Part shown: positions 1 to 64,000 of the stretch, in pieces
Layout of the letters: every line of letters starts with the position of its first letter
Position numbering within the stretch: position 1 is the first letter of the stretch
Assembly: GCA_052390575.1 (NCBI GenBank)
Contig: JBQTGU010000050.1
Location: 262-64,261 of the forward strand
From: Actinomycetota bacterium
GTDB lineage: Bacteria; Actinomycetota; Acidimicrobiia; IMCC26256; JACDBD01
Direction of reading: 5' to 3'
DNA length: 64,000 nt
Program-made: the position numbers and the translations under genes
Notes under the pieces: model-generated
Seen by the model: the letters and a program-made list of their open reading frames with translations, nothing else
Told to the model about the DNA's origin: nothing
Database searches by the model: none

Positions 1-565
1 CTTCGTGGGTTGGTTGCTTTCGAAGGAACCTACGCCCGTCGTCCATTTACACCAGGGACCGGAGTGCGCCCAGCGATCGGGAGGTGCCTATCGAGCAGTC
101 ATGACCTGATCGGAAGCTCGTCGTCGCCAGCCGGTGTGAGTCCGGTCCGGGTAGTTGCCAGGAAGCCCGGAAGCAGGCTGCCGGTGTCGGGGGGAAACGC
201 CCGGCGTCGAAGCGCAGCGTCGAAAGCCCTGTTGGGGGAGCGAATGAGCGGTCCGCAGCATCAAGCGAAGCCTGCCGCGCCGTTAGTGTGCCCGCCTTCG
301 GGCGGGGCGGAGGGAGAGCCGAGCCCGGTCCTTCGGGGCGAAGGCCATGGAAGTGGTGAAGATCCTGGATTGCAGCCACGAGGGACTCCCCGGCGTAGAG
401 GGCGTGGAACGTTCAGAAGGTGACGGCGGGAACTGGGGAGACCCTCCCCGGTCCGGCGGCTGCGGAGTCCGTCGGCGAAGTGTCGTCCTATAACCGGTGA
501 CGAGCCGGGAAGTGGGTGGCGCGCCGGGAGGGTGTCGGAGGCGGCCGTAGTACTGGTCGAGCCGG

Positions 566-1987
566 GTGGACAACACAACCCCCGGTGATGGGAAGGGCCG
601 CTGCTTCGTCCACGCGCGTGTGAAGGGGAAGGGCTGGCGAGTGCCCATCGTGGCTAGGACCGCCGATGACAAGTCCCAAGAACTGCAACGCGCGCTTTAC
701 CGGGCGGCCAAGGCCGAACCCGGACGACGGTTCCACGCGCTCTACGACAAGGTTCACCGCAGGGACGTCTTGGAGCGGGCGTGGGAGCAGGTGCTCCGCA
801 ATCGCGGTGCTGCCGGCATCGACCACATCACCCTGGCCGAAGTCGAGCGTCACGGGCATGCCCGGCTGCTCGACGAGTTGGCCTCGGACCTCAAGGACGG
901 GCGATATCGACCGCTGCCAGCGCGTCGGGTCTGGATCCCCAAGCCCGGCTCGACGGAGCGGCGACCGTTGTCCATCCCCGCGGTTCGAGACCGCATCGTG
1001 CAGGCGGCGGCGAAGATCGTCATCGAGCCGGTCTTCGAAGCCGACTTTCGGTCTGCAAGCTTCGGGTTTCGTCCCAAGCGAGCGGCCCACGATGCCCTGC
1101 AGGTCTTGCTCGATGAGTCCTTCAGGGGCAGGCGATGGGTGGTGGAAACGGACATCGCCGAGTGTTTCGAGGCGATTCCGTATGACTGGTTGATGATGGC
1201 GATCGAGGAACGGGTCTGTGACCGAAAGCTCCTCAAGTTGCTACGAGCGATGTTGCGCTCGGGCGTGCTGGAGGACGGGACGGTCAGGCACACGGTCACC
1301 GGCACCCCCCAGGGCGGGGTGATCTCCCCGCTGCTCTGCAACGTCTACCTGAACCGGCTCGACCGGGAATGGGAGATGCGCGGGAGTGGGGTGCTGGTCC
1401 GCTATGCCGATGACCTGGTGGTGATGTGCCGCACCCGGACGGAAGCCGAACGAGCGCTCGCCGCGCTCACGGCCATCCTCGCCGACTTGGGTCTCAAGCC
1501 CAAAGCGGCGAAGACTCGCATCGTGCACTTGGTGGAGGACGGCGAGGGGTTCGACTTTCTCGGCTTCCACCACCGTTTGGTGCGCGCCCGGGGTCGCCGG
1601 GGTGCCAAGCACATCGTCTTCCTCGCTCGCTGGCCCTCACGTCGAGCGACCCAGCACGCCCGCGATCGCATCCGTGAGCTCACGGCCCGGTCTCGGCTGC
1701 TGGTGCCCGTCGAACGAGTCGTGCAGGACGTGAATCGTTTCCTGCGCGGCTGGGCTGCGTATTTCCGTATCGGGAACTCGGCCCGCACGTTCGACAAGGT
1801 CATGACCTTCGCGGTCGACCGGCTCGCGCTGTTCGTGGCCAAGCTGCATCACCGCAGCCGCCGCTACGGGTGGTCCGTGTATCGCCGGTCACCGGACCGC
1901 ATGGGTCTGATCAACCTCAACGGAACCGTCGTCGCCCCCAGACCCAACCGGGCCTGGCGGGTTCTCGTTGCCGAACACCGCCGGTGA
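566..1987 (+). CDS. Group II intron reverse transcriptase/maturase; no obvious C-terminal HNH endonuclease domain
   Basis: The RT motifs are present, including the YADD catalytic box (VRYADDLVVMC) and GTPQGGVISPLLCNVYL. A maturase X-domain-like stretch (RFLRGWAAYFRIGNS) follows. The ORF sits between the intron 5' end and domain V. Confidence 0.9.
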   Translation: MDNTTPGDGKGRCFVHARVKGKGWRVPIVARTADDKSQELQRALYRAAKAEPGRRFHALYDKVHRRDVLERAWEQVLRNRGAAGIDHITLAEVERHGHARLLDELASDLKDGRYRPLPARRVWIPKPGSTERRPLSIPAVRDRIVQAAAKIVIEPVFEADFRSASFGFRPKRAAHDALQVLLDESFRGRRWVVETDIAECFEAIPYDWLMMAIEERVCDRKLLKLLRAMLRSGVLEDGTVRHTVTGTPQGGVISPLLCNVYLNRLDREWEMRGSGVLVRYADDLVVMCRTRTEAERALAALTAILADLGLKPKAAKTRIVHLVEDGEGFDFLGFHHRLVRARGRRGAKHIVFLARWPSRRATQHARDRIRELTARSRLLVPVERVVQDVNRFLRGWAAYFRIGNSARTFDKVMTFAVDRLALFVAKLHHRSRRYGWSVYRRSPDRMGLINLNGTVVAPRPNRAWRVLVAEHRR

Positions 1988-1998
1988 AGGACGTCGGT

Positions 1999-2031
1999 GA
2001 GCCGTGTGCGGGAGAACCGCACGCACGGTTC
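1999..2031 (+). ncRNA. Group II intron domain V (catalytic hairpin)
   Basis: GAGCCGUGUGCGGGAGAACCGCACGCACGGUUC has the AGC catalytic triad at nt 2-4. The lower stem is GAGCCGUG/CACGGUUC with a 2-nt bulge, and the upper stem is UGCGG/CCGCA. It lies 12 nt after the RT stop codon. Confidence 0.85.
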
Positions 2032-2250
2032 GAAGGGGGAGCGCTGGAAACGGAGCGAACACGATCCACGGTGACGGACCTGAGCCCCCGCACGGGAAAC
2101 CACGGGACCACGGCAGCCGTGCCTACCGATCATCGACGCCACCGCGCCAGCGCTCTACCCGACCGTAACTAGCTGACAGGCTCAGAACCCGACAAGAACC
2201 GGTTCCCTTACGCCCTTGGTGCTCTACGCAATGCGAAGGACTCACGAGCC

Positions 2251-2724
2251 GTGCCCGTTGTGTTGAGAAGCTCGACGGCGCTGAGCACATTTCCGAAGCA
2301 GGTCGCCGACTACTTCATGGCTGTAAGCCCTGTTGGGGACGAACTGGTCGCTTGCGCGATCACCGCGCTTGACGACGTTGCAACCGACTCCCATCATGCT
2401 CGAGACCTGCACCTGCTGCGTGCCCTCCGGCGAGAGAGGAAGGGCCGTGTAGAAGGAACAGCGATGGTTAGGACGGTCCTCGATGAAGCACGACCCGTAG
2501 GCGTGCGCGCTTTCGCTCTGTACGAAAGCTCACGGACCCATGCAGTTCAAATCGGCGAGCTCGGAGACATCGCGCTCGATGAGGATGAGGACATCCTCTT
2601 GCGTCGGGCGGCTATTGCCGGTCTGCGTGGACGACCGGATGCGGATGGGATGTCGTTAGTGCGTCATCCGAAAATTGCTGCGTCCCGTCTGCGTTGGGTT
2701 GCTGCATGGGCCGCAGCGAGCTGA
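2251..2724 (+). CDS. Hypothetical protein in a lower-GC patch next to the intron
   Basis: This is the only ORF of 60 aa or more on either strand between 2172 and 2731. Third-codon-position GC (GC3) is mixed, unlike the neighbouring genes. I recognise no motif. Confidence 0.3.
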   Translation: MPVVLRSSTALSTFPKQVADYFMAVSPVGDELVACAITALDDVATDSHHARDLHLLRALRRERKGRVEGTAMVRTVLDEARPVGVRAFALYESSRTHAVQIGELGDIALDEDEDILLRRAAIAGLRGRPDADGMSLVRHPKIAASRLRWVAAWAAAS

Positions 2725-2731
2725 GCCGCCG

Positions 2732-3811
2732 CTATCCGGTGATGACGCTGCGGATGACCTCGCCGGCCTCCATCGCCCGGAAGGCGTCGTTCACCTCGTC
2801 GAGCTTGATCCGGCGCGAGACCATCGCGCCGAGGTCGAGGCGGCCGGTCTCCACCAGGCTGATGAACCGGGGGAAGTCGCGGCGCACCTGCGCCGACCCG
2901 TACACGCAGCCCAGCAGCTTCTTCTCGTCGTAGAACATCGCGAAGCCCGGCAGCGTGACCTCCGAGTCCATGCGGGGCATCCCGACCACGACCGCGGTCC
3001 CGCCCCGCCGGGCGGTGGAGAACGCCTGCACGATGGTCTCGGGCCGGCCGATCACCTCGAAGGCGTAATCCGCGCCTCGGCCGCCGGTGAGTGCCTGCAC
3101 CTGGCTGACCGGGTCACCCGCACCCGGGTCGATCAGATCGGTCGCACCCTGCTGCTCGGCCGCCTTCCGCTTCAGCTCGACGGGGTCGATGGCGATGATG
3201 CGGGCCGCTCCGGCGATGCGGGCGCCCTGGATCACGGCCTGGCCCACTCCGCCGCAGCCGATCACGGCCACGGTCGAGCCGGGCTCGACCCGGGCGGTGT
3301 TCAACGCCGCGCCCACGCCGGTGGTCACCCCGCACCCGATCAGAGCCAGCTGCTCGTCGGGCACGTCGGTCTCGACCTTCACCGCCTGCGACTCCCGCAC
3401 GGTCATGACGTCGGCGAAGGTGCCCAGGCCGGTGAACCCGATGGCGGTGCTCCCGTCGGGCCGCGTCGCCCGGGGCAGCATCGCGGTCTCGGCCGTCCCC
3501 TCGCACAGGTTGGACTGGTCGTGCAGGCAGTACCAACACGTTCCGCAGGCGGGCACGAAGGTGGCGATGACGCGGTCGCCCGCCTTCAGATGGCTGACCT
3601 CGGCGCCCACCCAGTCGACGACGCCCGCACCCTCGTGGCCGAGGATGCACGGCGGCGGCATGGGGAGCGTGCCGTTGGTCGCCGACAAGTCGGAGTGGCA
3701 CACCCCGCTGGCGGCGATCTGCACGACGACGTCGCGGGACCCGGGCTCGAGCGGCTCGAGGTCCTCCACGACCAGCGGCTGGTCCTGCTCCACGTACACG
3801 GCTGCGCGCAT
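2732..3811 (-). CDS. Zinc-dependent alcohol dehydrogenase (MDR family)
   Basis: GVCHSDLS and GHEGAGVV zinc-ADH motifs and a GCGGVG NAD-binding motif. The start is moved to internal Met24 (MRAAVYVEQDQP); the track ORF extends to 3880. Confidence 0.85.
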   Translation of the reverse strand: MRAAVYVEQDQPLVVEDLEPLEPGSRDVVVQIAASGVCHSDLSATNGTLPMPPPCILGHEGAGVVDWVGAEVSHLKAGDRVIATFVPACGTCWYCLHDQSNLCEGTAETAMLPRATRPDGSTAIGFTGLGTFADVMTVRESQAVKVETDVPDEQLALIGCGVTTGVGAALNTARVEPGSTVAVIGCGGVGQAVIQGARIAGAARIIAIDPVELKRKAAEQQGATDLIDPGAGDPVSQVQALTGGRGADYAFEVIGRPETIVQAFSTARRGGTAVVVGMPRMDSEVTLPGFAMFYDEKKLLGCVYGSAQVRRDFPRFISLVETGRLDLGAMVSRRIKLDEVNDAFRAMEAGEVIRSVITG

Positions 3812-3870
3812 CGATGACTCCTCGGCCTGGGGTGCCGCGACGGTAGCCTCCCCCGTCGAGGAGGTGCGGC

Positions 3871-4866
3871 GTGCGGGCATGGCGAGTGCGCGAGCTGGGT
3901 GAGCCGGTCGACGTCCTCACCCTCGAGGACGTTCCCTCGCCGACGCCCGGTCCCGGCGAGGTGCGCCTCGACGTCGCCGCCGCGTCGCTGAACTTCCCCG
4001 ACGTGCTCCTGTGCCGGGGCGAGTACCAGGTGAAGCCGGAATTACCCTTCACCCCCGGCTCCGAGGTCGCGGGCACCATCACCGCCGTCGGCGAGGGCGT
4101 CGACACCGTGAAGGAAGGCGAGCGGGTCATCGGCATTCCCAAGTTCGGCGACGGCGGGCTGGCCGAGGAGACCCTGGCCGGGGCCGCGACCGTGTACCCG
4201 ATCCCCGACAGCCTCGACTGGCCGGCCGCGGCCGCCCTCCACATCACCTACCAGACCGGGCATCTGGCTCTGCACCGGCGCGCCGCGCTCCAACCGGGCG
4301 AGACCCTGCTCGTGCACGCCGGCGCCGGCGGCGTCGGATCGGCCGCCGTCCAGCTCGGCCGAGCTGCCGGCGCCCGCGTGTTCGCCACCGCCGGCGGGCC
4401 CGAGAAGGTGCAGGTGTGCCGCGACCTCGGGGCCGAGGTCGTCGTCGACTACCGCAGCGCTGACTTCGTGGCCGCGGTGAAGGACGCCACCGACGGCCGG
4501 GGCGCCGACGTCATCTACGACCCGGTCGGCGGCGACACCTTCGACCGATCGCGCAAGTGCGTGGCGTTCGAAGGTCGCATCCTCGTCATCGGCTTCACCG
4601 GCGGGCGCATCGCCGACGCTCCCACCAACCACGCCCTGGTCAAGAACTACGCCGTCGTGGGCGTCCACTGGGGCCTGTACAACCTCATGGAGCCGAAGCT
4701 CATCCGCGCGACCCACGACGAACTGATCCGGCTGCACGCCACCGGCGAGATCGCCCCGCTCGTCTCCCAGGTGCTGCCGCTCGAGGACGCACCCGAGGCG
4801 CTCGCCCGGCTGGCGAGCCGGGGCACCTGGGGCAAGGTCGTCTGCACCACCCGCTCTGCCGCGTGA
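3871..4866 (+). CDS. NADPH:quinone oxidoreductase / zeta-crystallin-like MDR
   Basis: N-terminus MRAWRVRELGEP, then AASLNFPDVLLCRGEYQ and the nucleotide motif HAGAGGVGSAAVQL. Confidence 0.8.
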   Translation: MRAWRVRELGEPVDVLTLEDVPSPTPGPGEVRLDVAAASLNFPDVLLCRGEYQVKPELPFTPGSEVAGTITAVGEGVDTVKEGERVIGIPKFGDGGLAEETLAGAATVYPIPDSLDWPAAAALHITYQTGHLALHRRAALQPGETLLVHAGAGGVGSAAVQLGRAAGARVFATAGGPEKVQVCRDLGAEVVVDYRSADFVAAVKDATDGRGADVIYDPVGGDTFDRSRKCVAFEGRILVIGFTGGRIADAPTNHALVKNYAVVGVHWGLYNLMEPKLIRATHDELIRLHATGEIAPLVSQVLPLEDAPEALARLASRGTWGKVVCTTRSAA

Positions 4867-5465
4867 CGACCACGCGCCTGTTTCTCGTCCGCCACGGCGA
4901 GTCCACCTGGAACGCCGACGGGCGGTGGCAGGGACACGCGGATGCGCCGTTGTCCGCCCTGGGCGAGCGCCAGGCCGAGGCCGCGGTCGCCGGGTTCAGC
5001 GAGGTGCCCGACGCGGTGTGGACCTCTGACCTGGCCCGCGCCGCCCGCACCGCCGAGCTGCTGGCCGCCGGGCTCGGCATGGCGCCCCCGCAGACCGACG
5101 CCCGGTTGCGGGAGCGGGACGTGGGGGAGTGGAGCGGGCTCACGCGCCCCGAGATCGAGGAGCGCTGGCCCGGCTATCTCGCCGAGCGACGCAGCCCGCC
5201 CGGATGGGAGGACGACGACCGACTGGCGCAACGCGCGCTCGCAGTGCTGCGCGACCTCGCCGGCGCCGCGCCGGGGACGACGATCGTGGTGGTCACGCAC
5301 GGCGGCGTGATCCGCACCATCGAGCGTCATCTCGGCGCGGAGCCCGAGCCCGTGCCCAACCTGAGCGGCCGGTGGCTGGCTGCCGACGACGACCTCACGC
5401 TGGGCGAGCGCCAGCTGCTGATCGATCCCGACGACATCGAGGTCACGGTCCCGCCGCCCCGTTGA
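4863..5465 (+). CDS. Histidine phosphatase family protein (phosphoglycerate-mutase-like)
   Basis: LVRHGESTWN (RHG catalytic motif) and VTHGGVIR. The GTG start overlaps the upstream stop codon (GTGA). Confidence 0.8.
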   Translation: MTTTRLFLVRHGESTWNADGRWQGHADAPLSALGERQAEAAVAGFSEVPDAVWTSDLARAARTAELLAAGLGMAPPQTDARLRERDVGEWSGLTRPEIEERWPGYLAERRSPPGWEDDDRLAQRALAVLRDLAGAAPGTTIVVVTHGGVIRTIERHLGAEPEPVPNLSGRWLAADDDLTLGERQLLIDPDDIEVTVPPPR

Positions 5466-5507
5466 GGTGAGCCGGTAGACTGACCGGTTCCCCCAACAGG
5501 AGCCCCC

Positions 5508-7931
5508 TTGCCCGACGAGGCCCCCGGCGCCGAACCCGGCGTTGCCCCCCACGACGAGCTCGAGGCGGAGCAGCGCTACCTCGACGCTGCCTACGACCGC
5601 CTCGACGAGATGCGGCAGGCCGCCCTGCGGGTCGCCGAGGGCTACGCCGACGTCCAGCGGGGCGGCACCCACCAGGCCCGACTCGAGCGCGATGCCGCCA
5701 CCGCGCTCACCCGCCGCCGGCTGGCCGCGCTCGACATCGGCGACAACCCGCTCTCGTTCGGCCGGCTCGACCTCGAGCGTGACGGCGACGGGGACGGGGA
5801 CGGGGACGACGGGCCGTACTACGTGGGCCGGCTCTCGGTCATGGACGCCGACCAGAACCCGCTCGTCATCGACTGGCGCGCCCCGGTGGCGGAGCCGTTC
5901 TACCGGGCGACGCCGGTCGAGCCCATGGGGGTCGCCCGCCGGCGTCACTTCCTCACCCGGGGCCGCGAGCTCGTCGGCATCGACGACGAGATCCTCGACG
6001 CCGACGCCACCGCCGAGGCCGGCTACACGATCGTCGGGGAGGGCGCCCTGCTCGCCGAGCTCGAGCGCGACCGCACCGGCCGCATGCGTGACATCGTCGC
6101 CACCATCCAGGCCGAGCAGGACGAGGCCATCCGTGCCGACCTGCCCGGTGTGCTGATCGTCGCCGGCGGCCCCGGCACCGGCAAGACCGCGGTTGCGCTG
6201 CACCGCGCCGCCTACCTCCTCTACACCCACCGCCGGCGCCTGGCGGCGCGTGGCGTGCTCCTCGTCGGGCCGAACCCGATCTTTCTCCACTACATCGACC
6301 AGGTCCTGCCGTCCCTCGGCGAGGACGAGGTCCAGCTGGCCACCCCGGCCGCGCTCAAGCCCCAGGTGGCGGTGCGGGCCGTCGACCGCGACTCGGTCGT
6401 GGCGGTCAAGGGGGATGCCCGGATGGCGGACGTGATCGAGCGTGCCCTCGCCGACCGCGAGCGCGGCCTGCCGCGCGACGTCGTGGTCACGCTCGACGGG
6501 CACCGGCTGCGCCTGCGGGCCCGCGACTCCGCCCGCATCGTGGAACGGGCCCGCCGGCGGCGGGGGAGCCACAACGAGCGCCGGCCCTCCGTCGCCCGTG
6601 CCGTGATCGACCACCTGCGCGACCAGTACCGCCGCTCGCTGGTCCAGGTCTACGAGCAGGGGGCCGAGGCGCGGCGCGCCGCACCACCCGCGCTCTTCGG
6701 GCTCGAGGACGACGACGACGCCGAAGTCGACCTCCCGGTGGCGGCTGCGCTGGCGCGGGGCGAACGGGCGCCGGACGAGTGGGAAGCGGAGCTCGCGGCC
6801 CGGATCCGCTCGCTGCCCGAGGTACGCGCAGCGCTCGAGCGGATGTGGCCGGTGCTCACCGGCGCCGAGCTCGTCCACGACCTCTTCAGCTTCGTCGCGC
6901 TCATCCGCTCCGCGGCCGACGGAACGCTGAGCCGGGCGGAGCAGGCGGGGCTCCACCGCCCGAGAGCCGGGAACATCCGCGAGGTCCCCTGGACCGCCGC
7001 CGACGTACCGCTGATCGACGAGGCCGACGCGTTGCTCGGCCCGGTCGAGGCGGCGCGGCCCAAGTCGCGGCGGCGACGGCGACGCACCGCGGAGGAGGCG
7101 GAGCAGCTCGCGGCCGCGACCCGCGTCGTCGAGGAGCTCGGCCTCGGCGCGTACACGACCGCCGCCGAAGTCGCTCAGCGCTACGCGGGAGCGCCCGCGG
7201 CCAACGGCGACGACGGGACCGGCGAGCTGCGCACGTACGGCCACGTCCTCGTCGACGAAGCCCAGGACTTGACCGCGATGCAGTGGCGGATGCTGGAGCG
7301 GCGCTGCCCGTCGGGTTCGATGACGCTGGTGGGTGACCCCGGCCAGTCCAGCCAGCCGGGCGCGGTCGCCGACTGGGACACGGTCCTGACCCACCTCCCC
7401 GGACACCAGGCCCCGCGGCGGGTCACCCTCAGCGTGAATTACCGCACCCCGGCCGAGATCATGGCCGTCGCCGACCGGGTGCTCGCCGCCGCGGCCGCGG
7501 CGGTGGAGCCGGTGCGGTCGGTGCGGTCGACCGGCGACCGGCCCCGGTTCGAACCGGTGAGTGAGGGCGCGCTCGCAAGCGCCGCCGCCACCGCGGCGCG
7601 ACGTGCGAGCGCGGCCGGCGGAACGGTGGCGGTGGTCGCGCCCCCCGACCGGCACGGGGAGCTGGTGGACGCGCTGGGTGACCTCGGCGCGGCGGCCGGG
7701 ACCGCCGAGGCACTCGACTCGCCGGTCGCGGTCTTCACGCCGGTGGAGGTCAAGGGGCTCGAGTTCGACCATGTCGTCGTGGTCGAGCCCGCCGCCCTCG
7801 TCGCGCCGGACCCCGCCGGCCTCCGATTGCTCTACGTCACGCTGACCCGGGCGACGCGGACGCTCACGGTGGTTCACGCCCAGGCATTGCCGGAAGCGTT
7901 GGAACCCGTGTCCACCCAGGAGAGCCGATGA
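5508..7931 (+). CDS. helD: HelD-like UvrD-family helicase (RNA polymerase recycling ATPase)
   Basis: The N-terminal coiled-coil region is followed by YVGRLSVMDADQNPLVIDWRAPVAEPFY. Walker A is GGPGTGKT. VLVDEAQDLT and a C-terminal GLEFDHVVVVEP are present. An AGGAG Shine-Dalgarno (SD) sequence lies 6 nt upstream of the TTG start. Confidence 0.8.
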   Translation: MPDEAPGAEPGVAPHDELEAEQRYLDAAYDRLDEMRQAALRVAEGYADVQRGGTHQARLERDAATALTRRRLAALDIGDNPLSFGRLDLERDGDGDGDGDDGPYYVGRLSVMDADQNPLVIDWRAPVAEPFYRATPVEPMGVARRRHFLTRGRELVGIDDEILDADATAEAGYTIVGEGALLAELERDRTGRMRDIVATIQAEQDEAIRADLPGVLIVAGGPGTGKTAVALHRAAYLLYTHRRRLAARGVLLVGPNPIFLHYIDQVLPSLGEDEVQLATPAALKPQVAVRAVDRDSVVAVKGDARMADVIERALADRERGLPRDVVVTLDGHRLRLRARDSARIVERARRRRGSHNERRPSVARAVIDHLRDQYRRSLVQVYEQGAEARRAAPPALFGLEDDDDAEVDLPVAAALARGERAPDEWEAELAARIRSLPEVRAALERMWPVLTGAELVHDLFSFVALIRSAADGTLSRAEQAGLHRPRAGNIREVPWTAADVPLIDEADALLGPVEAARPKSRRRRRRTAEEAEQLAAATRVVEELGLGAYTTAAEVAQRYAGAPAANGDDGTGELRTYGHVLVDEAQDLTAMQWRMLERRCPSGSMTLVGDPGQSSQPGAVADWDTVLTHLPGHQAPRRVTLSVNYRTPAEIMAVADRVLAAAAAAVEPVRSVRSTGDRPRFEPVSEGALASAAATAARRASAAGGTVAVVAPPDRHGELVDALGDLGAAAGTAEALDSPVAVFTPVEVKGLEFDHVVVVEPAALVAPDPAGLRLLYVTLTRATRTLTVVHAQALPEALEPVSTQESR

Positions 7932-9733
7932 CGACCACCGACACCGAGCTGACCGCGGCCGACGTCGCCTGGGACCTCGAGTCCCTGGTCGACGGGCGGG
8001 GCGACGAAGGCGTGGACGCGTTCCTCGACGACGCCGAGCAGCGCGCCGCCGAGATCGTCCGCCACCGCGGCAAGGTGCACGAGGTCGACACCGACGGACT
8101 CGTCACGCTCATGCGCGAGCTCGGCGCGCTGGAGGAGTTGGTCGGCCGGGCCGCCTCGTACGCCGGCCTGCGGTTCTCGGTCGACACGAGCGACCCGGCC
8201 CGGGGCGCGCTTCTCCAGCACGTCGAGGAACGGGCGACCGTCATCCAGACGCAACTGCTGTTCTTCCAGCTCGAGTGGGCCGAGCTTCCCGACGAGCAGG
8301 TCGAGCGGCTGCTGGCCGACGACCACCTCGACTTCTGCCGCCACTACCTTGCGTCCGTCCGCCGGTACCGCCCCCACCTGCTGTCCGAGCCCGAGGAGCG
8401 CATCCTCACCGAGAAATCGGTGACCGGATGCAACGCCTGGACGCGGCTGTTCAGCGAGCTGACATCGGCGATCACCGTCGAGCTCGACGGATCGCAGGTC
8501 AGCCTGGAGGAGGCGCTGTCTCGGCTCGCCTCACCCGACCGCGACGAGCGCCGCCGTGCCGCCGATGCGGTCACCGACGGGCTCTCTCCCGGCCTGCGCA
8601 CGCGAGGATTCGTGTTCAACACCCTCCTCGCCGACAAGGCCACCGACGACCGCCTGCGGCACTATGCCGACTGGCTCGCCAGCCGCAACCTCGACAACGA
8701 AGCCAGTGACGAGTCGGTGCGGGCGCTGGTCGAGGCGGTGCAGGGGCGCTACGACATCCCGCAGCGGTGGTACCGGCTCAAGGCCCGGCTCCTCGGTCTC
8801 GACCGCATCGCCGACTACGACCGGGCGGCGACGGTGGCCGAGCAGGACGCCGAGATCGGGTGGAGCGAAGCCCACGAGCTCGTGCTCGACGCCTACGCGT
8901 CGTTCTCCCCCGAGCTCGCCGCCATCGCCCGCCGGTTCTTCGACGAGCGCTGGATCGACGCACCGGTCCGGCCGGGCAAGCGCCCGGGCGCGTTCTGCGC
9001 TTACACGGTCCCGTCGCACCACCCGTACCTGTTGCTGAACTGGACCGCCCGCCGCCGCGACGTCCTCACGCTCGCGCACGAGCTCGGTCACGGCGTGCAC
9101 GCGTATCTGGCGCGCGACCAGGGCGTCTTCCACCAGTCCACGCCGCTCACCCTGGCCGAGACCGCGTCGGTGTTCGGCGAGACCGTCACGTTCGGCCGCC
9201 TCCTGGCTGAGACCACCGATCCCGCCGACCGGCTCGCGCTGGTGGCGGAGAGCCTCGAGGGCCAGATCGCGACCGTGTTCCGCCAGACCGCCATGAACCG
9301 GTTCGAGGACCGGGTGCACACCGAGCGGCGCGAGGAAGGGGAGTTGAGCGTCGACCGGTTCGGCGACCTGTGGCTGGAGACCCAGTACGCCATGGTGGGC
9401 GACTCGGTCGAGCTGACCGATGGTTACCGCACGTGGTGGTCGTACATCCCGCACTTCATCGGGACGCCCGGCTACGTGTACGCGTACGCCTACGGTCAGC
9501 TGCTCGCGCTGTCGGTGTACCGCGAGTACGAGGAGCGGGGCGGAGACTTCGTTCCCAGTTATCTCGAGCTGCTGTCACGAGGAGGATCGGAGTCACCCGA
9601 GGAGCTGGGCCGGATCGTTGGTGTCGACCTCTCCGACCCCGGGTTCTGGGACGGCGGCCTCGAGATCATCGAGCAGCAGCTGCTCGCCGCCGAAGCCGCC
9701 GCCGTCGCCGCCGGCCGGGTCCCTCCGGGCTGA
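7928..9733 (+). CDS. pepF: M3 family oligoendopeptidase F
   Basis: HELGHGVH zinc motif (HEXXH) and a length of about 600 aa. The ATG overlaps the helD stop codon (ATGA). Confidence 0.85.
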   Translation: MTTTDTELTAADVAWDLESLVDGRGDEGVDAFLDDAEQRAAEIVRHRGKVHEVDTDGLVTLMRELGALEELVGRAASYAGLRFSVDTSDPARGALLQHVEERATVIQTQLLFFQLEWAELPDEQVERLLADDHLDFCRHYLASVRRYRPHLLSEPEERILTEKSVTGCNAWTRLFSELTSAITVELDGSQVSLEEALSRLASPDRDERRRAADAVTDGLSPGLRTRGFVFNTLLADKATDDRLRHYADWLASRNLDNEASDESVRALVEAVQGRYDIPQRWYRLKARLLGLDRIADYDRAATVAEQDAEIGWSEAHELVLDAYASFSPELAAIARRFFDERWIDAPVRPGKRPGAFCAYTVPSHHPYLLLNWTARRRDVLTLAHELGHGVHAYLARDQGVFHQSTPLTLAETASVFGETVTFGRLLAETTDPADRLALVAESLEGQIATVFRQTAMNRFEDRVHTERREEGELSVDRFGDLWLETQYAMVGDSVELTDGYRTWWSYIPHFIGTPGYVYAYAYGQLLALSVYREYEERGGDFVPSYLELLSRGGSESPEELGRIVGVDLSDPGFWDGGLEIIEQQLLAAEAAAVAAGRVPPG

Positions 9734-11404
9734 TCAGGGATCCCACCGCGCCAGCTCCCGCTCGAGCTGGGCCAGGCCCATGTTCCCGAGGTCGAGGGCG
9801 TGGCGGTGGAACGCCTTGAGGTCGAACCGGTCGCCGAGACGCCGGCGAACCGCCTCGCGCGCCCCCAGCCAGACCCGCTCGCCCACCTTGTAGCTGATCG
9901 CCTGGCCGGGCCAGCCGAGGTAGCGGTCGACCTCGCTGGCCATGAAGTCGGCCGGCATCTTCGAATGCGTGATCGCGAACGGGAGTGCCAGCTCGGGTGT
10001 CCACGTCTCGCCCGCATGGGGGTCGCCCTCGGGAACCGCGAGCTCGAGGTGAAGCCCGATGTCGACCACCACCCGCATCGCCCGCATGGCCTGCGCCGCC
10101 AGCATGCCCATCTCGTCGCCGGGGTCGTCGAGGTACCCGAGCTCGCCCATGAGCCGCTCGGCGTACAGGGCCCAGCCCTCGCCGTGGCCCGAGCTCCACG
10201 CCAGGCTGCGCTGGAAGCGGGTGAGCTCGTCGGCGAGGTAGAGCACCTGCCCGACCTGGAGATGATGGCCGGGGACGCCCTCGTGGTAGCAGATCGACAC
10301 CTCCTTCCACAGCGGGAAGCGGGTCTTGCCCAGCGTCGGGTACCAGGTGCGCCCGGGCCGGCTGAAGTCCTCGGAAGGCGGCGTGTAGTACATGGCGGCG
10401 GCGCCACCGGGCGGCGCGATCATCGCCTCGACCCGCTGCACCGGCTCGGGGATGTCGAAGTGGATGTCGTCGAGCTCGGCGACGGTGCGGTCCATCAGGT
10501 CCTGGAGCCACCGGCGCAGCGCGTCCTCGCCCTCGATCGACCGGGCCGGCGACGAGTCCAGGTGCTCGATGACGGCGTCGACCCCTTCACCGGGCAGGAT
10601 GCGCTCGGCGACCTCGCCCATCGCGTGCTCGATGCGGTGGAGCTCGTCCCAGCCCCACCGGTAGGTCTCGTCGAGGTCGAGGGTCATGCCGGTGAACGCC
10701 CGGGCGCGACGCGAGTAGCGGTCGGCGCCGACCGCGTCGCGCTCGGCCGCTCGGGGCGAGTACTCGTCAGTGAGGAAACGGGCGCAGGCGGCGTACGCCT
10801 CGGTGGCGCGGTGCGCCCGGTCCTCGAGCGTGCGCCGCAGCGTTCCGTCGTCCTCCAGCTGCTGCACCAGGCGAGGGAAGAACGGCGGGTCGTCGTCCCC
10901 CAGCCCACCCCAGGTCTCGGCCTGCTTGGCGCACGTCACGACCTGACGGCGGGCGGCAACCAGGCCGCGCCGCGCCCCCTCGGAGAGCGTGTCCTGGTAG
11001 CTCGACAGCGCCGCCGGCACGAGCGCCATCCGGGCCGCGATCGCGTCCCAGTCCGACTCGGTCTCGGTGGGCATGAGGTCGAACACCTGCCGGACCGCCT
11101 GCAGCGGGCTGGCGATGTTGTTGAGCTCGCACAGGTGCTCGCCGGCGTCGTGGAGCTCCACGCCGAGCGAGAGCTCCTCGACCATGACCTCGGCGGCGAC
11201 CCGGTCGCGGTCGTCGTCCTGGGGCGCATGCTCGAGCTGGGTGAGTGTGGCTCGGGCGTGGTCGGCGCGCTCGTCGGCGGCGTCGGGCCCGTAGTCGGTC
11301 ATCTCGGAGTCGTGGCCGGTGATCCCGGCGAACGTCGCGCTGATCGGGTCGAGGGCGGCGAACCGCTCGACGTACTCGTCCGCGATCTCGTCCACGCTCG
11401 GCAT
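9734..11404 (-). CDS. DUF885 domain-containing protein
   Basis: CYHEGVPGHHLQ and the GEGWALYAERL pattern typical of DUF885 proteins; 556 aa. Confidence 0.75.
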   Translation of the reverse strand: MPSVDEIADEYVERFAALDPISATFAGITGHDSEMTDYGPDAADERADHARATLTQLEHAPQDDDRDRVAAEVMVEELSLGVELHDAGEHLCELNNIASPLQAVRQVFDLMPTETESDWDAIAARMALVPAALSSYQDTLSEGARRGLVAARRQVVTCAKQAETWGGLGDDDPPFFPRLVQQLEDDGTLRRTLEDRAHRATEAYAACARFLTDEYSPRAAERDAVGADRYSRRARAFTGMTLDLDETYRWGWDELHRIEHAMGEVAERILPGEGVDAVIEHLDSSPARSIEGEDALRRWLQDLMDRTVAELDDIHFDIPEPVQRVEAMIAPPGGAAAMYYTPPSEDFSRPGRTWYPTLGKTRFPLWKEVSICYHEGVPGHHLQVGQVLYLADELTRFQRSLAWSSGHGEGWALYAERLMGELGYLDDPGDEMGMLAAQAMRAMRVVVDIGLHLELAVPEGDPHAGETWTPELALPFAITHSKMPADFMASEVDRYLGWPGQAISYKVGERVWLGAREAVRRRLGDRFDLKAFHRHALDLGNMGLAQLERELARWDP

Positions 11405-11486
11405 GAGCCCTCCCTGAGAGAGAAGGGCGAGTCTCGCGCGGCGCCGGATGAGTGGTTCCGGTGGGGTCGGGGGCTACCTTCGAGGT

Positions 11487-12893
11487 ATGAGCGGTGACGG
11501 ACCGACCCGGCAGGAGACCGACAGCATGGGCGCCATCGACGTCCCCGCCGACCGGTACTGGGGCGCCCAGAGCCAGCGCAGCCTGCACCACTTCGACATC
11601 GGCGACGACCGCATGCCGAAGGCGGTCATCAGGGGGATGGCCGTTCTCAAGAAGGCGGCCGCGCTCACCAACCAGGATCTCGGCAAGCTCGCCGCCGAGG
11701 AAGCAAAGCTCATCGTCCAGGCGGCCGACGAGGTCATCGACGGCCGCCACGACGACGAGTTCCCGCTCTCGGTCTGGCAGACCGGCAGCGGCACGCAGAC
11801 CAACATGAACGTGAACGAGGTCATCTCCAACCGCGCCATCGAGCTCGCCGGCGGGGAGCGGGGGAGCAAGGCGCCCATCCACCCCAACGACCACGTCAAC
11901 ATGTCGCAGTCGTCCAACGACACGTTCCCGACCGCGATGCACATCGCCGCCGCCGAGGAGATCGTCCGCCGGCTCGTGCCCGCGGTGCGTGCCCTCCGCG
12001 ACGCCCTCGCCCGCAAGGCCGACGAGTTCGCCGGGATCGTGAAGATCGGGCGCACCCACCTCCAGGACGCAGTCCCGCTGACCCTCGGCCAGGAGTTCGG
12101 CGGCTACGTCGCCCAGCTCGATGCCGACCTCGCGCGCATCGACGCGGTCCTCCCCGATCTCCACGAGCTGGCGGTCGGCGGGACCGCCGTCGGCACCGGG
12201 CTCAACACCCATCCCGACTTCGCCGACCGGGTGGCCGAGCGCATCGCCGACCTCACCGGCCTGCCGTTCGTCTCGGCGCCGAACAAGTTCGCCGCCCTCG
12301 CCGCCCACGACGCGCTCGTGATGGCGAGCGGCGCGCTCAAGACCCTGGCGGTCTCGTTGATGAAGATCGCCAACGACATCCGCCTGCTCGCGTCAGGCCC
12401 TCGTTCGGGACTGGGCGAGCTGATCCTGCCCGAGAACGAGCCCGGCTCGTCGATCATGCCGGGCAAGGTCAACCCGACGCAGAGCGAGGCCATGACCATG
12501 GTCTGCGTGCAGGTGCTGGGCAACGACGTGACCATCGGCTTCGCCGGCTCGCAGGGCCAACTCGAGCTCAACGTCTACAAGCCGGTGATCATCTTCAACC
12601 TCCTGCACTCGGTCGACCTCCTCACCGACGTCTGTCGCTCGTTCCGGGAGCACGCGGTCGAAGGGTTGCGGGCCGACGAGGAGCGGATCGCCGAGCACCT
12701 CGGCAACTCGCTCATGCTGGTCACCGCGCTCAACCCGCACATCGGCTACGACAACGCCGCCGCCATCGCCAAGCACGCCCACCGCGAAGGTCTGACCCTC
12801 AAGGAGGCGGCGGTGGCGCTCGGCCACCTCTCGTCCGAGCAGTTCGACGAGCTCGTCCGCCCCGAGGACATGACGGGACCGTCGGGGAAATAG
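11487..12893 (+). CDS. fumC: Class II fumarate hydratase
   Basis: [16 protein letters not shown] signature and [14 protein letters not shown]. The start is moved to Met14 ([15 protein letters not shown]). Confidence 0.95.
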
Positions 12894-12931
12894 CTAGCCT
12901 GACGATCCACTTCGCAGGAGGGACGATCTCA

Positions 12932-13420
12932 ATGGCGATTCTCGATGCCCCGGTGCGCACGCTCGACGGGGGGCCGGCGCAGCTGTCCGACTACCAGGGC
13001 AAGGCACTGCTCATCGTCAACGTGGCGTCGCAGTGCGGCCTGACCCCGCAGTACTCCGGGCTCCAGCAGCTCCACGAGGAGTACGGCCCCCGCGGGTTCG
13101 AGGTCCTCGGCTTCCCCTGCAACCAGTTCGGCGCCCAGGAGCCGGGCGGGCCCGGCGAGATCGCCCAGTTCTGCGAGACCAACTACGGCGTCACCTTCCC
13201 GCTGTTCGAGAAGATCGAGGTGAACGGCGAGGGCCGCCACCCCCTCTACGAGGAGCTGACCGCCGTGGCCGACGCCGACGGCGAGGCCGGCGACATCCAG
13301 TGGAACTTCGAGAAGTTCCTGGTCAGCCCAGACGGCAACACCGTCCGGCGCTTCCGCCCCATGACCGCCCCCGACGACCCCGAGCTGGTGGGCGCCATCC
13401 AGGACGAGCTTCCTTCCTAA
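12932..13420 (+). CDS. Glutathione peroxidase (Cys-type)
   Basis: NVASQCGLTPQY, LGFPCNQFGAQEP and WNFEKFLV motifs. The active-site residue is Cys, not Sec. Confidence 0.9.
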   Translation: MAILDAPVRTLDGGPAQLSDYQGKALLIVNVASQCGLTPQYSGLQQLHEEYGPRGFEVLGFPCNQFGAQEPGGPGEIAQFCETNYGVTFPLFEKIEVNGEGRHPLYEELTAVADADGEAGDIQWNFEKFLVSPDGNTVRRFRPMTAPDDPELVGAIQDELPS

Positions 13421-13440
13421 AGGCGGGCGGCCTGAGGTCA

Positions 13441-13456
13441 CATTCCCGGGGGAATG
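13441..13456 (+). terminator. Hairpin downstream of the glutathione peroxidase gene (candidate terminator; no U-tract)
   Basis: CATTCCCGGGGGAATG is a perfect palindrome that starts 21 nt after the stop codon. Confidence 0.3.
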
Positions 13457-13502
13457 GAGGGTGGCCCCCGGTCGTTCTCCCCTTCACGTAATCGTGTAAT
13501 CG

Positions 13503-13530
13503 CCACGAGATCGTGGCCACGAGATGGTGG
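13503..13530 (+). promoter_or_regulatory. Tandem 14-nt near-palindromic repeat at the lon 5' end
   Basis: CCACGAGATCGTGG followed directly by CCACGAGATGGTGG (13/14 identical). The first copy is an inverted repeat CCACGA-GA-TCGTGG. A GTAATCG x2 direct repeat precedes it. Confidence 0.3.
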
Positions 13531-15902
13531 AGGACAAGCCCATGGCGGAGCTCGACGCCGCCCGGCTCGAGAACGGGGCGCTGCCCCTGCTGCCACTGGC
13601 GGCGGGCGTGGTGCTCCCCCAGACCGTTGTGACCCTCGTCCTCGAGAGCGACGAGGCCCAAGCGGCCGCGGCCGTCGCCCTCGACGGCGACCGCCGGGTC
13701 CTGCTCGTGCCCCGCACCGAGGGCGGGTACGCGCGCGTCGGGACCGTCGCCCGGGTCGAGGACTCAGGGGAGCTCCCGAACGGCGCCAGCGCCGTCGTCC
13801 TGCGCGGCCTGCACCGCGCCGTCCTGGGCGCGGGCGTGACCGGCACCGGGTACGGGCTCTGGGTCCAGGCCGACCCGGTCGAGGACGGCCCGCCGTCGGA
13901 CCGCGTCCGTGAGTTGGGCCGCGAGCTGCGGTCGGTCCTCACCGTGCTCGCCGAGCGCCGCAGCTCGCGCCGCCTCCCCGAGCTCCTCCGCAGCGTCGAC
14001 GACCCCGGTGCGCTCGCCGACGGCTTCGGTGCCTGGAGCGACATGGCCGCCGAGCGCAAGGTCGAGCTCCTCGAGACCGTCGACGTCGAGGCGCGCGTCG
14101 AGAAGGTCCTCGACTGGGCACGGGAGGCGCTGGCCGAGCACGAGGTGACCGAGCGCATCCGCAGCGAGGTCAATGACGGCATGGAGAAGACGCAGCGCGA
14201 GTTCCTGTTGCGCCAGCAGATGGCCGCCATTCGCAAGGAGCTGGGCGAGGACGGCGACGACGACGTCATCGAGACCTACCGGGAGCGCATCGCCGAAGGG
14301 TCCCCTCCCGAAGCCGTGCGCGAGGCCGCCACCCGCGAGGTGGATCGGCTCGAGCGCACCGGTGAGCAGAGCCCCGAGCACGGCTGGATCCGCACCTGGC
14401 TCGACAGCCTCCTCGACGTCCCCTGGGGCGAGTCGACGCCCGACCGGCTCGACGTCGGCGACGCCCGTCGCATCCTCGACGAGGACCACACCGGGCTCGA
14501 CGACGTCAAGGACCGCATCGTGGAGTACCTGGCGGTGCGCAAGCTGCGGGCCGAGCGCGGCATCACCGACAGCGGGGGAGGGTCCGACCGGGCCCGAGGC
14601 GGCGGCGCGATCGTCGCGCTCGTCGGCCCCCCGGGCGTCGGCAAGACGTCGCTGGGTGAATCGGTCGCACGCGCCATGGGGCGCAAGTTCGTGCGGGTCG
14701 CCCTCGGAGGCGTCCGCGACGAGGCCGAGATCCGGGGGCACCGGCGGACGTACGTCGGCGCCCGTCCCGGCCGGATCGTGCGCGCCCTCACCGAGGCAGG
14801 CACGATGAACCCGGTCGTCCTGCTCGACGAGGTCGACAAGCTCGGCGCCGACTGGCGGGGCGATCCGTCGTCGGCCCTGCTCGAGGTGCTCGACCCGGCC
14901 CAGAACCACACGTTCCGCGACCACTACCTCGAGGTCGACCTCGACCTCTCCGAGGTGCTGTTCCTCGCGACCGCCAACGTGGTCGAGACCATCCCCGGGC
15001 CCCTCCTCGACCGGATGGAGCTCGTGCGGCTCGACGGGTACACCGAGGACGAGAAGGTCGCCATCGCGCGCGACCACCTCCTGCCGCGCCAGGTCCCGCG
15101 CAACGGGCTGAACCCGGGCGAGGTCGTCGTGCCCGACGACACCCTGCGGCTCGTGGTGGTCGACTACACCCGCGAGGCGGGGGTGCGGAACCTCGAGCGG
15201 GAGCTGGGCAAGCTGCTGCGCAAGGTCGCGGCCCGAGTGGCGGCCGGCGATGTGACGCCGCCGCTGACCGTCGTCGAGAGCGAGGTGCAGCCGCTCCTGG
15301 GCCGGCCCAAGTTCTTCGCCGAAGCGGCCGACCGCACCGCCACCCCCGGCGTCGCGACCGGGCTGGCCGTGACCGGCACCGGCGGCGACGTCCTCTTCAT
15401 CGAGGCCAGCGTCATGGACGGCGAGCCCGGCTTCACCCTGACCGGTCAGCTCGGTGACGTCATGAAGGAGTCGGCCCAGATCGCGCTGTCCTACGTGCGG
15501 GCGCACCAGGACGAGCTCGGGCTCCCGGGCGACGCCGCCACCCGGCGGTTCCACCTCCACGTGCCCGCCGGCGCTGTGCCCAAGGACGGGCCGTCGGCCG
15601 GCATCACCATGACGACCGCGCTCGCCAGCCTGCTCTCGGGGCGGTCGGTGCGCGCCGGCGTGGGGATGACCGGCGAGGTCACGCTCCAGGGCCGGGTGCT
15701 GCCGATCGGCGGCGTCAAGCAGAAGGTGCTGGCCGCCCAGCGGGCCGGGCTGACCACGGTGGTCCTGCCCACCCGCAACGGCCCCGACCTCGACGACGTC
15801 CCCGAGGCGGTGCGCGACGCGCTGACCTTCCATCTCGTCGACGACATCAGCGAGGTGCTGGCGATCGCGCTCGAGCCCGAGGCGAGCGACCAGGCCGCGT
15901 AA
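13524..15902 (+). CDS. lon: ATP-dependent Lon protease (LonA)
   Basis: N-terminal LON domain, Walker A GPPGVGKTS, and protease motif PKDGPSAGITM. An alternative start at Met7 (13542) has a better GGAGGA SD sequence. Confidence 0.95.
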   Translation: MVEDKPMAELDAARLENGALPLLPLAAGVVLPQTVVTLVLESDEAQAAAAVALDGDRRVLLVPRTEGGYARVGTVARVEDSGELPNGASAVVLRGLHRAVLGAGVTGTGYGLWVQADPVEDGPPSDRVRELGRELRSVLTVLAERRSSRRLPELLRSVDDPGALADGFGAWSDMAAERKVELLETVDVEARVEKVLDWAREALAEHEVTERIRSEVNDGMEKTQREFLLRQQMAAIRKELGEDGDDDVIETYRERIAEGSPPEAVREAATREVDRLERTGEQSPEHGWIRTWLDSLLDVPWGESTPDRLDVGDARRILDEDHTGLDDVKDRIVEYLAVRKLRAERGITDSGGGSDRARGGGAIVALVGPPGVGKTSLGESVARAMGRKFVRVALGGVRDEAEIRGHRRTYVGARPGRIVRALTEAGTMNPVVLLDEVDKLGADWRGDPSSALLEVLDPAQNHTFRDHYLEVDLDLSEVLFLATANVVETIPGPLLDRMELVRLDGYTEDEKVAIARDHLLPRQVPRNGLNPGEVVVPDDTLRLVVVDYTREAGVRNLERELGKLLRKVAARVAAGDVTPPLTVVESEVQPLLGRPKFFAEAADRTATPGVATGLAVTGTGGDVLFIEASVMDGEPGFTLTGQLGDVMKESAQIALSYVRAHQDELGLPGDAATRRFHLHVPAGAVPKDGPSAGITMTTALASLLSGRSVRAGVGMTGEVTLQGRVLPIGGVKQKVLAAQRAGLTTVVLPTRNGPDLDDVPEAVRDALTFHLVDDISEVLAIALEPEASDQAA

Positions 15903-15928
15903 ACCGTCGCCGTGACCCGCCGCGGTAG

Positions 15929-16981
15929 CTACGCGGGCGCGGCGACCTCGGCGGCGGGGCTGCGGGTGAAGTCGAGCTCCTCGCCCGGCTCCAGGGGGAA
16001 GTGGCAGGCGGCGAACCGGCCCGGACGCACCTCGCGTACCTCCGGCTCCTCCTCGGCGCACTTGTCCTGGAACTTGGGGCAGCGGGTCCGGAACCGGCAG
16101 CCGCTGGGCGGCGAGATCGGCGACGGGATCTCGCCCTTGAGGACCTTGCGGTCTTCGGGGCGCACATCGGGGTCGGGGACCGGGATGGCCGTGAGCAGCG
16201 CCGCGGTGTAGGGGTGCACCGGGTCTTCGTACATGTCGTCGGGGGGGCCGAACTCGCACAGCTTCCCGAGGTACATGACCGCGACCTTGTCGCTCACGTT
16301 CTTGACCACGGCGAGGTCGTGGGCGATGAAGATCAGCGTCAGCCCGTAGCGGTCCTTCATGTCCTGTAGCAGGTTGATGATCTGGGCCTGCACCGAGACG
16401 TCGAGGGCCGAGACCGGCTCGTCGCAGATGATGAGCTTCGGCTCGGTCACCACCGCCCGGGCGATCGAGATGCGCTGGCACTGGCCGCCCGAGAACTCGT
16501 GCGGCCGCCGCCCGCGGGCGGCGTCGGGGTCGATGCCGACGGCGTCCAGCACCTCGTCGACCTTCTTGTTGCGCGACTCCTTGTCACCGATCCCCCAGAT
16601 CTGGAGGCCCTCGCCGACGAGATCACCGATCTTGCGGCGCGGGTTCAGTGACGAGATCGGGTCCTGGAAGATCATCTGCATGCGGGGCCGGACCCGGCGC
16701 AGCGCTTCGCCCTTGAGCTGGGTGAGGTCCTGGCCCTCGAAGAGCACCTTGCCCGCGGTCGGGCGGGGCAGCTGGATGGCGGCCCGGGCCAGCGTCGACT
16801 TCCCGCAGCCGGACTCGCCGACCAGGCCGAGGGTCTCGCCCTCCTTGATGTCGACGCTGACCTTCGACACCGCGTTCACCTTGAGCCCGGACTTCCCGAG
16901 CGGGAACTCGACGACGAGGTCCTCGACCCGCAGGAGCGTCTCTTCCTGCGGGCGCAGGTGGGCGGTGCCGCTCCCGGCCAT
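15929..16981 (-). CDS. Peptide ABC transporter ATP-binding protein (OppF/DppF-like)
   Basis: GESGCGKST Walker A, FSGGQCQR signature, and a C-terminal oligopeptide-type extension with CRFRTRCP. Confidence 0.9.
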   Translation of the reverse strand: MAGSGTAHLRPQEETLLRVEDLVVEFPLGKSGLKVNAVSKVSVDIKEGETLGLVGESGCGKSTLARAAIQLPRPTAGKVLFEGQDLTQLKGEALRRVRPRMQMIFQDPISSLNPRRKIGDLVGEGLQIWGIGDKESRNKKVDEVLDAVGIDPDAARGRRPHEFSGGQCQRISIARAVVTEPKLIICDEPVSALDVSVQAQIINLLQDMKDRYGLTLIFIAHDLAVVKNVSDKVAVMYLGKLCEFGPPDDMYEDPVHPYTAALLTAIPVPDPDVRPEDRKVLKGEIPSPISPPSGCRFRTRCPKFQDKCAEEEPEVREVRPGRFAACHFPLEPGEELDFTRSPAAEVAAPA

Positions 16982-18139
16982 CTAATCCGCTCCTCCGCTC
17001 GGTGCTGCTGCGGTCGCGGCGGCGCCGTCGGTCGCGATGATCGCCTCGGTCGCGGCCGTCGTCCCGGCGGCCAGGTTGCGCTCGAGCGCGGCCTTGCCCT
17101 CGGGCGTGCCCACCGGGAACCAGCACCGGAACTCGTGGCCCGGCGTGCTCGCCGGCAGCAGCGGCGGCTGCTCCTCGACGCACTTGGCCTGGGCGTACGG
17201 GCAGCGGGGCGCGAACCGGCATCCCTTCGGCGGGTTGATGAGCGCGGGGGGCCGGCCGCCGATGACCCGCAGGCGGGTGTGGCTCTTGTCGTCGATCTTC
17301 GGGATCGACTCGAGCAGCGCCTCCGTGTACGGCATCTTCATGTCGGTGAAGAGGACCCGCGCCGGGCCCTTCTCCACCACCTGGCCCGCGTACATCACCG
17401 CGATCTCGTCGGCGCGCCCGGCCACGACCCCGAGGTCGTGGGTCACCAGGATCATGGCCATGAACCGCTCGCTCTGCTGCGCCTTGAGCAGGTCGAGGAT
17501 CTGCGCCTGCACGGTCACGTCGAGGGCGGTGGTGGGCTCGTCGGCGAACAGCAGCTTGGGACCGCAGGCGAGCGCGATCGCGATCATCACCCGCTGGCGC
17601 ATGCCGCCGGACAGCTGGTGCGGATACTCGCGGAGCCGCCGCTGGGGCTCGGGGATCCCCACCGACGCCAGCAGCGCGAGCGCGAGCTCGTTCGCGTACG
17701 AGCTCGAGATGTCGAGGTGGTAGAGGAGCGACTCGGTGATCTGCTTCCCGACCCGCATCACCGGGTTCAGCGCCGTCATCGGGTCCTGGAAGACCATCCC
17801 CATCTGCGAGCCCCAGATGTTGCGCATCTCGTCGGGCCCGAGGTTGCCGATCTCGCGGTCTTCGAAGCGCACCGAGCCCTCGCGGATCACGTTCTTCCTG
17901 GGCAGGAGGCCCATGATCGAGCGCGAGAGCACCGTCTTGCCGGAGCCCGACTCGCCCACGATCCCGAGGGTTCGCCCCCGCTCGAGCGAGAAGCTGACGC
18001 CGTCGACGGCGCGTACGAGCCCGCGGCCGGTGCGGAAGTGGGTCTTGACGTCGGCGACCTCGAGCAGCGGCCCGTCGAGGGGGGCGGAGGGGAACCGGTC
18101 GTCGGTGTCGAGGCTCTTGCGCTGGCGCCGAGGGCTCAT
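16982..18139 (-). CDS. Peptide ABC transporter ATP-binding protein (OppD/DppD-like)
   Basis: GESGSGKT Walker A, LSGGMRQR signature and CRFAPRCP. Confidence 0.9.
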   Translation of the reverse strand: MSPRRQRKSLDTDDRFPSAPLDGPLLEVADVKTHFRTGRGLVRAVDGVSFSLERGRTLGIVGESGSGKTVLSRSIMGLLPRKNVIREGSVRFEDREIGNLGPDEMRNIWGSQMGMVFQDPMTALNPVMRVGKQITESLLYHLDISSSYANELALALLASVGIPEPQRRLREYPHQLSGGMRQRVMIAIALACGPKLLFADEPTTALDVTVQAQILDLLKAQQSERFMAMILVTHDLGVVAGRADEIAVMYAGQVVEKGPARVLFTDMKMPYTEALLESIPKIDDKSHTRLRVIGGRPPALINPPKGCRFAPRCPYAQAKCVEEQPPLLPASTPGHEFRCWFPVGTPEGKAALERNLAAGTTAATEAIIATDGAAATAAAPSGGAD

Positions 18140-19188
18140 ACTCCGCCCTCACGAACATCGAACTTCGCCCGGACCGCGTCACCCAGGTAGTTGAGTGACA
18201 GCACCGTGACGAAGATCATGATCGACGGCTCGAACACGATGTAGGGCGCCTTACCGCTGGTGAAGTGCCGGAACCCGCCGGTGATGATGTTGCCCCACGT
18301 GGGCGCGGGCGGGTCGATGCCGGCGCCGAGGATGCTGAGCGACGCCTCGGCGACCACGACGACCGCGATCGCCAGCAACGCGATGGCGGCCATCGCCGGC
18401 ACGACGTTCGGGAGCACTTCCCGGACCATGATCCGGACGTTCTTCGCGCCCTGAGCACGCGCCGCGGTGACGAATTCGCGTTGCGCCCACACCAGCGTGT
18501 TCGCGCGCGTGATACGCGCCAGCGTGGGGATCGCGATCAACCCGAGCGCGAGTGTCAGCGTCGCCCGCTCCGCCGTCTCCTTCGTGTTGAGGATCTCCAG
18601 TACCCGGTCCTCGAGGAAGATGGTCAGCGAGAGCGCCAGGATCAGCGCGGGGACGGAGAGCAGCACGTCCATCGCGGCCATGATGACGGTCTCGAGCCGG
18701 CCCCGGTAGTAGCCGGCGATCAGCCCGAGCGAGCCGCCGACGATGATGCCGATCGCGACCGAGCCGAACGCGACGAACAGCGAGTTGCGGGCCCCGTAGA
18801 TCAGCAGCGAGAGCATGTCGATCCCGAGCGCATCCCCTCCGAGGAAGTGGTTCTCGGTGGGGAACGGGATCGTGTGGAAGAAGAACGGGATGCCCTCGGG
18901 CAAGACCCGAACCGTCGTCGGGCCGAGGAAGGAGAGCCCCTCCACCCGCTCCTCCTTCCCCGGGATCGGGAGGAAGTCGGCGAGCGCGCAGGCAGCCACG
19001 AGCACCGTGAGCCATACGATCGCGAGCCAGGCGCCGAGGCCGAGCTTCTTCTTGACGATGCCTTCGTCACCGGCTTCGACCGCCGCCAAGGGGACACCGA
19101 CGCCGGCGTCGACCGGCAGCGTGTCGGTAACCGCGGCGGCGGTGATCTCGCGCTCGGCGACTGTTGTGTCAGGCCGTGGCTCGGGCAT
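18136..19188 (-). CDS. Peptide ABC transporter permease (OppC/DppC-like)
   Basis: Multi-TM BPD-type permease carrying the EAA-like loop ARAQGAKNVRIMVREVLPN. It overlaps the neighbouring genes. Confidence 0.85.
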   Translation of the reverse strand: MPEPRPDTTVAEREITAAAVTDTLPVDAGVGVPLAAVEAGDEGIVKKKLGLGAWLAIVWLTVLVAACALADFLPIPGKEERVEGLSFLGPTTVRVLPEGIPFFFHTIPFPTENHFLGGDALGIDMLSLLIYGARNSLFVAFGSVAIGIIVGGSLGLIAGYYRGRLETVIMAAMDVLLSVPALILALSLTIFLEDRVLEILNTKETAERATLTLALGLIAIPTLARITRANTLVWAQREFVTAARAQGAKNVRIMVREVLPNVVPAMAAIALLAIAVVVVAEASLSILGAGIDPPAPTWGNIITGGFRHFTSGKAPYIVFEPSIMIFVTVLSLNYLGDAVRAKFDVREGGV

Positions 19189-20308
19189 GGCGGATCCTCG
19201 GGTCCAAGATCGAGTAGAGGACGTCGACGATGACGTTGACCAAGACGTAGGCGACCGCGATCACCCCGATGAAGGTCTGGAGCGCCTCGTACTGGCGCTG
19301 GTTGATGGCGTTGATGATGAGGGTCCCCACCCCGCCGAGCTGGAAGATCACCTCGATGATGACGGCGCCGCCGATGAGGGCGCCGAGGTTGATCGCGGCC
19401 ACGGTGAGCAGCGAGAACGAGGATGGCCGCAGTGCATGACGGAGGAGGATGCGGCGGGTCGTCAGGCCCTTCGAGCGGGCCATGGTGATGAAGTCTTCCT
19501 GGAGGGTCTGGATCATGTCGCTGCGCAGCAGCCGCATGTAGATCGCGATCTGGGCGACGGCCAGGCTGACGGTGGGCAGGAACATCGCCTTGAAGTGCTC
19601 GCTGAAGTTGGTCCCGAGCGGGTGGAAAAGGTCGACCTTTCCCATGGGCTCGTAACCCGAGGTCGGGAAGAAGTCGTTCTTGACGCCGAGGTAGTAGATG
19701 AGGATGTAGGCGAGCACGAAGTTCGGTAACGACAGCAGCGCGAAGGCGCTGGTACTCAAGGACTTGTCGAGGCGGGTGCCGGATCGATAGGCCGCGAGGA
19801 TCCCGAAGGGGATGGCGAAGAGCAGCGCCAGGATCTGGGCGTACGCCATGAGCTGGAGCGACCGGGGCAGCCGGTCCCCGAGCCGGTCCCAGACCTTCTC
19901 CGACCGCACGCCGCTGCCCTCGGCCCCCGCCTGGTAGTAGCGGGTCTCGCCGGTGACGAACGCCTTGATGAAGACGCCGTACTGGACGAAGAGCGAGTCG
20001 TTGAGGCCGAGGTCGTCTCGCAGTTGTTCCCGCTCTTCGGGGGTGGAGGACGGGATGATCGCCTCCGTCGGGTCACCGGGCAGGAACCGGATCAGTGCCC
20101 CGGTGAAGAAGGTGACGAGGACGATCACCACCCCGATCAGGATCAGGCGACGCCAGCCGGCGAACATGACGACGCCCGTCATCACCGCCAGGACCAGCAC
20201 GGCGAGCCCGACCGTGGTGGACACCCAGACGAACAGGGCGACGAGGACGAAGAGGCCGAGAGCAGTCAGGCCCCATGGCACCAGCCGTTTGATTGTGTCC
20301 TGGTCCAT
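19169..20308 (-). CDS. Peptide ABC transporter permease (OppB/DppB-like) with an extra N-terminal TM region
   Basis: FLPGDP motif and MARSKGLTTRRILLRHALRPS. The start could instead be an internal Met43 or Met48. Confidence 0.8.
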   Translation of the reverse strand: MDQDTIKRLVPWGLTALGLFVLVALFVWVSTTVGLAVLVLAVMTGVVMFAGWRRLILIGVVIVLVTFFTGALIRFLPGDPTEAIIPSSTPEEREQLRDDLGLNDSLFVQYGVFIKAFVTGETRYYQAGAEGSGVRSEKVWDRLGDRLPRSLQLMAYAQILALLFAIPFGILAAYRSGTRLDKSLSTSAFALLSLPNFVLAYILIYYLGVKNDFFPTSGYEPMGKVDLFHPLGTNFSEHFKAMFLPTVSLAVAQIAIYMRLLRSDMIQTLQEDFITMARSKGLTTRRILLRHALRPSSFSLLTVAAINLGALIGGAVIIEVIFQLGGVGTLIINAINQRQYEALQTFIGVIAVAYVLVNVIVDVLYSILDPRIRHARATA

Positions 20309-20361
20309 GACCTACCGACGGCTCGTCACCGTGGGCTGCTCCTCCAGTCCTCCTTGACCGC

Positions 20362-22119
20362 CTAGTCCCGCCAGAGCCCGACCACGGGTTGGACACTGGC
20401 GATGATCACGGGCTCGCTGCCGTCCGGGTTCTCGGGCGGGAACAGCCCGTGGATGTCGTTGCCGGCCGCGAACGCCCACAGCGTGTACCAGCCCCAGATG
20501 TTGTAGGCCTGCTCGGCGAAGCGCTTGCTGATGCCCTGGTAGATCTCGGCGCGTGCCGCCGGATCGGTCTCGGCGCGGCCTTCGTCGAACAGCCGGTCGA
20601 TCTCGGGGTCCTTGATCCGGTTGAAGTTCACGAAGTTGTTGGCGCCGCTCTCGATGGTGCTGTACCACCACACGAACTGCGTGCCGGGGTCTCCGCCGGG
20701 GTGGTTGCGCCACAGGAAGGCGTTGAAGTCGCCGCTCAGCGCCTGCGTGATCAGCTGGGCCTGCTCGACCTGGTCGAGCGTCACGGACACGCCGTCACCC
20801 AGGGACTCCTGGATCTGGGACGTCGCCAGCCGGGCCAGTTCGATGGTGCCCGGGTCGGTGGTGCTCTTGAGCTCGAAGGTGAGCACGCTCTGACCGGTCT
20901 CCGTCTTCCAGGCCTCGAGGAACTCCTTGGCCTTCGCCGGGTCGTACTCGGGGTAGCCGAGCTCTTCGGGATCGACGTAGGCGATGTTGTCCTCGCCGAA
21001 CGGCTGCACCGAGCGCTCGACGATCCCGTCCTGGGTGATCTGGATGATCTCTTCCATGTTGACGGCGTGAGCCACCGCCAGACGGGCGTTCTGGCTGGAG
21101 AACGGCGACTTCTCGGGGTCGACGTTCAGCATCGTGTAGCTCGTCTCGGGAGCGAAGTCCGACTCGAGCAGGTTGATGTCACCCGCCTCGGCGTCGCTGC
21201 GCAGCACCGAGATCTGCTGACCGTCGGTGGTGTGGATGACGTCCAGCTCGCCCCCCTTGAGGCCGTTCACCCGTTGGGCGACCTCCACGACGGGGCGGAA
21301 CTCGATCTCGTCGAGGTACGGGAGCTGCTCCCCGTTGGCGTCCTCGCGCCAGTAGTCGGGGTTGGCCGTGGCGGTGAAGTGGTCGTCGACCGCCCAGCAC
21401 TCGCCCACGCACATGAACGGCCCGGTGCCGATCGGCTGCCGGGGGCAGGTGGCGGGGTTGTTGAGCTGGTTGGGAGAAGCCATGGCGATGCGACCGGTTC
21501 CCCAGAGCAGCGCGTCGAAGCCCACGAACGGGACCTCGGTGGTGACCTTCACCGTCAGGTCGTCGACGACGTCCACCGCCGAGACCTTCTCGAAGACGAA
21601 CGAGAACAACGGCGCCGCGATGGCACCCATGCCCCGGAAGGTGTCGAGGTTGAGCTTCACCGCCTCGGCGTTGAGCGGAACGTCGTCGTGGAACGTGATG
21701 CCCTCACGCAGTCCGATGGTCCACTCGGTGTAGGTGTCGTTGTGCTCGAGCGACTCGGCCAGGAACGGTGCGTACTTCACGCCGCCTTCGCCGTCGCTCG
21801 CGGGGACTGTGAGCGTGTCGTAGATGGCGTCGCCGACCTGGATGGCGGGCGCGGCCCACTGGCCCTGCGGCGGGCAGTAGCCGTTGGCGGGGTTGTTCTC
21901 GGCTTCGAGGCCGTAGACGACCTTGCCCCCCCGCTTCGGTGTGCCCTCGTCGGCCACCTTGTCGAACTGGGCGCCCACGTCGCCCTTACCGCCGCCGCCA
22001 CCACCGCCGCTGCGGCTGCTCCCGCCGCCACACGCGGCGGCGATCATGGTGGCTGCCGCCATCACGGCAACGATCGGAATCCACCGTCGACGCGGTGCGT
22101 GTCGGTGCGAGTCGAGCAC
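20362..22119 (-). CDS. ABC transporter substrate-binding lipoprotein, family 5 (OppA/DppA-like)
   Basis: Signal peptide with lipobox (MIAAACGGGS). The 585-aa length and its position heading the permease/ATPase operon fit this family. Confidence 0.85.
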   Translation of the reverse strand: MLDSHRHAPRRRWIPIVAVMAAATMIAAACGGGSSRSGGGGGGGKGDVGAQFDKVADEGTPKRGGKVVYGLEAENNPANGYCPPQGQWAAPAIQVGDAIYDTLTVPASDGEGGVKYAPFLAESLEHNDTYTEWTIGLREGITFHDDVPLNAEAVKLNLDTFRGMGAIAAPLFSFVFEKVSAVDVVDDLTVKVTTEVPFVGFDALLWGTGRIAMASPNQLNNPATCPRQPIGTGPFMCVGECWAVDDHFTATANPDYWREDANGEQLPYLDEIEFRPVVEVAQRVNGLKGGELDVIHTTDGQQISVLRSDAEAGDINLLESDFAPETSYTMLNVDPEKSPFSSQNARLAVAHAVNMEEIIQITQDGIVERSVQPFGEDNIAYVDPEELGYPEYDPAKAKEFLEAWKTETGQSVLTFELKSTTDPGTIELARLATSQIQESLGDGVSVTLDQVEQAQLITQALSGDFNAFLWRNHPGGDPGTQFVWWYSTIESGANNFVNFNRIKDPEIDRLFDEGRAETDPAARAEIYQGISKRFAEQAYNIWGWYTLWAFAAGNDIHGLFPPENPDGSEPVIIASVQPVVGLWRD

Positions 22120-22313
22120 GGTGTCCCCCCCGTGTCAGTCGGGGCGTCGCGGCCCCGCCTATGCCCACATGCTCCGCCGGAACGGCCCAAATCGGCCCGC
22201 CGGCGGGGTTGTCGCCGCAACAATACGAGCAATCGTCGCCTTGTCAACCGCGACCGGTGCCAAACCTACCCTCGGGGTAGGTCTCGGGGCGATCCGGCGC
22301 GACCCGCCCGGGA

Positions 22314-22754
22314 GTGTGCAAGTACCGTCCCGGCGTGGGCCCCGAAGGACTGCGGCTGAGCCGGACCTGCGTGATCCCGGCGGCCGAGCTGGAGTGGCGT
22401 TTCTCGGGAGCGAGCGGGCCGGGTGGACAACACGTGAACACCGCGAACACCCGGGTCGAGCTGCGCTTCGACGTGGCCGGCTCGCGCTCGCTGGGACCGC
22501 ACGAGCGCCAGCGCCTGCTCGAGCGGTTCGGGCCGGTTGTGCGGGTGGTGGCCTCGGACACGCGCTCGCAGGCCCGGAACCGTGAGCTGGCCCTCGGGCG
22601 CATGCGCGCCCGTCTCGCCGACGCGCTGCGGCGCCCTCCGCTCCCGCGTCGGCCGACCGCGCCGACCGCCGGTTCCCGCCGCTCCCGGCTGGAGCGGAAG
22701 CGCCGCCGGGGCGACGTGAAGCGACGGCGACGCCCCCCGACACCCGACGACTAG
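22314..22754 (+). CDS. arfB: Alternative ribosome-rescue factor ArfB (peptidyl-tRNA hydrolase, GGQ domain)
   Basis: SGPGGQHVNT GGQ motif and a basic C-terminal tail (RKRRRGDVKRRRR). The start may be the GTG at 22335. Confidence 0.85.
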   Translation: MCKYRPGVGPEGLRLSRTCVIPAAELEWRFSGASGPGGQHVNTANTRVELRFDVAGSRSLGPHERQRLLERFGPVVRVVASDTRSQARNRELALGRMRARLADALRRPPLPRRPTAPTAGSRRSRLERKRRRGDVKRRRRPPTPDD

Positions 22755-22764
22755 AACTCGCCTC

Positions 22765-23853
22765 TTGGACGCCGTGGTCGAGGTGGCGTGGTTCGGGGGT
22801 GGCGCGCTGCTCGTGCTGGTCGCGCTCGACTCCGCGGTGCGGACGTTCGTCCTTCCCCGCGGAGTGGTCGTCCCGTATTCCCGGCTGGTGTTTGTGGCGG
22901 TGCGCCGGCTGTTCGACCTCCGCCTGCGCTTCGCTCGCAGCTACGAAGCCCGCGACCGGGTGATGGCCATGTACGCACCCCTGACCCTGCTGGTCCTGCC
23001 GGCCACCTGGCTCGTGCTCGTCATCACCGGGTTCACCGGCATGTTCCGGGCGCTGGGCGTCCCGACCTGGCGCGAGGCGTTCACCACCGCCGGCTCGTCG
23101 CTGTTCACCCTCGGCTTCGCCCGGCCTCCCGACCTACCCACGACGGCGCTGGCGTTCTCGAACTCCACCATCGGTCTCGGGCTGGTCGCACTGCTCATCT
23201 CCTACCTGCCCACCATCTACAACTCATTTTCGCGGCGGGAGCGGCGTGTGGCCGCCCTCGCGACCCGGGCTGGTACACCGCCGTCGGCGGTCGACCTGCT
23301 GATCCGGCAGCATCGGATCGGGCGCCTCGACGAGCTGGACGGCCTCTGGATCACCTGGCAGGAGTGGTTCGCCGAGCTCGAGGAGACGCACACCTCGCTG
23401 GCGCTCCTCGTGTTCTTCCGCTCGCCCCAGCCCGACCGCTCCTGGGTGACGGCGTCGGGGGCGGTGCTCGACTCGGCCGCGTTCGTGAACTCGACCATCG
23501 ACGTGCCCTGGACGCCGCAAGCCGGCCTGTGCGTCCGGTCGGGCTACATCGCGCTGCGGGCCATCGGCGACTTCTTCGGCGTGCCCTACGACCCTGACCC
23601 GGCCCCCACTGACGCGATCAGCATCGCGCGCGAGGAGTTCGACGAAGCCTGCGCGACGTTGGCCGCCGCCGGCGTGCCGCTCAAGGCGGACCGCGACCAG
23701 GCGTGGCGCGACTTCGCCGGCTGGCGCGTCAACTACGACACCGTGCTGCTCGCCCTGGCGAACCTGACGGTGGCGCCGTACGCGCCCTGGTCGTCCGACC
23801 GGTCGTTTCGTTTCCGGGTGCGGGAGCTGCCGCGCCGCCGGAGTCGCGGCTAA
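22765..23853 (+). CDS. Hypothetical integral membrane protein
   Basis: Four to five hydrophobic helices in the N-terminal half and a soluble C-terminal half. I cannot assign a family. Confidence 0.55.
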   Translation: MDAVVEVAWFGGGALLVLVALDSAVRTFVLPRGVVVPYSRLVFVAVRRLFDLRLRFARSYEARDRVMAMYAPLTLLVLPATWLVLVITGFTGMFRALGVPTWREAFTTAGSSLFTLGFARPPDLPTTALAFSNSTIGLGLVALLISYLPTIYNSFSRRERRVAALATRAGTPPSAVDLLIRQHRIGRLDELDGLWITWQEWFAELEETHTSLALLVFFRSPQPDRSWVTASGAVLDSAAFVNSTIDVPWTPQAGLCVRSGYIALRAIGDFFGVPYDPDPAPTDAISIAREEFDEACATLAAAGVPLKADRDQAWRDFAGWRVNYDTVLLALANLTVAPYAPWSSDRSFRFRVRELPRRRSRG

Positions 23854-25142
23854 CTCGCCATGCCGCGCACCGGCTCCGCCGGCGCCTCGGGGTGACGAGC
23901 CCGGTACGCCGAGTAGAGCCAGGCGAGGAAGCGCTCGACGCCGAGCACCGCGTAGGCGGTCCGGACCGAGTGGAAGATCTCGAACGCGTGCGACGCGCCC
24001 GGAACCTCGGCGTAGAGCACCGGCTCGCGTGACCGCCCCCGCAGCGCGGCGACGAACCGCCGCGCCTGGCCGACCGGCACGAGGTTGTCGCGGGTGCCGT
24101 GCACGACGAAGAACGGCGGCGCGTCCTCAGAGACGTGCGCGATCGGCGACGCCCGCTCGAACGCGGCACGGTCCTCGGCGAGGGTGGTGCCCGTCACCAT
24201 CCGTTCGAACCGGGCCGCGCCCCGGGTCGGCCCCCCGTGCCGCTCGAACAGGTCGACCAGGTCGTAGACGCCGTAGAACGGCACGCACGCGCTCACCGCC
24301 GTGTCCGTCTCCTCGAAACCCGGCTGGTACTCGGGATCGTTCGCGGTCAGCGCGAGCAAGGACGAGAGGTGGCCACCCGCGGAGCCGCCCGTGACCACGA
24401 CGAAGTCGGGATTGCCGCCGTACTCGGCGACGTGCTCGCGCACCCAGCGCAGCGCGAGCTTGCAGTCGACGAGGTGGTCGGGGAACTTCGCCCGCGGGCT
24501 CAGGCGGTAGTTGTTGGCGACGCAGACCCATCCCCGCGCCGCCAGGTGCAGCATGAGGGGGAGACCCTGCTGACCCTTGTCGCCGATGACCCAGGCGCCC
24601 CCGTGGATCTGAAGCAGCACCGGCGCGCCCTCGACCCCTTCCCTCGGCCGGTACACGTCGAGGCGGTGGCGTCGCCCCGCGCCCGGCGCGTACTCGATGT
24701 TCCTGACCCGCTCGACCCGGCGGTCGCGCAGGTAGAAGGGGAGGAGCAGCTGGAGCCGGGACGGACGCGACGCCATCCGCTCGGCCAGCCCGGGCGCGAT
24801 CTCGGAGCGATAGTCGGGACCGAGGCCCTCCTCGAGCGCCTGCTCCATGACCCGCGCCGATCGCAGCGCCCCGATCTGTAACCACACCAGTCCGGCCCAC
24901 GACCCGATGGTGATGCCGAGCCCGACCAGGCCGGGCCAGGCGTCGAGCGCGCCAAGCCACACGAACACGGCGGCGGCGGCAACCTGCCAGACGAGGTGGA
25001 AGAGGGCGAGCTCGCCCGTGAGCCAACCGGCGAAGAAGCTCACCCCCTGGGTCTGCCACCGCCGCGACGGCCGGAAGGCGTTGAACGTGAACGCGGCGCC
25101 CACCACGCTCACGGCGAGGAACACCCAGGGCATGGCCTGCAT
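23850..25142 (-). CDS. Alpha/beta hydrolase (esterase/lipase, HSL-like) with N-terminal TM segments
   Basis: HGGAW oxyanion-type motif and the GGSAGG nucleophile elbow. Confidence 0.8.
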   Translation of the reverse strand: MQAMPWVFLAVSVVGAAFTFNAFRPSRRWQTQGVSFFAGWLTGELALFHLVWQVAAAAVFVWLGALDAWPGLVGLGITIGSWAGLVWLQIGALRSARVMEQALEEGLGPDYRSEIAPGLAERMASRPSRLQLLLPFYLRDRRVERVRNIEYAPGAGRRHRLDVYRPREGVEGAPVLLQIHGGAWVIGDKGQQGLPLMLHLAARGWVCVANNYRLSPRAKFPDHLVDCKLALRWVREHVAEYGGNPDFVVVTGGSAGGHLSSLLALTANDPEYQPGFEETDTAVSACVPFYGVYDLVDLFERHGGPTRGAARFERMVTGTTLAEDRAAFERASPIAHVSEDAPPFFVVHGTRDNLVPVGQARRFVAALRGRSREPVLYAEVPGASHAFEIFHSVRTAYAVLGVERFLAWLYSAYRARHPEAPAEPVRGMAS

Positions 25143-25155
25143 TGTGACCGACGCG

Positions 25156-25968
25156 TCAGCGGGGCTGCGGATGCGGGAGCGCCTCGAAGAGATCGTCCTC
25201 GCTGATCCCCGGCGCCGCGCCCCGCCGGATGAACCACTCGTGGCCGAACGCCTCCCGGAACGCGTCGGCCGGCATCATCAGGAAGAAGTGGTTCTCGTCG
25301 ATCTGGCTCTGGTGGGCGGCCATGGCGGCGCGCTTCTTGTCGACGAAGTCGCGCACGTCGACCGAGGTCGTGATCAGCGCCTCGGGAGTGCCGAACTCGC
25401 CGAAGTCATCCGGGTTGGGTCGCTCGACACCCTCGGGGATCTCGGCCTCGCGCTCGCGCAGCAGCCGGAGGATGTGGTCGCGGTTCATGGTCGACTCGTA
25501 CACGCCCGGGGTTCCGGCGAGCTCAGCGGCGCGCAGCCCGACCCGGTGCACCTGGATGTGGTCGGGGTGCCCGTACCCGCCGTGGTCGTCGTAGGCGGTG
25601 AGCACGTCCGCGCCCTCCTCCTCGAGGATGGCCGCCAACCGGCCGGCGGCCTCGTCGAGGTCGGCCGACCAGAACGCGTTCGGCTCGTCGTTGGTCGGCT
25701 CGCCCATCATCCCGGAGTCCCGGTACCCGAGGAACTCGACCCGGTGCACGCCCAGGATCTCGGCGGCACGCTCGGTCTCCGCCACCCGGCGCTGCCACAG
25801 CTCCTCGCCCGGCTCGAGCACGCCGTCGGCGACCTCCCCGAGCTCGCCCCGGGTCGCGACCACCAGCACGACCCGGTGGCCCTCGGCGGAGTAGCGGGCC
25901 ATGACCCCGCCGGTGGCGATGGCCTCGTCGTCGGGGTGGGCGTGGAAGGTCACGAGCGTGTGGGTCAC
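25156..25968 (-). CDS. PIG-L family deacetylase (LmbE/MshB-like)
   Basis: VTFHAHPDDEAI motif, and HPDH later in the protein. Confidence 0.8.
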   Translation of the reverse strand: MTHTLVTFHAHPDDEAIATGGVMARYSAEGHRVVLVVATRGELGEVADGVLEPGEELWQRRVAETERAAEILGVHRVEFLGYRDSGMMGEPTNDEPNAFWSADLDEAAGRLAAILEEEGADVLTAYDDHGGYGHPDHIQVHRVGLRAAELAGTPGVYESTMNRDHILRLLREREAEIPEGVERPNPDDFGEFGTPEALITTSVDVRDFVDKKRAAMAAHQSQIDENHFFLMMPADAFREAFGHEWFIRRGAAPGISEDDLFEALPHPQPR

Positions 25969-26058
25969 GCCCGAATGCTCGCGCGTCCGCGGCGGGTGCC
26001 GAGCGGCGGTCCGAAGTGGGCGCTATCGTCCCAGCGCTACCTGACAGGGGGGTCAGCA

Positions 26059-27348
26059 ATGCGGGCTCGAGCGGTCGCGGTGCTCATGGTGGTCGGACTC
26101 GTCGCCGTGGCGTGCGGCAACGAGGAGAGCGGCGGGAGCGGCGAGGGATCGGGCCGCCCCGGCGTGACCGACGACGAGATCCGCGTCGGCGGTGTCGTGG
26201 GCAAGACCAACCCCGTCGGCCGTCCGTACGCCGACGCGTTCGCCGGCGTGAAGGCCTACTTCGACATGATCAACGAAGAGGAAGGCGGGGTCTTCGGGAA
26301 GAAGCTGAAGCTGGTCGCCGAGCGCGACGACCAGTCGCAGGCCTCCCGAAACATCCAGCAGGTGCGGGCCCTGGTGGAGGAGGACAAGGTCTTCGCGATC
26401 GTCCCGGTGGTCACCCAGATCTTTGCCGGTGCCCAGTACCTCGCCGAGCAGGGCATTCCGACGTTCGGGTGGGACATCAACGCCGAGTGGTCGAGCGGCC
26501 CCAACCTCTTCGGGGAGAAGGGGTCGTTCCTCTGCTTCGACTGCCCCTCCTACCACCCGCCGTACGTCGCCCAGCAGGTCGGCGCGACCAACGCGGCAGT
26601 GTTCGCCTACGGCAACGCCGCCCAGTCGCTCGACTGTGCCGAGGGCGTGAAGAACGGCTTCAACACCTACGGTCCGCCGATCGCGTTCGAGGACACCAGC
26701 CTCACGTTCGGGTTCACCGACCTCAGCGCCGACATCGCCGGGATCCGCGAGAACAACGTCGACTTCATCGCAACGTGCATGGACGTCAACGGGAACGCCA
26801 ACATCGCCCAGGCGCTCAAGGACGCCGGGATCGAGGTGAAGGGTATCTACTCGCCCGAGGGCTACGCCCAGGACGTGCTCGATGACCTCGGGGAGAAGGT
26901 CGAGGGCTTCTACTTCGGCTCCGACTTCGTGCCGTTCGAGGCGCCCGAGGGCTCCGAGGGCATGCAGCAGTTCCTCGCCGCCATGGAGAAGCTCGACAAG
27001 ACCCCGAGCGAGCAGGGTCTCGCCGGCTGGATCAACGCCACCCTGTTCGTCGAGGGCCTCAAGGCGGCGGGGAAGAACTTCACCCAGCAGAAGGTGGTCG
27101 ACGCCATCAACCAGATCACCGACTTCACCGCCAACGGCATCGTGTCCGAGCAGGACTGGACCAAGGCCCACGCCGCCGATCCCGCGGCCGACGGGTGCAC
27201 CGCGCTGCTCCAGGCTCAGAACGGCGAGTTCGTGCCCGTGTTCGGCGAGGAGGGGAAGCCGTTCGTCTGCTTCCTGAACGACCAGGTGGCCAAGACCGGA
27301 CCGCCCGACCTCAGCGCTCCGGTCATCCGGGGGGCGGCCCGGGAGTGA
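26059..27348 (+). CDS. Branched-chain amino acid ABC transporter substrate-binding lipoprotein (LivJ-like), copy 1
   Basis: Lipobox VAVACGNEESGG, Type I periplasmic-binding-protein fold (PBP1)-type sequence, and position at the head of the liv-type operon. The start is the internal ATG of the long track ORF 24847..27348. Confidence 0.85.
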   Translation: MRARAVAVLMVVGLVAVACGNEESGGSGEGSGRPGVTDDEIRVGGVVGKTNPVGRPYADAFAGVKAYFDMINEEEGGVFGKKLKLVAERDDQSQASRNIQQVRALVEEDKVFAIVPVVTQIFAGAQYLAEQGIPTFGWDINAEWSSGPNLFGEKGSFLCFDCPSYHPPYVAQQVGATNAAVFAYGNAAQSLDCAEGVKNGFNTYGPPIAFEDTSLTFGFTDLSADIAGIRENNVDFIATCMDVNGNANIAQALKDAGIEVKGIYSPEGYAQDVLDDLGEKVEGFYFGSDFVPFEAPEGSEGMQQFLAAMEKLDKTPSEQGLAGWINATLFVEGLKAAGKNFTQQKVVDAINQITDFTANGIVSEQDWTKAHAADPAADGCTALLQAQNGEFVPVFGEEGKPFVCFLNDQVAKTGPPDLSAPVIRGAARE

Positions 27349-27413
27349 TCGACGTAACCTGACGCGCGTGTTAGGAAACGCTCGGGGCTGACGGAATCGA
27401 TCGGGGGCGAGCG

Positions 27414-28688
27414 ATGCGGGGTCGAATCTTCGCGGGGTTGACGGTCCTGGCGCTGGTGGCGGGTGCCTGCGCGAACGAGGAGAGCGGCGGCGGTGGGGGC
27501 ACCGGCGGGCGCGTCGGCGTCACCGACGCCGAGATCAGGGTCGGCGGCGTGGTCGGCAAGACCAACCCGGTCGGCCGTCCCTACCAGGACGCCTTCGTCG
27601 GGGTCGAGGCGTACTTCGACATGATCAATGACGACGGCGGCGTCTTCGGCAAGGACCTCAAGCTCGTCGCCAAGCGCGACGACCAGTCGCAGGCCTCGCG
27701 CAACATCCAGCAGCTGCGCGCGCTGGTGGAGGAGGACAAGGTCTTCGCCGCCATCCCGGTGGTGACCCAGATCTTCGCCGGGGCGCAGTACCTGGTCGAC
27801 CAGGGCACGCCGACCTTCGGGTGGAACATCAACGCGGAGTGGTCCGCCGGCCCCAACCTCTTCGGGGAGAAGGGCTCGTTCCTGTGCTTCACCTGCCCCA
27901 TCATCCAGCCCGCGCTCATCGCCAAGCAGATCGGCGCCCAGCGGGGCGCGGTCTTCGCCTACGGCAACGCGGCCCAGTCGCTCGACTGCGCCGAGGGCAC
28001 CAAGAACGGCTTCGCCAAGTTCGGCCCCGAGCTCGTCTTCGAGGACACCAGCCTGACGTTCGGGTTCACCGACCTCAGTGCCGACGTCGCTGCCATCCGC
28101 GAGAACAACGTCGACTTCATCGCCACCTGCATGGACGTCAACGGCAACGCCAACATCGCCCAGGCGCTCAAGGACGCCGGCATCGAGGGCGTGACCGTGT
28201 ACTCGCCCGAGGGCTACGACGCCGACGTCCTGAAGGACCTCGGCGCGAAGGTCGAGGGGTTCTACTTCCAGGCCGCCTTCCGACCGTTCGAGGCGCCCGA
28301 GGGCTCCGCCGGGATGGAGGCGTACCTGGCGGCGATGGAGGAGCGGGACCAGACCCCCAACGAGCACAGCCTGGTGGGGTGGATCAACGCCCAGCTCCTC
28401 GTAGAGGGGATCAAGGCCGCGGGCGAGGACTTCACCCAGGAGAAGGTGATCAACGCCATCAACAAGATCACCGACTTTACCGCCGACGGGATCCTCCCGC
28501 CCCAGAACTGGACGGTGGTGCACGGGCCCGCAACCGACGAGCTGGCGTGCGCGTCGTACCTCCACGTCGAGAACGGTGAGTTCGTCCCGGTGTTCGGCCA
28601 GCCCGACAAGCCGTTCGTGTGCTTCGAGCACAACAACGAGGCGGACCTGTCCGGGGTGCCCAGCATCGACAACCCCGTGTACCTCTAG
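27414..28688 (+). CDS. Branched-chain amino acid ABC transporter substrate-binding lipoprotein (LivJ-like), copy 2 (tandem paralog)
   Basis: Lipobox VAGACANEESGG. Long blocks are near-identical to copy 1, for example DDQSQASRNIQQ(V/L)RALVEEDKVFA and ENNVDFIATCMDVNGNANIAQALKDAGIE. Confidence 0.85.
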   Translation: MRGRIFAGLTVLALVAGACANEESGGGGGTGGRVGVTDAEIRVGGVVGKTNPVGRPYQDAFVGVEAYFDMINDDGGVFGKDLKLVAKRDDQSQASRNIQQLRALVEEDKVFAAIPVVTQIFAGAQYLVDQGTPTFGWNINAEWSAGPNLFGEKGSFLCFTCPIIQPALIAKQIGAQRGAVFAYGNAAQSLDCAEGTKNGFAKFGPELVFEDTSLTFGFTDLSADVAAIRENNVDFIATCMDVNGNANIAQALKDAGIEGVTVYSPEGYDADVLKDLGAKVEGFYFQAAFRPFEAPEGSAGMEAYLAAMEERDQTPNEHSLVGWINAQLLVEGIKAAGEDFTQEKVINAINKITDFTADGILPPQNWTVVHGPATDELACASYLHVENGEFVPVFGQPDKPFVCFEHNNEADLSGVPSIDNPVYL

Positions 28689-28703
28689 CGCGGGGGAGCG
28701 CCC

Positions 28704-31271
28704 GTGCAGGAGATCCTCCAGTTCGGGATCGAGGGATTCCCCGTCGGCTGCGTCTACGCGCTCGTCGCGGTCGGCCTTGTCCTCACGTACAAGACGTCAG
28801 GTGTGTTCAACCTCGCCTTCGGCGCCCAGGCGTACCTGTCGGCGGCGGTCTTCCTCGAGCTGAGGAACGACCGGGACTGGCCGCTGTGGGCGGCGTTCGT
28901 CATCGCGGTGGTGGTCGTCGGGCCACTGGTCGGGCTGATCCTAGATCGGGCGCTCTTCCGCTTCATGCGCACGGCGTCGTGGATGGTGAAGCTGGCGACG
29001 TCGCTGGGATTGCTGGTTGCAATCCCACCCGCCGTGCAGATCTGGTTCGGGAAGGGGATCCGCTACAGCCCACCGAGCGCCGCTCCCCTTCTCGGCATCG
29101 ACGCCGATCGCGCCTTCCGCTTCGGCGACTACAACATCTCCGCCAACGAGCTGGTGACGATCATCGCCACGCTCGCGGTCGTGCTCGGGCTCGGGTTGCT
29201 TTTCCGCTACACCGCGCTCGGTCTCCAGATGCGGGCGGTGGTCGAGAGCCCCCGCATGGTCGAGCTCGCCGGGGTCGACTCCGAGCGAGTGAGCATGAGC
29301 GCGTGGATACTGTCGAGCCTCCTCGCCGCACTGTCGGGTGTGCTCGTCGCCCCCCTGCTCACCAACGTCGACGCCGCCACGATGACGCTGCTGATCGTGG
29401 CCGCGATCGCGGCGGCGGCGTTCGGCAAGTTGACCAGCATCCCGCTGACCCTCGCTGGCGGGCTCGTGCTCGGGATCGGCCAGCGGGTGATCGCGGGCAA
29501 GCTCCCGCCCGACAGCATCCTCGCCCAGGGCATCCGCCCCGCGCTGCCGTTCCTGCTCCTGTTCCTGCTGCTGATCTTCCTGCCCGCGCTCTACAAGCGG
29601 CGGGACGTGGGCGACCCGCTCGCCGGCGTCGACCCGCCGGCGCCGGCGATGGCCGCCTCCTACAAAGACGAGCAGCTGCGCCGGTTCACCCGGATGATCT
29701 TCCCGGTCTTCATCGCCGGGTTCATCTTCCTCAACCTCTTCGTGCTCAGCGATCTCTGGGTCTTCCGTTTGACCAACGGTCTCGTGCTCGCAGTGATCTT
29801 CCTCTCGATCACCGCGTTCACCGGGCTGTCGGGCCAGGTCTCGCTGGGCACGGCCGCGTTCGCCGGGTTCGGGGCCGCGATCACGGGCCAGCTCGCCAGC
29901 CAGTCGGACGTCCCGTCGTGGATCGGGATGCTCATCGGCGGCGCGGTGGCCGGGCTGATCGGCGCCCTGCTCGCCATTCCCGCCCTCCGTCTCGGCGGCA
30001 TCTTCCTCGCCCTCGCCACGCTCGCCTTCGGGCTCATGGCCGAGAGCATCATCTTCCCCCTCGACGGTGGCGAGGAGGTGTTCGGCTTCCATCCCAATGT
30101 GTTCGGCGGCCAGCTCGGCGTCGACGTGCCCCGCCCCGAAGGCCTGGGGACCGACCAGGCGTTCTTCCTGTTCGTCTTCGGGATCTTCTCGATCGTTGCG
30201 ATCCTGGTCATCCTCGTGCGCAACGGCGCCACCGGACGGTTCCTGGCCGCGATGCGGGGCAGCGAGACCGCCGCCGCCTCCATCGGCATCAACGCCACCC
30301 GCCAGCGCATCATCGTGTTCGCGTTCTCCGCCGCCATCGCCGGGGTGGGTGGATCCCTCCTCGGCATGCTCAACGAGCGCAGCACCTACCAGGACTGGCC
30401 GACGCTGATCGGCATCTTCTGGGTGGTGCTGGTGCTTAACCTCGGGGTGCGCACCGTCGATGGCGCGGTCAACGCCGGCATGGCCTTTGTGTTGTTCCAG
30501 TACTTGATCGACGACCTGCTGCATCTGCCCGAGTCGCTGTTCTTCATCGCTTTCGGGCTTGGAGCCATCACGTACGCCCGTCACCCCGAGGGGATCGTCG
30601 ACTTCCAGACCCGGCGGAGCATCGACTCCCAGGTCCGGCTCCGGCGGGCCAACCAGCGGGCTGCCCGACTCAAGCAGGAAGGCCGGCTGCCGCCCCAGTG
30701 GCGCCGGGTCTCGGCGGTGGTCGGGCCGATGATGCCGCTGCTGCTCGTGCCGGTCGTCGGCTACTACTACGGCGCCCAGCCGGTCGTGTTCGCGGCCCTC
30801 ATCGGCCTGCCCCTGCTCTACAGCTTCTGGTGGGTGTACTGCTGCTACCGCGACGTGCACGCCCACCGCGGGCGCGGCGTCACCGGTCCGATCGGGTTGC
30901 TCGTCGATCTCGCCGGGAAGGTTGCCACCTTCGTGCTCCTGCCGACCCAGATCGCCCGGATGGCCGACGAGGACGGCCGCGACCGCCCGATCACCTGGCA
31001 CGTGGGCCGGGCGCCGATCGGGTTCGCGCTCGCGGGCCTCTTCCTGTTCAACCGCAACGACACGCCCAAGGCGGCGGAGGAGCTGGGCCTGCTCGTGATC
31101 GCGCTCGCCGGCGTCGTCGTGTTCCTGCGCTGGGTCGGCGACGTGCAGGCGGCGCTCAACCAGTCGTGGCTCGACATCGCCGACCCCGAGTCGGCGGGTG
31201 ACGAAGCCGACGACGAGGCTCCCGAGGTCGCGGCGCCGGCGGCGCTCGCCGCCCCCGCGGGGGGATCGTGA
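28704..31271 (+). CDS. Fused LivH-LivM branched-chain amino acid ABC permease with a 221-aa C-terminal extension
   Basis: The N-terminus (ILQFGIEGFPVGCVYALVAVGLVLTY) is LivH-like. The second half (LSGQVSLGTAAFAGFGA) is LivM-like. The tail from 30606 adds about 4 further hydrophobic helices and an acidic end. Confidence 0.8.
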   Translation: MQEILQFGIEGFPVGCVYALVAVGLVLTYKTSGVFNLAFGAQAYLSAAVFLELRNDRDWPLWAAFVIAVVVVGPLVGLILDRALFRFMRTASWMVKLATSLGLLVAIPPAVQIWFGKGIRYSPPSAAPLLGIDADRAFRFGDYNISANELVTIIATLAVVLGLGLLFRYTALGLQMRAVVESPRMVELAGVDSERVSMSAWILSSLLAALSGVLVAPLLTNVDAATMTLLIVAAIAAAAFGKLTSIPLTLAGGLVLGIGQRVIAGKLPPDSILAQGIRPALPFLLLFLLLIFLPALYKRRDVGDPLAGVDPPAPAMAASYKDEQLRRFTRMIFPVFIAGFIFLNLFVLSDLWVFRLTNGLVLAVIFLSITAFTGLSGQVSLGTAAFAGFGAAITGQLASQSDVPSWIGMLIGGAVAGLIGALLAIPALRLGGIFLALATLAFGLMAESIIFPLDGGEEVFGFHPNVFGGQLGVDVPRPEGLGTDQAFFLFVFGIFSIVAILVILVRNGATGRFLAAMRGSETAAASIGINATRQRIIVFAFSAAIAGVGGSLLGMLNERSTYQDWPTLIGIFWVVLVLNLGVRTVDGAVNAGMAFVLFQYLIDDLLHLPESLFFIAFGLGAITYARHPEGIVDFQTRRSIDSQVRLRRANQRAARLKQEGRLPPQWRRVSAVVGPMMPLLLVPVVGYYYGAQPVVFAALIGLPLLYSFWWVYCCYRDVHAHRGRGVTGPIGLLVDLAGKVATFVLLPTQIARMADEDGRDRPITWHVGRAPIGFALAGLFLFNRNDTPKAAEELGLLVIALAGVVVFLRWVGDVQAALNQSWLDIADPESAGDEADDEAPEVAAPAALAAPAGGS

Positions 31272-32077
31272 CCACCGCTCCCGAGGCCACCACGCCCGGC
31301 CCGGCGCCCACGACTGCCGACGCGATGCTCGATGCGCGTGGCATTACCAAGCGGTTCGCCGGGATCACCGCCCTCCACGACGTCTCGCTCGACGTGCAGC
31401 GCGGCGAGCTCGTGGGCTTGATTGGGCCCAACGGGGCGGGCAAGACGACGTTCTTCAACTGTTTGCTCGGGATGGAGCGTCCCGACACCGGACACGTGAT
31501 GTTCGACGGCCGCGACGTCAGCGAGTTGCCGGTCTACAAGCGGGCCCGACTGGGCTTCGGCCGTACCTTCCAGCGGCTCGAGGTGTTCGTCGGGCTGAGC
31601 GTGCGCGAGCACTTCCTGCTCGCCGACCGGGCCCGTCACGGCGACTTTCCGCTCTGGCGCGACCTGCTCCGCCTGTCCCGCACGACCGCGGCCGAGCTCG
31701 GACGGGCCGACGCGATGCTCGATGCCCTCGGCATCCGCGATCTGGGCGACAAGCCCATCGAGGCGCTCAGCCTCGGCCGCAGCCGGCTGGTCGAGCTCGG
31801 ACGCGCGCTCATGACCCAGCCCAAGCTCCTGCTGCTCGACGAGCCGTCGTCGGGGCTCGACCGCAAGGAGACCGCCGCGCTGGCGCAGCGGCTGCGCCGG
31901 CTGGCCGAGGAGTCGGGCACTGCGGTGCTGCTGGTCGAGCACGACATCGACCTGGTGCAGCAGGTCGTGTCGCGCATCTTCGTGCTCGACTTCGGGACGA
32001 TGATCGCGTCGGGGCCGACCGAGGACGTGCTCTCCGACGCGGCGGTGCGCAAGGCCTACCTCGGGGACATGGTGTGA
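31268..32077 (+). CDS. livG: Branched-chain amino acid ABC transporter ATP-binding protein
   Basis: GPNGAGKTT Walker A, LSLGRSRLVELGRAL signature region, LLLDEPSSGLD Walker B. Confidence 0.9.
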   Translation: MTTAPEATTPGPAPTTADAMLDARGITKRFAGITALHDVSLDVQRGELVGLIGPNGAGKTTFFNCLLGMERPDTGHVMFDGRDVSELPVYKRARLGFGRTFQRLEVFVGLSVREHFLLADRARHGDFPLWRDLLRLSRTTAAELGRADAMLDALGIRDLGDKPIEALSLGRSRLVELGRALMTQPKLLLLDEPSSGLDRKETAALAQRLRRLAEESGTAVLLVEHDIDLVQQVVSRIFVLDFGTMIASGPTEDVLSDAAVRKAYLGDMV

Positions 32078-32826
32078 CCGCGTTGCTCGAGCTGCGCGAC
32101 GTCCACGCCGGCTACGGGCCGTTCCGCTCGCTCTTCGGTGTCTCGTTCGCGATCGAGCCCGGATCGGTCACGGCCCTCCTCGGTTCGAACGGATCGGGCA
32201 AGACCACCGTCGTGCGGGTGGTCTCGGGACTGATCAAGCCCACCTCGGGCGCGGTTGTGTTCCAGGGCCAGGACGTGAGCGGCCGGCGCGCCTTCCGCAT
32301 CGCCCGGCTCGGCATCACCCACGCCCCCGAGGGCCGGTCGGTGTTCGCCTCGCTGACGGTCGAGGAGAACCTGGTCCTCACGTTCCGCGAGCAACTCGGG
32401 CGCAAGGGCGTGCGTCCCGCGCTCGACCAGGCGTTCACGATGTTTCCCCGGCTGGGGGAGCGGCGCCGCCAGCTCGCCGGCCTGCTCTCGGGCGGTGAGC
32501 AGCGCATGCTGTCGCTCGCGCGGGTGCTGGTGGCGTCGCCCAAGCTGCTGGTGACCGACGAGCTGTCGTTGGGGCTGGCCCCGGTCGTGATCGACGAGGT
32601 CTACCGGACGCTCGCGACCATCCGCGGCCACGGGGTCGCGCTGCTCATCGTCGAGCAGCACGTCCGCCGGGCGATGTCGCTCGCCGACGAAGTGGTCGTG
32701 ATGGCGAAGGGAAAGGTGGCGCTTTCCGGGCCGACATCGGAGGTCGCCGACCTCACCGAGACCCTGCTGCCCGCAGCTCAGGGCGAGGCCGTGCCCGACG
32801 GCGACGGCCGATCCGCGCCGCGGTAA
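32074..32826 (+). CDS. livF: Branched-chain amino acid ABC transporter ATP-binding protein
   Basis: GSNGSGKTT Walker A and LSGGEQRML signature. The GTG start overlaps the livG stop codon (GTGA). Confidence 0.9.
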   Translation: MTALLELRDVHAGYGPFRSLFGVSFAIEPGSVTALLGSNGSGKTTVVRVVSGLIKPTSGAVVFQGQDVSGRRAFRIARLGITHAPEGRSVFASLTVEENLVLTFREQLGRKGVRPALDQAFTMFPRLGERRRQLAGLLSGGEQRMLSLARVLVASPKLLVTDELSLGLAPVVIDEVYRTLATIRGHGVALLIVEQHVRRAMSLADEVVVMAKGKVALSGPTSEVADLTETLLPAAQGEAVPDGDGRSAPR

Positions 32827-32880
32827 CGCGCCGGGGCCGCCCCGCAGGGCGGCCCCGGAATGCATGGCGCGAACTTCCGA

Positions 32881-33378
32881 TTAGCCGGTGAGGATGCTCG
32901 CGCAGGGCTCCTCGGTCAGTGTGGCGGGGTTGGCCAGCGACGTGAGGTCGCACACCATGACCGGCGACACCAGCCACTTCTTCTTCCCCTCGGCGTCCTT
33001 GGCGAACAGCGCCTCGCCCGGCGGGGCGATCCCCTCGAGGACCATGCCGGCGATCACGAGGTTGAAGTTCACCGTCGCCTTCTTGGCGCTCTTGAACTTG
33101 ATGCTCTCGATCTCGATCTCGGTCGTCGACGCCGCCGCGGCGTTCGCCTCACCGGTCGTGGTGATCAGCTCCAGGAGCAGGTCGCCGTCCTTCACGCACG
33201 CCGCCTTCTCCTCGTAGGAGTTTGCGAGCGCGCCGCTCAGGAAGCACTGGAACGCGTCCTCGATCTGGGCCTTGGCCTTCTTGGTGTTCTTGGGCTTGTC
33301 GTCGCCCGCGGCGGCAGGCCCCGCGACCATGGCCAACGCCGCCAGCGAGGCGGTGAGCAGAACGAACAGTCGACGCAT
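32881..33378 (-). CDS. Secreted hypothetical protein
   Basis: Clear signal peptide (MRRLFVLLTASLAALAMVAGPAAAG) and four Cys residues. A GGGAGGA SD sequence lies upstream. Confidence 0.6.
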   Translation of the reverse strand: MRRLFVLLTASLAALAMVAGPAAAGDDKPKNTKKAKAQIEDAFQCFLSGALANSYEEKAACVKDGDLLLELITTTGEANAAAASTTEIEIESIKFKSAKKATVNFNLVIAGMVLEGIAPPGEALFAKDAEGKKKWLVSPVMVCDLTSLANPATLTEEPCASILTG

Positions 33379-33405
33379 GGTGATCCTCCCCTAGGCCGGC
33401 GCCCC

Positions 33406-33453
33406 CCTGACGCAGGCGTCAGGAATATAACCGGCCTTCCCGCCGCGGGGAAG
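33406..33453 (-). terminator. Two adjacent GC hairpins between the TetR gene and the downstream gene (candidate terminator or attenuator; no U-tract)
   Basis: CCTGACGC-AG-GCGTCAGG at 33406-33423 and CTTCCC-N6-GGGAAG at 33436-33453. On the minus strand they lie immediately after the TetR stop codon. Confidence 0.3.
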
Positions 33454-33461
33454 AGCGCCCC

Positions 33462-34118
33462 TCAGCCGGTCCGCCCGACCGCAACCCCGCCGAACAGCCC
33501 TGCGTGGGTCACCGCCGCCAGGGTGTCGAGCATGGCCTCGCGGCTCACGTCCACCTGCCGGGCGAGCACGTAGTAGTTGAACCGCTCGATCATGGCGACC
33601 AGCGCCATGGCCGCGATCGCCGGATCGACGTCGCTGGTCGCGTCGGCGCGGACGCGCCGGGCGAGGGTGCGGGCGAACTCGGCCAGGAGGTCGCTCCCGA
33701 GCCGGCCGAACTCGCTGTCGCCGATCTCGGCCTCGGTCCAGGTGCGGATCACCGCGCCGTAGTGCTCGTAGAGCTCGGCGAACCGCTCGAGCCAGTCGCG
33801 CAGCTCCCGGTAGCCGGACTCGCCCGGCGCGACGCGCGGCAGCGCCTCGGCCAGGCCCGCCATCTCCTGCGCGACCTCGGTGGCCAGGGCGCGGAACAGG
33901 TCCTCCTTGTTGGCGAAGTACAGGTAGAAGGTGCCGTGCGAGGTCTTGGCGATCTTCACGACGTCGTCGACGCGGGCGGCGTGATAGCCGCGCTCGGCGA
34001 AGATCTCCGCGCCGGCGTCGAGGAGCCGACGCATCGTGCGGCGCCCGCGTGCTCGGAGCTCGCGCCCCTGCGCCGGCGTGCCGACGCGCCCGTCCACCTG
34101 CCCGTCCACTGGCGGCAT
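33462..34118 (-). CDS. TetR/AcrR family transcriptional regulator
   Basis: Helix-turn-helix region (HTH): RLLDAGAEIFAERGYHAARVDDVVKIAKTSHGTFYLYFANKEDL. The start is moved to Met48 of the track ORF. It is divergent from the MaoC/SDR genes. Confidence 0.85.
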   Translation of the reverse strand: MPPVDGQVDGRVGTPAQGRELRARGRRTMRRLLDAGAEIFAERGYHAARVDDVVKIAKTSHGTFYLYFANKEDLFRALATEVAQEMAGLAEALPRVAPGESGYRELRDWLERFAELYEHYGAVIRTWTEAEIGDSEFGRLGSDLLAEFARTLARRVRADATSDVDPAIAAMALVAMIERFNYYVLARQVDVSREAMLDTLAAVTHAGLFGGVAVGRTG

Positions 34119-34185
34119 CGCGAGCAGGCTACGGGTGGTTGACGCTCGTGTCACCTTTCGCGACGGCGACCGATACGCTCCCGCC

Positions 34186-34611
34186 ATGCCCAGCTTCGAG
34201 GATCTTTCGGTCGGGGACGAGGCCCCGCCGCTGGTGGTCGAGGACCTCTCCCGGACCAACTTCGTCCGCTACGCCGGGGCCTCGGGAGACTTCAACCCGA
34301 TGCACCACGACGACACCGTCGCCACCTCGGTCGGCAACCCGTCGGTGTTCGGCCACGGCATGCTCACCGCCGGTTTGATGGCGCGGGTGGTCAAGGACTG
34401 GTTCGGGCCCGAGGCGCTGCGTCGCTTCCAGGTGCGGTTCTCGAAGCAGGTGTGGCCGGGCGAGACGCTCACCTGCAAGGCGACCGTGACCGCCCTGCGC
34501 GACGACGACGGGACCGGCCTGGCCGACCTCGAGCTCCTCGTCGAGAACCAGGACGGCGAGCCCAAGCTCACCGGCAGCGCGACCGCCGCCGTGCCCAAGG
34601 GGGACGCCTGA
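34186..34611 (+). CDS. MaoC-like (R)-specific enoyl-CoA hydratase (hotdog fold)
   Basis: YAGASGDFNPMHHDD motif; 141 aa. Confidence 0.8.
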   Translation: MPSFEDLSVGDEAPPLVVEDLSRTNFVRYAGASGDFNPMHHDDTVATSVGNPSVFGHGMLTAGLMARVVKDWFGPEALRRFQVRFSKQVWPGETLTCKATVTALRDDDGTGLADLELLVENQDGEPKLTGSATAAVPKGDA

Positions 34612-34613
34612 CC

Positions 34614-35516
34614 GTGGGCTTGCTGGACGGGCGGGTCGCGATCGTTACCGGATCCGGCCGGGGCATCGGCCGGGAGTTCGCGCTGTGCATGGCGCGCGAG
34701 GGCGCGCGGGTCGTGGTCAACGACGTCGGCGTCGGCCTCGACGGTCGCGGCACCGACGAGGACCCTGCCGCCCAGGTCTGCAAGGAGATCGAGGCGCTCG
34801 GCAGCGAGGCCGTGCCGAACTACGACTCGGTCTCCGACTTCGAGGCGGCTGCCCACATCGTCGAGACCGCGACCGATGCCTTCGGCCACGTCGACATCCT
34901 GGTGAACAACGCCGGGATCGTGCGCGACCGGTCGCTCGTCAAGATGTCCGAGGAGGATTTCGACGCCGTGATCGGCGTCCACCTCAAGGGGAGCTTCAAC
35001 TGCGCTCGTCACGCCGCCCCGGTGATGAAGGACGCCGGGTACGGGCGCATCATCAACATCACGTCGTCCGCGGGCCTGCGGGGCAACTTCGGGCAGACGA
35101 ACTACGGCGCCGCCAAGGCCGCGCTCATGGGCCTGACGTTCATCTGGGCACTCGAGCTCGGGAAGTACGGGATCACGGTCAACGCGGTCGCACCCGCGGG
35201 CGCGACCCGCATGACCGCCGCCCTCTTCGAGCGCACCGGCAGCGAACCGCCGCCCGAACAGAACCCTGCGCTCAATGCGCCCCTGGTCGCGTTCCTGGCG
35301 TCCGAGGCCGCCGGCCATGTGAACGGGCAGATCCTGGGGCGCACCGACTACGCCTACACGCTGTTCCAGCACCCGAAGCAGATCGCGTGGATGTGGCGCG
35401 ACGGAGGGTGGGAGCCGAGCGACGTGGCCGAGAACTTCGACGCGGTGCTGGGCCAGCACCTCCAGCACGTTGGCATGGTCATGCCCAAGGGCATGGAGTA
35501 CGGCGAGAAGAAATAG
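34614..35516 (+). CDS. SDR family oxidoreductase (3-hydroxyacyl-CoA dehydrogenase-like, MFE-2 type)
   Basis: TGSGRGIGRE cofactor motif, NNAG, and the YGAAKAAL catalytic YxxxK. It starts 3 nt after the MaoC stop codon. Confidence 0.85.
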   Translation: MGLLDGRVAIVTGSGRGIGREFALCMAREGARVVVNDVGVGLDGRGTDEDPAAQVCKEIEALGSEAVPNYDSVSDFEAAAHIVETATDAFGHVDILVNNAGIVRDRSLVKMSEEDFDAVIGVHLKGSFNCARHAAPVMKDAGYGRIINITSSAGLRGNFGQTNYGAAKAALMGLTFIWALELGKYGITVNAVAPAGATRMTAALFERTGSEPPPEQNPALNAPLVAFLASEAAGHVNGQILGRTDYAYTLFQHPKQIAWMWRDGGWEPSDVAENFDAVLGQHLQHVGMVMPKGMEYGEKK

Positions 35517-35607
35517 TGCGGAGGAGCGTCCCCGTAGGGGCGGCGCCGGCCAATCTCTTCGAGGATGGCCCGGCGCCGAGCGACGGAGCCATTTGAAGGC
35601 CCGCCCC

Positions 35608-36237
35608 GTGCGGTTCGCGCTCGGCGTCGTCGACGTGGTCTACGCGCCCCGGGCGGTCGAGGAGCGCGCCCGCCTCGCCGCCGAGGACGGCTTCGCCCAC
35701 ATCGACGTCATGGTGGACGTCGATGTAGCGACATTGCCGCTCCCGGTGGGCTGCCCGACCGCCTTCCCCAAGCCCAGGCCGGGATGGTGCTCGACCCCGG
35801 CGCCGCGCGATGGCCCCGGGGTGTGGGAGCGCACGGTCGAGCTGTTCCGCAATGCGCCCGGCGCATTGCTCGAGCCGTGGGCGGGTGCGGTCGTCAACTC
35901 GGCTGAGAAGTGCCGGGCGATCATGGCGGAGGTGCCCGGGCTGCGCCTGCTGGTCGACACCGGTCACGTGGCCGACTGGGGCGGCGACCCACTCGAGCTC
36001 CTGCCCTTCGCCGGCCATGTGCAGCTCCGGCAGGGACGCCCGGGATCGACGCAGGTGCACCCGGCCGACCCGAGTGGGGTCGTCGACTTCGCCGCGGTCG
36101 TCGACCGGCTCGACGCGGTCGACTACGCCGGCGCGCTCAGCGTCGAGTACTTCGACCTGCCCGAGAACGGCTGGCCGCTGGACGATCCCCGCGGTCACGC
36201 CATCGCGCTGGCCGAGCGCGTGCGCGACGTTCTGTAG
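35608..36237 (+). CDS. Sugar phosphate isomerase/epimerase-like TIM-barrel protein
   Basis: GFAHIDV, LLVDTGHV and SVEYFD patterns resemble xylose-isomerase-like TIM barrels. The GTG start was chosen 9 nt after GAAGG. The track ORF start at 35470 overlaps the SDR gene. Confidence 0.5.
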   Translation: MRFALGVVDVVYAPRAVEERARLAAEDGFAHIDVMVDVDVATLPLPVGCPTAFPKPRPGWCSTPAPRDGPGVWERTVELFRNAPGALLEPWAGAVVNSAEKCRAIMAEVPGLRLLVDTGHVADWGGDPLELLPFAGHVQLRQGRPGSTQVHPADPSGVVDFAAVVDRLDAVDYAGALSVEYFDLPENGWPLDDPRGHAIALAERVRDVL

Positions 36238-36249
36238 TGCGCTGATCTC

Positions 36250-37248
36250 CTACGGGGGACCGAGTCCCGGCGCGTTGCCGAGGTGCACCGACGCGACCGT
36301 GCCGGCACGGGGCCGGCCGACACCTTCGTCCCCGGCGGCGAAGGATGCGTACGCCGCCTTGGTCCCGCCGTCATAGGAGTAGAAGAAGCTCAATCCGCCG
36401 ACACCGGTGCGCCCGGAGCCTTCGGCGAGCCACGGGCCACCCGGGTTCGAGCTGCACGGGCCGAGCGGCGTTCCACAGCGCGCCAGGCCGGTCGAGTAGG
36501 ACGGCGTCCACCAGTCACCGGCGGAGTAGGCGAGCAGATAGGTGTTGGTGGTCCAGTCGTAGGTCATCGACGGGTTCTCGATGAAGCGTCCTTCCCAGGC
36601 GTGGCTCTTGCCCAGCACCGGGGATGGCGGACCAGCCGGGTTCGAGTTGGCGTCGAGCGGCATCACGTAGATCGGGGTCTCGGTGTCGGCGAAGGCCATG
36701 TGCAGGTACCACTGGCCGTCGGGGCCCAGGAACAGCCCGGGGTCGAGCGCGCCGCGGTGGCCGTCGAGCCCGCAGCTGAACGGCGCGGCTTCGGGAACGT
36801 AGGGGCCGTCAGGAGCCGAGGAGAACGCTCGCCCGATGCATTGGCGATTCGGTGAGCCGTAGGGAGCCGAGAAGAACATGACGAACCCTGATGCGAACAG
36901 CCCGGCGGTGGGGGCCCAGAACGTGTCGTCGAACGCCCACGCCGGGCGCTGCGGCATCCCCTCCTTGGTGATCCCGATCCACGGAAAGAAGGAGTAGGTC
37001 TGACCGAGTGAGCTCACCGGTGTTATGGGAGCGCGGGCGGAGCCGTTCGACCCGAAGACGTAGTACAGGCCGCCGTGCGGCATCACGAACGGGTCGGCGA
37101 CCAGCGGCCACTGCGGCGGGGCAGCCGCGTGCCGGTTGATGAGGCCGAGCTTGGGCGCCACGCTCCTGCAGGCGGAGAAGAGCAGCGCGCCGACGCACAG
37201 CAGGACGACTGCTACGAAGCGAGTGCGCCGGGACGCCTTGCCGTTCAC
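36250..37248 (-). CDS. Secreted or lipoprotein beta-propeller protein, glycoside hydrolase family 43-like
   Basis: N-terminal TM/signal with LLFSAC. ADPFVMPHGGLYYVFGS, RFIENPS and LAYSAGDW resemble GH43 blades. The start is the GTG at Val148 of the track ORF. Confidence 0.55.
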   Translation of the reverse strand: MNGKASRRTRFVAVVLLCVGALLFSACRSVAPKLGLINRHAAAPPQWPLVADPFVMPHGGLYYVFGSNGSARAPITPVSSLGQTYSFFPWIGITKEGMPQRPAWAFDDTFWAPTAGLFASGFVMFFSAPYGSPNRQCIGRAFSSAPDGPYVPEAAPFSCGLDGHRGALDPGLFLGPDGQWYLHMAFADTETPIYVMPLDANSNPAGPPSPVLGKSHAWEGRFIENPSMTYDWTTNTYLLAYSAGDWWTPSYSTGLARCGTPLGPCSSNPGGPWLAEGSGRTGVGGLSFFYSYDGGTKAAYASFAAGDEGVGRPRAGTVASVHLGNAPGLGPP

Positions 37249-37253
37249 CGTCG

Positions 37254-38171
37254 CTACCGGTCGGCGGGCCACGGGGTGAGCGGCAGTCCCGGCGTCGGGA
37301 GGCCCTCCCACGCGACGACGCGGCCGGGCACGGCGTCGGTCGCGAACAATGTGCGGTTGTCGGCGCCGCCGAAGCAACAGTTGGTGGTGACCCCGTCGCC
37401 CTCGATGGTGAGGAAGTCGACCTCCTTGCCGTCGGGCGAGAGCACCCGGACGCCGTGGTCGACGGTGGCGGCGACGTAGAAGTTGCCGTCGGCGTCGAGG
37501 CAGAAGCCGTCGCCGCCGCCCGCGCCCAGCTTCTCGACGACCCATTCCTTCTCGCCGTTCGGGAGCAGCCGCTGGAGCCCGCGGCCTTCCACCACCACGA
37601 GGTTGCGGTCGCGGTCGAGCGTGATCCCGTTGCAGTAGGCGAACTGCCCCGCGATCACCTTCACGTTGCCGTCGGTCTCGTACGCCCACACCCGGCCGAG
37701 GGGCTGCTCCGGCGGCGGGTAGGGGGGCGGGTCGGTGAAGTACACGGTCCCATCCGGCGCGACCACGAGGTCGTTCGGAGCCTGGAACCCCACGTCGGCG
37801 AGGTACGAGACCGACGAGTGGTGCTCGCGCTGGGGCTCATCGGTCTTGGTATCGGCGGCTGGTTCCACGAGCTGGAGGCCCGGGGTCACCGGCCGGTAGC
37901 GAGAGTCGGTGAAGACGCCCATCTTGGCGAAGTCGGTGCCGCCGTTCTGGGTGACCACGAAGGTGCCGCCGGTGCCGAGGGCGGCGCCGTTGGGACCGCC
38001 GGCGGTGTCGGCGAGCTCCTCGAAGCGCTGCTCCTCCGGGAAGACGCGGAAGAGCTTGCCGTCGCAGACGCTCGTGACGACCAGCGTCCCGACGCCGACC
38101 GACGACTCGGGTGGGCACCACACCGGCCCCTCGCCGAACCGGATGCCACCGACCACCACTTCGGCCTGCAT
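37254..38171 (-). CDS. SMP-30/gluconolactonase/LRE family protein
   Basis: GEGPVW, NDLVVAPDGTVYFTD, YCNGI and DGFCLDADGNFYVA propeller motifs. The start is the internal ATG (MQAEVVVGG). Confidence 0.8.
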   Translation of the reverse strand: MQAEVVVGGIRFGEGPVWCPPESSVGVGTLVVTSVCDGKLFRVFPEEQRFEELADTAGGPNGAALGTGGTFVVTQNGGTDFAKMGVFTDSRYRPVTPGLQLVEPAADTKTDEPQREHHSSVSYLADVGFQAPNDLVVAPDGTVYFTDPPPYPPPEQPLGRVWAYETDGNVKVIAGQFAYCNGITLDRDRNLVVVEGRGLQRLLPNGEKEWVVEKLGAGGGDGFCLDADGNFYVAATVDHGVRVLSPDGKEVDFLTIEGDGVTTNCCFGGADNRTLFATDAVPGRVVAWEGLPTPGLPLTPWPADR

Positions 38172-38216
38172 GGCGGAAGTCTCGCGTACGCTCCCGCACG
38201 AAAGGAGGTGTCGCGT

Positions 38217-38756
38217 ATGGCACGCATCCTGGTGCTCGACCCGACCGCAGCGCCGCCCGAGGTCGACCCCGATCCCGGTCCCGACGCCGGCAATCTCGCC
38301 GGTCACACCGTAGGCATCCGCTACGACACCGCGTGGAAGTCGTTCGACTGGGTGATCGACGAGTGGATCCCTCGGCTGCGCGACGCGGGCGCCGACGTGC
38401 GCCGATGGTGCGCGGGCAACCGGATCGGCGACGAAGGCGAGCGCACCCGGGCCGAGCTCGAGTCGTTCGCCACCGACGTCGACATCGCCGTCGTCGGGCT
38501 GGGCAACTGAGGCTCCTGCACCTCCTGGAGCGTCCACGACACGGTCGCGGCCGCGAGCAGGGGGAAGGCGGCGGTCGTCGTCGTGACAGCGGAGTTCGAG
38601 CAGCTGGCCCACACCGTGGCCGCCAACGCCGGGCGGGCGGGCTTGCGCGTCCTCGCGCTGCCGTACCCGCTCGAGTCGCGCCCCGAGGCCGAGGTGCGGG
38701 AGATCGCGCGCCAGCACTGGTCTCGCCTGCTCGACGCCTTGGGCGCCGAGGCCTGA
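38217..38756 (+). CDS. Candidate selenoprotein with an in-frame TGA (codon 98, 38508-38510) in a U-G-S-C motif; 179 aa if the TGA is read through
   Basis: A strong AAGGAGG SD sequence lies 8 nt upstream of the ATG. The track ORF stops at ...VVGLGN-TGA. The same frame stays open for 81 more codons with high GC3 (GSCTSWSVHDTVAAASRGKAAVVVVTAEFEQL...ALGAEA) until the TGA at 38754. The downstream part has no start codon or RBS of its own. The next gene starts 5 nt later. Confidence 0.6.
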
Positions 38757-38760
38757 TCTC

Positions 38761-39858
38761 GTGACCGAGACCGCGCACACCCACGCCGACCGGGAGGAGT
38801 GCGGGCCCGAGGGCTGTCAGATCGACTGGCTCGCCAGCGAGCGCATCGAGGTCGACGACGACCCGGTGGCGTTCACGAAGCTGGCCACCGACGCCGGTTG
38901 GGGCGACGGTCTGCCCCTCGTCCCGCCGACCGAGGTCCGCGTGCGGGACCACGTCGCCGCGTCGGGGCGCTTTCCCGAGGAGTGCCTGGCCGAGTTGCCG
39001 CCCCGCAACGGGCGGGCGACGGTCGAGAAGGTCGCCATCAACGCGGTCATGACGGGCGCGAACGCCGAGGCCATGCCGCTGCTGTGCGCGGCGGTCGAGG
39101 CGATGGCCGACCCGGTGTTCAACCTGTTCGCGCTCAACACCACGACGTCGTGCGTCGTGCCCGGGCTGTTCGTGAACGGCCCCGCCCGCCACGAGCTGGA
39201 GATCCCCTACGAAGCCGGCTGCTTCGGCGGCGACACCGGGCCCGGTCCTGCGATCGGGCGCGCCACCCGGCTGGTCATGCGCAATGTCGCCGGTCAACGC
39301 GTCGGCGTGAGCTCGAAGAGCGTGTTCGGCCAGCCCGGCCGAATTACCGGCATCGTGGTGGGAGAGTGGGAGGAGCGCTCACCGTGGGCACCGTTGGCGG
39401 AGCGTCGGGGCGTCGCCGGCAACGCCGTCACCGTTCACGGCTGCACCGGCACCATCGACGTGGCCGACATCGTCGCCGACAACGGCGTCGACCTGCTCGA
39501 GGTGATCGGCAAATCGCTGGCGTTCCCCGGCACCAACGCGTTCATCGGCTCGCACCACGGCGCCGAGATCCTCGTCGCCCTCGCGCCGCCGTGGGCCGAG
39601 CTCATCGCGGCGCCGTACCCGGCGATCGAAGACGTCCAGGAACGGCTGTGGGCGCACGCCGCCCTCCCGGTCGCGTGGTGGCCCGAGCCCCACCGGCGCA
39701 AGGCGGAGGAGAACGGCCGCGTCGACGGCGACGGGATGGTGCACCTGGTCGAGGGCCCCGACCACATGGTCGTGATGGTCTGCGGCGGGCTGGGCAACCT
39801 CCATGCCCTCGCCCTGCACAGCTTCGGCCCTACCCGCGCGGTGACCCGGCCCTTCTAG
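38761..39858 (+). CDS. Conserved-looking hypothetical protein, translationally coupled to the candidate selenoprotein
   Basis: 365 aa with clean GC3 bias; GWGDGLPLVPPT and AINAVMTGA motifs. I cannot assign a family. Confidence 0.65.
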   Translation: MTETAHTHADREECGPEGCQIDWLASERIEVDDDPVAFTKLATDAGWGDGLPLVPPTEVRVRDHVAASGRFPEECLAELPPRNGRATVEKVAINAVMTGANAEAMPLLCAAVEAMADPVFNLFALNTTTSCVVPGLFVNGPARHELEIPYEAGCFGGDTGPGPAIGRATRLVMRNVAGQRVGVSSKSVFGQPGRITGIVVGEWEERSPWAPLAERRGVAGNAVTVHGCTGTIDVADIVADNGVDLLEVIGKSLAFPGTNAFIGSHHGAEILVALAPPWAELIAAPYPAIEDVQERLWAHAALPVAWWPEPHRRKAEENGRVDGDGMVHLVEGPDHMVVMVCGGLGNLHALALHSFGPTRAVTRPF

Positions 39859-39859
39859 C

Positions 39860-40924
39860 GTGAGCGACCCCGGCGTAGTCGTCGTCGGTACCGGGTTCGG
39901 CGCGCGCGTCCACGTGCCCGCGTTGCGCGCCGCCGGGCTCACGGTGAATGCGCTCGTCGGCCGCGACGCCGAGCGCACCCACCGTCGGGCTGAGCGCCTG
40001 GGGGTGCCGACGGCGTTCACCTCGCTCGACGAGGCGCTTGCGCACCCGGGCGTCGCGGCGGTCACGATCGCGACCCCGCCGAACAGTCATTGCGAGCTCG
40101 CGGTGACCGCCGTCGGTGCGGGCAAGCACGTCATCTGCGAGAAGCCGTTCGCGCTCGACGCCGACGAGGCGGAAGCGATGTTGCGCGCGGCCGATGCCGC
40201 CGGCGTGACTCACCTTGTAGGTCACGAGTTCCGATGGGCGACCGACCGGGCGGTCGCCGGCCGCGCCATCGCCGAGGGTGCCATCGGCGAGCCCCGCCTG
40301 GCCTCGTTCGTCCAGTGGCTGCCGTTGGTCGCCGATCCCGAGACGAAGATGCCGGCGTGGTGGTTCGACCGCGGCGCCGGCGGCGGATGGCTCGGGGCGT
40401 CCGGCTCCCACGTCGTCGACCAGGTCCGCGCCTGGCTGGGCGAGATTGCCACCGTCAACGCCGCGCTCCCACTCGCATCCGACCGACCCGCCGGCGCGGC
40501 CGAGGACTCGTTCGTCGTGCGGCTCGGCCTGGCCTCGGGTGCCGAGGCCGTGCTCCAGCAGACCGCAGGAGCATGGGGACCGTCGGTGGGCGTGACCCGT
40601 GTCGCCGGGACGCGCGGGACGGTGTGGCTCGAGGACGGCGCCGCCTGGGTCGCCGACGCGTCCGGGACGCGACCGCTGCCGGTGCCGGCGGATCTCCAGC
40701 TGCCCCCGCCTCCCGTGATCAGCGACGATGCCCGTCACCGGTTCACCCACCTCGAGCTCGGCCCGTACACGCGGCTGTGCGAGGCGCTGCGCGCCGGCGT
40801 CGCCCGTCGCCCGCTGCCTACCGCCGTGCCCCTGCCGACGTTCGTCGACGGCGTCGGGTGCATGCGCGTGCTCGACGCCATTCGGGCGTCGGCGGCAGGC
40901 GGCGGCGAGACGGTGCGGCCCTGA
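39860..40924 (+). CDS. Gfo/Idh/MocA family oxidoreductase
   Basis: N-terminal Rossmann motif VVVVGTGFGARVHVPAL and the EKP motif (ICEKPFAL). Confidence 0.85.
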   Translation: MSDPGVVVVGTGFGARVHVPALRAAGLTVNALVGRDAERTHRRAERLGVPTAFTSLDEALAHPGVAAVTIATPPNSHCELAVTAVGAGKHVICEKPFALDADEAEAMLRAADAAGVTHLVGHEFRWATDRAVAGRAIAEGAIGEPRLASFVQWLPLVADPETKMPAWWFDRGAGGGWLGASGSHVVDQVRAWLGEIATVNAALPLASDRPAGAAEDSFVVRLGLASGAEAVLQQTAGAWGPSVGVTRVAGTRGTVWLEDGAAWVADASGTRPLPVPADLQLPPPPVISDDARHRFTHLELGPYTRLCEALRAGVARRPLPTAVPLPTFVDGVGCMRVLDAIRASAAGGGETVRP

Positions 40925-40925
40925 C

Positions 40926-41531
40926 CTACCAGGCCGAGCCGTAGCGGTCGCGGTGGGCGTGCTCGGCCACGGGCTCACGGCGGGGCGGCCCCAGCGGTCG
41001 CGCCGGCCATCCGAGTGGAACGACCGCGACCGGCTCGACGTGCTCGGGAAGCCCGACGACCGCGCGCAGATCGGCGGCGAGCGCGGCCGTCAGCGTCGTG
41101 AGGGCCGAGCCCAGCCCGACGGCGTTGGCGGCCAGGAGCAGGTTCTGTAATGCCGGGAACGTCGACGACGCCACCGTCGCCGGGTGGCAGCGCGTCGTGT
41201 CGGCGCCCACGACGACCACGACTGGCGCGGCGCTGACGCCACCGGTTGCGCCCTGCTCGACGTCGGCGAACAGCTTCGGGGCGAGGCGCCCCTCCGAGTG
41301 GGCCCGCCCGCCTTCTTCCCACAGCCGGCGGGTGAGGGCGCCGATGCGCTCGCGCGTGCCGGCATCGCGCACGACCACGAACACCCACGGCTGGCTGTTC
41401 TCGGCACTGGGCGCGAACGTCGCCGCCTCCAGCACCCGCTCGACGAGGTCGTCGTCGACGGGCTCGTCGCGGAACGACCGGCACGCCCGCTGGGCCCGCA
41501 CGACCTCGAAGAACGAGGGCTCGTCGGTCAC
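40926..41531 (-). CDS. Nitroreductase family protein
   Basis: RACRSFRDEPV and APSAENSQPWVFVVV motifs. The GTG start overlaps the upstream stop codon (GTGA). Confidence 0.85.
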   Translation of the reverse strand: MTDEPSFFEVVRAQRACRSFRDEPVDDDLVERVLEAATFAPSAENSQPWVFVVVRDAGTRERIGALTRRLWEEGGRAHSEGRLAPKLFADVEQGATGGVSAAPVVVVVGADTTRCHPATVASSTFPALQNLLLAANAVGLGSALTTLTAALAADLRAVVGLPEHVEPVAVVPLGWPARPLGPPRREPVAEHAHRDRYGSAW

Positions 41532-42172
41532 GCCGGTCGTTCGCCCAGCCGGCGGAAGCTGTTGACGTACATGATTCGCAGCTCGGGTGTGTTGGCCCAT
41601 CCGTCCCACCCGGGCGTGCCCGGTTCGCCCAGGAGCGTCATGACCAGTGGCGGCATGGCCTGGAACGCGGCCTCGGGGTCCTCGGTGTCCATCTCGTAGA
41701 AGTGCATGAAGCGGGGGTCGCCGCCGCTGACGTTCTCGTAGGGCGTGATCATCGAGAACCCGGGCACGCCCACTTCGGCGATGTGGCGGATGTGCACGAA
41801 GTCGGCCCAGTCGCGGAGGGCCTGCGCCTGATTCGCCTCCCGCGGGCTGATGAGCACGAGCGACAGTCCGATGGTCGGCTTGCCGGTGAGCCGACCCTGG
41901 GCCGGACGCGGGTAGCGACGGAAGTGGTGGCCGGTCACCTCGCCCGGGGTATCGGGCGTAGTGAAGTCGTCGCCGACCTCGTACACACCGAGCCGCCCAA
42001 ACTCGGGCAGCTTGCGGGGCAGGTCGTCGCGGTCGCGGTACACGTTCTCCCACCATGTGGCCCGTTCGACGCCGGGCAGCACCAGCACTTCCGGCACCCG
42101 TTCGGCGACGTAGTCGTCGACCGCGCGATCGGTCATCTCCAGGTACAACCCAGGTGTCAGCCGGTCCTCCAC
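41528..42172 (-). CDS. Hypothetical protein
   Basis: 214 aa with good GC3 bias, sitting between the repeat element and the nitroreductase gene. The start is taken as the GTG 9 nt after GAGG; Met39 (42136) is an alternative. Confidence 0.6.
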   Translation of the reverse strand: MEDRLTPGLYLEMTDRAVDDYVAERVPEVLVLPGVERATWWENVYRDRDDLPRKLPEFGRLGVYEVGDDFTTPDTPGEVTGHHFRRYPRPAQGRLTGKPTIGLSLVLISPREANQAQALRDWADFVHIRHIAEVGVPGFSMITPYENVSGGDPRFMHFYEMDTEDPEAAFQAMPPLVMTLLGEPGTPGWDGWANTPELRIMYVNSFRRLGERPA

Positions 42173-42270
42173 CTCTACTGCCTCGCTCGCTGCGGCGCAG
42201 GGTGCCTGCGCCGCGGTCGCTCGCTCCGACGCCAAGTTCGAGCAAGACACATTGATCGTGCCGCTTGCAT
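42173..42270 (-). repeat. Intercistronic conserved element, copy A (~98 nt)
   Basis: Read on the minus strand: ATGCAAGCGGCACGATCAATGTGTCTTGCTCGAACTTGGCGTCGGAGCGAGCGACCGCGG, then the hairpin GGCGCAGG-CAC-CCTGCGCC, then GCAGCGAGCGAGGCAGTAGAG, then the GTG start. The flanks match copy B at 50/60 and 21/24 positions. Confidence 0.75.
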
Positions 42271-42281
42271 GCGCGCGGAGC

Positions 42282-43136
42282 CTACGGCTCGATGCCCAGC
42301 AGGGCGCAGGGGTTGGTGCACGCCATCGTGCGCAGCTCCTTTTCTGAGAGCCCCTCGCCGGCGAGCGTGTCGACGTACGACTGGAAGCCTTCGGCCGGCG
42401 GGACGTTCGCCTTCTGGCCGAAGTCGGTGGCGAGCGTGCAGCGCCCGACCCCGATCGTGCGCGCCGCCGCCGCCATCACCTCCGGCGGCCGGGTGGCCAG
42501 CGCGCCCAGGCACGTCAGGGCACAGAGCTCGATCGTGGCCCCGAGGTCGGCCAGCTCCACGCACTGGTCGACCGAGAGGTTCGGGCCCGCCAGCTCCTCG
42601 AGTGCGTGGGTCACGAGCGTTCGGCCGCGCTTACCGAACTCTTGTGTGACCGCGAGGTGCTCCTCCCACGTGACGTGGCCGGTGGCGAGTATCGCGCCGA
42701 ACTCCTCGACCAGATCGAGGACCTCGCGGGTCTCCGGAAGCAGCGCACCGGCGTCGTCGGTCACCGAGAGGCCGGGGCCGGGGATGCCGAGCTGGGCGCC
42801 GACCCCGTTGAGCTGGTCCTGCCGGCTCGTGAGCGTCGGCAACCACACGATCTTGGCGCCGAGGCGCAGCGCGGTCTCCACCGCGGCGGGGTTGACGCCC
42901 CCCACTTCCCGGTCGCAACAGATGCCACCGAACACACGGACGCCATGGACGACCCGGTCGACGATCGCGGCCAGCGCAGGAGTGGGGTAGTCGTGCGACT
43001 TGAGCACGACGGCTGCATGGCCGGCCTCGGCCGCGTCGCGCGCCGCTTCGAGCGCGTCGACCGAGCGCTCGCGGTGGGCGTCGGGGCCGAAGTGGCAGTG
43101 CAGGTCGGCCGCGCCGCGCAGATCGATGGTGCCCAT
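42282..43136 (-). CDS. Metal-dependent hydrolase, amidohydrolase/PHP-like
   Basis: N-terminus MGTIDLRGAADLHCHFGPD (DxHxH metal motif), then ATGHV and a late ATDFGQ motif. The start is Met32 of the track ORF. Confidence 0.65.
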   Translation of the reverse strand: MGTIDLRGAADLHCHFGPDAHRERSVDALEAARDAAEAGHAAVVLKSHDYPTPALAAIVDRVVHGVRVFGGICCDREVGGVNPAAVETALRLGAKIVWLPTLTSRQDQLNGVGAQLGIPGPGLSVTDDAGALLPETREVLDLVEEFGAILATGHVTWEEHLAVTQEFGKRGRTLVTHALEELAGPNLSVDQCVELADLGATIELCALTCLGALATRPPEVMAAAARTIGVGRCTLATDFGQKANVPPAEGFQSYVDTLAGEGLSEKELRTMACTNPCALLGIEP

Positions 43137-43249
43137 CACTATTGCCTCGCTCGCTGCGGGCCGGGCCAGCCAGAAAGGGATTGGCCGGCCCGCGACCGCT
43201 CGCTCGGACGCCAAGTTCGAGGAATGCACATCGGCCGTGCCGGTTGCAT
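43137..43249 (-). repeat. Intercistronic conserved element, copy B (~113 nt)
   Basis: Read on the minus strand: ATGCAACCGGCACGGCCGATGTGCATTCCTCGAACTTGGCGTCCGAGCGAGCGGTCGCGG, then the hairpin GGGCCGGCCA-N13-TGGCCCGGCCC, then GCAGCGAGCGAGGCAATAGTG, then the ATG start. It begins inside the dodecin stop codon. Confidence 0.75.
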
Positions 43250-43464
43250 CAGTCGTCGAGGCGGAAGCCGATTTTCATCCCGACCTGGAAGTGACCGACC
43301 TCACCATCCTTGATCCAGCCCCGGATCTCGGTCACCTCGAACCAGTCGAGGTTGCGCAGCGTCTGGCCGGCGCGCGACACGCCGTTGCGCACCGCATCCT
43401 GGATGCTGGCCTCCGACGTTCCCACGACCTCGGTGACCCGGTATGTGTGCGGAGACTCGGTCAT
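43249..43464 (-). CDS. Dodecin family flavin-binding protein
   Basis: 71 aa. YRVTEVVGTSEASIQDAVRNGVSRA...WFEV pattern typical of dodecins. Confidence 0.85.
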   Translation of the reverse strand: MTESPHTYRVTEVVGTSEASIQDAVRNGVSRAGQTLRNLDWFEVTEIRGWIKDGEVGHFQVGMKIGFRLDD

Positions 43465-43484
43465 CGATCCTCCTCGCTCGGGTT

Positions 43485-43519
43485 CGTCACGCTAATGCGC
43501 GACCACCGATAACGTGACG
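43485..43519. promoter_or_regulatory. Perfect 7-bp inverted repeat with a 21-nt spacer in the dodecin / acyl-CoA synthetase divergent region
   Basis: CGTCACG (43485-43491) and CGTGACG (43513-43519). It lies between the divergent start codons at 43464 and 43514/43523. Confidence 0.35.
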
Positions 43520-45238
43520 GGCATGTCAGCAAACCGGGTGCGGAGTGCGCCGGCGCCGGGACAGGCGCCGATGCCGGCGGCGAACGCCGCTGCGCTCCTG
43601 CGTCGGAACGCGACCGATCCCAACATTCGCGATCGTCCGGCGGTGAAGTTCGACGACGACGTGTGGACCCACGCCGAGTACGTCGCCGAGTCGACCCGCT
43701 GGGCCAACCTGTTCCTCACCCGCAAGCCGGCCGACCGCGCCCTGCACGTGGGGGTGCTGCTCGACAACGTCCCCGAGTACCTCTTCGCCCTCGGCGGCGC
43801 CGCCCTGTCGGGATCGGCGGTGGTTGGGCTCAACCACACCCGGAGGGGCGAGCATCTCCTCCGCGACATCAAGCACACCCATGTCGGCCTGATCGTCACC
43901 GCACCCGGCCACGAGGCGCTACTCGAGCCCATCGCCGACCGGCTCCCGCCCGTCCTCGTCGTGGGACCTGGCCTCGCCGGCGCGCTCGACGAACAGTCGC
44001 GCGGCGACCCCGGCCTCGAGCCCGAGCCCGACACGGTCTGGGGGCTCATCTTCACGTCGGGCACATCCGACGCGCCCAAGGCGGTGATCTGCACCCAGCG
44101 CCGGTTCATGGTCACCGGCAACCGCATGGGCATCATCATGGGCGTCGAGCCCCACGACGTCGGTTACGTGTGCATGCCGCTGTTCCACTCGAACGCCCTC
44201 ATGGTCGGGTGGGCACCCTCGATCGTCTACGGCGCGGCGGTCGGGCTCGGCCGGCGTTTCAGCGCCTCGCGGTGGCTGGGCGACGTCCGCCGCTACGGTG
44301 CGACCTGGTTCAACTACACCGGCAAGCCTCTCGCCTATCTGCTCGCGACTCCGGAGCAACCCGACGACGCCGACAACCCCCTCCGGGTCGCGTTCGGCAA
44401 CGAAGGCTCACCCGAGATCGTCGACGCGTTCGCCCGCCGATTCGACGTCGAGGTCATCGACGCCTACGGCGCCACCGAGGGGGGCGTGGCCGTCAACCGC
44501 GACGCCGAGGAACGGCCGGGCGCGCTGGGCCAGGCCGACACCGCGGTCAAGGTCGTCGACGAGGACGGCAACGAGCTGCCGCCGGCGCGCATCGATCCCG
44601 CGACCGGGCGGGTGCTCAACGCCGACGAGTGCGTCGGGGAGATCGTCAACACCGCCGGGGTCGGGCCGTTCGACGGCTACTACAACAATCCCGAGGCGAA
44701 CGAGCGCACCACCCGGTTCGGCTGGTACTGGACCGGCGACCTCGGCTATCTCGACGACGACCGCTACCTCTACTTCGCCGGGCGCACCGCCGACTGGATC
44801 CGGGTCGACGGCGAGAACTTCCTCGCGGCACCGATCGAGGCTGCGCTCGCCCGCCACCCCGACGTGGTGCTCGCGGCTGCCTACGGAGTCCCCGACGACG
44901 AGGCCGGCGACCAGGTGATGGCGGGGCTCGTGCTGCGGGACGGCAGCGCGTTCGACCCGGCCGGCTTCGCCCGCTGGCTCGACGAGCAACCCGACGTCGG
45001 CCCGAAGTGGCGGCCCCGCTACGTGCGGGTCCTGCGCGACCCGCCCACCACCGGCACCAACAAGATCGTGAAGCGGGCGCTCGTGCACCAGAAGTGGCGG
45101 GCGGATCTCGCCGGGGGCGATCCCGTCTTCGTCCGTCTCCGTGGCGACGACGACTACCGATTGTTCAGCGAAGACGACGAGCGGGCGCTGCACGACTCGT
45201 TCGTGCGCAACCAGCGCGAACGGTTCTGGGATCTCTAA
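43514..45238 (+). CDS. Acyl-CoA synthetase (AMP-forming, FadD-like)
   Basis: FTSGTSDAPKAV AMP-binding motif, YGATEGG, WYWTGDLG, and a C-terminal GTNKIVKR. The ATG at 43523 is an alternative start. Confidence 0.9.
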   Translation: MTGMSANRVRSAPAPGQAPMPAANAAALLRRNATDPNIRDRPAVKFDDDVWTHAEYVAESTRWANLFLTRKPADRALHVGVLLDNVPEYLFALGGAALSGSAVVGLNHTRRGEHLLRDIKHTHVGLIVTAPGHEALLEPIADRLPPVLVVGPGLAGALDEQSRGDPGLEPEPDTVWGLIFTSGTSDAPKAVICTQRRFMVTGNRMGIIMGVEPHDVGYVCMPLFHSNALMVGWAPSIVYGAAVGLGRRFSASRWLGDVRRYGATWFNYTGKPLAYLLATPEQPDDADNPLRVAFGNEGSPEIVDAFARRFDVEVIDAYGATEGGVAVNRDAEERPGALGQADTAVKVVDEDGNELPPARIDPATGRVLNADECVGEIVNTAGVGPFDGYYNNPEANERTTRFGWYWTGDLGYLDDDRYLYFAGRTADWIRVDGENFLAAPIEAALARHPDVVLAAAYGVPDDEAGDQVMAGLVLRDGSAFDPAGFARWLDEQPDVGPKWRPRYVRVLRDPPTTGTNKIVKRALVHQKWRADLAGGDPVFVRLRGDDDYRLFSEDDERALHDSFVRNQRERFWDL

Positions 45239-45241
45239 ACC

Positions 45242-46405
45242 GTGGACCTGAGCTTCACCGAAGAGGAGCAGGCGTTCGCGGAGGAGGTGCGCGCCTGGCT
45301 CGCCGACAACCTCGAGCTGCCGCCGCCGTTCGGCTCGCTCGACGAGGAGATCGAATGGGGCCGGGCGTGGCAGGCGAAGCTGGCCGCGGACCGCTGGGTG
45401 GGCATCCACTGGCCGGCCGAGTACGGCGGCCGGGGCGCGTCGCCGGTGCAGGTGGCGATCTTCAACATGGAGTACGCCCGCTCGCGTGCGCTCCAGCCGG
45501 TCAACCGCGTGGGCATCAACCTGGCGGGGCCGACCCTGCTGGCGCACGGCACCGAGGCGCAGAAGCAGCGGTGGCTCCCGGCGATCCTCGACGCCGGGGA
45601 GATCTGGTGCCAGCTGTTCAGCGAGCCCGGCGCCGGCTCCGACCTGGCCGCGCTGGCCACCCGGGCGGTGCCGGCCGAGGGCGGGTGGCTGCTGTCGGGC
45701 CAGAAGGTGTGGACGAGCTACGCCCGTCAGGCCCGCTGGGGCATCTGCCTGGCGCGCACCGACGCCGATGCACCCAAGCACCGTGGCATCTCGTACCTCG
45801 TCGTCGACGTGGAGGCACGGGGCATCGACGTGCGTCCGTTGGTGCAGATCACGGGCGAGGCCGAGTTCAACGAGGTGTTCCTCGACGAGGTGTTCGTACC
45901 CGAGGACCACCTCGTCGGCGAGCTCAACCAGGGCTGGGCCGTCGCCAACACCACGCTGGCGCACGAGCGCGGCACCGCCTTCCCCTTCAAGGAGCAGGTC
46001 GTGCACGAGGTCTACCTCGACGAGCTCTACGCGCTGGCGGCCGAGCGCGGAGTGCTCGACGATCCCGAGGCGTCCGATGCGCTCGCGCAGGCGTTCGTGG
46101 AGCTGCGGGTGCTCCGGTTGCACAACTGGCGCACGTTGTCGCGTCTCGCCGAAGGGATCGAGCCCGGTCCGGAGTCGAGTTGGGTGAAGCTGGCCTGGAC
46201 CGACATGACCCAGCACCTGTCGGAGAGCGCGCTGGGCGTGCTCGGCGACGCCGCGCCGCTGTGGGCGGGCGCGGCCGAGAACCCTGCCGACGGGAAGTGG
46301 CAGCGCCAGTGGCTGTGGAGCAAGGCGGCGTCGATCGCCGGCGGGACGTCCGAGGTCCAGCGCACGATCATCGGCGAGCGGCTGCTCGGTTTGCCTCGGG
46401 GATAG
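45242..46405 (+). CDS. Acyl-CoA dehydrogenase
   Basis: EPGAGSDLA and GGTSEVQRTIIGERLLGLPR motifs; 387 aa. Confidence 0.9.
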   Translation: MDLSFTEEEQAFAEEVRAWLADNLELPPPFGSLDEEIEWGRAWQAKLAADRWVGIHWPAEYGGRGASPVQVAIFNMEYARSRALQPVNRVGINLAGPTLLAHGTEAQKQRWLPAILDAGEIWCQLFSEPGAGSDLAALATRAVPAEGGWLLSGQKVWTSYARQARWGICLARTDADAPKHRGISYLVVDVEARGIDVRPLVQITGEAEFNEVFLDEVFVPEDHLVGELNQGWAVANTTLAHERGTAFPFKEQVVHEVYLDELYALAAERGVLDDPEASDALAQAFVELRVLRLHNWRTLSRLAEGIEPGPESSWVKLAWTDMTQHLSESALGVLGDAAPLWAGAAENPADGKWQRQWLWSKAASIAGGTSEVQRTIIGERLLGLPRG

Positions 46406-46411
46406 GCTGAA

Positions 46412-46789
46412 TTGATGGTTCGGGTTTCGGGGCTCGATCACGTCGTGCTGAACGTCGCCGACGTCGAGCGTTCGCTGGCGTGGTACACGGGCGAGCTGGG
46501 CCTCGGCGGCGAACGGGTCGAGGAGTGGAGGAACGGCAAGGCGCCGTTTCCGTCGGTGCGCGTCGACGAGACCACCGTGATCGACCTCGTCGCCGCGCCG
46601 CGAACCGGCGAGAACGTCAACCACGTCTGTCTCGTCATCGAGCCGGACGGTATCGACGACCTGGTCAACTCCGGTCGGTTCGAGGTGCTCGAAGGACCGG
46701 TGGAGCGTTGGGGCGCGCAGGGTGTCGCGACGAGCGTGTACCTCTGGGACCCCGACCAGAACTTGGTCGAACTGCGTCACTACGGCTGA
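46412..46789 (+). CDS. VOC family protein (glyoxalase/dioxygenase fold)
   Basis: GLDHVVLNVADVERSLAWYTGELGL, and NHVCL later in the protein. Confidence 0.75.
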   Translation: MMVRVSGLDHVVLNVADVERSLAWYTGELGLGGERVEEWRNGKAPFPSVRVDETTVIDLVAAPRTGENVNHVCLVIEPDGIDDLVNSGRFEVLEGPVERWGAQGVATSVYLWDPDQNLVELRHYG

Positions 46790-46893
46790 TCAGCACCTTC
46801 GCGCCCTCCCAGGCCCGCTGGTAGGGTGCCCGGCGCTAGAGAGGGCGTGCCTCGCGGCACGTCCCTGTGTCATCAAGCTGCAAGGAGCGACCG

Positions 46894-47094
46894 TTGGCGA
46901 CAGGCACCGTGAAGTGGTTCAACGCCGAGAAGGGCTACGGCTTCATCTCGCGTGAGGGCGGGGACGACGTGTTCGTCCACTACTCCGCCATCAACATGCC
47001 CGGGTACCGGTCCCTCGAAGAGGGACAGGCGGTCGAGTTCGACGTCGGTCCCGGCCGCAAGGGCGAAGAGGCACAGAACGTGAAGGTTGTCTGA
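46894..47094 (+). CDS. cspA: Cold-shock protein (CspA family)
   Basis: [17 protein letters not shown] (RNP1) and VFVHYSAI (RNP2). The TTG start lies 6 nt after an AAGGAG SD sequence. Confidence 0.9.
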
Positions 47095-47096
47095 CG

Positions 47097-47918
47097 CTAA
47101 CCGCGTGACCCGATCCACAATGTGAAGCGGGTCAACGGCAGATAGCCCATCCGCTCGTAGGTACGGCGACCGTCGTCGCTCGAGATGAGCATCGATGGCC
47201 GATCGGGGAGCGCGAGTGTGGCCGCCAAGGTCATGGCTTCCCCATAGCCGCGCCCGCGCACTGCCTCGCTCGATGACACCCACTCGACGTGTGACATCGA
47301 CGCGCCCAGATGCGCCATCGCCGTGCCCACGGCGTCACCGTCGACCAGGCCGAGGTACAGCCGGAAGCTGTCGTCGTCGAGGAGCGCATCCGGGAAGATC
47401 CCGGCGCGCCCCTGCAACTCCGGCATCGGGTATCCCTCGGTCAGGGTGCGTTCGAAGATCCGCAGGTTGTCCGGGTCGGTGACTTCGACGATCTCGAGAT
47501 CGTCAGGCGGCGGGCGCCGCTCGCCTCCCGCGGGGCGGAACATCAGCGGGGGATGCCCGACCGGCTGGAGACCGTGCGGGCGCAGGTCGGAAGTCGGCGT
47601 CGCGCTGAAGAGCATCCACGGACCGCCGGGCCCGCCGGCGAAGAACTCCGTCATCCTTGCGACCACGTCGCCTGCGGCCTGCTCGGGCAGCGGCGCCAGC
47701 AGCACGCCGCCGTTGAGATACGCCCCCGGTGATCCGGCGTCCCCCAGCAGCATGGCGTCGTCATCCAGCACCCGTTCGCCGGCTGCTCGTGCCTGCGTTC
47801 CGACCATCTCGGCGAAGGCGTCGACGTAGGCGCGCACGAGCGTGTCGTCGCTCGGGGCGGCACGGTCCCACTCCGTCGCCAGGTGCTCGCCGGGATCGGC
47901 GACGAAGTCGGAGGCCAT
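47097..47918 (-). CDS. GNAT family N-acetyltransferase
   Basis: C-terminal motif A, VRGRGYGEAM. The start is Met29 of the track ORF. Confidence 0.65.
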   Translation of the reverse strand: MASDFVADPGEHLATEWDRAAPSDDTLVRAYVDAFAEMVGTQARAAGERVLDDDAMLLGDAGSPGAYLNGGVLLAPLPEQAAGDVVARMTEFFAGGPGGPWMLFSATPTSDLRPHGLQPVGHPPLMFRPAGGERRPPPDDLEIVEVTDPDNLRIFERTLTEGYPMPELQGRAGIFPDALLDDDSFRLYLGLVDGDAVGTAMAHLGASMSHVEWVSSSEAVRGRGYGEAMTLAATLALPDRPSMLISSDDGRRTYERMGYLPLTRFTLWIGSRG

Positions 47919-47934
47919 CACATCGAGGCGAGCG

Positions 47935-49332
47935 CTACAGGAACCGCCGCAGGATCCTCTGCTTCCGCTTCGTGTACGGCGGGTACGCGAACGCAGGATC
48001 AACCCGGGTCGACTTGGCCAGGATCCCCTTGCGGTGGCTGAACGTCTCGAAGCCGGCGCGGCCGTGGTACGCGCCCATGCCGCTGGCGCCGACGCCGCCG
48101 AAGGGAAGGTCGGGCACCGCCACCTGGAGCACGGTCGCGTTGATCCCGGCGCCGCCCGAGGAGGTGCGCGTCAGCACCCGGTCTTGGGTATCGCTCGAAC
48201 CCGAGAACACATAGAGCGCCAGTGGCCGGTCGCGCTGGTTGACGAACTCGACGGCCTCGTCGGTATCCGTCACGGGGAGTACGGGAAGGACGGGCCCGAA
48301 GACCTCCTCGGCCATGACGGCCGAGTCAGGCGCGACGTTCCGCAGGACCGTGGGCGCGATGTAGCGCTGCTCGGCGTCGGTGTCGCCTCCGACCACCGCC
48401 GTGCCGTCCGCGAGCAGCGCCTCGAGTCGCCGGAAATGGCGGTCGTTCACGATGCGGGCGTAGTCGGGACTCGCTTTGGGGTCGGGCCCGTAGAAGTCGG
48501 TGACCACCTTGGCGACCCGTTCGACGAAGGCGTCCTCGACCTCCCGGGCGACGAGGACGTAGTCGGGCGCGATGCAGGTCTGGCCGGCGTTGAGGAACTT
48601 GCCCCACGCCACCCGCCGGGCGGCGACGTCGAGGTCGGCGTCGGCGGCGACGATCACCGGGCTCTTGCCGCCCAGCTCGAGCGTGACCGGCGTCAGGTGC
48701 TTCGCGGCCGCCTCCATCACGACCCGCCCGACCTGTCCGTTGCCGGTGTAGAAGACGTAGTCGAAGCGCTCGGTCAGCAGGGCCTGGGTCTCGGCCACGC
48801 CCCCCTCGACGACCGCGATGCAGTCGCGGTCGAGGTACTCGGGGATCAGCCGGGCGAGCGTGGCCGACGTGTGCATCGAGACCTCGGATGGCTTGGCGAC
48901 GACGCAGTTGCCCGCCGCGATCGCACCGACCATTGGTGACAGCAGCAGCTGCACCGGATAGTTCCACGGCGCGATCACGAGCGCGACCCCGAGCGGCTCG
49001 TGCTGCACCCGCGCCTTGCCCGGCCTTTGGGCCAACGGTGTCCACACCTTCTCCGGCTTCGCCCACGACTTGAAGTGCTTGAGCGCGTGCTCGATCTCGC
49101 TCACCACGATGGCGATGTCGCTGACCCAGGCCTCGAGCGGAGGCTTGCCCAGGTCGGCGCCGAGGGCGCCGAGGAGCTCGTCCTCGCGCTCCTTGAGCAT
49201 CTTCTTCATGCCGCGGAGCTGCTCGCGGCGCCACTTGAGCGGGCGGGTCCGGCCCGACTCGAACGCGGACCGCAGTACGGGAACGAGCGCGCCGACGTCG
49301 GTCGTCGTGGTCTCGGGCGTCAGCGTCTGCAT
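47935..49332 (-). CDS. Aldehyde dehydrogenase family protein (class 3-like)
   Basis: ELGGKSP, the catalytic-Cys region GQTCIAPDY, and EEVFGPVLPV. Confidence 0.9.
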   Translation of the reverse strand: MQTLTPETTTTDVGALVPVLRSAFESGRTRPLKWRREQLRGMKKMLKEREDELLGALGADLGKPPLEAWVSDIAIVVSEIEHALKHFKSWAKPEKVWTPLAQRPGKARVQHEPLGVALVIAPWNYPVQLLLSPMVGAIAAGNCVVAKPSEVSMHTSATLARLIPEYLDRDCIAVVEGGVAETQALLTERFDYVFYTGNGQVGRVVMEAAAKHLTPVTLELGGKSPVIVAADADLDVAARRVAWGKFLNAGQTCIAPDYVLVAREVEDAFVERVAKVVTDFYGPDPKASPDYARIVNDRHFRRLEALLADGTAVVGGDTDAEQRYIAPTVLRNVAPDSAVMAEEVFGPVLPVLPVTDTDEAVEFVNQRDRPLALYVFSGSSDTQDRVLTRTSSGGAGINATVLQVAVPDLPFGGVGASGMGAYHGRAGFETFSHRKGILAKSTRVDPAFAYPPYTKRKQRILRRFL

Positions 49333-49397
49333 GGTGTCCTTCCACCGCGGGGGACCCTGACGCTATTCGACGATCGGAGGGGCCGGGGCGGGCCTGG

Positions 49398-50099
49398 TCA
49401 GAGGAGCGTCAGCAGCCCGCGTAGGTCCTCGAGCATGGGCACGGCGGCCCGGGTCGGCTGGTCGGGAGCGCTCGGATCGGGCCAGTGGCCGTCCCGCGCC
49501 AGGTAGGCCGGCGTCATCCCCACCGCCCGGGGCCCTTCGACGTCGGGCCCCCACGTGTCGCCCACGAACAGCGCGTCCGCCGCCACCACTCCTACCTTCT
49601 CGAGCGTGTAGCGGAAGATCCGGGGGTGGGGCTTACGGGCGCCCGCCCACGCCGACGAGACCTCGACGTCGAAGAAGTCCGTGAGGCCGACGTCGTCGAC
49701 GGCCTCGGCGAGGTCCCAGTCCCAGTTCGAGCAGACCGCGAGCCGCAGGCCGCGGCGGCGCAGCTCGCCCAGCACGTCCGCCACCTCCGGGTAGGGCTCG
49801 AGCACCCGCTGCGACGCGCCCGACCGGAGCTTCTGGAGGATCACCTCGTATTCGCCCGGGTGCACGTCGGTCTCCGCCAGCCTGCCGAGGAGGCGCTCCT
49901 GTTGCCAGGCGACGTAGTGGTCGCGGCTCTGCGAGTGCTCGAGGTGCTCGATGCCGTCCACCCCCTCGTTCCACCAGCGGCTGAGCGTGTCGCGCGGCAG
50001 CTCGTACCCGTGCTCGGCCAGCACCGAGTCGATCGACACCCAGTGCGTCGCCTCCGCCAGGGTGCCGTAGAAGTCGAGAAGGACGCCTTCGTACGGCAC
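49398..50099 (-). CDS. HAD family hydrolase
   Basis: GVLLDFYGTLA (motif I variant), CSNWD, and FVGDTWGPDVEG (motif IV). Confidence 0.75.
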   Translation of the reverse strand: MPYEGVLLDFYGTLAEATHWVSIDSVLAEHGYELPRDTLSRWWNEGVDGIEHLEHSQSRDHYVAWQQERLLGRLAETDVHPGEYEVILQKLRSGASQRVLEPYPEVADVLGELRRRGLRLAVCSNWDWDLAEAVDDVGLTDFFDVEVSSAWAGARKPHPRIFRYTLEKVGVVAADALFVGDTWGPDVEGPRAVGMTPAYLARDGHWPDPSAPDQPTRAAVPMLEDLRGLLTLL

Positions 50100-50204
50100 G
50101 CGCCGATTGTCGCAGGCCGGGCGACGTTTCTGAGTAGCGATTACTCACGACGACATGGGCGCGCCGTGGTTGGCTCGCGGCAGTTCCTTACCAGGAGGCG
50201 GGTC

Positions 50205-50426
50205 ATGGACGACCAAACACCCACACAGCCCCAGCAGCCGTGGTACCTGCGCCCGCGCCACGGCCTGTGGCTCGGGCCACTCCTCATCGTCGTGTGCGTG
50301 GCCCTGCGCTTCGGGTGGGGCGGGATCGAAGGCCCGCCGTTCCCGTTCTGGGGCCTCGCGTACGTCACCGGGGCGGCGGGGATCCTTCTGACCTACGGCG
50401 CGGTGGTGGAGCGAGGCCGCGGGTAA
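50205..50426 (+). CDS. Small hypothetical membrane protein (73 aa)
   Basis: An AGGAGG SD sequence lies 6 nt upstream of the ATG. There are two hydrophobic helices. Confidence 0.5.
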   Translation: MDDQTPTQPQQPWYLRPRHGLWLGPLLIVVCVALRFGWGGIEGPPFPFWGLAYVTGAAGILLTYGAVVERGRG

Positions 50427-50431
50427 GCGCC

Positions 50432-50545
50432 TCAGTCGTCCTCGTCGTTGCGGTCGGGGTGTGCCTCGTCGAGGTGGAGCTTGAGCTCCCACTGGGCGGT
50501 GAACCGGAGCTCGCAATACGGGCACTGATGCGATTCGATGCTCAT
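50432..50545 (-). CDS. 37-aa C2H2 zinc-finger micro-protein (below the ORF-track size cutoff)
   Basis: The minus-strand translation is MSIESHQCPYCELRFTAQWELKLHLDEAHPDRNDEDD. This matches C-X2-C-X3-F-X5-L-X2-H-X4-H exactly. 32 of 37 codons end in G or C. The ATG lies 5 nt after the crotonase stop codon, with GGAG upstream. Confidence 0.6.
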   Translation of the reverse strand: MSIESHQCPYCELRFTAQWELKLHLDEAHPDRNDEDD

Positions 50546-50550
50546 GGCGT

Positions 50551-51372
50551 TCACTCCGTGCCGGCGCGCTCGATCAGCGCGCCGAGGTCGAGCTCGCCCT
50601 CCCGGGTCTGGGCCCCGAGCGCGAGCGCGCCCTCCATGCGGGCGTCCAGGTCGGGATCGGCGAGCGTGCGGTTGAACTGGTACGCCTCCTCGATCAGGCC
50701 GTCGGTGATCGTGCCGGTGGCGGCGTCCACGGCGACTTTGGCCCGGCGCACCGCGTCGGGTGGGAACGCCGCGATCCGGCGGGCGAGCCGCTCGACGAAC
50801 GGGCCGAGCTCGGCGGGCGGCAGCGCGCGATTCACCCAGCCGTAGCGCTCGGCGGTCTCGGCGTCGAAGTCGGCACAGCCGAGCACGATCTCGAGGGCGC
50901 GGCCCCGACCCATCAGGCGGGGGAGGCGTTGGGTGCCGCTACCCCCGGGGATGATCCCGACCGACACCTCGGGCTGGCTCAGGACCGCGTCGCTGGCGGC
51001 GAAGCGCAGGTCGAGCGAGAGCGCGAACTCGCTGCCACCACCCCGGGCCCGTCCCTCGATCTGGGCCATCGTGACCTGCGGGAGGGTGCGCCACTGCTCC
51101 ATGAACTGGTGGATGCCGGTGATTTCCGAGCTCCGTTCGGTGACGTCACGGGGCAGCTGCTGGATCAGCTGCAGATCGGCGTGGGCGATGAAGAAGTCGG
51201 GGTCGGCGCTTCGCACCACGACGACGCGCTCGTCACGGTCCGGCAACGAGTTCGCCACCCGCCACAGGTCGCCGATCAGGGTGGCGTCGAGCAGGTTCAC
51301 CGGCGGATGGTCGAGAGTGACGAAGGCGACGCCGGCGTCGACGTCGACGTGCAGGCTCTCGTACTTGCTCAT
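50551..51372 (-). CDS. Enoyl-CoA hydratase/isomerase (crotonase) family protein
   Basis: Crotonase-fold pattern (VTLDHPPVNLL ... GRARGGGSEFAL). The ATG overlaps the GMC gene's stop codon. Confidence 0.85.
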   Translation of the reverse strand: MSKYESLHVDVDAGVAFVTLDHPPVNLLDATLIGDLWRVANSLPDRDERVVVVRSADPDFFIAHADLQLIQQLPRDVTERSSEITGIHQFMEQWRTLPQVTMAQIEGRARGGGSEFALSLDLRFAASDAVLSQPEVSVGIIPGGSGTQRLPRLMGRGRALEIVLGCADFDAETAERYGWVNRALPPAELGPFVERLARRIAAFPPDAVRRAKVAVDAATGTITDGLIEEAYQFNRTLADPDLDARMEGALALGAQTREGELDLGALIERAGTE

Positions 51373-53081
51373 CGCGGCAGCATGGCATCCGCGGGCGGGC
51401 GCTGCGAGCGGAGAGGGTCGAGGCCGGCGAGCTCACGACACGCGCGGATCGCCAACGCGACCAGGGTGAGCGTCGGGCCGTACCCCGTCGACGTCGGGAA
51501 CACCGACGAGTCGGCGCAGACCATGTTCTCGACGTCGTGGAAGCGGCTCCAGCGGTCGACGACGCTCGTGGCGGGGTCGTCGCCCATGCGACAGGTACCC
51601 ATCACGTGGCGCGAAACGGGCGCGGGCCCGAGCGCGCCGTCGTCCCCGTTCACCGGCGGGGAGGTCGTGGTGATCGTCCACTCCGCGCCTGCCTCCTTCA
51701 AGATCGCCTCGAGCTGGGGGGCGACGTAGGCCGAGCACGCCACCTCGTGGCGGTGGGGCGCATACGTCACGCGCCCGGCCGGGAAGCCCCACACGTCGCG
51801 CACCTTGGGATCGAGATCGACCCGGTTGGCCGGTTGCGGCAGGTCCTCGCCCTGCACCGTGAACACCCACATGCGGTCGCGTAACGGCGACTCGAGCATG
51901 AGCTGGGTGTGCAGCTCGCCGGGCGGCAGGTGCACCGCTTCCATGAGCGGACCGACGGCGCCGCCGTGCTCGACGATCCCACCCCGGAAGTAGGGGAGAC
52001 CGGCCGCGCGGGCGGCCGTCCGGCTCTCGTCGGTGACGAGCATGTGGTCGTCGTGCAGGTGCGTGACCGACCGGCCCCGGTGTCCATGAAGGCGGAACGG
52101 GAACGATCCCACCACCAGCGTCTGGAAATGAAACATCAGGTGCCGCCCGACCAGCCCCGACGAGTTGCCCACGCCGCCGCGCAGCAACAGCCGGGGGGTC
52201 TCGAACGCGCCCGCGGCCAGCACCACGTGGTCGGCCGCGACCTCGTGCTCGGCGCCGTCGGCGTCGAGGTAGCGCACGCCGCGGGCATGCCTGCCGGTCT
52301 GGTCGAGGACGACCGTGCTGACGTGGGACTCGGGGCGGACCTCGCAGCGGCCGCTGCGCAGCGCATGGCGCAGCGGGGCGACCGGGTCGCCCTTGGCGTC
52401 GATGGGGCAGCCGAAGAACCCGCAGAAGCCGCAGTTGTTGCACGCGGGCCGACCGTCGTACTCGACGCTGTTCACGCCCGTGGGCGCGCGGTAGGGGTGG
52501 TACCCGAGTCGGTCGGCGGCCTCGCTCGACAACACGGCGCCGTACATGTCGGGGCCGGGCGGCATCGGGTACGGCCCCGACCGCCACGCCGCGAACGGGT
52601 TGGCGCCGGCCTCGCCGGCCACGCCCACGATCCGCTCTGCCTCGGCGTAGTACGGCTCGAGCTCGTCGTAGCCGAGGGGCCAGTCGACGACATCCGCCCC
52701 GTCGATGGGCCCGAGCTCCGAGCGCGGCCGCAAGTCGACCTCGCGGAAGCGGGGGAGCTTGCCGTCGGCGTGGAAGCCGCCGCCGCCGACACCCGAGGGA
52801 AGATTGTTCACGTCGCCGGTGAACGTGCGCTCCCCGTCCGCCTCGCTGTGCCGGAACGTGCGCGGCTCGAGGAGAGGGTCGGGGCCGAGGAAGTGGCGGA
52901 ACATGAACTTCAGCTCGTCGTTCGAGATGTCACCGGTCGGCGCGAACGGCGGCTCCAACGACAGCAGGTGGTTGCGCCCCTTCTCGAGCACGATCACCGA
53001 CCATCCCGCGTCGGTGAGGACGTGCGCGGCGGTCGCGCCGGCGGGCCCGCTGCCGACGACGACCGCGTCGCAGTCGGTCAC
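51369..53081 (-). CDS. GMC family FAD-dependent oxidoreductase (gluconate 2-dehydrogenase flavoprotein-like)
   Basis: DAVVVGSGPAGATAA FAD-binding motif; 570 aa. The C-terminal region has HVMGTCRMG. Confidence 0.85.
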   Translation of the reverse strand: MTDCDAVVVGSGPAGATAAHVLTDAGWSVIVLEKGRNHLLSLEPPFAPTGDISNDELKFMFRHFLGPDPLLEPRTFRHSEADGERTFTGDVNNLPSGVGGGGFHADGKLPRFREVDLRPRSELGPIDGADVVDWPLGYDELEPYYAEAERIVGVAGEAGANPFAAWRSGPYPMPPGPDMYGAVLSSEAADRLGYHPYRAPTGVNSVEYDGRPACNNCGFCGFFGCPIDAKGDPVAPLRHALRSGRCEVRPESHVSTVVLDQTGRHARGVRYLDADGAEHEVAADHVVLAAGAFETPRLLLRGGVGNSSGLVGRHLMFHFQTLVVGSFPFRLHGHRGRSVTHLHDDHMLVTDESRTAARAAGLPYFRGGIVEHGGAVGPLMEAVHLPPGELHTQLMLESPLRDRMWVFTVQGEDLPQPANRVDLDPKVRDVWGFPAGRVTYAPHRHEVACSAYVAPQLEAILKEAGAEWTITTTSPPVNGDDGALGPAPVSRHVMGTCRMGDDPATSVVDRWSRFHDVENMVCADSSVFPTSTGYGPTLTLVALAIRACRELAGLDPLRSQRPPADAMLPR

Positions 53082-53365
53082 ACCCGGGTGGCGCCCGCCG
53101 CGACGAGGGCGTCGACCAGCCGGCGGGCGCCCTCCGCCTGCTCGGGCGGGAACGACAGCCCGCTACGCCCGTCGTACTTCCCGCGGTGATTCAGGCGCAG
53201 CAGGGAACGGCCCTTGTGCTCGCCCTCGCGGATCTCGAGCCGGCTCACGAGGAACCGCACGCTCGGTGACTCGGCTCCCTCGATGGAACGGAAGATCTCG
53301 AGTACGCGCCCGTCGAAGACGACAACGAGGTCGTCCTCGACCACGAGCTCCAGCGGTTCACTCAC
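53078..53365 (-). CDS. Small hypothetical protein (95 aa) between the subunit-3-like gene and the GMC flavoprotein gene
   Basis: The GTG start is embedded in GTGAGTGA and overlaps the upstream stop codon. Its own stop codon overlaps the GMC ATG. I recognise no motif. Confidence 0.5.
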   Translation of the reverse strand: MSEPLELVVEDDLVVVFDGRVLEIFRSIEGAESPSVRFLVSRLEIREGEHKGRSLLRLNHRGKYDGRSGLSFPPEQAEGARRLVDALVAAGATRV

Positions 53366-53924
53366 GACCGGAGACCTCCTCGTCGGTGTACCCGCGTGGT
53401 TGCACGTCGCCGGGGAACTGCACCGCCTGCCACGCGGCACCGCCGTGGTTGCCACCGTACTCGGGGGCCGCGTAGGCGCCCTCGCACGCGTGCTGATAGA
53501 GCAGCGCCTTGAACTCGGGCACGGCGTCGAGGCGCGCGTCCTGCTCCTCCGCGGGCAGGGCTGCGTAGTCGGCGCCCAGCGCGGCGAGCCCCTCGACGTA
53601 CCGCTCCTGCCAGCCGGCCACCGGTCCGTTGAACTCGCGCTCGGGGATGCCGCGCGAGCCCTCGACGCGGGTCCGCCACGCCAGCTCCTCGAGGGGGGAG
53701 AGCGGCAGAAACCGGTCGAACGACGCGTCGCCGCCGGCCCGCCCGGAGAACGGGCCCCCGGCCCAGATGCGGGGAGGGTCGACCGCGAACGCGCCCAGGA
53801 CCCCGTCGACGTAGTCGGCGACGCCGAGGGCCCGAGCGCCGGGATGGGCGTCAGCGGCGGGAATCAGGCGCTCGCAGGCCGCCTCGACGACCGCGTATTG
53901 CTCGGGCGTCAGCCAGGCGGGCAC
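53358..53924 (-). CDS. Gluconate 2-dehydrogenase subunit 3 family protein
   Basis: LTPEQYAVVEAACERLIPADAHPGARALGVADYVDGVL matches the typical pattern of that family. The start is uncertain: I used the GTG at 53924, and longer versions would overlap the divergent gene. No obvious Tat signal. Confidence 0.65.
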   Translation of the reverse strand: MPAWLTPEQYAVVEAACERLIPAADAHPGARALGVADYVDGVLGAFAVDPPRIWAGGPFSGRAGGDASFDRFLPLSPLEELAWRTRVEGSRGIPEREFNGPVAGWQERYVEGLAALGADYAALPAEEQDARLDAVPEFKALLYQHACEGAYAAPEYGGNHGGAAWQAVQFPGDVQPRGYTDEEVSGRE

Positions 53925-54024
53925 GGGGCGGGAGCCTACCGATCGCCGAAATGAGTATCGGGTACTCAGGCGCGCGCGGACCGGCCGTGGTCCAATGCCC
54001 ACAGCGGAACCAGAGGAGAAACCA

Positions 54025-54426
54025 GTGGCCAAGACCATCTTCAAGTGGACGACGTTCCTCGCCCCTGTGGTCATCGCGGCCGGGATCGGGGCGTTGATCT
54101 ACGCCTTCGCCAGCGACAGCCACTACGACCCCAACGCGGTGGTGACCGACTCGAACGGGTTCACGTCGCGCGGTGCCTACGTCACCAACTCCGCTTGGGG
54201 GTGGGTCGGCGGGATCGTGCTCTCGGTCGGATGCATCGCGCTCTTCGTCGGCATCTTCGGGTGGGTGTTCAGCGCCGTCTGGGGCGGCGCGAGCAAGGCG
54301 TTGCAGGGCATCTCGGTGCCATCGACGGGCATCACGCCGTCGGGGCCGGCTCCCGGCGTCGCCACGCCCCGCTGGGCGAGCGCGTCCGCGCCCGCGTCCA
54401 CGCCCGCGGGGCCGGGCAAGACGTAG
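54025..54426 (+). CDS. Hypothetical membrane protein (2 TM helices, Pro/Ala/Ser-rich tail)
   Basis: The GTG start follows a GAGGAG SD sequence by 6 nt. The track start is 53995. Confidence 0.55.
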   Translation: MAKTIFKWTTFLAPVVIAAGIGALIYAFASDSHYDPNAVVTDSNGFTSRGAYVTNSAWGWVGGIVLSVGCIALFVGIFGWVFSAVWGGASKALQGISVPSTGITPSGPAPGVATPRWASASAPASTPAGPGKT

Positions 54427-54447
54427 CGCCCTACGCTCGGAGGGTGC

Positions 54448-55164
54448 GTGAGCCGCACCCTCACCTCTGTCGCTTTCGGCATGCTGGTGGTCGCGTGCTC
54501 CGGCAGCGGAAACGATGACCGCGCCCGCCCGGAGCGCACGACCACACCTGCGACAAGCTCACCGCCGACGACCACGCCGGCGGTGACGGCGGCACCGACG
54601 TTCGACGGCCAGGTTGTGGGCGTCCCCGACGCCGCCCGTCTGCACGCGTCGTGGCGACCGGGGTGCCCGGTCCCGCTCGAGGATCTCCGCGTCCTCGGCC
54701 TCGACCATTGGGGTTTCGACGGGGCGGAGCACCGGGGCGAGCTCGTCGTGCACGCCGATCACGCCGAGGCGGTCGTCGGGGTGTTCCGGACGCTCTTCGA
54801 CGCCCGATTTCCGATCGAGCGCATCGAGCTCGTCGACGCGTTCGGGGCCGACGACGACGCGGTCATGGCCGCCAACGACACGTCCGGCTTCAACTGCCGC
54901 GAGGTCGTGGGCCGACCGGGCGTCTGGTCGCAGCATGCGTACGGCCTCGCAATCGACATCAACCCGCTTGTCAACCCCTACGTCCTGCGACCCGACGACG
55001 TGCGCCCGCCCGAGGGCGCGGCCTACCTCGACCGTACGCAAGACGCGGCCGGGTTGATCCGCGCCGGGGACGTCGTCGTGCCGGCGTTCGCCGCCATCGG
55101 GTGGGAGTGGGGCGGCACGTGGGACATGCCCGACTACCAGCACTTCTCCGCCGCCGGCAATTAG
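54448..55164 (+). CDS. M15 family metallopeptidase lipoprotein (D-Ala-D-Ala carboxypeptidase / VanY-like)
   Basis: Lipobox MLVVACSG. HAYGLAIDINP and WEWGGTWDMPDYQHFS motifs. Confidence 0.8.
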   Translation: MSRTLTSVAFGMLVVACSGSGNDDRARPERTTTPATSSPPTTTPAVTAAPTFDGQVVGVPDAARLHASWRPGCPVPLEDLRVLGLDHWGFDGAEHRGELVVHADHAEAVVGVFRTLFDARFPIERIELVDAFGADDDAVMAANDTSGFNCREVVGRPGVWSQHAYGLAIDINPLVNPYVLRPDDVRPPEGAAYLDRTQDAAGLIRAGDVVVPAFAAIGWEWGGTWDMPDYQHFSAAGN

Positions 55165-55173
55165 CGGGACCGG

Positions 55174-57237
55174 CTACGACGCGCTGACGGCGTAGTTGCC
55201 GTGCTCGTCGACCCGGGCGCCGTGCCCGGGCGGCAGCACGAGCACGGTGAACGGCTCCTCGACCAACGCGGGACCCGAGACTTCGGCTCCCGGCCCGAGC
55301 ACCGTGCCGTCGTAGACGGGCGTGTCGACGAACTCGATGCCGAAGTACGCCGGCCGCGAGCCGCGGCGAGCCTGCTGGGCGTCGGCCACAGTGCCGACCT
55401 CGGCCAGCCGGTCCGGCTTCGGTGTGTTGCCCCGGCTGACCAGGCGCACGCCCCGGAGGAGCGGCTGCTGGTTGCGGAAGCAGAAGCCGCGCTCGCGCTC
55501 GTGCTGGTCGTGGAAGCGCTCGGTCAGGTCGAGCAACCCGGGTTCGTCGAGCGCGGCGCCCTCCGGCACCGCCACGCTCATGTCGAAGTTCTGCCCCGGG
55601 TAACACATCTGCGCGTACAGGGCGACGTCGACGTTGTCGGCGGCGAGGCCGGTGGGCTCCATCTCCTTCCGGGCTTCGTCGGTGAGCTCGTGCATCAGCC
55701 CGTGGAGCCGACCCAGGTCCACCTGCGAGAGGGGTACCACGTAGGCCCGCACCATGTCGACGACGTAGTCAGCCACGAGGACGCCCAACGCCGAGAACGC
55801 CGGTGCCGCTTTCGGCACGACGATGCGGTCGATCCCCAGCTCGGCCGCGATGGCCCACGCGTGCACGGGGCCGTTGCCGCCGTAAGCGATGAGCGAGAGC
55901 TCGCGGGCGTCGGCGCCGTGCCCCGCCAGCACCCGGCGGGTGGCGTTGGCCATGTTGGCGTTCACGATCCGCTCGATGCCCCAGGCAGCTTCGACGACGT
56001 CGAGGCCGAGCGGCTCACCCACGTCGCGTTCGATCGCCCGGCGGGCCCCGTCGACGTCGAGTGTCATGCGACCACCGGCGAACCCGTCGACGGGGAGATA
56101 GCCGAGGACGGCGTCGGCATCGGTGACGGTGGGGCGTTCGCCACCGCGCCCGTAGCAGACCGGCCCCGGTTCCGAGCCCGCGCTCTCCGGGCCGACCAGC
56201 AGCGCGCCCTGGCGCACCCGCGCGATCGATCCGCCGCCGGCGCCGACGCTCTGCACGTCGACCATCGGGAGTCCGATGTAATAGCGGTAGCGCCAGTTCC
56301 AGTCGGTCTTGATCTCAGGTCGGCCGCCGCGCACGAGGCAGAGATCGAAGCTGGTCCCGCCCATGTCGACCGAGACGAAGTCGTCGACGCCGGCCTTTCC
56401 CGCCGCCAGCGCCGCCCCCATCACGCCGCCGGTGGGGCCGGACGCGAGCAGCGACACCGCCCGCCGCGACACGTAGTCGGGCGGCATCACGCCGCCGGTC
56501 GACTGCATGATCAGCAGCTGCCCGGCGTATCCGGCGGCCCGCAGCTTCTCCTGGAGCTGACCGATGTAGGCGGCGATGCGGGGGGCGACGTAGGCGTTGA
56601 CGAGAGTGGTCGAGGTGCGCTCGAACTCCGGGCCCCGCGGCATCACCTCGTGCGAGAGGGAGATGTGGGCGACGTCGGGGAACTCCTCCCGGATGATCTC
56701 GGCGGCGCGCCGTTCGTGCTCCGGGTTCACGAAGCTGAACAGGAACATGACCGCGACCGAGTCGACGCCCAGCTTGCGCAACCGCTGCACGCCTCGACGC
56801 ACCGCCTCCTCGTCGAGCGGTTTCAGCACGTCGCCCTCGAAGCTCATCCGCTCGGGGATCGGGATGCGGGCGCGCCGCCGCGCGATCGGCGGGGGGGCAG
56901 GGTACGACGGGTCCCAGATCTGCTCCTTGTGGACCCGCCGCATCTCGATCTCGTCGCGGTGGCCTTCGGTCACGAGCAGGCCGGTGGCGGCGCCGTTCAT
57001 CTCGATCATGGTGTTGTCGGCAGTGGTCGTGCCGTGGACGAGGATGTCGACGTCGGCGCAGAAGTCGCCCACGGGCACTGCGAACCGCTCGGCTAGCTGT
57101 TCGAGGCCGTTCATGACGCCGGTCGACTGGTCGTCGAGGGTCGTCGGCGTCTTGTCGAGGACGACGTGGCCGTCGGGCGTGACGCAGATCAGGTCGGTGA
57201 ACGTGCCGCCGACGTCGATACCGACCCGATAACCCAT
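55174..57237 (-). CDS. Hydantoinase/oxoprolinase family protein, A subunit
   Basis: GIDVGGTFTD N-terminal ATPase motif; 687 aa. It is adjacent to the B subunit. Confidence 0.9.
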   Translation of the reverse strand: MGYRVGIDVGGTFTDLICVTPDGHVVLDKTPTTLDDQSTGVMNGLEQLAERFAVPVGDFCADVDILVHGTTTADNTMIEMNGAATGLLVTEGHRDEIEMRRVHKEQIWDPSYPAPPPIARRRARIPIPERMSFEGDVLKPLDEEAVRRGVQRLRKLGVDSVAVMFLFSFVNPEHERRAAEIIREEFPDVAHISLSHEVMPRGPEFERTSTTLVNAYVAPRIAAYIGQLQEKLRAAGYAGQLLIMQSTGGVMPPDYVSRRAVSLLASGPTGGVMGAALAAGKAGVDDFVSVDMGGTSFDLCLVRGGRPEIKTDWNWRYRYYIGLPMVDVQSVGAGGGSIARVRQGALLVGPESAGSEPGPVCYGRGGERPTVTDADAVLGYLPVDGFAGGRMTLDVDGARRAIERDVGEPLGLDVVEAAWGIERIVNANMANATRRVLAGHGADARELSLIAYGGNGPVHAWAIAAELGIDRIVVPKAAPAFSALGVLVADYVVDMVRAYVVPLSQVDLGRLHGLMHELTDEARKEMEPTGLAADNVDVALYAQMCYPGQNFDMSVAVPEGAALDEPGLLDLTERFHDQHERERGFCFRNQQPLLRGVRLVSRGNTPKPDRLAEVGTVADAQQARRGSRPAYFGIEFVDTPVYDGTVLGPGAEVSGPALVEEPFTVLVLPPGHGARVDEHGNYAVSAS

Positions 57238-57238
57238 C

Positions 57239-59119
57239 TCAGCCGCGTCGTTCCGCCCGCAGGGCGGCCGTTGCCTCCTCGTCGACGGCGAGGGTCAGCT
57301 CCTCGAGCGACCCGGTGAGGACGACGCCGTACTCACGCTCGGCGCCGGCGACGCTCACGTACTCGTCGAGCACGTCGTCGAGGACGGCCTGCGGGTGGCG
57401 ATCGAGCGGGTTGCCCCAGCCGCCGCCTCCGCCGTAGTCGTACATGATCCGCTCGCCCGCGCTGATCGGCACCCAGTCCGCGGTGTGCTGCACGACGAAC
57501 GGGTCGTCGGAGCCGTAGCGGATGACCATCTTGTTGGGCTCGCCGTTCGTGCCGCCGGCGATGCCGGGCATCGGGTACTTCATCCCGACGACGTACGTGT
57601 ACACCTTGGCGTCGACCCGGACTTCCTTCTCGTAGTGGCTCCCGCACAGCCCCCGCCACTGGCCGGCGCCGCCGGAGTCGGTGCGGTAGTCGCGGCTCCA
57701 CTGCACGTGCGGGTACAGGCTCTCGTTGATCTCGGCCGTCGCCTTCCACAGGTTGCCGAACGACGCGTTCTGCGCGCCCCAGGCGTCCATGCCCTTGGCC
57801 GCGTTGCACCAGCCCGCGTACACCTCGGCGGAGTGGTCGGTGAACTTCTGGCCCGTGCGGGGGTCGACACCCACGATGATCGTGGGGATCCCGGTCTTGT
57901 AGGTCTGGGGCACCGCCTTCTCCGGCAGCACGCCCTGCATCGCGACTGCGATCACCTCGCCGACGTCGGCGCCGGGATGGTGCGTGCCCGCGCTCACCGG
58001 CCGGTCGCCGTGGGGGTTGAGGACACAACCCTGCGGCACGACCAGCTTGATCTGGTCGAAGAACCCCTCGTTCTTGGGGATCTCCGGATCCATCATCGAC
58101 GCGATCTGGCCGATCGTGTACCCGCGCGTGTTCCCGAACGTCGACCAGGCCTGGATCTCCTGGCGGGTGTCGCTGCCGGTGTAGTCGATGGTGAGGTCCT
58201 CACCGGCGACGGTGATCTTCACGTGCAAGTGGATGTCGGGATGGCCGAGCGGGTCGTGGTCGACGTAGGCGTCCCCCTCGTAGACGCCGTCGGGCCAGGC
58301 CGCCACCTCCTCGCGGAACCGGCCGGCGGCGTAATCGATCATGTAGTCCACGGCTTCTTCGACGGTTGCGGCACCATGACGGTCGAGTAGGTCGCTCAGC
58401 CGCTTGGCCGCGAGCTGGGCCGCGCCGATCTGCGCCCGCAGGTCGCCGATGTAGTCGGGCAGACGGTTGTTGGCCTGCATAGCGTAGAGGACGTCGCGGC
58501 GCTCGACCCCCCGGTCGATGAGCTTCACCGCCGGCCAGCGCGCGCCCTCGCCCCAGATGTCGTTGGCGGTGACGTTGTAGCCGCCCGGCACCGCGCCGCC
58601 GGTGTCGCCGTGGTGGCACTGGATGCTGGCGATGAGCACCATCCGCCGGCCGCCCTGCCCATCGTCGGCGAAGATCGGCGCGAACACGTTGTAGTCGGGC
58701 AGGTGCCCGCCGCCGTGGTACGGGTCGTTGCCGACGAACACGTCGCCCTCGTGGAAGTCGTCGGCGCCGAAGAACTCGAGCGCGAACCGCACCGGCAGGG
58801 TCGAGGTCAGCATGAACTGGGGGATCCCGACCGAGAGGGCGGCCAGCCGCCCCTTGCCGTCCAGGATCGTGGCGTTGCGCTCGTTGCTCTGGTTGAGGAT
58901 CGGGGTGGTCGCGGTGCGCGAGACGTAGGTCGCCATCTCGAAGCAGACGGTCTCCATCGCGCCCCGGATCACCTCGGCGGTGACCGGGTCGACGGTGGGG
59001 TGCTCGGCCAGGCGACCCCGGTGGCCCGCGAGCTGGACGAGATCGACGTTCACGGTGGCCCCCTCGTCATGTTTTGCGTCGGCCTGGCTGAACTCCGGTG
59101 AACCTGACGCCGACGTCAC
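57239..59119 (-). CDS. Hydantoinase B/oxoprolinase family protein
   Basis: DPVTAEVIRGAMETV N-terminal pattern, about 600 aa, directly upstream of the A subunit. The exact start is uncertain. Confidence 0.85.
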   Translation of the reverse strand: MTSASGSPEFSQADAKHDEGATVNVDLVQLAGHRGRLAEHPTVDPVTAEVIRGAMETVCFEMATYVSRTATTPILNQSNERNATILDGKGRLAALSVGIPQFMLTSTLPVRFALEFFGADDFHEGDVFVGNDPYHGGGHLPDYNVFAPIFADDGQGGRRMVLIASIQCHHGDTGGAVPGGYNVTANDIWGEGARWPAVKLIDRGVERRDVLYAMQANNRLPDYIGDLRAQIGAAQLAAKRLSDLLDRHGAATVEEAVDYMIDYAAGRFREEVAAWPDGVYEGDAYVDHDPLGHPDIHLHVKITVAGEDLTIDYTGSDTRQEIQAWSTFGNTRGYTIGQIASMMDPEIPKNEGFFDQIKLVVPQGCVLNPHGDRPVSAGTHHPGADVGEVIAVAMQGVLPEKAVPQTYKTGIPTIIVGVDPRTGQKFTDHSAEVYAGWCNAAKGMDAWGAQNASFGNLWKATAEINESLYPHVQWSRDYRTDSGGAGQWRGLCGSHYEKEVRVDAKVYTYVVGMKYPMPGIAGGTNGEPNKMVIRYGSDDPFVVQHTADWVPISAGERIMYDYGGGGGWGNPLDRHPQAVLDDVLDEYVSVAGAEREYGVVLTGSLEELTLAVDEEATAALRAERRG

Positions 59120-59163
59120 TCATATCCTACCCTCGGGCCCGCCGGGGCAGTCAGAGGAGCGCC

Positions 59164-59940
59164 GTGACCGACCAACGCGAGTTCAAGGACATCCGGGGAG
59201 GTGGCGCCGAGAACGCCGCCGCGCTGCCCGTCGACGAGTACATGGCGGGCCTGGAGGCGCTCCAGGCCGAGGTCGCGACCGAGAAGAACCTGGTGTGGGA
59301 GCGCGTCGCCGACGGGACGCTCTCGATGGAGCTGCTCCAGCGGTTGTGCAAGGAGTACTACTTCCTGGGCAAGTGGTACACGAGCGAGTTCGGCTCCATC
59401 GTCTCGAACACCCCCGATGTCGATGCCCTCGCTCTCGGCACGAGCGAGCACTTCGTCCACTGGACCCAGAACCTGGCCGACGAGACCGGCTTCGCCGGCG
59501 ACCGCAACCACGTCGACATGAAGATCGAGTGGGCCCGCCAACTCGGGATCACCGACGACGAGCTGCTCTCGTACCGGGCGATGCCCGAGTCGATCGGGTC
59601 GGTGTTCACGACGCTCTACTACATGCGCCGGTCCTACGAGGAGGGGCTGGCCGCGTTCGGCTGGGCCGGCGAGCGGTTCGCGGCATCCACGAACTACGCG
59701 GTGAAGATGTACGAGGGGATGCGCGACCACTACGGCATCGAGGTCGAGAACTTCAAGGTGCACGCCTACGCCGAGGAGGACCACGGCAAGGCGGCCGACT
59801 ACTTGTTGCGCCAGGTCGTGCAGACCGCGGGCCAGCAGCGAAGCGTTCGCCGCGCCGTCGAGCACGTGCTCGTCATGCGTAACGCCCGTACCACCGCGTT
59901 GAACCACTGGCTGGAGGAGCCCGGAGCGCTCCGGAACTAG
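59164..59940 (+). CDS. Heme-oxygenase-like fold protein (PqqC/TenA/iron-containing redox enzyme family)
   Basis: All-helical sequence with carboxylate/His clusters (TSEHFVHW, LADETG, HAYAEEDHG). The GTG start lies 5 nt after a GAGGAG SD sequence. Confidence 0.6.
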   Translation: MTDQREFKDIRGGGAENAAALPVDEYMAGLEALQAEVATEKNLVWERVADGTLSMELLQRLCKEYYFLGKWYTSEFGSIVSNTPDVDALALGTSEHFVHWTQNLADETGFAGDRNHVDMKIEWARQLGITDDELLSYRAMPESIGSVFTTLYYMRRSYEEGLAAFGWAGERFAASTNYAVKMYEGMRDHYGIEVENFKVHAYAEEDHGKAADYLLRQVVQTAGQQRSVRRAVEHVLVMRNARTTALNHWLEEPGALRN

Positions 59941-59951
59941 GTTTCCCGCCG

Positions 59952-61388
59952 ATGGCCGCGCCCCGGACTGTCGACGACCACCTGAGCCTGCTCGAGCAAG
60001 GTCTCCACCCGCGCCCGTCGCGCCCGGCGCGGGTCATCGTCGTCGGCGCGGGCATGGCCGGGCTCGTGGCCGCGTCGGAGCTGCGCAAGGCCGGGCACGA
60101 CGTGACCCTGCTCGAAGCGCAACAGCGCGTCGGCGGCCGGGTCCTCACCCTGCGTGAGCCGTTCGCCCCCGGACTGTGGGGGGAGGCGGGGGCGATGCGG
60201 CTGCCGCGGTCCCATCGGCTCACCATGGAGCTGGTCGACCGGTTCGGTCTCGAGGTGGCGCCGTTCACGATGGACAACCCGCAGGCGTACTGCTGCCTCG
60301 GCGGGCACCAGGTTCGCTTCGCCGACATCGGTGCCGATCCGCGGGCGTTCGGCTTCGAGCTGGCGGAGGCGGAGTGCTGTCCGCCCGCCGATCTCTGGTC
60401 GAAGGCGCTGGCGCCGTTCGCGGGCCGACTCGAGTCCGAGGGCGACGCCGCGTGGGACGCGATCGCCTCGGAGTTCGACCAGTTCGCGGTGCGGGAGTTC
60501 CTCGAGGCGCAGGGTTGGTCGGAAGGCGCGATCGAGATGTTCGGCCTCTGGTTCAACCAGGAGGCGATGATGAACTCGTCGTTCCTCGAGCTCCTGCGCG
60601 AAGAGCTCGGCGGGTACTACAGCGACCTCGTCTACGTCGTCGGTGGGACCGACCTGCTCCCCCGAGCGTTCCTGCCGGAGCTCGCCGATCGCATCCGCTT
60701 CGGCGCCAAGCTCGTTGCCATCGACCAGTCACCCCGCGACGTGACCGCGCACTACCGCACTGGCGCCGGCCGGTTCTCGGTCACCGCGGACTACGCGATC
60801 GTCACCGCGCCCTTCCCGGTGCTCCGGCACGTCGAGGTGCTCACCCCGTTCTCACGGGCCAAGCAGCGCGCCATCCGTCAGCTCCACTACGACGCATCGG
60901 CGAAGGTGTTTCTCCAGTTCCGCCGGCGGTTCTGGGAGGACGACGATGGCATCACGGGCGGGGGCAGTGTCACCGACCTGGCGGTGCGCAACGTCTACTA
61001 CCCCGATCACGGCCGCGACACGGGCCGAGGCGTGATGCTCGCCAGCTACACATGGGGGGAGGACGCCCAACGGTGGGGGAGCCTGTCGCCGGGCGACCGG
61101 ATCGTGCAGGCGCTCGAGGACGTGTCGCGCATCCACCCGCAGGCGCTGGACGAGTTCGAGGTCGGCGCGTCGAAGATGTGGCACGACGACGAGTTCGCCG
61201 GGGGTGCGTTCGCGCTCTTCGACCCCGGCCAGCAGACCCTGCTTTACGAAGCGGTCGTCGCGCCCGAGGGTCGCATCCACTTCGCCGGCGAGCACGCGTC
61301 GCTCGCGCACGCGTGGATCCAGGGCGCGATCGAGTCGGGCCTCCGGGCGGCCTCCGAGGTCCACGAGGCCGCGGCCGGCACGACCTAG
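59952..61388 (+). CDS. Flavin-containing amine oxidase (L-amino-acid / monoamine oxidase family)
   Basis: VIVVGAGMAGLVAASELRKAGHDVTLLEAQQRVGGRV dinucleotide motif and a C-terminal FAGEHAS motif. Confidence 0.85.
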   Translation: MAAPRTVDDHLSLLEQGLHPRPSRPARVIVVGAGMAGLVAASELRKAGHDVTLLEAQQRVGGRVLTLREPFAPGLWGEAGAMRLPRSHRLTMELVDRFGLEVAPFTMDNPQAYCCLGGHQVRFADIGADPRAFGFELAEAECCPPADLWSKALAPFAGRLESEGDAAWDAIASEFDQFAVREFLEAQGWSEGAIEMFGLWFNQEAMMNSSFLELLREELGGYYSDLVYVVGGTDLLPRAFLPELADRIRFGAKLVAIDQSPRDVTAHYRTGAGRFSVTADYAIVTAPFPVLRHVEVLTPFSRAKQRAIRQLHYDASAKVFLQFRRRFWEDDDGITGGGSVTDLAVRNVYYPDHGRDTGRGVMLASYTWGEDAQRWGSLSPGDRIVQALEDVSRIHPQALDEFEVGASKMWHDDEFAGGAFALFDPGQQTLLYEAVVAPEGRIHFAGEHASLAHAWIQGAIESGLRAASEVHEAAAGTT

Positions 61389-62380
61389 ATCAGCAGGTCA
61401 GCGAGACGGTCGTGATGGTCGGCGCGGGTACCGAGCCAGTGCTCGGACCCGAACGCCCGCCGGATGAAGAGGTGGAGGTCGTGCTCCCACGTGTACCCGA
61501 TGCCGCCGTGGATCTGGATGCCGTCCTTGGCTGCGCGGGTGGCGGCGGCGCCGGCGGCGGCCTTGGCCACGTGGGTCGCCCGGTGGCGCCCGACGGCGTC
61601 GTCGGCGTCGTGGGTCATGGCGGCGTACTGCACCGCGCTGGTGGCTCGCTCGAGCTCGAGGGCCATGTCGGCCAGCTTGTGCTGGATCGCCTGGAACGAG
61701 CCGATGGGGACGTCGAACTGGATGCGCTCCTTGGCGTAGGCGAGCGTCATGTCGAAGAGGCGCCGAGCGGTGCCCACCATCTCCGCCGCCACGGCAACCG
61801 TCGCCCGCTCGATCAGCGACGTCAGGGCGTCCGGCGGGAGCGCGACCGCGTCCGAGAGATCGACGGCCGCGGTATCGACTTCGAACAGGCGTCGGGTGGT
61901 GTCGACGGTGACGACGAGGCGCGTCGGGGGAGCGCGAACCAGTGCCACCGCGTGCTCGCCCGTGACCACCCCGACCCAATCGACCCGGTCGGCCTCGGGC
62001 ACGAACGTCTTGACCGGGTCGTCGTTGACGGCCCAGACGCCGTCGACGCCGGCGATGGCGACCGTCCCGGTGACCTCGCCCGCCAGCACCGCGGGGAGCA
62101 ACTCGTGCCCGATTGCAGCGAGCAGCGGCGCGAACAGCGCGGTCGACGCGAAGAACGGCCCGGGCGCGGCGACGTACCCCGTCTCCTCCAGGAAGAGATG
62201 CAGGTCGGCGAGCGGGCCGCCGCCGAGCCCGGCGAACTCGCGCAGGTGCGTCCACAGTGGATCGGCGGCTGCGGGGTCGTCCATGTGCGCGCGCAGCAGT
62301 GACGGGGGGCACTCGGCCGCCAGCAGCGAGCGCGCCGTGTCCCGCAGCAGCTCCTGGTCGGGCGACAAGCTGAAGTCCAC
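61385..62380 (-). CDS. Acyl-CoA dehydrogenase family protein (short, beta-subunit-like)
   Basis: IQIHGGIGYTWEHDLHLFIRRA C-terminal ACAD motif. It is 331 aa long and starts 4 nt after the upstream ACAD gene. Confidence 0.8.
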   Translation of the reverse strand: MDFSLSPDQELLRDTARSLLAAECPPSLLRAHMDDPAAADPLWTHLREFAGLGGGPLADLHLFLEETGYVAAPGPFFASTALFAPLLAAIGHELLPAVLAGEVTGTVAIAGVDGVWAVNDDPVKTFVPEADRVDWVGVVTGEHAVALVRAPPTRLVVTVDTTRRLFEVDTAAVDLSDAVALPPDALTSLIERATVAVAAEMVGTARRLFDMTLAYAKERIQFDVPIGSFQAIQHKLADMALELERATSAVQYAAMTHDADDAVGRHRATHVAKAAAGAAATRAAKDGIQIHGGIGYTWEHDLHLFIRRAFGSEHWLGTRADHHDRLADLLI

Positions 62381-62383
62381 CCG

Positions 62384-63562
62384 TCAGCCTCTCGGAAGCC
62401 CGAGCACGCGCTGGGCGATGATGTTGCGCTGGATCTCCGAGGAACCACCCGCGATCGTGCTGGCGAAGCTGACGAAGAAGCTGTGGGCCCAGCGCCCGTC
62501 TTCCTCGCTGCGGTCGGGATCGACGACCGCCCCGTACGCACCCTGGAGCTCCATCCCGAGCCCGAAGCACGCCTTCCCGAGCTCCGACGTGGCCATCTTC
62601 ATGTAGGAGTGCTCGGGCGCGGAGCTGCCCTGGGCGAAGCTGGCGAAGCCCTTGTAACCCAGCGCCCGCAGGCTGGCGGCCCGCTCGTGCAGCTCGGCCA
62701 GGCGGCGCCGCACCGCGGGGTCCTCGGCCAGCCCTCGCCGTCGGGCCAGGGCGATGAGTGACGCGACGGTGTGCTCGAGCCGGCTGACGCTCTCGACCCA
62801 GAGGCCGGCCCGTTCGTGCGCGAGCGAACCCTGGGTGATGCGCCAGCCGTCGTCGAGGCCGCCGACGAGGTTCTCGCGGGGCACGACGACGTCGGTGAAG
62901 AACACCTCGGCGAAGTTGGCCGCGCCGGTGATGTGGCGCAGCGGGCGGATCTCGATGCCGGGCGCGTCCATCTCGACGATCAGGAGGCTGATGCCCTTGT
63001 GCTTCGGGACGTCGGGGTTGGTACGGACGTAGCAGAAGCACTGCTGAGCCACCGTCGCGTAGCTCGTCCAGACCTTCTGGCCGTTGACCACGAAGTGGTC
63101 GTCGTGCACTGCGGCGCGCGTCTGGATGCCGGCGAGGTCGGAGCCGGCGTTGGGCTCGCTCATGCCGATGCACCAAATCGTGTCGCCGCGGATGGCCGCG
63201 GGCGCGAGCGTCTGCTGCGCGAGGGTGCCGAACTCGAGCAAGCTGGGGGCGACGATCGCGTACCCGGGGAAGTGCATCGAGCGGGGAATGCTCCGGCGCG
63301 CCATCTCCTCCAGGTAGACGAGGGTCTGGATCGGGGTGCAGTCCCGCCCGCCGAGCTCGGGCGGGTACGCGGGGATCATCCAGCCGTGGTCGAACAGCGT
63401 GGCCTGCCACTTGCGAGCCCACGCGGGGACGATGTCGCCCGAGCCGGTCTCGTCGGTGGCGAAGTCGCGCTGCACCAACGCCTCCGGGGGCGCGTGCTCG
63501 TCGAGGACGGCGACGAGCTCCGCCCGGAACGCCTCCTCCTCCGGGCCCCAGCCGAGCTGCAC
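62384..63562 (-). CDS. Acyl-CoA dehydrogenase
   Basis: EPNAGSDLA and GGSSEIQRNIIAQRVLGLPR motifs. The start is moved to the GTG at Val27 of the track ORF. Confidence 0.85.
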   Translation of the reverse strand: MQLGWGPEEEAFRAELVAVLDEHAPPEALVQRDFATDETGSGDIVPAWARKWQATLFDHGWMIPAYPPELGGRDCTPIQTLVYLEEMARRSIPRSMHFPGYAIVAPSLLEFGTLAQQTLAPAAIRGDTIWCIGMSEPNAGSDLAGIQTRAAVHDDHFVVNGQKVWTSYATVAQQCFCYVRTNPDVPKHKGISLLIVEMDAPGIEIRPLRHITGAANFAEVFFTDVVVPRENLVGGLDDGWRITQGSLAHERAGLWVESVSRLEHTVASLIALARRRGLAEDPAVRRRLAELHERAASLRALGYKGFASFAQGSSAPEHSYMKMATSELGKACFGLGMELQGAYGAVVDPDRSEEDGRWAHSFFVSFASTIAGGSSEIQRNIIAQRVLGLPRG

Positions 63563-63566
63563 TGCG

Positions 63567-64000
63567 TTACTGCTCCGCCGGGGTGAGGAACGCCGGCACG
63601 CCCTCGCCCGATTTGGCGAACAACGTGCCGCGGTGGGCATCGATGCTCTCGATCGTCCAGGGCTTGTCGTCGGTCGCCTCGGTCAGCGGTCGCCACCCCT
63701 GGACGATCTGCACCAGCCCACCCTGCACCTTCACCACCTGGCCCGAGATCGGGGCCGAGAGATCGGAGGCGAGCCAACACGCGGCCGCGGCCGCGTTCTC
63801 GGGAGCGAAGCGATCGAACTCCCCCTCCTTGGCGGCCATGTACTCACCGGCGCCGGGGACCTCCTCGGTCAAGCGGGTGCGCGCCACCGGGCAGATCGCG
63901 TTGGCGCGCACGCCGATCTGCTCCAGCTCACGGGCGAGCACGAGCGTCATGGCGGCGATGCCGGCCTTGGCCGCGGCGTAGTTCACCTGGCCGGCGTTGC
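63567..64000 (-). CDS. SDR family oxidoreductase (5' end lies beyond the window)
   Basis: NYAAAKAGI catalytic YxxxK. The C-terminal extension resembles the other SDR in this window. The gene is truncated by the window edge. Confidence 0.75.
   Translation of the reverse strand, partial: NAGQVNYAAAKAGIAAMTLVLARELEQIGVRANAICPVARTRLTEEVPGAGEYMAAKEGEFDRFAPENAAAAACWLASDLSAPISGQVVKVQGGLVQIVQGWRPLTEATDDKPWTIESIDAHRGTLFAKSGEGVPAFLTPAEQ

Follow-up and report, generated by a model that had tools for sequence, protein, structure and literature searches.

A UGSC-family gene with a predicted selenocysteine codon and a near-obligate partner gene in a genome of the Acidimicrobiia

The stretch of DNA analysed here (the window, 64,000 nucleotides of contig JBQTGU010000050.1 from the Actinomycetota assembly GCA_052390575.1) contains a member of the UGSC family with an in-frame TGA, and according to the comparison with its homologs this TGA almost certainly encodes selenocysteine (Sec). 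The joint explanation, which we consider very probable, is a single selenoprotein gene of 179 residues, in which the UGA would be recoded to Sec by means of a SECIS hairpin located shortly downstream, and the product of which would act as a flavodoxin-like redox or relay subunit for a 365-aa protein encoded by the next gene (Table 1). From the conservation of the codon and its surroundings we infer that the genome from which the window originates decodes Sec. The use of UGA for Sec in this family is of an already known kind and is therefore unsurprising to the specialist; the fresh leads are the near-obligate 365-aa partner and the flavodoxin-like fold. The UGSC-containing protein has been a published selenoprotein family since 2008 (Zhang and Gladyshev, PLoS Genet, PMC2398784), with 255 Sec forms versus 21 Cys forms in the GOS metagenomes, a UxxC motif, a suggested “likely Trx-like fold” and an enrichment in non-marine samples, and among the selenoproteins of aquatic metagenomes it is reported as one of the most abundant families (PMC2398784). 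In sequenced organisms 33 UGSC genes were found in 26 of them (PMC5029168), and a 2026 review lists UGSC together with the NCBIfam model NF041046 and describes families of this kind as still uncharacterized in function (PMC13188914). The family is still lacking a known function after nearly 20 years, and its linkage to a partner gene is a concrete and testable handle on this function, strengthened by the flavodoxin-like fold and by gene neighbourhoods of a catabolic type. The protein of the window shares with the family described in 2008 the U-G-S-C (UxxC) motif, the size class and the occurrence of both Sec and Cys forms.

Table 1. Coordinates of the UGSC locus and of the predicted RNA elements within it (positions in the window).
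Feature	Position	Strand	Remarks
UGSC-family gene, predicted selenoprotein	38217..38756	+	179 codons including Sec98; ATG 38217, final stop TGA 38754-38756
In-frame TGA, predicted to encode Sec98 in the U-G-S-C motif	38508..38510	+	aligns with Cys of homologs
Predicted SECIS hairpin	38521..38564	+	44 nt, starts 10 nt after the UGA
Predicted SECIS, 5' arm CCUCCUG	38521-38527	+	codons Thr102-Ser103-Trp104
Predicted SECIS, 3' arm CAGGGGG	38558-38564	+	codons Ser114-Arg115-Gly116
Predicted SECIS, apical loop	~38541-38543	+	inside interrupted inner stems; ~30 nt from the UGA
Predicted SECIS, optional extension	38512-38517 with 38566-38572	+	pairing
Uncharacterized 365-aa partner gene	38761..39858	+	starts 4 nt after the UGSC stop
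Divergent SMP-30/gluconolactonase/LRE-like (SGL) gene	37254..38171	-	Pfam PF08450, E=1.2e-25

The start codon of the UGSC gene is preceded by AGGAGG. An earlier note on this DNA, made from the sequence alone, had described an ORF of 97 aa that ends at the TGA, a continuation of the same frame over 81 more codons with a strong GC3 bias, and the end of this continuation just before a co-directional gene. All three statements agree with the sequence, in which GC3 amounts to 0.90 upstream and 0.98 downstream of the TGA and the corresponding periodicity is absent in the other two frames. The junction reads VVGLGN-TGA-GSCTSW, as was claimed, which gives a U-G-S-C motif if the TGA encodes Sec. The note had further held that the continuation has neither a start codon nor an RBS of its own. 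Indeed no convincing RBS was found, but the frame contains a GTG at 38583, from which one gene caller starts a 57-aa fragment. The stretch between the TGA and this GTG comprises 25 codons, includes the invariant G-S-C-T-x-W and is under strong purifying selection. Compared with nine relatives, dN/dS is 0.20-0.41 for the 78 codons downstream of the TGA and 0.34-0.74 for the 60 codons upstream of it, with the lower value downstream in eight of the nine comparisons, and all family-invariant residues downstream of the TGA are intact. Judged by these signals of selection and composition, the region after the TGA is translated. A coding signal on both sides of a TGA is present at two positions in the whole window; the other one (62386, minus strand) was rejected as a second candidate, as it merely marks the place where two acyl-CoA dehydrogenase genes in tandem adjoin. 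TGA terminates 17 of the 37 confident genes of the window, and the genetic code is therefore standard.

With the TGA read as Cys, the protein matches the Pfam family PF24696 (UGSC) over almost its full length, with 110.8 bits (GA 25; E=1e-31) and profile positions 2-171 of 172 aligned to residues 6-176, while each half of the ORF scored alone against the family models gives a far lower score or no match. The earlier note had named an NCBI “UGSC family (seleno)protein”. A model of this name exists (NF041046) and matches the protein; however, the score of 72.9 bits (E=2.7e-20) does not reach the curated cutoff of 125, and the alignment is limited to residues 79-175 (profile positions 50-146 of 147), that is to the C-terminal two-thirds of the model. 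The protein is a relative of the NF041046 equivalog set and not a member of it by NCBI's rule, and the low score together with the partial match indicates a divergent clade that consists mainly of Acidimicrobiia. Among 5.8 billion proteins 572 homologs were found, the best of which have 46-55% identity and a length of 175-190 aa, in line with the CGSC homologs that the note had mentioned as well; some of the homologs carry an N-terminal Nfu domain. When the protein was aligned with 21 full-length Cys homologs, the TGA fell on C98 of the invariant N97-C98-G99-S100-C101-T102, and conservation was equally strong on either side of it. The homologs, for which the earlier note had considered an end at this position or a match to the first 97 residues only, are single polypeptides that extend over both halves, and their motif lies across the junction.

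The TGA itself is widespread. In a scan of one genome per species (GTDB) for the pattern G-L-x-N-TGA-G-S-C-T-x-W, at least 119 loci were found, and 118 of those among the matches listed are true UGSC genes, the majority of which belong to Acidimicrobiia, Dehalococcoidia/Chloroflexota, Betaproteobacteria and Myxococcota; two UGSC paralogs are present in several of the genomes among these matches. With Cys at the aligned position of the homologs and TGA at this position in at least 118 other species, the proposal of a candidate selenocysteine protein can be upheld. The nearest relatives of the UGSC gene of the window among the matches listed are from Acidimicrobiia MAGs with at most 79% protein identity, and all 41 of the 41 members of the Sec clade among these matches (55-79% identity) have kept the TGA. 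A Cys form with more than 57% identity was found neither in the homolog search nor among the fetched Cys-form loci.

Downstream of the UGA the mRNA contains a hairpin that is likely a SECIS, and it is the comparative evidence that carries the case. Regarded as a single sequence, the region (MFE -31.4 kcal/mol) is unremarkable for a stretch with 74% GC (z=-1.31), since 21 of 200 shuffles fold as well, and 30% of the synonymous recodings are as stable as the window sequence (MFE z=-0.48); the arm-pairing geometry of the hairpin is reproduced by 0.45% of the synonymous recodings. The controls were taken from 64 loci of the Cys form in which the motif has the equivalent surroundings (GLGN-C-GSCTSW), and 47 Cys forms were compared with the 41 members of the Sec clade. 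At equal GC (0.70) the Sec clade folds with -29.0 kcal/mol (z=-1.44) and the Cys forms with -22.0 kcal/mol (z=+0.12), and the probability that the 5' arm is paired with a segment about 35 nt further downstream is 0.74 in the Sec forms versus 0.15 in the Cys forms (0.99 in the window), a contrast with a Mann-Whitney P of about 1e-9 to 1e-11 in which phylogeny is only partly controlled, as the Cys controls belong to a different clade with at most 57% identity. The register of the 3' arm shifts by 1-3 nt between species. Because of this sliding, RNAalifold, which evaluates fixed columns, returned no consensus structure for 42 Sec forms aligned in codon register. When pairs were counted in a register-tolerant manner, compensatory changes became visible at wobble positions: position +17 was C:G in 21 cases, G:C in 11 and something else in three, and position +22 was G:C in 16 and C:G in 10 cases; both positions are mostly unpaired in the Cys forms. 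A covariance model (R1), built on 12 species that share the register of the window, has a single match in the 64-kb window (38508-38573), which with 85.4 bits is among the best of all loci, and it matches the homologous site in 68 Sec loci, whereas Cys loci score 10-33 bits. Counted over 64 distinct Sec forms on a model-fitted alignment, which leans towards structure, 84.1% of the cells are paired versus 77.6% in shuffles, 55 cells are double-compensatory versus 21.3, and the covariation score is 0.205 versus 0.112 (each of the three values reached by 0 of 500 shuffles) and versus 0.017-0.054 for slid partners. In the protein model, codons 114-116, which form the 3' arm, correspond to a variable loop after helix alpha3.

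The hairpin shares with the SECIS elements of bacteria, as represented by the E. coli fdhF type and the bSECISearch consensus, the position inside the coding region, the start about 10 nt after the UGA and a loop about 30 nt away from it. Moreover, it behaves like such an element in that it is present in the Sec forms, absent from the Cys forms and maintained by compensatory substitutions. In contrast to the E. coli element, this predicted SECIS is longer (44 nt with interrupted stems), its 3' arm changes register, and its loop is variable within the clade without a clear conserved G or GU; the predicted apical loops are ACC, GCG, ACG or ACAC at +31 to +35 and have no invariant G, a comparison for which the consensus is E. 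coli-based (SelB-binding SECIS elements of the E. coli type have a conserved G or GU in the apical loop and a bulged U). Rfam searched at a permissive threshold around the TGA gave noise alone and no matching model. In the standard bacterial route, the hairpin would recruit SelB-GTP-Sec-tRNA(Sec) to the ribosome, so that the UGA is not read as a stop. The earlier note had considered a different, smaller hairpin (GCUCC-N10-GGAGC, 38512..38531, plus strand) as a possible part of a SECIS, though a weak and atypically placed one. This one is present in the sequence but had to be rejected, as it can be formed in 13 of the 41 Sec-clade relatives and in six of the 47 Cys forms; it is found in neither the MFE nor the centroid fold, and some of its nucleotides belong to the 5' arm of the hairpin that is conserved.

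Other explanations for the interrupted frame have to be weighed against a Sec codon. That an ordinary Cys gene (TGC or TGT) has acquired a nonsense mutation or was misread in sequencing is conceivable insofar as TGC and TGA differ by a single base and Cys-form homologs are common. However, the TGA is found again in a second assembly (Logan SRR34758882, L001) with one mismatch in 1865 nt, as well as in the closest metagenomic relatives, the contigs L188 (88% nucleotide identity) and L189 (conserved synteny), which excludes both an error of sequencing and a nonsense mutation private to this genome. Together with the retention of the TGA throughout the 41 clade members among the matches listed, the identity of at most 57% to any Cys form found and the Sec-form-specific hairpin that accompanies the TGA, this explanation is effectively refuted. 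The UGSC gene is annotated as two fragments in all three of these independent assemblies, just as the note had predicted that gene callers would truncate or miss it, and the in-frame GTG likewise speaks for two small genes (97 aa plus 57 or 81 aa) or a split protein of two chains. Such an arrangement is nevertheless very improbable, as PF24696 aligns continuously across the TGA, the homologs are not split, the 25 codons in front of the GTG carry invariant residues and are under purifying selection, and the GTG is not preceded by a convincing RBS. Because three assemblies split the gene and the clade scores below the NF041046 cutoff, Sec-form UGSC genes of Acidimicrobiia are probably mis-annotated systematically.

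A full-length protein would also arise if the UGA were read by a near-cognate tRNA (Trp or Cys) or under a non-standard code, and the Cys forms indicate that Cys is functional at this site. We regard this as extremely improbable in view of the regular use of TGA as terminator in the window, the conserved and covarying hairpin at the position expected of a bacterial SECIS, and the linkage of the gene to selC-selA-selB in one genome: in Xenophilus azovorans DSM 13620 (L007), tRNA-Sec, selA and selB are located 2.5 kb from the TGA-containing UGSC gene. This was the only one of 188 fetched loci in which Sec machinery was revealed by ARAGORN and by a tblastn search that used E. coli SelA/B/D as queries. 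The same tools detected no tRNA and no SelA, SelB or SelD homolog within the 64-kb window, and Sec use is patchy among bacteria (PMC5029168). Both points would fit a relic, that is a Sec-form gene inherited with its SECIS in a genome that has lost the Sec machinery, which would turn the gene into a recent pseudogene with an end of translation at codon 98. This is unlikely, however, considering that the 81 downstream codons keep their GC3, their invariant residues and their low dN/dS, that the hairpin has been kept intact with one of the best scores of all loci, that near-identical and 88%-identical copies retain both TGA and frame, and that the tightly linked partner gene is intact as well. 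All complete genomes of Actinomarinales, another order of the class Acidimicrobiia, have selA, selB, selC and selD (bioRxiv 10.64898/2026.04.03.716425). A recoded UGSC gene as the preferred reading would make the Sec form a cheap marker of a Sec-decoding genome.

The fold of UGSC was modelled on a Cys homolog (P0001), which is 54% identical to the protein of the window. The AF2 model (pLDDT 93.2) has a (beta-alpha)x5 fold with a five-stranded parallel sheet flanked by helices, and the U/CxxC motif is located at the beta3-alpha3 junction, with the positions of Sec98 and Cys101 where strand beta3 ends and helix alpha3 makes its first turn. Foldseek against the PDB gave flavodoxin, WrbA, NQO1, MdaB and ArsH (E about 5e-5 to 1e-3), with TM values of 0.43-0.53 and 9-19% identity, and no thioredoxin was among the top 50 matches; a search of the PDB sequences with the UGSC profile revealed no significant relative. 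The thioredoxin fold suggested in 2008 (beta-alpha-beta-alpha-beta-beta-alpha, with CxxC at the N-terminus of alpha1) therefore does not agree with the model, and the fold is predicted to be flavodoxin-like and not thioredoxin-like. In the model, UGSC has the five-stranded parallel beta-sheet with flanking helices in common with flavodoxin-like redox proteins, but an FMN-binding loop motif is not evident, and the conserved site is instead the U/CxxC. According to the model, the protein thus resembles a thiol/selenol redox centre on a flavodoxin scaffold and not a flavoprotein, and the geometry of Sec98 and Cys101 would suit a redox-active selenylsulfide.

The gene downstream of UGSC codes for a 365-aa protein without any match in Pfam (E<=10), in NCBIfam or, in sequence and profile searches, in the PDB. 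Its homologs number more than 2,100 and are without exception “hypothetical”; those named are from Acidimicrobiia MAGs. The two genes are probably co-transcribed. Among the loci with enough DNA, the partner is the next gene downstream, in the same orientation, in 92 of 100 Sec loci and in all 35 of the 35 Cys loci, which makes 127 of 135 overall, and the commonest junction is an overlap of 4 nt. In some betaproteobacterial loci the partner is located directly upstream of UGSC, and in three loci (L005, L025 and L043) both are fused. In comparison with locus L019, the partner is conserved to 83% versus 79% for UGSC. The AF2 model of the partner (pLDDT 78.3, pTM 0.82) has no significant fold match in the PDB (Foldseek). 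A class I [4Fe-4S] fumarate hydratase-like enzyme was rejected, as the Foldseek probability of 0.63-0.80 goes along with a TM of only 0.26, hhalign against E. coli FumA gave a probability of 0.2, and just one Cys is broadly conserved; a PurM-like protein (SelD/HypE/ThiL) was rejected as well (Foldseek probability <=0.35, TM about 0.15). The one Cys conserved throughout the family is C154 in the motif AGCFGG, which lies in a flexible loop of low confidence in the model.

On the other side of UGSC, the divergent SMP-30 gene mentioned in the earlier note is indeed separated from the UGSC start by an intergenic gap of 45 nt, and it is syntenic in 13 related loci and in L189. In 45 diverse loci, the neighbours of the gene pair include TctC (seven times), family III CoA-transferase (six), SDR and 2-hydroxyacid dehydrogenase (four each), and aldehyde dehydrogenase, enoyl-CoA hydratase and TIM-barrel isomerase (three each), and no selenium or stress theme was found among them. 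The gene surroundings in the window agree with this catabolic neighbourhood. The genomic context points to small-molecule or organic-acid catabolism rather than to stress defence.

The two proteins are nearly always encoded adjacently and are sometimes fused, and UGSC would most likely serve the 365-aa protein as its own redox or relay subunit. Speculatively, Cys154 of the partner could exchange with the U/CxxC pair. A possible, though rather doubtful, extension of this idea is that both form an undescribed two-component and sometimes fused seleno- or thiol-enzyme, in which Sec98/Cys101 would reduce Cys154 or relay to it in a catabolic step for an organic acid or small molecule, with the partner representing a new fold family. 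Glycine reductase (GrdA/GrdB) and D-proline reductase (PrdB) are two-component selenoprotein reductases with UxxC subunits. Their small or medium Sec subunit of the UxxC type is encoded beside a substrate-specific partner in catabolic clusters and acts together with it, an arrangement that resembles the one proposed for UGSC. The likeness is one of analogy only, as UGSC has no match to PF07355 or a related Pfam family at E<=1 and none of the Grd or Prd protein models is homologous to the 365-aa partner. In the UGSC literature searched, no description of the near-obligate partner was found; the “UGSC/Unknown_1 fusion” of the 2008 paper may correspond to a fusion of UGSC with this partner.

The gene directly downstream of the UGSC gene, here called the partner, encodes a 365-aa protein for which no match was found in Pfam, NCBIfam or PDB. 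It has more than 2,100 homologs, every one of which is named "hypothetical", and it almost always neighbours UGSC genes, both of the Sec form and of the Cys form. Furthermore, UGSC and partner are fused in three genomes (loci L005, L025, and L043), whereby the fusion ORFs keep the in-frame TGA and continue for 236-460 codons 3' of the Sec codon, with an extension that shares 31-35% identity with the partner of the window. The only Cys conserved throughout the partner family is C154.

Against NF041046, the NCBIfam model "UGSC family (seleno)protein", the UGSC gene at 38217-38756 reaches 72.9 bits with a cutoff of 125, and the match leaves out the N-terminal 78 residues. Moreover, the gene is called as two fragments in three assemblies. 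Due to the score below the cutoff and these split calls, the UGSC genes of this Acidimicrobiia clade are probably mis-annotated systematically.

In three genomes the Sec form of UGSC occurs as two distinct paralogs, both of which have a TGA of their own: OZ242356.1 (L027 and L033), JACPQD01 (L017 and L020), and JANLSK01 (L060 and L079). Some Cys-form homologs of about 272 aa (P0013, P0030, and P0102) have a N-terminal Nfu/NifU-like domain (PF01106), which may indicate some connection with Fe-S cluster or thiol chemistry. In Xenophilus azovorans DSM 13620 a TGA-containing UGSC gene (TGA at 6726 of locus L007) lies 2.5 kb from selB, selA, and tRNA-Sec. As this strain is cultured, Sec insertion into UGSC is testable in that organism.

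In related Acidimicrobiia the UGSC-partner pair is part of a conserved gene block, found at 33462-46405 of the window and in the syntenic metagenomic contig L189. It comprises genes for TetR, a xylose-isomerase-like TIM barrel protein, SMP-30/SGL, UGSC, and the partner, followed by GFO/IDH/MocA or 2-hydroxyacid dehydrogenase, nitroreductase, DUF6282, acyl-CoA synthetase, and acyl-CoA dehydrogenase. The block looks like a catabolic island.

Besides the UGSC TGA, only the TGA at 62384-62386 (-) has coding signal on either side within the window. It was rejected as recoding site, being an ordinary junction of two genes: it is the stop of an acyl-CoA dehydrogenase-like gene (C-terminal end ...GLPRG), and the GTG start of the next gene (V-DFSLSPDQ...) follows in frame. 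The window also contains a group II intron at 128-2072 (+), with an ORF that presumably encodes the intron-encoded protein.

Coordinates of features in the window and in locus L007
Feature	Sequence	Position	Strand	Remark
RF02003 (D1-D4)	window	128-263	+	Rfam, 98.5 bits
ORF	window	566-1987	+	about 474 aa, between the Rfam matches
RF00029 (domain V/VI)	window	1997-2072	+	Rfam
Partner gene	window	38761-39858	+	365-aa product
L007 region	L007	864-6801		X. azovorans DSM 13620, NZ_JQKD01000019.1
selB	L007	about 864-2738	-	
selA	L007	about 2756-4045	-	
tRNA-Sec	L007	4152-4245	-

Follow-up and report, generated by a model that had tools for sequence, protein, structure and literature searches.

A UGSC-family selenoprotein and the uncurated P365 family as conserved partners in an actinobacterial gene cluster with an optional dehydrogenase

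The window, by which we mean the whole stretch of DNA that was analysed (64,000 nucleotides of an Actinomycetota contig), carries three genes in series on one strand, as read from the list of open reading frames and from the sequence: a UGSC-family selenoprotein gene at 38217-38756, a gene for a 365-residue protein, here P365, at 38761-39858, and a Gfo/Idh/MocA oxidoreductase gene at 39860-40924. The gaps are 4 nt between the first two and 1 nt between the last two, and both the coordinates and the spacing agree with those given in an earlier reading of the same DNA made from its letters alone (hereafter the sequence-only reading). The UGSC gene opens with an ATG at 38217, with the Shine-Dalgarno sequence AAGGAGG 7 nt upstream, and stops at 38754-38756; P365 opens with a GTG at 38761, with GAGG 11 nt to its 5′ side, and stops at 39856-39858. 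A scan found neither a sigma-70-like promoter nor an intrinsic terminator between the three genes, but a G+C content of 72% makes such a scan uninformative. The features on which the argument turns are as follows.

35590 to 36237, forward strand: xylose-isomerase-like TIM-barrel (AP_endonuc_2) gene, PF01261, E=1.7e-11, its start codon uncertain.
36250 to 37200, reverse strand: GH43-like gene, PF04616, E=2.5e-14, outside the conserved unit.
37254 to 38171, reverse strand: SMP-30/gluconolactonase-like gene, PF08450, E=1.4e-25, divergent from the UGSC gene across 45 nt.
38217 to 38756, forward strand: UGSC-family selenoprotein gene of 179 codons with the motif GLGN-U-GSC-TSW.
38508 to 38510, forward strand: in-frame TGA read as selenocysteine, the protein sequence being continuous in frame on both sides.
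38511 to 38575, forward strand: SECIS-like structured region 3′ of the UGA, called from arm covariation and folding z-scores.
38761 to 39858, forward strand: P365 gene, putative UGSC partner or large subunit, of a family without a curated model.
38800 to 38817, forward strand: N-terminal Cys14-x4-Cys19 motif of P365 (CGPEGC), in a low-confidence and presumably flexible arm.
39860 to 40924, forward strand: Gfo/Idh/MocA NAD(P)-dependent oxidoreductase gene, GTG start, 354 residues, a lineage-specific member of the operon.

The product of the first gene aligns over residues 6-176 of its 179 with the Pfam model PF24696 “UGSC” (E=1e-31; 110.8 bits against a cut-off of 25), and in the NCBIfam equivalog NF041046 UGSC_fam it scores 72.9 bits, under the cut-off of 125, with the C-terminal half alone aligned. 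This shortfall indicates a subfamily other than that of the model’s seed; judged by its profile scores, the window protein is a member of the Pfam family that stands outside the NF041046 equivalog. Every one of the 78 related genome loci with coverage of the site keeps the TGA, in an invariant context (GLGN-TGA-GSC). Downstream of it, a SECIS-like arm at +13 to +19 and a 3′ arm near +50 to +57 covary, with at least 6 of 7 pairs formed in 64% of sequences versus 28% of mismatched controls, and the region has a mean folding z of -1.39 over 90 family members, compared with -0.2 for two control regions of the same genes. The window’s own copy of the hairpin, taken alone, is weak and not significant (z=-0.57), and RNAalifold on 22 codon-locked sequences returned no consensus SECIS structure. 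The 3′ arm shifts register from one sequence to another, and for this reason the arm-complementarity test and the z-scores were used in place of RNAalifold.

The middle gene is certainly coding, as the sequence-only reading held, since its best homologues are 93% identical to it and none of the top 120 matches falls below 75%. Both sequence motifs that had been picked out lie within the frame: residues 46-57 read GWGDGLPLVPPT and residues 92-100 read AINAVMTGA. That reading could place the protein in no family, and this too holds: the window P365 has zero matches in Pfam, NCBIfam and the sequences of the PDB, 64 diverse relatives gave no credible match in Pfam-A or NCBIfam, and a profile search of PDB sequences with the family returned nothing below E=0.5. 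The family is nonetheless large: close homologues number more than 2,141, and at 50% identity its members (E ≤ 1e-3) fall into 4,604 clusters.

What ties P365 to UGSC is the constancy of their association. In all 80 related genome loci, which come from bins labelled Acidimicrobiia, Myxococcota, Spirochaetes, delta-proteobacteria and Dormibacterota, UGSC lies upstream of P365 on the same strand. An independent search for the Sec motif with a degenerate DNA pattern, counting UGSC genes with at least 800 nt of downstream sequence, found P365 directly downstream in 71 of 81 cases and elsewhere in the locus in 5 more (about 94%). A protein search also turned up UGSC genes of Cys type, and behind each one lies a P365 homologue that overlaps it. 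The cultured Sphingobium sp. AP49 is among the hosts (CP124576.1, with UGSC as PMI04_008835), and in Sphingobium the pair forms a LysR-regulated operon. Because these Cys-type genes retain P365, the gene comparison indicates that P365 is not a factor for Sec insertion. Moreover, dozens of proteins of 524-581 residues are fusions, with UGSC as the N-terminal and P365 as the C-terminal part, and gene callers appear to have cut the Sec-containing fusions in two at the TGA. The AlphaFold2 model of one fusion, P0223, is a single compact body despite a disordered linker (pLDDT 88.7, pTM 0.91), and the high pTM in spite of that linker implies a fixed interface between the two domains. UGSC and P365 are thus a strongly conserved functional unit and near-obligate partners. 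Besides P365, CxxC domains of the NifU-like type (PF01106) occur fused to or beside UGSC, one at 29.9 bits (gathering score 27) and others at 17-25. A further candidate for a fusion of UGSC to another domain, locus L185, was rejected, its tail being apparently antisense or chimeric and starting at the N-terminus of P365.

The sequence-only reading suggested that the module could be undescribed; it is not wholly so. The name UGSC, for a selenoprotein family, goes back to 2007-2008 and the “UGSC-containing protein” of Zhang and Gladyshev (PMC1976440, PMC2398784), which figures in the literature as a stand-alone protein of unassigned function with a “likely Trx-like fold”. It is listed there among the most abundant selenoprotein families of ocean and freshwater metagenomes, the GOS data holding 255 Sec forms and 21 Cys forms (PMC2398784), and reviews up to 2026 still give it as uncharacterised. 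A fusion of UGSC with a domain termed “Unknown_1” was recorded in 2008 (PMC2398784). “Unknown_1” is probably P365, since P365 and the NifU-like domain are the sole recognisable domains fused to UGSC in our surveys.

The third gene is a different matter. Its assignment as an NAD(P)-dependent Gfo/Idh/MocA enzyme was right, with three Pfam matches above their gathering scores: PF01408 at 93.2 bits (cut-off 24), PF22725 at 62.2 (27) and PF02894 at 34.6 (22.9). It reaches no NCBIfam equivalog, the best being levoglucosan dehydrogenase (112.9 of the 650 bits required) and IolG (95.8 of 355), and with scores this far below cut-off no substrate specificity can be assigned. The sequence-only reading went further and suggested that the three proteins could form one redox module; in its full form, this would be a module of three obligate components in which the dehydrogenase feeds electrons from NAD(P)H to the selenoprotein. 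The 1-nt gap behind P365 fits such an arrangement, as does the occurrence of orthologues: about 30-34 of the 76 loci that could be assessed, all of them actinobacterial, have one in the UGSC-P365 operon, and the Dormibacterota locus L058 has one in the divergent operon next door. But over half of the loci lack the gene, and downstream of P365 every non-actinobacterial one does, be it of Myxococcota, Spirochaete-binned, delta-proteobacterial, Sphingobium or Burkholderiales origin. In about 9-11 of the 76 loci the gene follows P365 directly, in about 21-23 a gene for a D-2-hydroxyacid dehydrogenase (2-Hacid_dh) stands between the two, and in about 13 loci the 2-Hacid_dh gene alone takes its place. 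Among some 270 family proteins, none has a Gfo/Idh/MocA domain fused to UGSC or to P365. Enzymes of the Gfo/Idh/MocA type (PF01408) oxidise or reduce C-OH and C=O groups of sugars and cyclitols; they are not known to reduce protein disulfides, and this too counts against the electron-feeding role. Hence the conserved synteny that the sequence-only reading proposed to look for is found for UGSC and P365 and does not extend to the dehydrogenase, which is a lineage-specific accessory and not a core third component; an obligate module of three strikes us as very improbable.

The other neighbours bear on the substrate. Pfam confirms that the two divergent genes next door are gluconolactonase-like and GH43-like, as they had been labelled, and the hint of a sugar or lactone substrate that was drawn from them survives in part. 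Of the 80 related loci, about 27 carry a tblastn match to the lactonase gene upstream of UGSC, that of the Dormibacterota metagenome-assembled genome L058 among them. For the subfamily of the window, the neighbour that spans most phyla is the TIM-barrel gene, found near the pair in Acidimicrobiia, Myxococcota (L081, L064), Sphingobium (L089, L092) and Dormibacterota (L058); in locus L004 it directly abuts the lactonase gene. The GH43 gene, by contrast, has no tblastn match in any of the 80 related loci, and is for that reason a window-specific insertion and not evidence on the substrate. With the lactonase and the TIM barrel recurring in Acidimicrobiia and Dormibacterota, the sugar or lactone hint is modestly supported for such loci. 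Across the family, for which pre-annotated contigs and a batch Pfam census were used (clustering of raw open reading frames was swamped by spurious high-GC frames), the neighbourhoods are heterogeneous, so that no single substrate can be inferred for the family as a whole.

The fold of UGSC was called from the fused relative P0223 (pLDDT 88.7). Its UGSC domain is predicted to be a flavodoxin-like α/β domain, with lumazine synthase, flavodoxin, PurE, MccF and a glutamine-amidotransferase domain as Foldseek neighbours. No Trx-fold protein is found in the top 50 Foldseek matches of the fusion model, and the thioredoxin fold suggested in the literature was set aside in favour of these flavodoxin-like neighbours. 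In the model and the alignments, the Sec or Cys of UGSC is invariant and stands at the start of a helix preceded by a β-strand. DsrE/TusD carriers show a similar general arrangement, the reactive residue lying at a strand-to-helix turn of an α/β domain, and UGSC might likewise carry sulfur or selenium, passing a persulfide or perselenide to P365 as the transferase for a cofactor or metabolite. A part of P365 does bear a weak resemblance to the PurM superfamily, to which SelD, HypE and ThiL belong (Foldseek probability 0.1-0.54 over about 145 residues). Such a relay is nevertheless very improbable in our estimation: DsrE/TusD proteins do not appear in the top 50 Foldseek matches of the fusion model, the PurM-type matches are of low probability and P365 has no ATP-binding motif, and the neighbourhoods contain genes related to catabolism and transport and none for sulfur relay, tRNA modification or cofactors.

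P365 itself, modelled with AlphaFold2 from the window sequence (pLDDT 79, pTM 0.84), has no convincing structural relative among its Foldseek matches. Class I fumarate hydratases (PDB 5L2R, 6UOI, 7XKY) fill its top 23 Foldseek matches over about 300-360 aligned columns, at E of about 1e-3 and a probability of up to 0.89, with a TM score of about 0.26 and an RMSD of about 15 Å. Homology to these enzymes was rejected: the hhalign probability with E. coli FumA is 0.06, and their three-Cys site is not conserved. Matches to cyanuric acid hydrolase and to PurM-like proteins are of low probability; amidase and amidohydrolase genes lie nearby. The P365 sequence NTTTSC was also considered as a self-cleavage site in the manner of GrdE and PrdA, which would make P365 a pyruvoyl enzyme of the Stickland-reductase type. 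The Ser-Cys, whose Cys is residue 131, is kept in close homologues only, and the family consensus at this position is Q-x-T-T-x-P; the Grd/Prd models PF07355 (GRDB) and PF09338 match neither UGSC at E ≤ 10 nor the P365 relatives at E ≤ 1, and this reading was dropped.

Conserved elements of P365 include the motifs DGLP-x-PPT, NAVM-x-G and GRA-x-RL and an invariant Glu within G/A-E-N/W-E-E. Its cysteines vary. In clusters at 60% identity, Cys100 is present in 27 of 34 and Cys199 in 23 of 34, both are absent in 5 of 34, and Cys100, Cys154 and Cys199 are each missing from several subfamilies; only the Sec or Cys of UGSC is universal. The window P365 is among those with neither Cys100 nor Cys199. 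Clades that lack both carry the N-terminal CGP[ED]GC or, at one locus, a NifU-like CxxC domain on UGSC, a pattern of substitution that comes from two or three independent lineages only. The CGPEGC form is invariant among close homologues of the window protein, whose model has pLDDT below 50 at residues 1-15. One cluster representative, a single case, is fused to a thioredoxin-reductase-like domain with a CAVC motif. An invariant Sec/Cys position with a variable second Cys is a signature of the redox type. As a separate observation, four recurring Cys/Sec residues at the presumed interface, the NifU-like domain and the likenesses to fumarate hydratase and to a putative metal-binding CGGC domain (a weak match of UGSC, E=0.13) would suit a metal or Fe-S site just as well.

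A metallo-enzyme would need no selenol/selenenylsulfide cycling at all. The Sec/Cys-x-x-Cys of UGSC and a Cys pair, supplied by P365, by its N-terminal arm or by the NifU-like domain, would together ligate a cluster or metal at the interface, and the enzyme would act, for example, as a hydro-lyase or isomerase on carboxylates. About four Cys/Sec residues do recur in alternative arrangements, CxxC domains of PF01106 do accompany UGSC, the weak CGGC match would point to metal binding, the only consistent Foldseek matches of P365 are [4Fe-4S] enzymes, and some fused members stand beside genes for aconitase, PrpD and di- or tricarboxylate transporters. Yet the cysteines of P365 are not invariant, as the 5 of 34 clusters without Cys100 and Cys199 attest, and the resemblance to fumarate hydratase fails at the level of both profile (0.06) and fold (TM about 0.26). 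Redox catalysis typically goes with a marked preference for Sec, and natural ligation of Fe-S clusters by Sec is not an established phenomenon; both considerations weigh against this explanation, which we hold to be unlikely.

The reading that we prefer, and to which we would give an even chance, is that UGSC and P365 make up one selenol/thiol redox enzyme of two subunits, in which P365 serves as the catalytic or substrate-binding one. It builds on the observed coupling, the fusions, the folds and the conservation of Cys/Sec; beyond these, we infer a redox chemistry, a route for the electrons and a class of substrate, as follows. The window would encode UGSC and P365 as separate, translationally coupled subunits, where many other bacteria make a single fused polypeptide. 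The selenol of UGSC would serve as catalytic nucleophile or redox centre, working in a conserved pocket of P365 that the three motifs and the invariant Glu may line. The oxidised intermediate would be resolved by a nearby Cys whose position varies by lineage, the candidates being the Cys at +3 in UGSC, which in the window is Cys101 beside Sec98, Cys100 or Cys199 of P365, the CGPEGC arm in the clade of the window and the NifU-like CxxC elsewhere, and the site might then be reduced again by a system of the thioredoxin type. The Gfo/Idh/MocA enzyme, or the D-2-hydroxyacid dehydrogenase in sister loci, probably acts before or after the selenoenzyme on the same metabolite, which for the clade of the window is likely small and derived from a sugar, a lactone or a hydroxy acid. 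A bolder proposal, that UGSC-P365 is an unrecognised class of two-component or fused selenoenzyme, with Sec on a flavodoxin-like domain inside a catalytic subunit of new fold and a chemistry unlike that of known selenoenzymes, seems to us doubtful, if worth stating; examples would be the reductive or nucleophilic transformation of metabolites derived from lactones or keto acids, or possibly a Sec-ligated Fe-S site.

Two lessons concern how these genes are viewed. First, UGSC would belong to a larger enzyme, as its small subunit or domain of flavodoxin-like fold, and would not be a stand-alone thioredoxin-like protein, and its partner family runs to thousands of clusters with no Pfam or NCBIfam model. 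Second, the three-component model is corrected, the dehydrogenase being optional. For the more practical goal of finding the substrate, the conserved neighbours (lactonase, TIM barrel and NAD(P) dehydrogenases) narrow the search for the clade of the window, and the Cys-type pair in cultured Sphingobium makes the system accessible to knock-outs, pull-downs and biochemistry.

Among known systems, the closest is the UGSC family itself (PF24696, NF041046), of which the window gene, with its defining U-G-S-C motif, is a clear Pfam member; whereas the literature describes a stand-alone protein, here its gene has P365 for a partner in nearly all cases. Class I fumarate hydratase is the only consistent structural neighbour of P365, but at a TM score of about 0.26 and with no three-Cys cluster site. 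The reductases for glycine, sarcosine, betaine and D-proline, built from GrdA, GrdB, GrdE, PrdA and PrdB, offer a parallel in design, being multi-subunit enzymes in which a selenoprotein with UxxC or CxxU works with a larger, substrate-activating subunit on small metabolites and is reduced by thioredoxin; UGSC-P365 differs in having no match to PF07355 or PF09338 and in hosts that are mostly of aerobic soil and aquatic lineages. Methionine sulfoxide reductases, peroxiredoxins and ArsC likewise have one conserved Sec/Cys, interchange of Sec with Cys and a resolving Cys that varies with lineage, and the hint of a coupling to thioredoxin reductase, which comes from the single fusion, runs parallel to them. 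This is an analogy of logic only, with no relationship in sequence or fold, and UGSC-P365 is unlike these thiol/selenol redox enzymes in that its reactive residue belongs to one subunit or domain and its presumed substrate pocket to another.

The three genes proposed as a redox module lie at the coordinates assigned by the sequence-only reading, with the spacings of 4 nt and 1 nt confirmed against the ORF list and the sequence, and the motifs it quoted are present in the middle protein (P365, a name used here also for its homologues).

Operon genes in the window
38217-38756, + strand: UGSC selenoprotein gene, with an upstream AAGGAGG ribosome-binding site and an in-frame TGA at 38508-38510
38761-39858, + strand: P365, 365 aa, GTG start at 38761, 4 nt past the UGSC stop
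39860-40924, + strand: GFO, a Gfo/Idh/MocA oxidoreductase, 354-aa ORF, starting 1 nt past the P365 end

The UGSC frame is open and conserved on either side of the TGA (…VVGLGN-U-GSCTSWSVHD…), in an operon region of 72% G+C, and the gene clearly belongs to Pfam PF24696 "UGSC" (E=1e-31); its protein does not reach the NCBIfam UGSC equivalog cut-off. GFO, with three Pfam domains above threshold, is a generic Gfo/Idh/MocA oxidoreductase and reaches no substrate-specific NCBIfam equivalog. The closest relatives of the window are metagenome-assembled genomes of Acidimicrobiia, among them L001, 91% identical at the protein level. Pfam also bears out the guessed divergent neighbors, an SMP-30/gluconolactonase-like gene and a GH43 gene, and places nearby a xylose-isomerase-like TIM barrel (AP_endonuc_2), a MaoC-like dehydratase, a nitroreductase, and a DUF6282 protein. 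UGSC and the lactonase gene diverge from start codons only 45 nt apart (38172-38216), and therefore their promoters must overlap coding sequence or one another; no sigma-70-like hexamers were detected in that interval.

The window pair typifies a sequence-defined, biochemically uncharacterized UGSC-P365 system, in which P365 is the partner subunit, elsewhere a fused domain, of the UGSC selenoprotein. Among 80 genome loci chosen for P365 relatives 69-91% identical to the window protein (bins labeled Acidimicrobiia/Actinomycetota, Myxococcota, Spirochaetes, delta-proteobacteria, Dormibacterota, and others), UGSC lies upstream on the same strand in 80/80, and in 79 it adjoins P365 directly or overlaps it slightly; in the exception, L021, the two are 2.1 kb apart. 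The reverse test, run on metagenome contigs with a degenerate DNA pattern for G-[DN]-UGA-G-S-C-T-[SA]-W that holds no P365 information, retrieved 121 sites, 82 of them with at least 800 nt downstream, of which 81 are true UGSC genes. A P365 HMM match follows on the same strand in 71 of these 81, and in another 5 P365 lies elsewhere in the locus: upstream of UGSC (L161), beyond an inserted membrane-protein gene (L179 and L203), or on the opposite strand (L105 and L160). The remaining loci lacking P365 are truncated or chimeric contigs. The part of the proposed module that joins the selenoprotein to the 365-aa protein is real, but the dehydrogenase is optional, and what is observed is more specific than what was proposed. 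In one UGSC subgroup (metagenome contigs L179, L203, and L112), the protein encoded between UGSC and P365 is a polytopic membrane protein of about 920 aa, with the N-terminus MPGTLRLALLATALSGAAALVYE….

The UGSC protein search also recovered Cys-type proteins of 186 aa, and in 3/3 inspected contexts, one of them the complete genome of Sphingobium sp. AP49, a P365 homologue overlaps the UGSC stop codon. Because Cys-type systems keep P365, a role for it as a selenocysteine-insertion factor is ruled out. As for selenocysteine itself, TGA is found in 78/78 P365-linked loci covering the site, in the invariant context GLGN-TGA-GSC. The window's post-UGA hairpin taken alone is not significant (z=-0.57), and RNAalifold on a codon-locked alignment gave no consensus SECIS structure. 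In 90 family members, the 63-nt stretch following the UGA has a mean folding z of -1.39, with 34% below -2, versus about -0.2 and 7-9% in two control regions of the same genes. Moreover, the +13..+19 segment covaries with a 3′ arm near +50..+57 (CCUCC/GGAGG, CCGCC/GGCGG, CCUCG/CGAGG, and CCGCG/CGCGG, for example), with at least 6 of 7 arm pairs formed in 64% of sequences versus 28% of mismatched controls.

Fusions join the same two proteins. Dozens of proteins of 524-581 aa, found among cluster representatives and in a further homologue search, have an N-terminal UGSC and a C-terminal P365, one of them named "UGSC family (seleno)protein" by NCBI; proteins of 410-470 aa that start inside UGSC are Sec-containing fusions cut at the TGA by gene callers. 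A "UGSC/Unknown_1" fusion was recorded by Zhang and Gladyshev, 2008 (PMC2398784), and Unknown_1 is probably P365. Two paralogous Sec-containing fusions stand divergently in a single locus (L084, L085; 4302-9239) that also encodes an MFS transporter and an FlK/4HBT-type thioesterase, and one of the paralogues has the variant motif GVGH-U-STC. P365 also occurs as tandem P365-P365 polypeptides of 637-717 aa (L086 7001-8914, P0188, and P0236), the L086 gene being followed by ABC transporter and sarcosine-oxidase-like genes, and, in a single cluster (P0250, 695 aa), fused to a low-molecular-weight thioredoxin-reductase-like flavoprotein (Pyr_redox_2, CAVC motif). About one-fifth of the top Cys-type UGSC matches bear an N-terminal NifU-like CxxC domain (PF01106, borderline scores), as in the roughly 270-aa proteins L091 7001-7819, P0400, and P0417. 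In the second L091 pair (12157-14041), this domain is a separate 90-aa protein, in the order NifU-like, P365, UGSC(Sec).

The sequence-only reading could place the 365-aa protein in no family, and curated resources agree: Pfam, NCBIfam, and PDB sequences gave zero matches for the window protein and no credible match for 64 diverse relatives (31-52% identical). Judged by homology searches, P365 is nonetheless a member of a very large family lacking a curated model, with more than 2,141 homologues in a 5.8-billion-protein database (the best 120 all at least 75% identical) and, when cluster representatives at 50% identity were searched exhaustively by HMM, 4,604 clusters at E<=1e-3 and 852 at E<=1e-30. 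Modeled alone (pLDDT 79, pTM 0.84), P365 matched nothing in the PDB by Foldseek at E<=0.001. The only consistent neighbors were class I fumarate hydratases (E ~1e-3, TM-scores 0.26), for which a profile comparison with E. coli FumA was null, alongside low-probability PurM-superfamily and cyanuric-acid-hydrolase matches.

Modeled from an alignment of 43 fusion proteins, the natural fusion P0223 scored pLDDT 88.7 and pTM 0.91 even with a disordered linker, so the two domains are confidently predicted to keep a fixed arrangement. Conserved P365 loops that score poorly when the protein is modeled alone (127-130 and 181-191 below pLDDT 50; the 151-160 block averaging 59) have equivalents at about 71-88 in the fusion model; since the two models used different alignments, this lends weak, indirect support to placing the three loops at the UGSC interface. 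Foldseek matches for the fusion model fall in the UGSC domain and are all flavodoxin-like α/β sandwiches, and this model of a fused relative therefore gives no support to the thioredoxin-like fold guessed for UGSC in the literature. In the model, the Sec position comes after strand 90-96 and opens helix 99-114.

The census downstream of P365 covered the 76 loci with enough DNA, with counts adjusted for split alignments.

Genes downstream of P365 in 76 loci
GFO directly downstream: ~9-11
D-2-hydroxyacid dehydrogenase (PF02826), then GFO: ~21-23
D-2-hydroxyacid dehydrogenase only: ~13
Neither: the remainder, including every locus binned as Myxococcota, Spirochaetes, or delta-proteobacteria

Sphingobium, Burkholderiales, and the other distant contexts inspected lack GFO as well. 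Missing from so many loci and lineages, GFO is a clade-specific accessory rather than the integral third component once proposed. The substrate hint fared unevenly. The GH43 gene, found in 0/80 related loci, is incidental, but the SMP-30 lactonase and AP_endonuc_2 both recur near the pair, in Acidimicrobiia and in Dormibacterota L058, where lactonase, TIM barrel, and GFO form a divergent operon; AP_endonuc_2 recurs also in Myxococcota (L081 and L064) and Sphingobium. In related loci the TIM-barrel gene abuts the lactonase gene without GH43, and the GH43-like ORF appears to have been inserted recently into a conserved neighborhood; in the window (36250-37689, - strand) it has a low-complexity N-terminal extension and then a lipoprotein-like signal (…LLFSAC…). 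For the window's subfamily, a substrate derived from a sugar, lactone, or hydroxy acid is a reasonable guess, though unproven.

Beyond the operon, the order of one block (40926-46405) is conserved across many Acidimicrobiia loci (L001-L061).

Genes of the downstream block
Within 40926-46405: nitroreductase (PF00881)
41531-42250, - strand: 240-aa protein, no Pfam match
42285-43229, - strand: DUF6282, also beside the pair in Dormibacterota L058 and metagenome loci
43249-43464, - strand: 71-aa ORF, provisionally dodecin-like
Within 40926-46405: acyl-CoA synthetase and acyl-CoA dehydrogenase

Around diverse UGSC-P365 pairs, no partner dominated a Pfam census of 112 flanking ORFs; those seen repeatedly were amidohydrolases, lactonases, solute-binding proteins, FAD oxidoreductases, SDRs, and MFS transporters. 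Some fused Burkholderiales members adjoin amidase and TctC genes, and others aconitase, PrpD, and a citrate-type symporter. Given such heterogeneity, the family looks like a versatile catabolic enzyme scaffold whose substrates differ by subfamily. In the LysR-flanked operon of Sphingobium sp. AP49, P365 is followed by a 183-aa protein with no Pfam match (L089 8720-9271), and genes for a TPP-dependent enzyme and AP_endonuc_2 lie nearby; together with the window's Gfo/Idh/MocA gene, these two call to mind the enzyme families of iolG, iolE, and iolD.

The old problem of UGSC function becomes tractable as that of a two-component system with a predicted interface, candidate active-site residues, and a few candidate classes of substrate, and Cys-type versions exist in cultured bacteria. 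The Sec/Cys position is invariant in all UGSC examined, and the other cysteines move. A large fused subgroup (motif C-F-G-D-C-G-T-S) has lost the +3 Cys and gained one at -4. In P365, Cys100 (NAVMAG-C) is present in 27/34 and Cys199 (F-C-x-A-E-N-E) in 23/34 clusters at 60% identity; both are missing from the window clade (Ala100 and Val199 in the window protein) and the Sphingobium clade, in both of which a CGP[ED]GC motif lies near the N-terminus, on an arm modeled with low confidence. The L091 P365 lacks all three, and its UGSC has a NifU-like CQEC domain. This pattern, drawn from few independent lineages, is also compatible with a metal or Fe-S site at the interface. A selenol/thiol redox mechanism is favored, mainly because a single invariant reactive residue with movable partner cysteines resembles the arrangement in redox enzymes of the Msr, Prx, and ArsC types.

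Follow-up and report, generated by a model that had tools for sequence, protein, structure and literature searches.

Two copies of an intergenic element in one operon

The window analyzed here, a stretch of 64 kb, carries two co-oriented copies of an intergenic element on the minus strand of one operon, 979 nt apart. Copy B (43139-43249) lies between the dodecin gene and the DUF6282 gene, whose protein product has Acidimicrobiia homologues at 88-92% identity, and copy A (42175-42270) lies between the DUF6282 gene and a gene for a 214-aa hypothetical protein; these are the places and the strand given in the preliminary description of this DNA. No third copy was found anywhere in the window by profile search.

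Copy B is a full element of 111 nt with a hairpin of the long type (nhmmer profile positions 1-96, E = 7e-21). It encompasses a mini-ORF of 36 codons (MQPARPMCIPRTWRPSERSRAGQSLSGWPGPQRARQ*), whose start codon ATG (43249-43247) shares one base with the dodecin stop codon TGA (43251-43249) in the sequence TGATG (43247-43251). The invariant core CTCGAACTTGGCGTCCGAGCGAGCG (43197-43221) is followed by the hairpin with its CGCGG and CCGCAG feet (43154-43194), which is formed by an 11-bp pairing of GGGCCGGCCA with TGGCCCGGCCC around a 9-nt loop, and by the 3' block GCAGCGAGCGAGGCAATAG (43139-43157), which contains a GAGG Shine-Dalgarno sequence and the mini-ORF stop codon TAG (43141-43139). The DUF6282 start codon ATG (43136-43134) is located 2 nt past this stop and is set by homolog lengths of 282-292 aa. 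TGATG is present at both ends of copy B, which is a single case.

Copy A is a full element of 96 nt with a hairpin of the short type (nhmmer profile positions 1-96, E = 9e-23) and a mini-ORF of 31 codons (MQAARSMCLARTWRRSERPRRRHPAPQRARQ*). A -10-like TANNNT box, TAGGCT (42279-42284), is located 8 nt upstream of its ATG, and the TAG of this box doubles as the DUF6282 stop codon. Copy A includes the invariant core CTCGAACTTGGCGTCGGAGCGAGCG (42218-42242), the hairpin (42190-42215; a 10-bp stem GCGGCGCAGG/CCTGCGCCGC with the loop CAC) and the 3' block GCAGCGAGCGAGGCAGTAG (42170-42193), which carries the Shine-Dalgarno sequence and the stop codon TAG (42177-42175). The stop is separated by the 2-nt spacer AG from the GTG start of the hypothetical gene (42172-42170), and orthologs of this gene begin at the same codon, with ATG GAG GAT (MEDR...).

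The 5' blocks of the two copies (42211-42270 and 43190-43249) match at 50 of 60 positions (83% identity), exactly as described before, and the previously recognized 3' block extends over 27 nt (42169-42195 and 43133-43159) at 89% identity. The core CTCGAACTTGGCGTCNGAGCGAGCG and the 3' block sequence GCAGCGAGCGAGGCANTAG are exact in both copies, with no match of the former expected (100 shuffles); uninterrupted identity extends over 15 nt plus 9 nt at most, rather than over the 17 nt reported initially. Alignment of the whole elements gives 81% identity with a single 15-nt indel, which lies within the hairpin. The direct repeat noted earlier on either side of the hairpin is GAGCGAGCG in both copies. 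The preliminary stem length of copy A has to be revised from 8 to 10 bp.

Whole-element folds of the two copies are no more stable than those of shuffled sequences (z = -1.4 and -1.3), therefore only the central hairpin is treated as structure. A scan of 41900-43700 for sigma-70 promoters with two hexamers found nothing, and the only promoter signal supported is the -10-type TANNNT, through the family statistics given below. In the Rfam comparison the gathering score was reached only by group II intron parts in another region of the window, and at E up to 10 the region 42100-43320 gave only chance-level miRNA and RAGATH matches.

Anatomy and position of the element family

The two gaps are occupied by members of a dispersed family of intergenic elements, 96-111 nt in length, from soil Acidimicrobiia. 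The search for further copies that had been suggested in the preliminary description revealed 10 exact core matches over 9 contigs in one Acidimicrobiia MAG and copies on more than 100 metagenome contigs. The core is present in 106 metagenome stretches, a set in which its conservation cannot be judged because of the ascertainment bias of searching by the core. A profile search gave 119 full-length matches, of which 100 are non-redundant. Zero copies were found by plasmid BLAST and by a scan of viral contigs, and our literature search found no description of the family. Matches to the 20-mer in Pseudomonas, Polyangiaceae and others were discarded, as they fall inside a conserved gene and have no other part of the element.

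A recent local duplication without wider meaning would fit the proximity of the two copies within one operon and the lack of a further copy in the window. Its probability is nevertheless negligible given more than 100 copies elsewhere, relatives that possess one, both or neither copy, and the different hairpin types of copies A and B, each of which is found in other genomes.

The elements begin with ATG or GTG at position 1, followed by a GCGGCA box, a variable stretch of about 12 bases with fixed length, and the invariant ACTTGGCGTCCGAGCGAGCG core. Then comes either a 10-bp hairpin with paired substitutions or a hairpin of the longer type, and the 3' end consists of GCAGCGAGCGAGG (Shine-Dalgarno sequence), TAG or TAA, and 2-3 bases before the host start codon. 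The length is exactly 96 nt in 69 of 96 unique copies.

With respect to its host gene, each element is positioned directly at the translation start, in the same direction as the gene. We determined gene orientation by a GC-phase test, as open frames with high GC3 are unreliable in DNA of 70% GC; by this test the element points the same way as the downstream gene in 69 of the 79 copies that could be assessed, and the same way as the upstream gene in 52 of 64. The distance from the mini-ORF stop to the next ATG or GTG is 2 nt in 47 copies and 3 nt in 17 copies, and GAGG is located 8-9 nt before the host start codon, so the element does supply the downstream gene with its Shine-Dalgarno sequence, as first proposed. 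The downstream genes fall into 51 clusters representing at least 51 unrelated families, of which 49 proteins match 71 Pfam families (including ATP synthase gamma, S11, Def, Gmk, DHDPS, AroQ and a class I tRNA synthetase). This diversity, together with the insertion polymorphism described below, contradicts the earlier suggestion of a ligand-sensing leader, and likewise a gene-specific regulator.

The 5' end of the element is characterized by two contexts, neither of which was part of the preliminary description. A TANNNT box at -16 to -10 is present in 30 of 68 upstream flanks (0.5 expected), 7-9 nt upstream of the first codon of the element, and 16 of 68 flanks show the stop-codon overlap TGATG at this codon. 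Of the 8 copies whose upstream gene is divergent, 7 have the box. Transcription in this class presumably starts at the ATG itself.

A complete mini-ORF of 31-45 codons, bounded by the start and stop codons of the element itself and likewise not noted before, is found in 66 of 96 unique copies. An in-frame start codon occupies position 1 in 72 of 100 copies (ATG in 54, GTG in 18), and a stop falls exactly at the element end in 81 of 100 (TAG 66, TAA 11, TGA 2 among the stop codons there); both codons thus vary among synonyms. Stop triplets within the variable stretch number 4 in the mini-ORF frame and 12 and 7 in the other two, a depletion that is only suggestive (p = 0.076). Among length variants 19 of 27 are multiples of 3, which are not independent events since most have one hairpin type in common, and in the consensus all three frames are open except for the terminal stop. 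A function for the encoded peptide was considered and appears unlikely: there is no sign of constraint on codon 2 or on the variable codons, and the third position of codon 3 is invariant. The mini-ORF would be translated, with subsequent termination and re-initiation at the host gene; the 30 of 96 unique copies in which it is incomplete, and the three open frames of the consensus, count against such a relay.

Since the frame SNLASERA...AASEA runs without a stop across both window copies, giving ORFs of 315 and 240 aa, and is open in 78 of 100 family members, the gaps might alternatively be translated as N-terminal extensions of the downstream proteins, as the preliminary description had allowed. 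We consider this highly improbable. Among the matches listed, 118 of 120 DUF6282 homologs are 280-293 aa long, which sets their start at the ATG after the element, and at empty sites the proteins have an unchanged N-terminus (MPTIDL or MEDRLTPG), encoded right after the upstream stop. Moreover, the 49 unrelated proteins with Pfam matches would need one common extension, and GAGG stands 8-9 nt before the annotated start codons.

The short-type helix was analyzed in 68 copies. In this set 97.9% of cells pair compared with 84% in shuffles, and pairing drops to 37-55% when the partner strand is slid; 5 of the 10 pairs have changes on both sides. Pairing is thus kept by substitutions that preserve the pairs, and the hairpin is maintained across copies. 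The long type of copy B recurs in L011, L049, L140 and L141. The two hairpins are discrete recurrent modules, a distinction that goes beyond the preliminary description; its notion of a compensatory hairpin holds for covariation within the short type and fails for the difference between copies A and B, which is not one stem drifted by compensation.

Gain, loss and module exchange at orthologous loci

Comparison of related genomes revealed gain, loss and module-swap polymorphism at orthologous sites. At the dodecin/DUF6282 junction the window has an element with the long hairpin and L142 has one with the short hairpin; the junction is empty in L141, L144, L145 and L146. In the closest relative, L146, the empty site reads GACTGATGCCG, where dodecin and DUF6282 meet in the same TGATG with nothing between them. 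The DUF6282/hypothetical junction has a full element in the window, L141 and L142, a 72-nt form lacking the hairpin in L147, a 27-nt remnant in L146, and no element in L145 (TGATG overlap). In every element-bearing state seen at this junction the mini-ORF stays open, with its end 2 nt ahead of the start codon of the gene. TAGGCT precedes the copy A site in L141 and L142 as well, and the empty site in L145 is without it. A third site, between the ACAD and glyoxalase genes, holds an element in L142 and none in the window.

Other loci show further remodeling. A hairpin-less copy upstream of frr in L023 has a shifted frame that ends at a TGA overlapping the frr ATG. Tandem pairs are found in L039, L092 and L112, and their number varies between orthologous loci (two units in L039; one in L081, L054 and L040). 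L148, which is a more distant genome, contains three tandem copies of a related 60-nt unit that has the GGTATCC loop as well.

The element family has presumably spread among these genomes. We use the term mobile for presence/absence polymorphism only, because target-site duplications were not found (matching of the flanking bases does not exceed that in shuffles) and terminal inverted repeats were not seen in the copies read, whose two ends, ATGnnnGCGGCA... (5') and ...GAGGCAATAG (3'), show no inverted repetition. A duplicated start codon as an insertion mark was also considered and rejected, since the start codons at the 5' and 3' ends of the element are uncorrelated (p = 0.38).

The hairpin module also occurs without the 5' half, either alone or with the 3' half only, at several loci (L021 7764, L004 827, L001 1220, L110 4667 and L116 4426), and hairpin types are swapped at orthologous sites where the 5' half stays orthologous. 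Together with the 60-nt unit in L148, these observations would fit a REP-like or PATE-like DNA element, in which the hairpin module with its GCGAGCG flanks would be the real mobile unit, recognized as single-stranded DNA by a tyrosine (HUH) transposase, and the 5' half with the mini-ORF would be a passenger or a preferred landing pad. The stem mismatches agree with it too, as G-U-type (5) and A-C-type (4) cases are about equally frequent, that is, there is no RNA-strand bias. Yet the palindrome foot has no conserved GTAG, inverted pairs of units were not seen, the strict orientation and position at start codons are unlike those of REPs, and more than 100 loci have a copy of the 5' half too; we find this explanation distinctly doubtful.

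At orthologous loci the core and the 3' block are almost invariant, and the adjacent stretch of about 12 nt diverges about as neutral sites do. Conservation of the core amid such drift could equally reflect a nucleotide-level function for the host. The element would then be a cis-acting RNA module of the host, with the core and hairpin bound by a protein or sRNA or serving as a site of mRNA processing or stabilization, many genes would be under common post-transcriptional control, and the mini-ORF would be incidental or secondary. The maintenance of the hairpin by changes on both sides of its pairs is in line with this possibility, as is the constant length of the variable stretch (and the exact 96 nt in 69 of 96 copies), which suggests a spacing constraint. 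In the 5' box, third-codon positions are invariant and first and second positions vary, which places the constraint at the nucleotide rather than the peptide level. On the other hand, close relatives have these genes without the element, no common theme unites the genes downstream, derivatives that have lost the hairpin or much of their length persist, no Rfam family matches, and whole-element folds are no stabler than shuffles. Two candidate pairings also failed. An outer helix of GGCGUC with GAGGC proposed by RNAalifold was not adopted, since it is invariant with a central mismatch and no covariation, and the core served as the search key; an anti-Shine-Dalgarno role of the variable stretch gives a duplex only 0.8 kcal/mol better than shuffles, that is, complementarity at chance (p = 0.10). 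On balance, an RNA module of this kind seems unlikely, if worth keeping in mind.

Proposed translation relay and comparison with known systems

Mycobacterial interspersed repetitive units (MIRUs; Supply et al. 1997, as summarized in PMC12548453) are presented in that summary as mobile repeats that insert at start codons and contain an internal ORF coupled to the gene (PMC12548453). A MIRU-like intergenic element, gained and lost between relatives and keeping its host gene expressed by relay translation, is the explanation that we consider probable, though with considerable reservation. The preliminary interpretation is thus upheld in part: its option of a MIRU-like interspersed repeat is supported by the >100 copies, the presence/absence at orthologous sites and the conserved hairpin, and its option of a ligand-sensing leader is not.

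According to the relay model, the first codon of the element would take over a site where ribosomes already arrived, either at the stop codon of the upstream cistron (TGATG, as in copy B) or in the +1 region of a leaderless-type promoter with TANNNT 7-9 nt upstream (as in copy A). Ribosomes would read the mini-ORF of 31-36 codons through the GC-rich hairpin, halt at TAG or TAA, and restart 2-3 nt downstream at the host start codon, aided by GAGG 8-9 nt upstream of it. With relay translation, gain, loss, shortening or tandem repetition of the element would do the host gene little harm. Conversion or replacement appears to keep the hairpin and its GAGCGAGCG direct-repeat flanks uniform from copy to copy, and the flanks may permit deletion of the hairpin via slippage.

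A bolder version can be offered only tentatively, and we would not expect it to hold: a start-codon-seeking, portable translation-relay cassette (leaderless-fit start codon, mini-ORF, hairpin, Shine-Dalgarno sequence and stop codon) that spreads without target duplication or inverted repeats and whose core and hairpin are read by a dedicated trans-acting factor. This factor could be a mobilizing enzyme or a host regulator of at least 100 genes at once.

If the relay model is correct, the MIRU principle, in which repeats occupy start codons and compensate for this by relaying ribosomes, would have a second and independent example, much better sampled, in a barely cultured actinobacterial class. 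Since the same loci exist in empty, filled, swapped and deleted form, they are material for working out how the element moves. For genome annotation, gene callers can take the element for an N-terminal extension, and the related units in L148 are read by them as a C-terminal extension. Tandem forms are potential VNTR markers for strain typing in Acidimicrobiia, and for engineering the cassette would represent a natural design for context-independent translation initiation.

The element resembles MIRUs in several respects. Both are short (tens to about 100 nt) and scattered over the intergenic gaps of an actinobacterial genome, both follow the orientation of the flanking genes and are located at start codons, both have a small ORF of their own between the upstream stop and the downstream start, both sometimes form tandem arrays, and both can be read as insertions that spare host-gene expression through translational coupling. 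The likeness is one of organization as described, and the hosts differ (Acidimicrobiia here, Mycobacterium for MIRUs). MIRUs are described as lacking dyad symmetry, whereas our element has a strongly conserved, covarying GC-rich hairpin. Its mini-ORF overlaps the upstream stop in only 16 of 68 flanks and normally stops 2-3 nt before the host start, in contrast to the 4-nt ATGA overlap of MIRUs, which in the element family is found only in the shortened frr copy of L023. Finally, nearly half of the copies stand behind a -10-like box in a leaderless-type context, whereas MIRUs are located inside operons.

Mycobacterial leaderless short uORFs (Shell et al. 2015, as cited in PMC12548453) provide another parallel. 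As portrayed there, such a short ORF likewise starts at or near the transcription start behind TANNNT, ends beside the main start codon, and is proposed to deliver ribosomes to the main gene. The uORFs of that account have locus-specific sequences, whereas here one conserved cassette is found at no fewer than 51 unrelated gene families and is polymorphic between relatives.

Like REP/BIME sequences, the element is small, extragenic and present in many copies per genome, and is built around an imperfect GC-rich palindrome with maintained pairing and discrete sub-types. It differs in the absence of a GTAG head adjoining the stem (a conserved [AG]TAG is found solely at a distance of 17 nt 3' of the stem, as the mini-ORF stop codon) and of inverted REP pairs, in its strictness of orientation and position at start codons, and in the extra 50-nt non-palindromic 5' half with a start codon. 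Showing no terminal inverted repeats in the copies read and no target-site duplication, it also differs from MITEs. Rickettsia palindromic elements (RPEs) are found within genes, where they contribute a translated segment to the host protein. RPEs and the present element are both selfish repeats with a structure that is tolerated in or next to coding sequence without loss of expression; unlike RPEs, the element stays outside the host protein and carries a separate mini-ORF.

Two copies at one locus and a dispersed family

Four co-oriented genes of the window, all on the minus strand, encode a dodecin (43464..43249), a DUF6282 protein (43136..42282), a hypothetical 214-aa protein without a Pfam match (42172..41528) and, after it, a nitroreductase. 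The repeat occupies the dodecin/DUF6282 gap (copy B, 43139-43249) and the gap between the DUF6282 gene and the hypothetical gene (copy A, 42175-42270). The 214-aa protein is conserved beside DUF6282 and nitroreductase in L141, L142, L145 and L147, the compared contigs that reach that far.

The block identities in the preliminary description were reproduced by a repeat finder (60-nt block, 83%, 50/60; 27-nt block, 89%). The two copies agree at every position of a 25-nt core, CTCGAACTTGGCGTCNGAGCGAGCG (0 matches in 100 shuffles), and alignment of the whole elements gives 81% identity with a single 15-nt indel within the hairpin. This central hairpin is strong in each copy, being of a short type in copy A (10 bp) and a long type in copy B (11 bp), and is flanked in both by the direct repeat GAGCGAGCG; the folding energies of the whole elements are not unusual in either copy (z about -1.3).

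Using a 20-mer from the core, we scanned one genome per species. A single Acidimicrobiia MAG, TH_ant_mag_105, contained 10 copies, spread over 9 contigs, and applying the 20-mer to metagenome contigs yielded 106 stretches. A profile made from the first copies found gave 119 full-length matches, or 100 after removal of redundancy, as well as partial copies. The two-copy similarity is real and more general than is visible from the window, which holds only two copies in its 64 kb. Copies being abundant in the MAG and in metagenome contigs, the local duplication entertained for copies A and B is excluded. Homologues of the window DUF6282 protein at 88-92% identity are labelled 'Acidimicrobiia bacterium', which assigns the window to this class, and no copies were found in the viral contigs or plasmids searched. 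Matches to the 20-mer in Pseudomonas and elsewhere were discarded, as they lie inside a conserved gene without the remaining element. In the Pseudomonas loci (L002, L006-L010 and others) that gene begins with the reverse complement of the 20-mer (ATGGCTCGCTCGGACGCCAAGTTCGG), a chance identity that calls for caution with pattern scans. The two-copy region has no Rfam match, and no account of this family was found in the literature searched.

Tandem pairs occur in three loci (L039, L092, L112). Three tandem 60-nt units (CGGAGCGGCGAGCGCCCGCGAGGCGGGTATCCCGCCGAGCAGCGAGCGCGACCATGGGAC) were observed in the hypothetical/nitroreductase gap of a 4.5-Mb Acidimicrobiia contig (L148, 15688-15863, +), where the gene caller took them as a C-terminal protein extension, and a further unit sits on the 5-FTHF cyclo-ligase start codon (9924-9973, -). 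These units form a shorter, VNTR-like family that is related to the element and shares its GGTATCC loop. Elsewhere in the window, an ORF of 479 codons (551-1987) is enclosed by two Rfam matches, one to group II intron D1-D4 (128-263, +; 98.5 bits) and the other to the catalytic domain (1997-2072, +; 41.5 bits). The arrangement probably represents an entire group II intron together with the protein it encodes.

Anatomy and flanking signals

A gap-free alignment of 68 copies (108 columns) begins with a start codon, ATG or GTG (columns 1-3), followed by a GCGGCAC box (columns 7-13) and a variable stretch (columns about 18-33) that mostly lacks a consensus base while its length is fixed. The core, ACTTGGCGTCCGAGCGAGCG, occupies columns 34-53, which served as the search key, so that its conservation is ascertainment-biased; the other columns are free of this bias. 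Then come a 10-bp stem (columns 57-66 and 70-79) with a TA[CT] loop (columns 67-69), a 3' block (columns 80-91, AGCGAGCGAGGC) and a stop codon, TAG or TAA (columns 94-96), and after a spacer of 2-3 nt the start codon of the host gene. In 15 copies the place of the short stem is taken by a long hairpin type of ~33 nt (GGCCGGCCAATCCCTTTCTGGATGGCCCGGCC), which brings these elements to 111 nt.

Pairing of the hairpin is, from the alignment, clearly maintained: 97.9% of the stem cells are standard pairs, versus 84% in column shuffles, and shifting the 3' partner by 1-3 columns lowers the value to 37-55%. Two-sided changes (GC to CG, CG to GC, AU to GC) affect 5/10 stem pairs; since the variants fall into only a few distinct stems (CGCAGG, GCCGGG, GCGGGG, CCGGGG and one whose outer pair is flipped), the independent events are modest in number. 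Exceptions of G-U type (5) and A-C type (4) are about equal, and the data therefore do not separate an RNA from a DNA role of the hairpin. The ideas of an outer helix, of a variable stretch acting as anti-Shine-Dalgarno sequence and of a two-hexamer promoter each failed their test.

The stop codon is followed by ATG or GTG after 2 nt in 47 copies and after 3 nt in 17, with GAGG 8-9 nt ahead of the host start codon, and gene calls in relatives place the host start exactly there. The downstream gene is co-oriented in 69/79 assessable cases; downstream genes form 51 clusters, and 49 proteins match 71 Pfam families, many of them housekeeping.

On the upstream side, the stop codon of the preceding gene overlaps the element ATG (TGATG) in 16/68 distinct flanks, as does the dodecin stop at copy B. 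In 30/68 flanks (0.5 expected from background frequency) a TANNNT hexamer, most often TAGNNT, is found at -16 to -10, with peaks at -13 and -14; 7 of the 8 copies with a divergent upstream gene belong to this class, and at copy A the hexamer is TAGGCT, 8 nt before the ATG. In actinobacterial promoters the -10 element is TANNNT, and a start codon a few bases past it is the signature of a leaderless mRNA. We infer that transcription may start at the element behind TANNNT. At an empty site in the window (46403-46417, +), the acyl-CoA dehydrogenase stop lies in a TAGGCT, 6 nt before the glyoxalase ATG, an arrangement resembling an intra-operon -10 box of the leaderless type.

Gain, loss and remodelling at orthologous junctions

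We compared contigs encoding DUF6282 homologues at decreasing identity to the window protein. The dodecin/DUF6282 junction is empty in L146 (92%; GACTGATGCCG, stop overlapping start), L141 (90%), L144 (83%) and L145 (80%), and is filled with a short hairpin in L142 (88%) and a long one in the window. At the DUF6282/hypothetical-gene junction, L145 is empty (GTCGTGATGGAGGAT), the window and L142 hold a full element with a short hairpin, L141 a full element with a long one, L147 (77%) a 72-nt hairpin-less form whose ATG overlaps the DUF6282 stop (ATGA), and L146 a 27-nt remnant, ATGCAAACGGCACGACCAACGAGGTAA. The acyl-CoA dehydrogenase/glyoxalase junction is a third polymorphic one, with an element in L142 and none in the window. 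The element is a dispersed gain-and-loss repeat living on start codons. The DUF6282 homologues and the empty sites in relatives exclude the reading of the gaps as N-terminal extensions, which the preliminary description had considered. Neither target-site duplications at the copies tested nor terminal inverted repeats in the copies read were seen.

In orthologous filled sites the core is identical, the variable stretch has diverged yet is recognisably orthologous, and the hairpin type may differ; this pattern suggests that the hairpin module is replaced or converted between copies. The module can also exist apart from the full element, since in L110 (4628-4667) and L116 (4387-4426) it occurs alone with GCGAGCG flanks, just past a stop codon and not before a start codon.

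Strong nucleotide-level constraint at orthologous sites could reflect an RNA function at the level of the host; however, the presence/absence polymorphism and the unrelated target genes make such a function unlikely. Swapped and solitary modules would fit a REP-like DNA hairpin, an explanation that is improbable, and slightly more so than a host-level RNA, since a GTAG head is absent and the placement is strict.

Hairpin-less forms, also found before rplJ (L005) and frr (L023), are most simply explained by deletion between the direct repeats GAGCGAGCG; in L023 this shifts the frame, which then closes at a TGA overlapping the frr ATG. In three genomes a shared 3'-half-only copy, with a second, different GC hairpin ahead of it, lies upstream of rplK (ribosomal protein L11; L005 5397-5448, L110 9936-9987, L129 2624-2675); it may represent either an ancient, fixed family member or the origin of the family.

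Proposed relay translation and comparison with MIRUs

The frame reading ACT TGG CGT has ATG or GTG at position 1 in 72/100 copies (ATG 54, GTG 18) and a stop exactly at the element end in 81/100; TAG (66) prevails among the stops over TAA (11) and TGA (2). A complete mini-ORF of 31-45 codons, with its own start and stop, is present in 66/96 unique sequences, the copy A product being MQAARSMCLARTWRRSERPRRRHPAPQRARQ*, and at the DUF6282/hypothetical-gene junction every element-bearing state keeps it open, with 2 nt between its end and the host start. The synonymous variation at both ends fits selection for start and stop function rather than for sequence identity as such. What matters is probably not the peptide: codon 2 and the variable codons are unconstrained, while codon 3 is invariant at its third base. 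The mini-ORF frame has the fewest stop triplets within the variable stretch (4 vs 12 and 7), a difference that is not significant (p = 0.076).

Relay translation through the element is the most economical account of this anatomy and, on the sequence data, a fairly probable one. Ribosomes would reach the former host start site, which is either the stop codon of the upstream gene or the 5' end of a leaderless transcript, translate the mini-ORF across the hairpin, terminate at its stop and re-initiate 2-3 nt downstream, beside the Shine-Dalgarno sequence.

The same relay has been proposed for MIRUs, which a recent review describes as mobile and as inserting at start codons, where they couple an internal ORF to the gene (PMC12548453). 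Judged by that description, the element appears close to MIRUs in kind rather than categorically new. It differs from them in its conserved covarying hairpin, its non-overlapping stop-to-start spacing, its frequent leaderless-type context and its host class.
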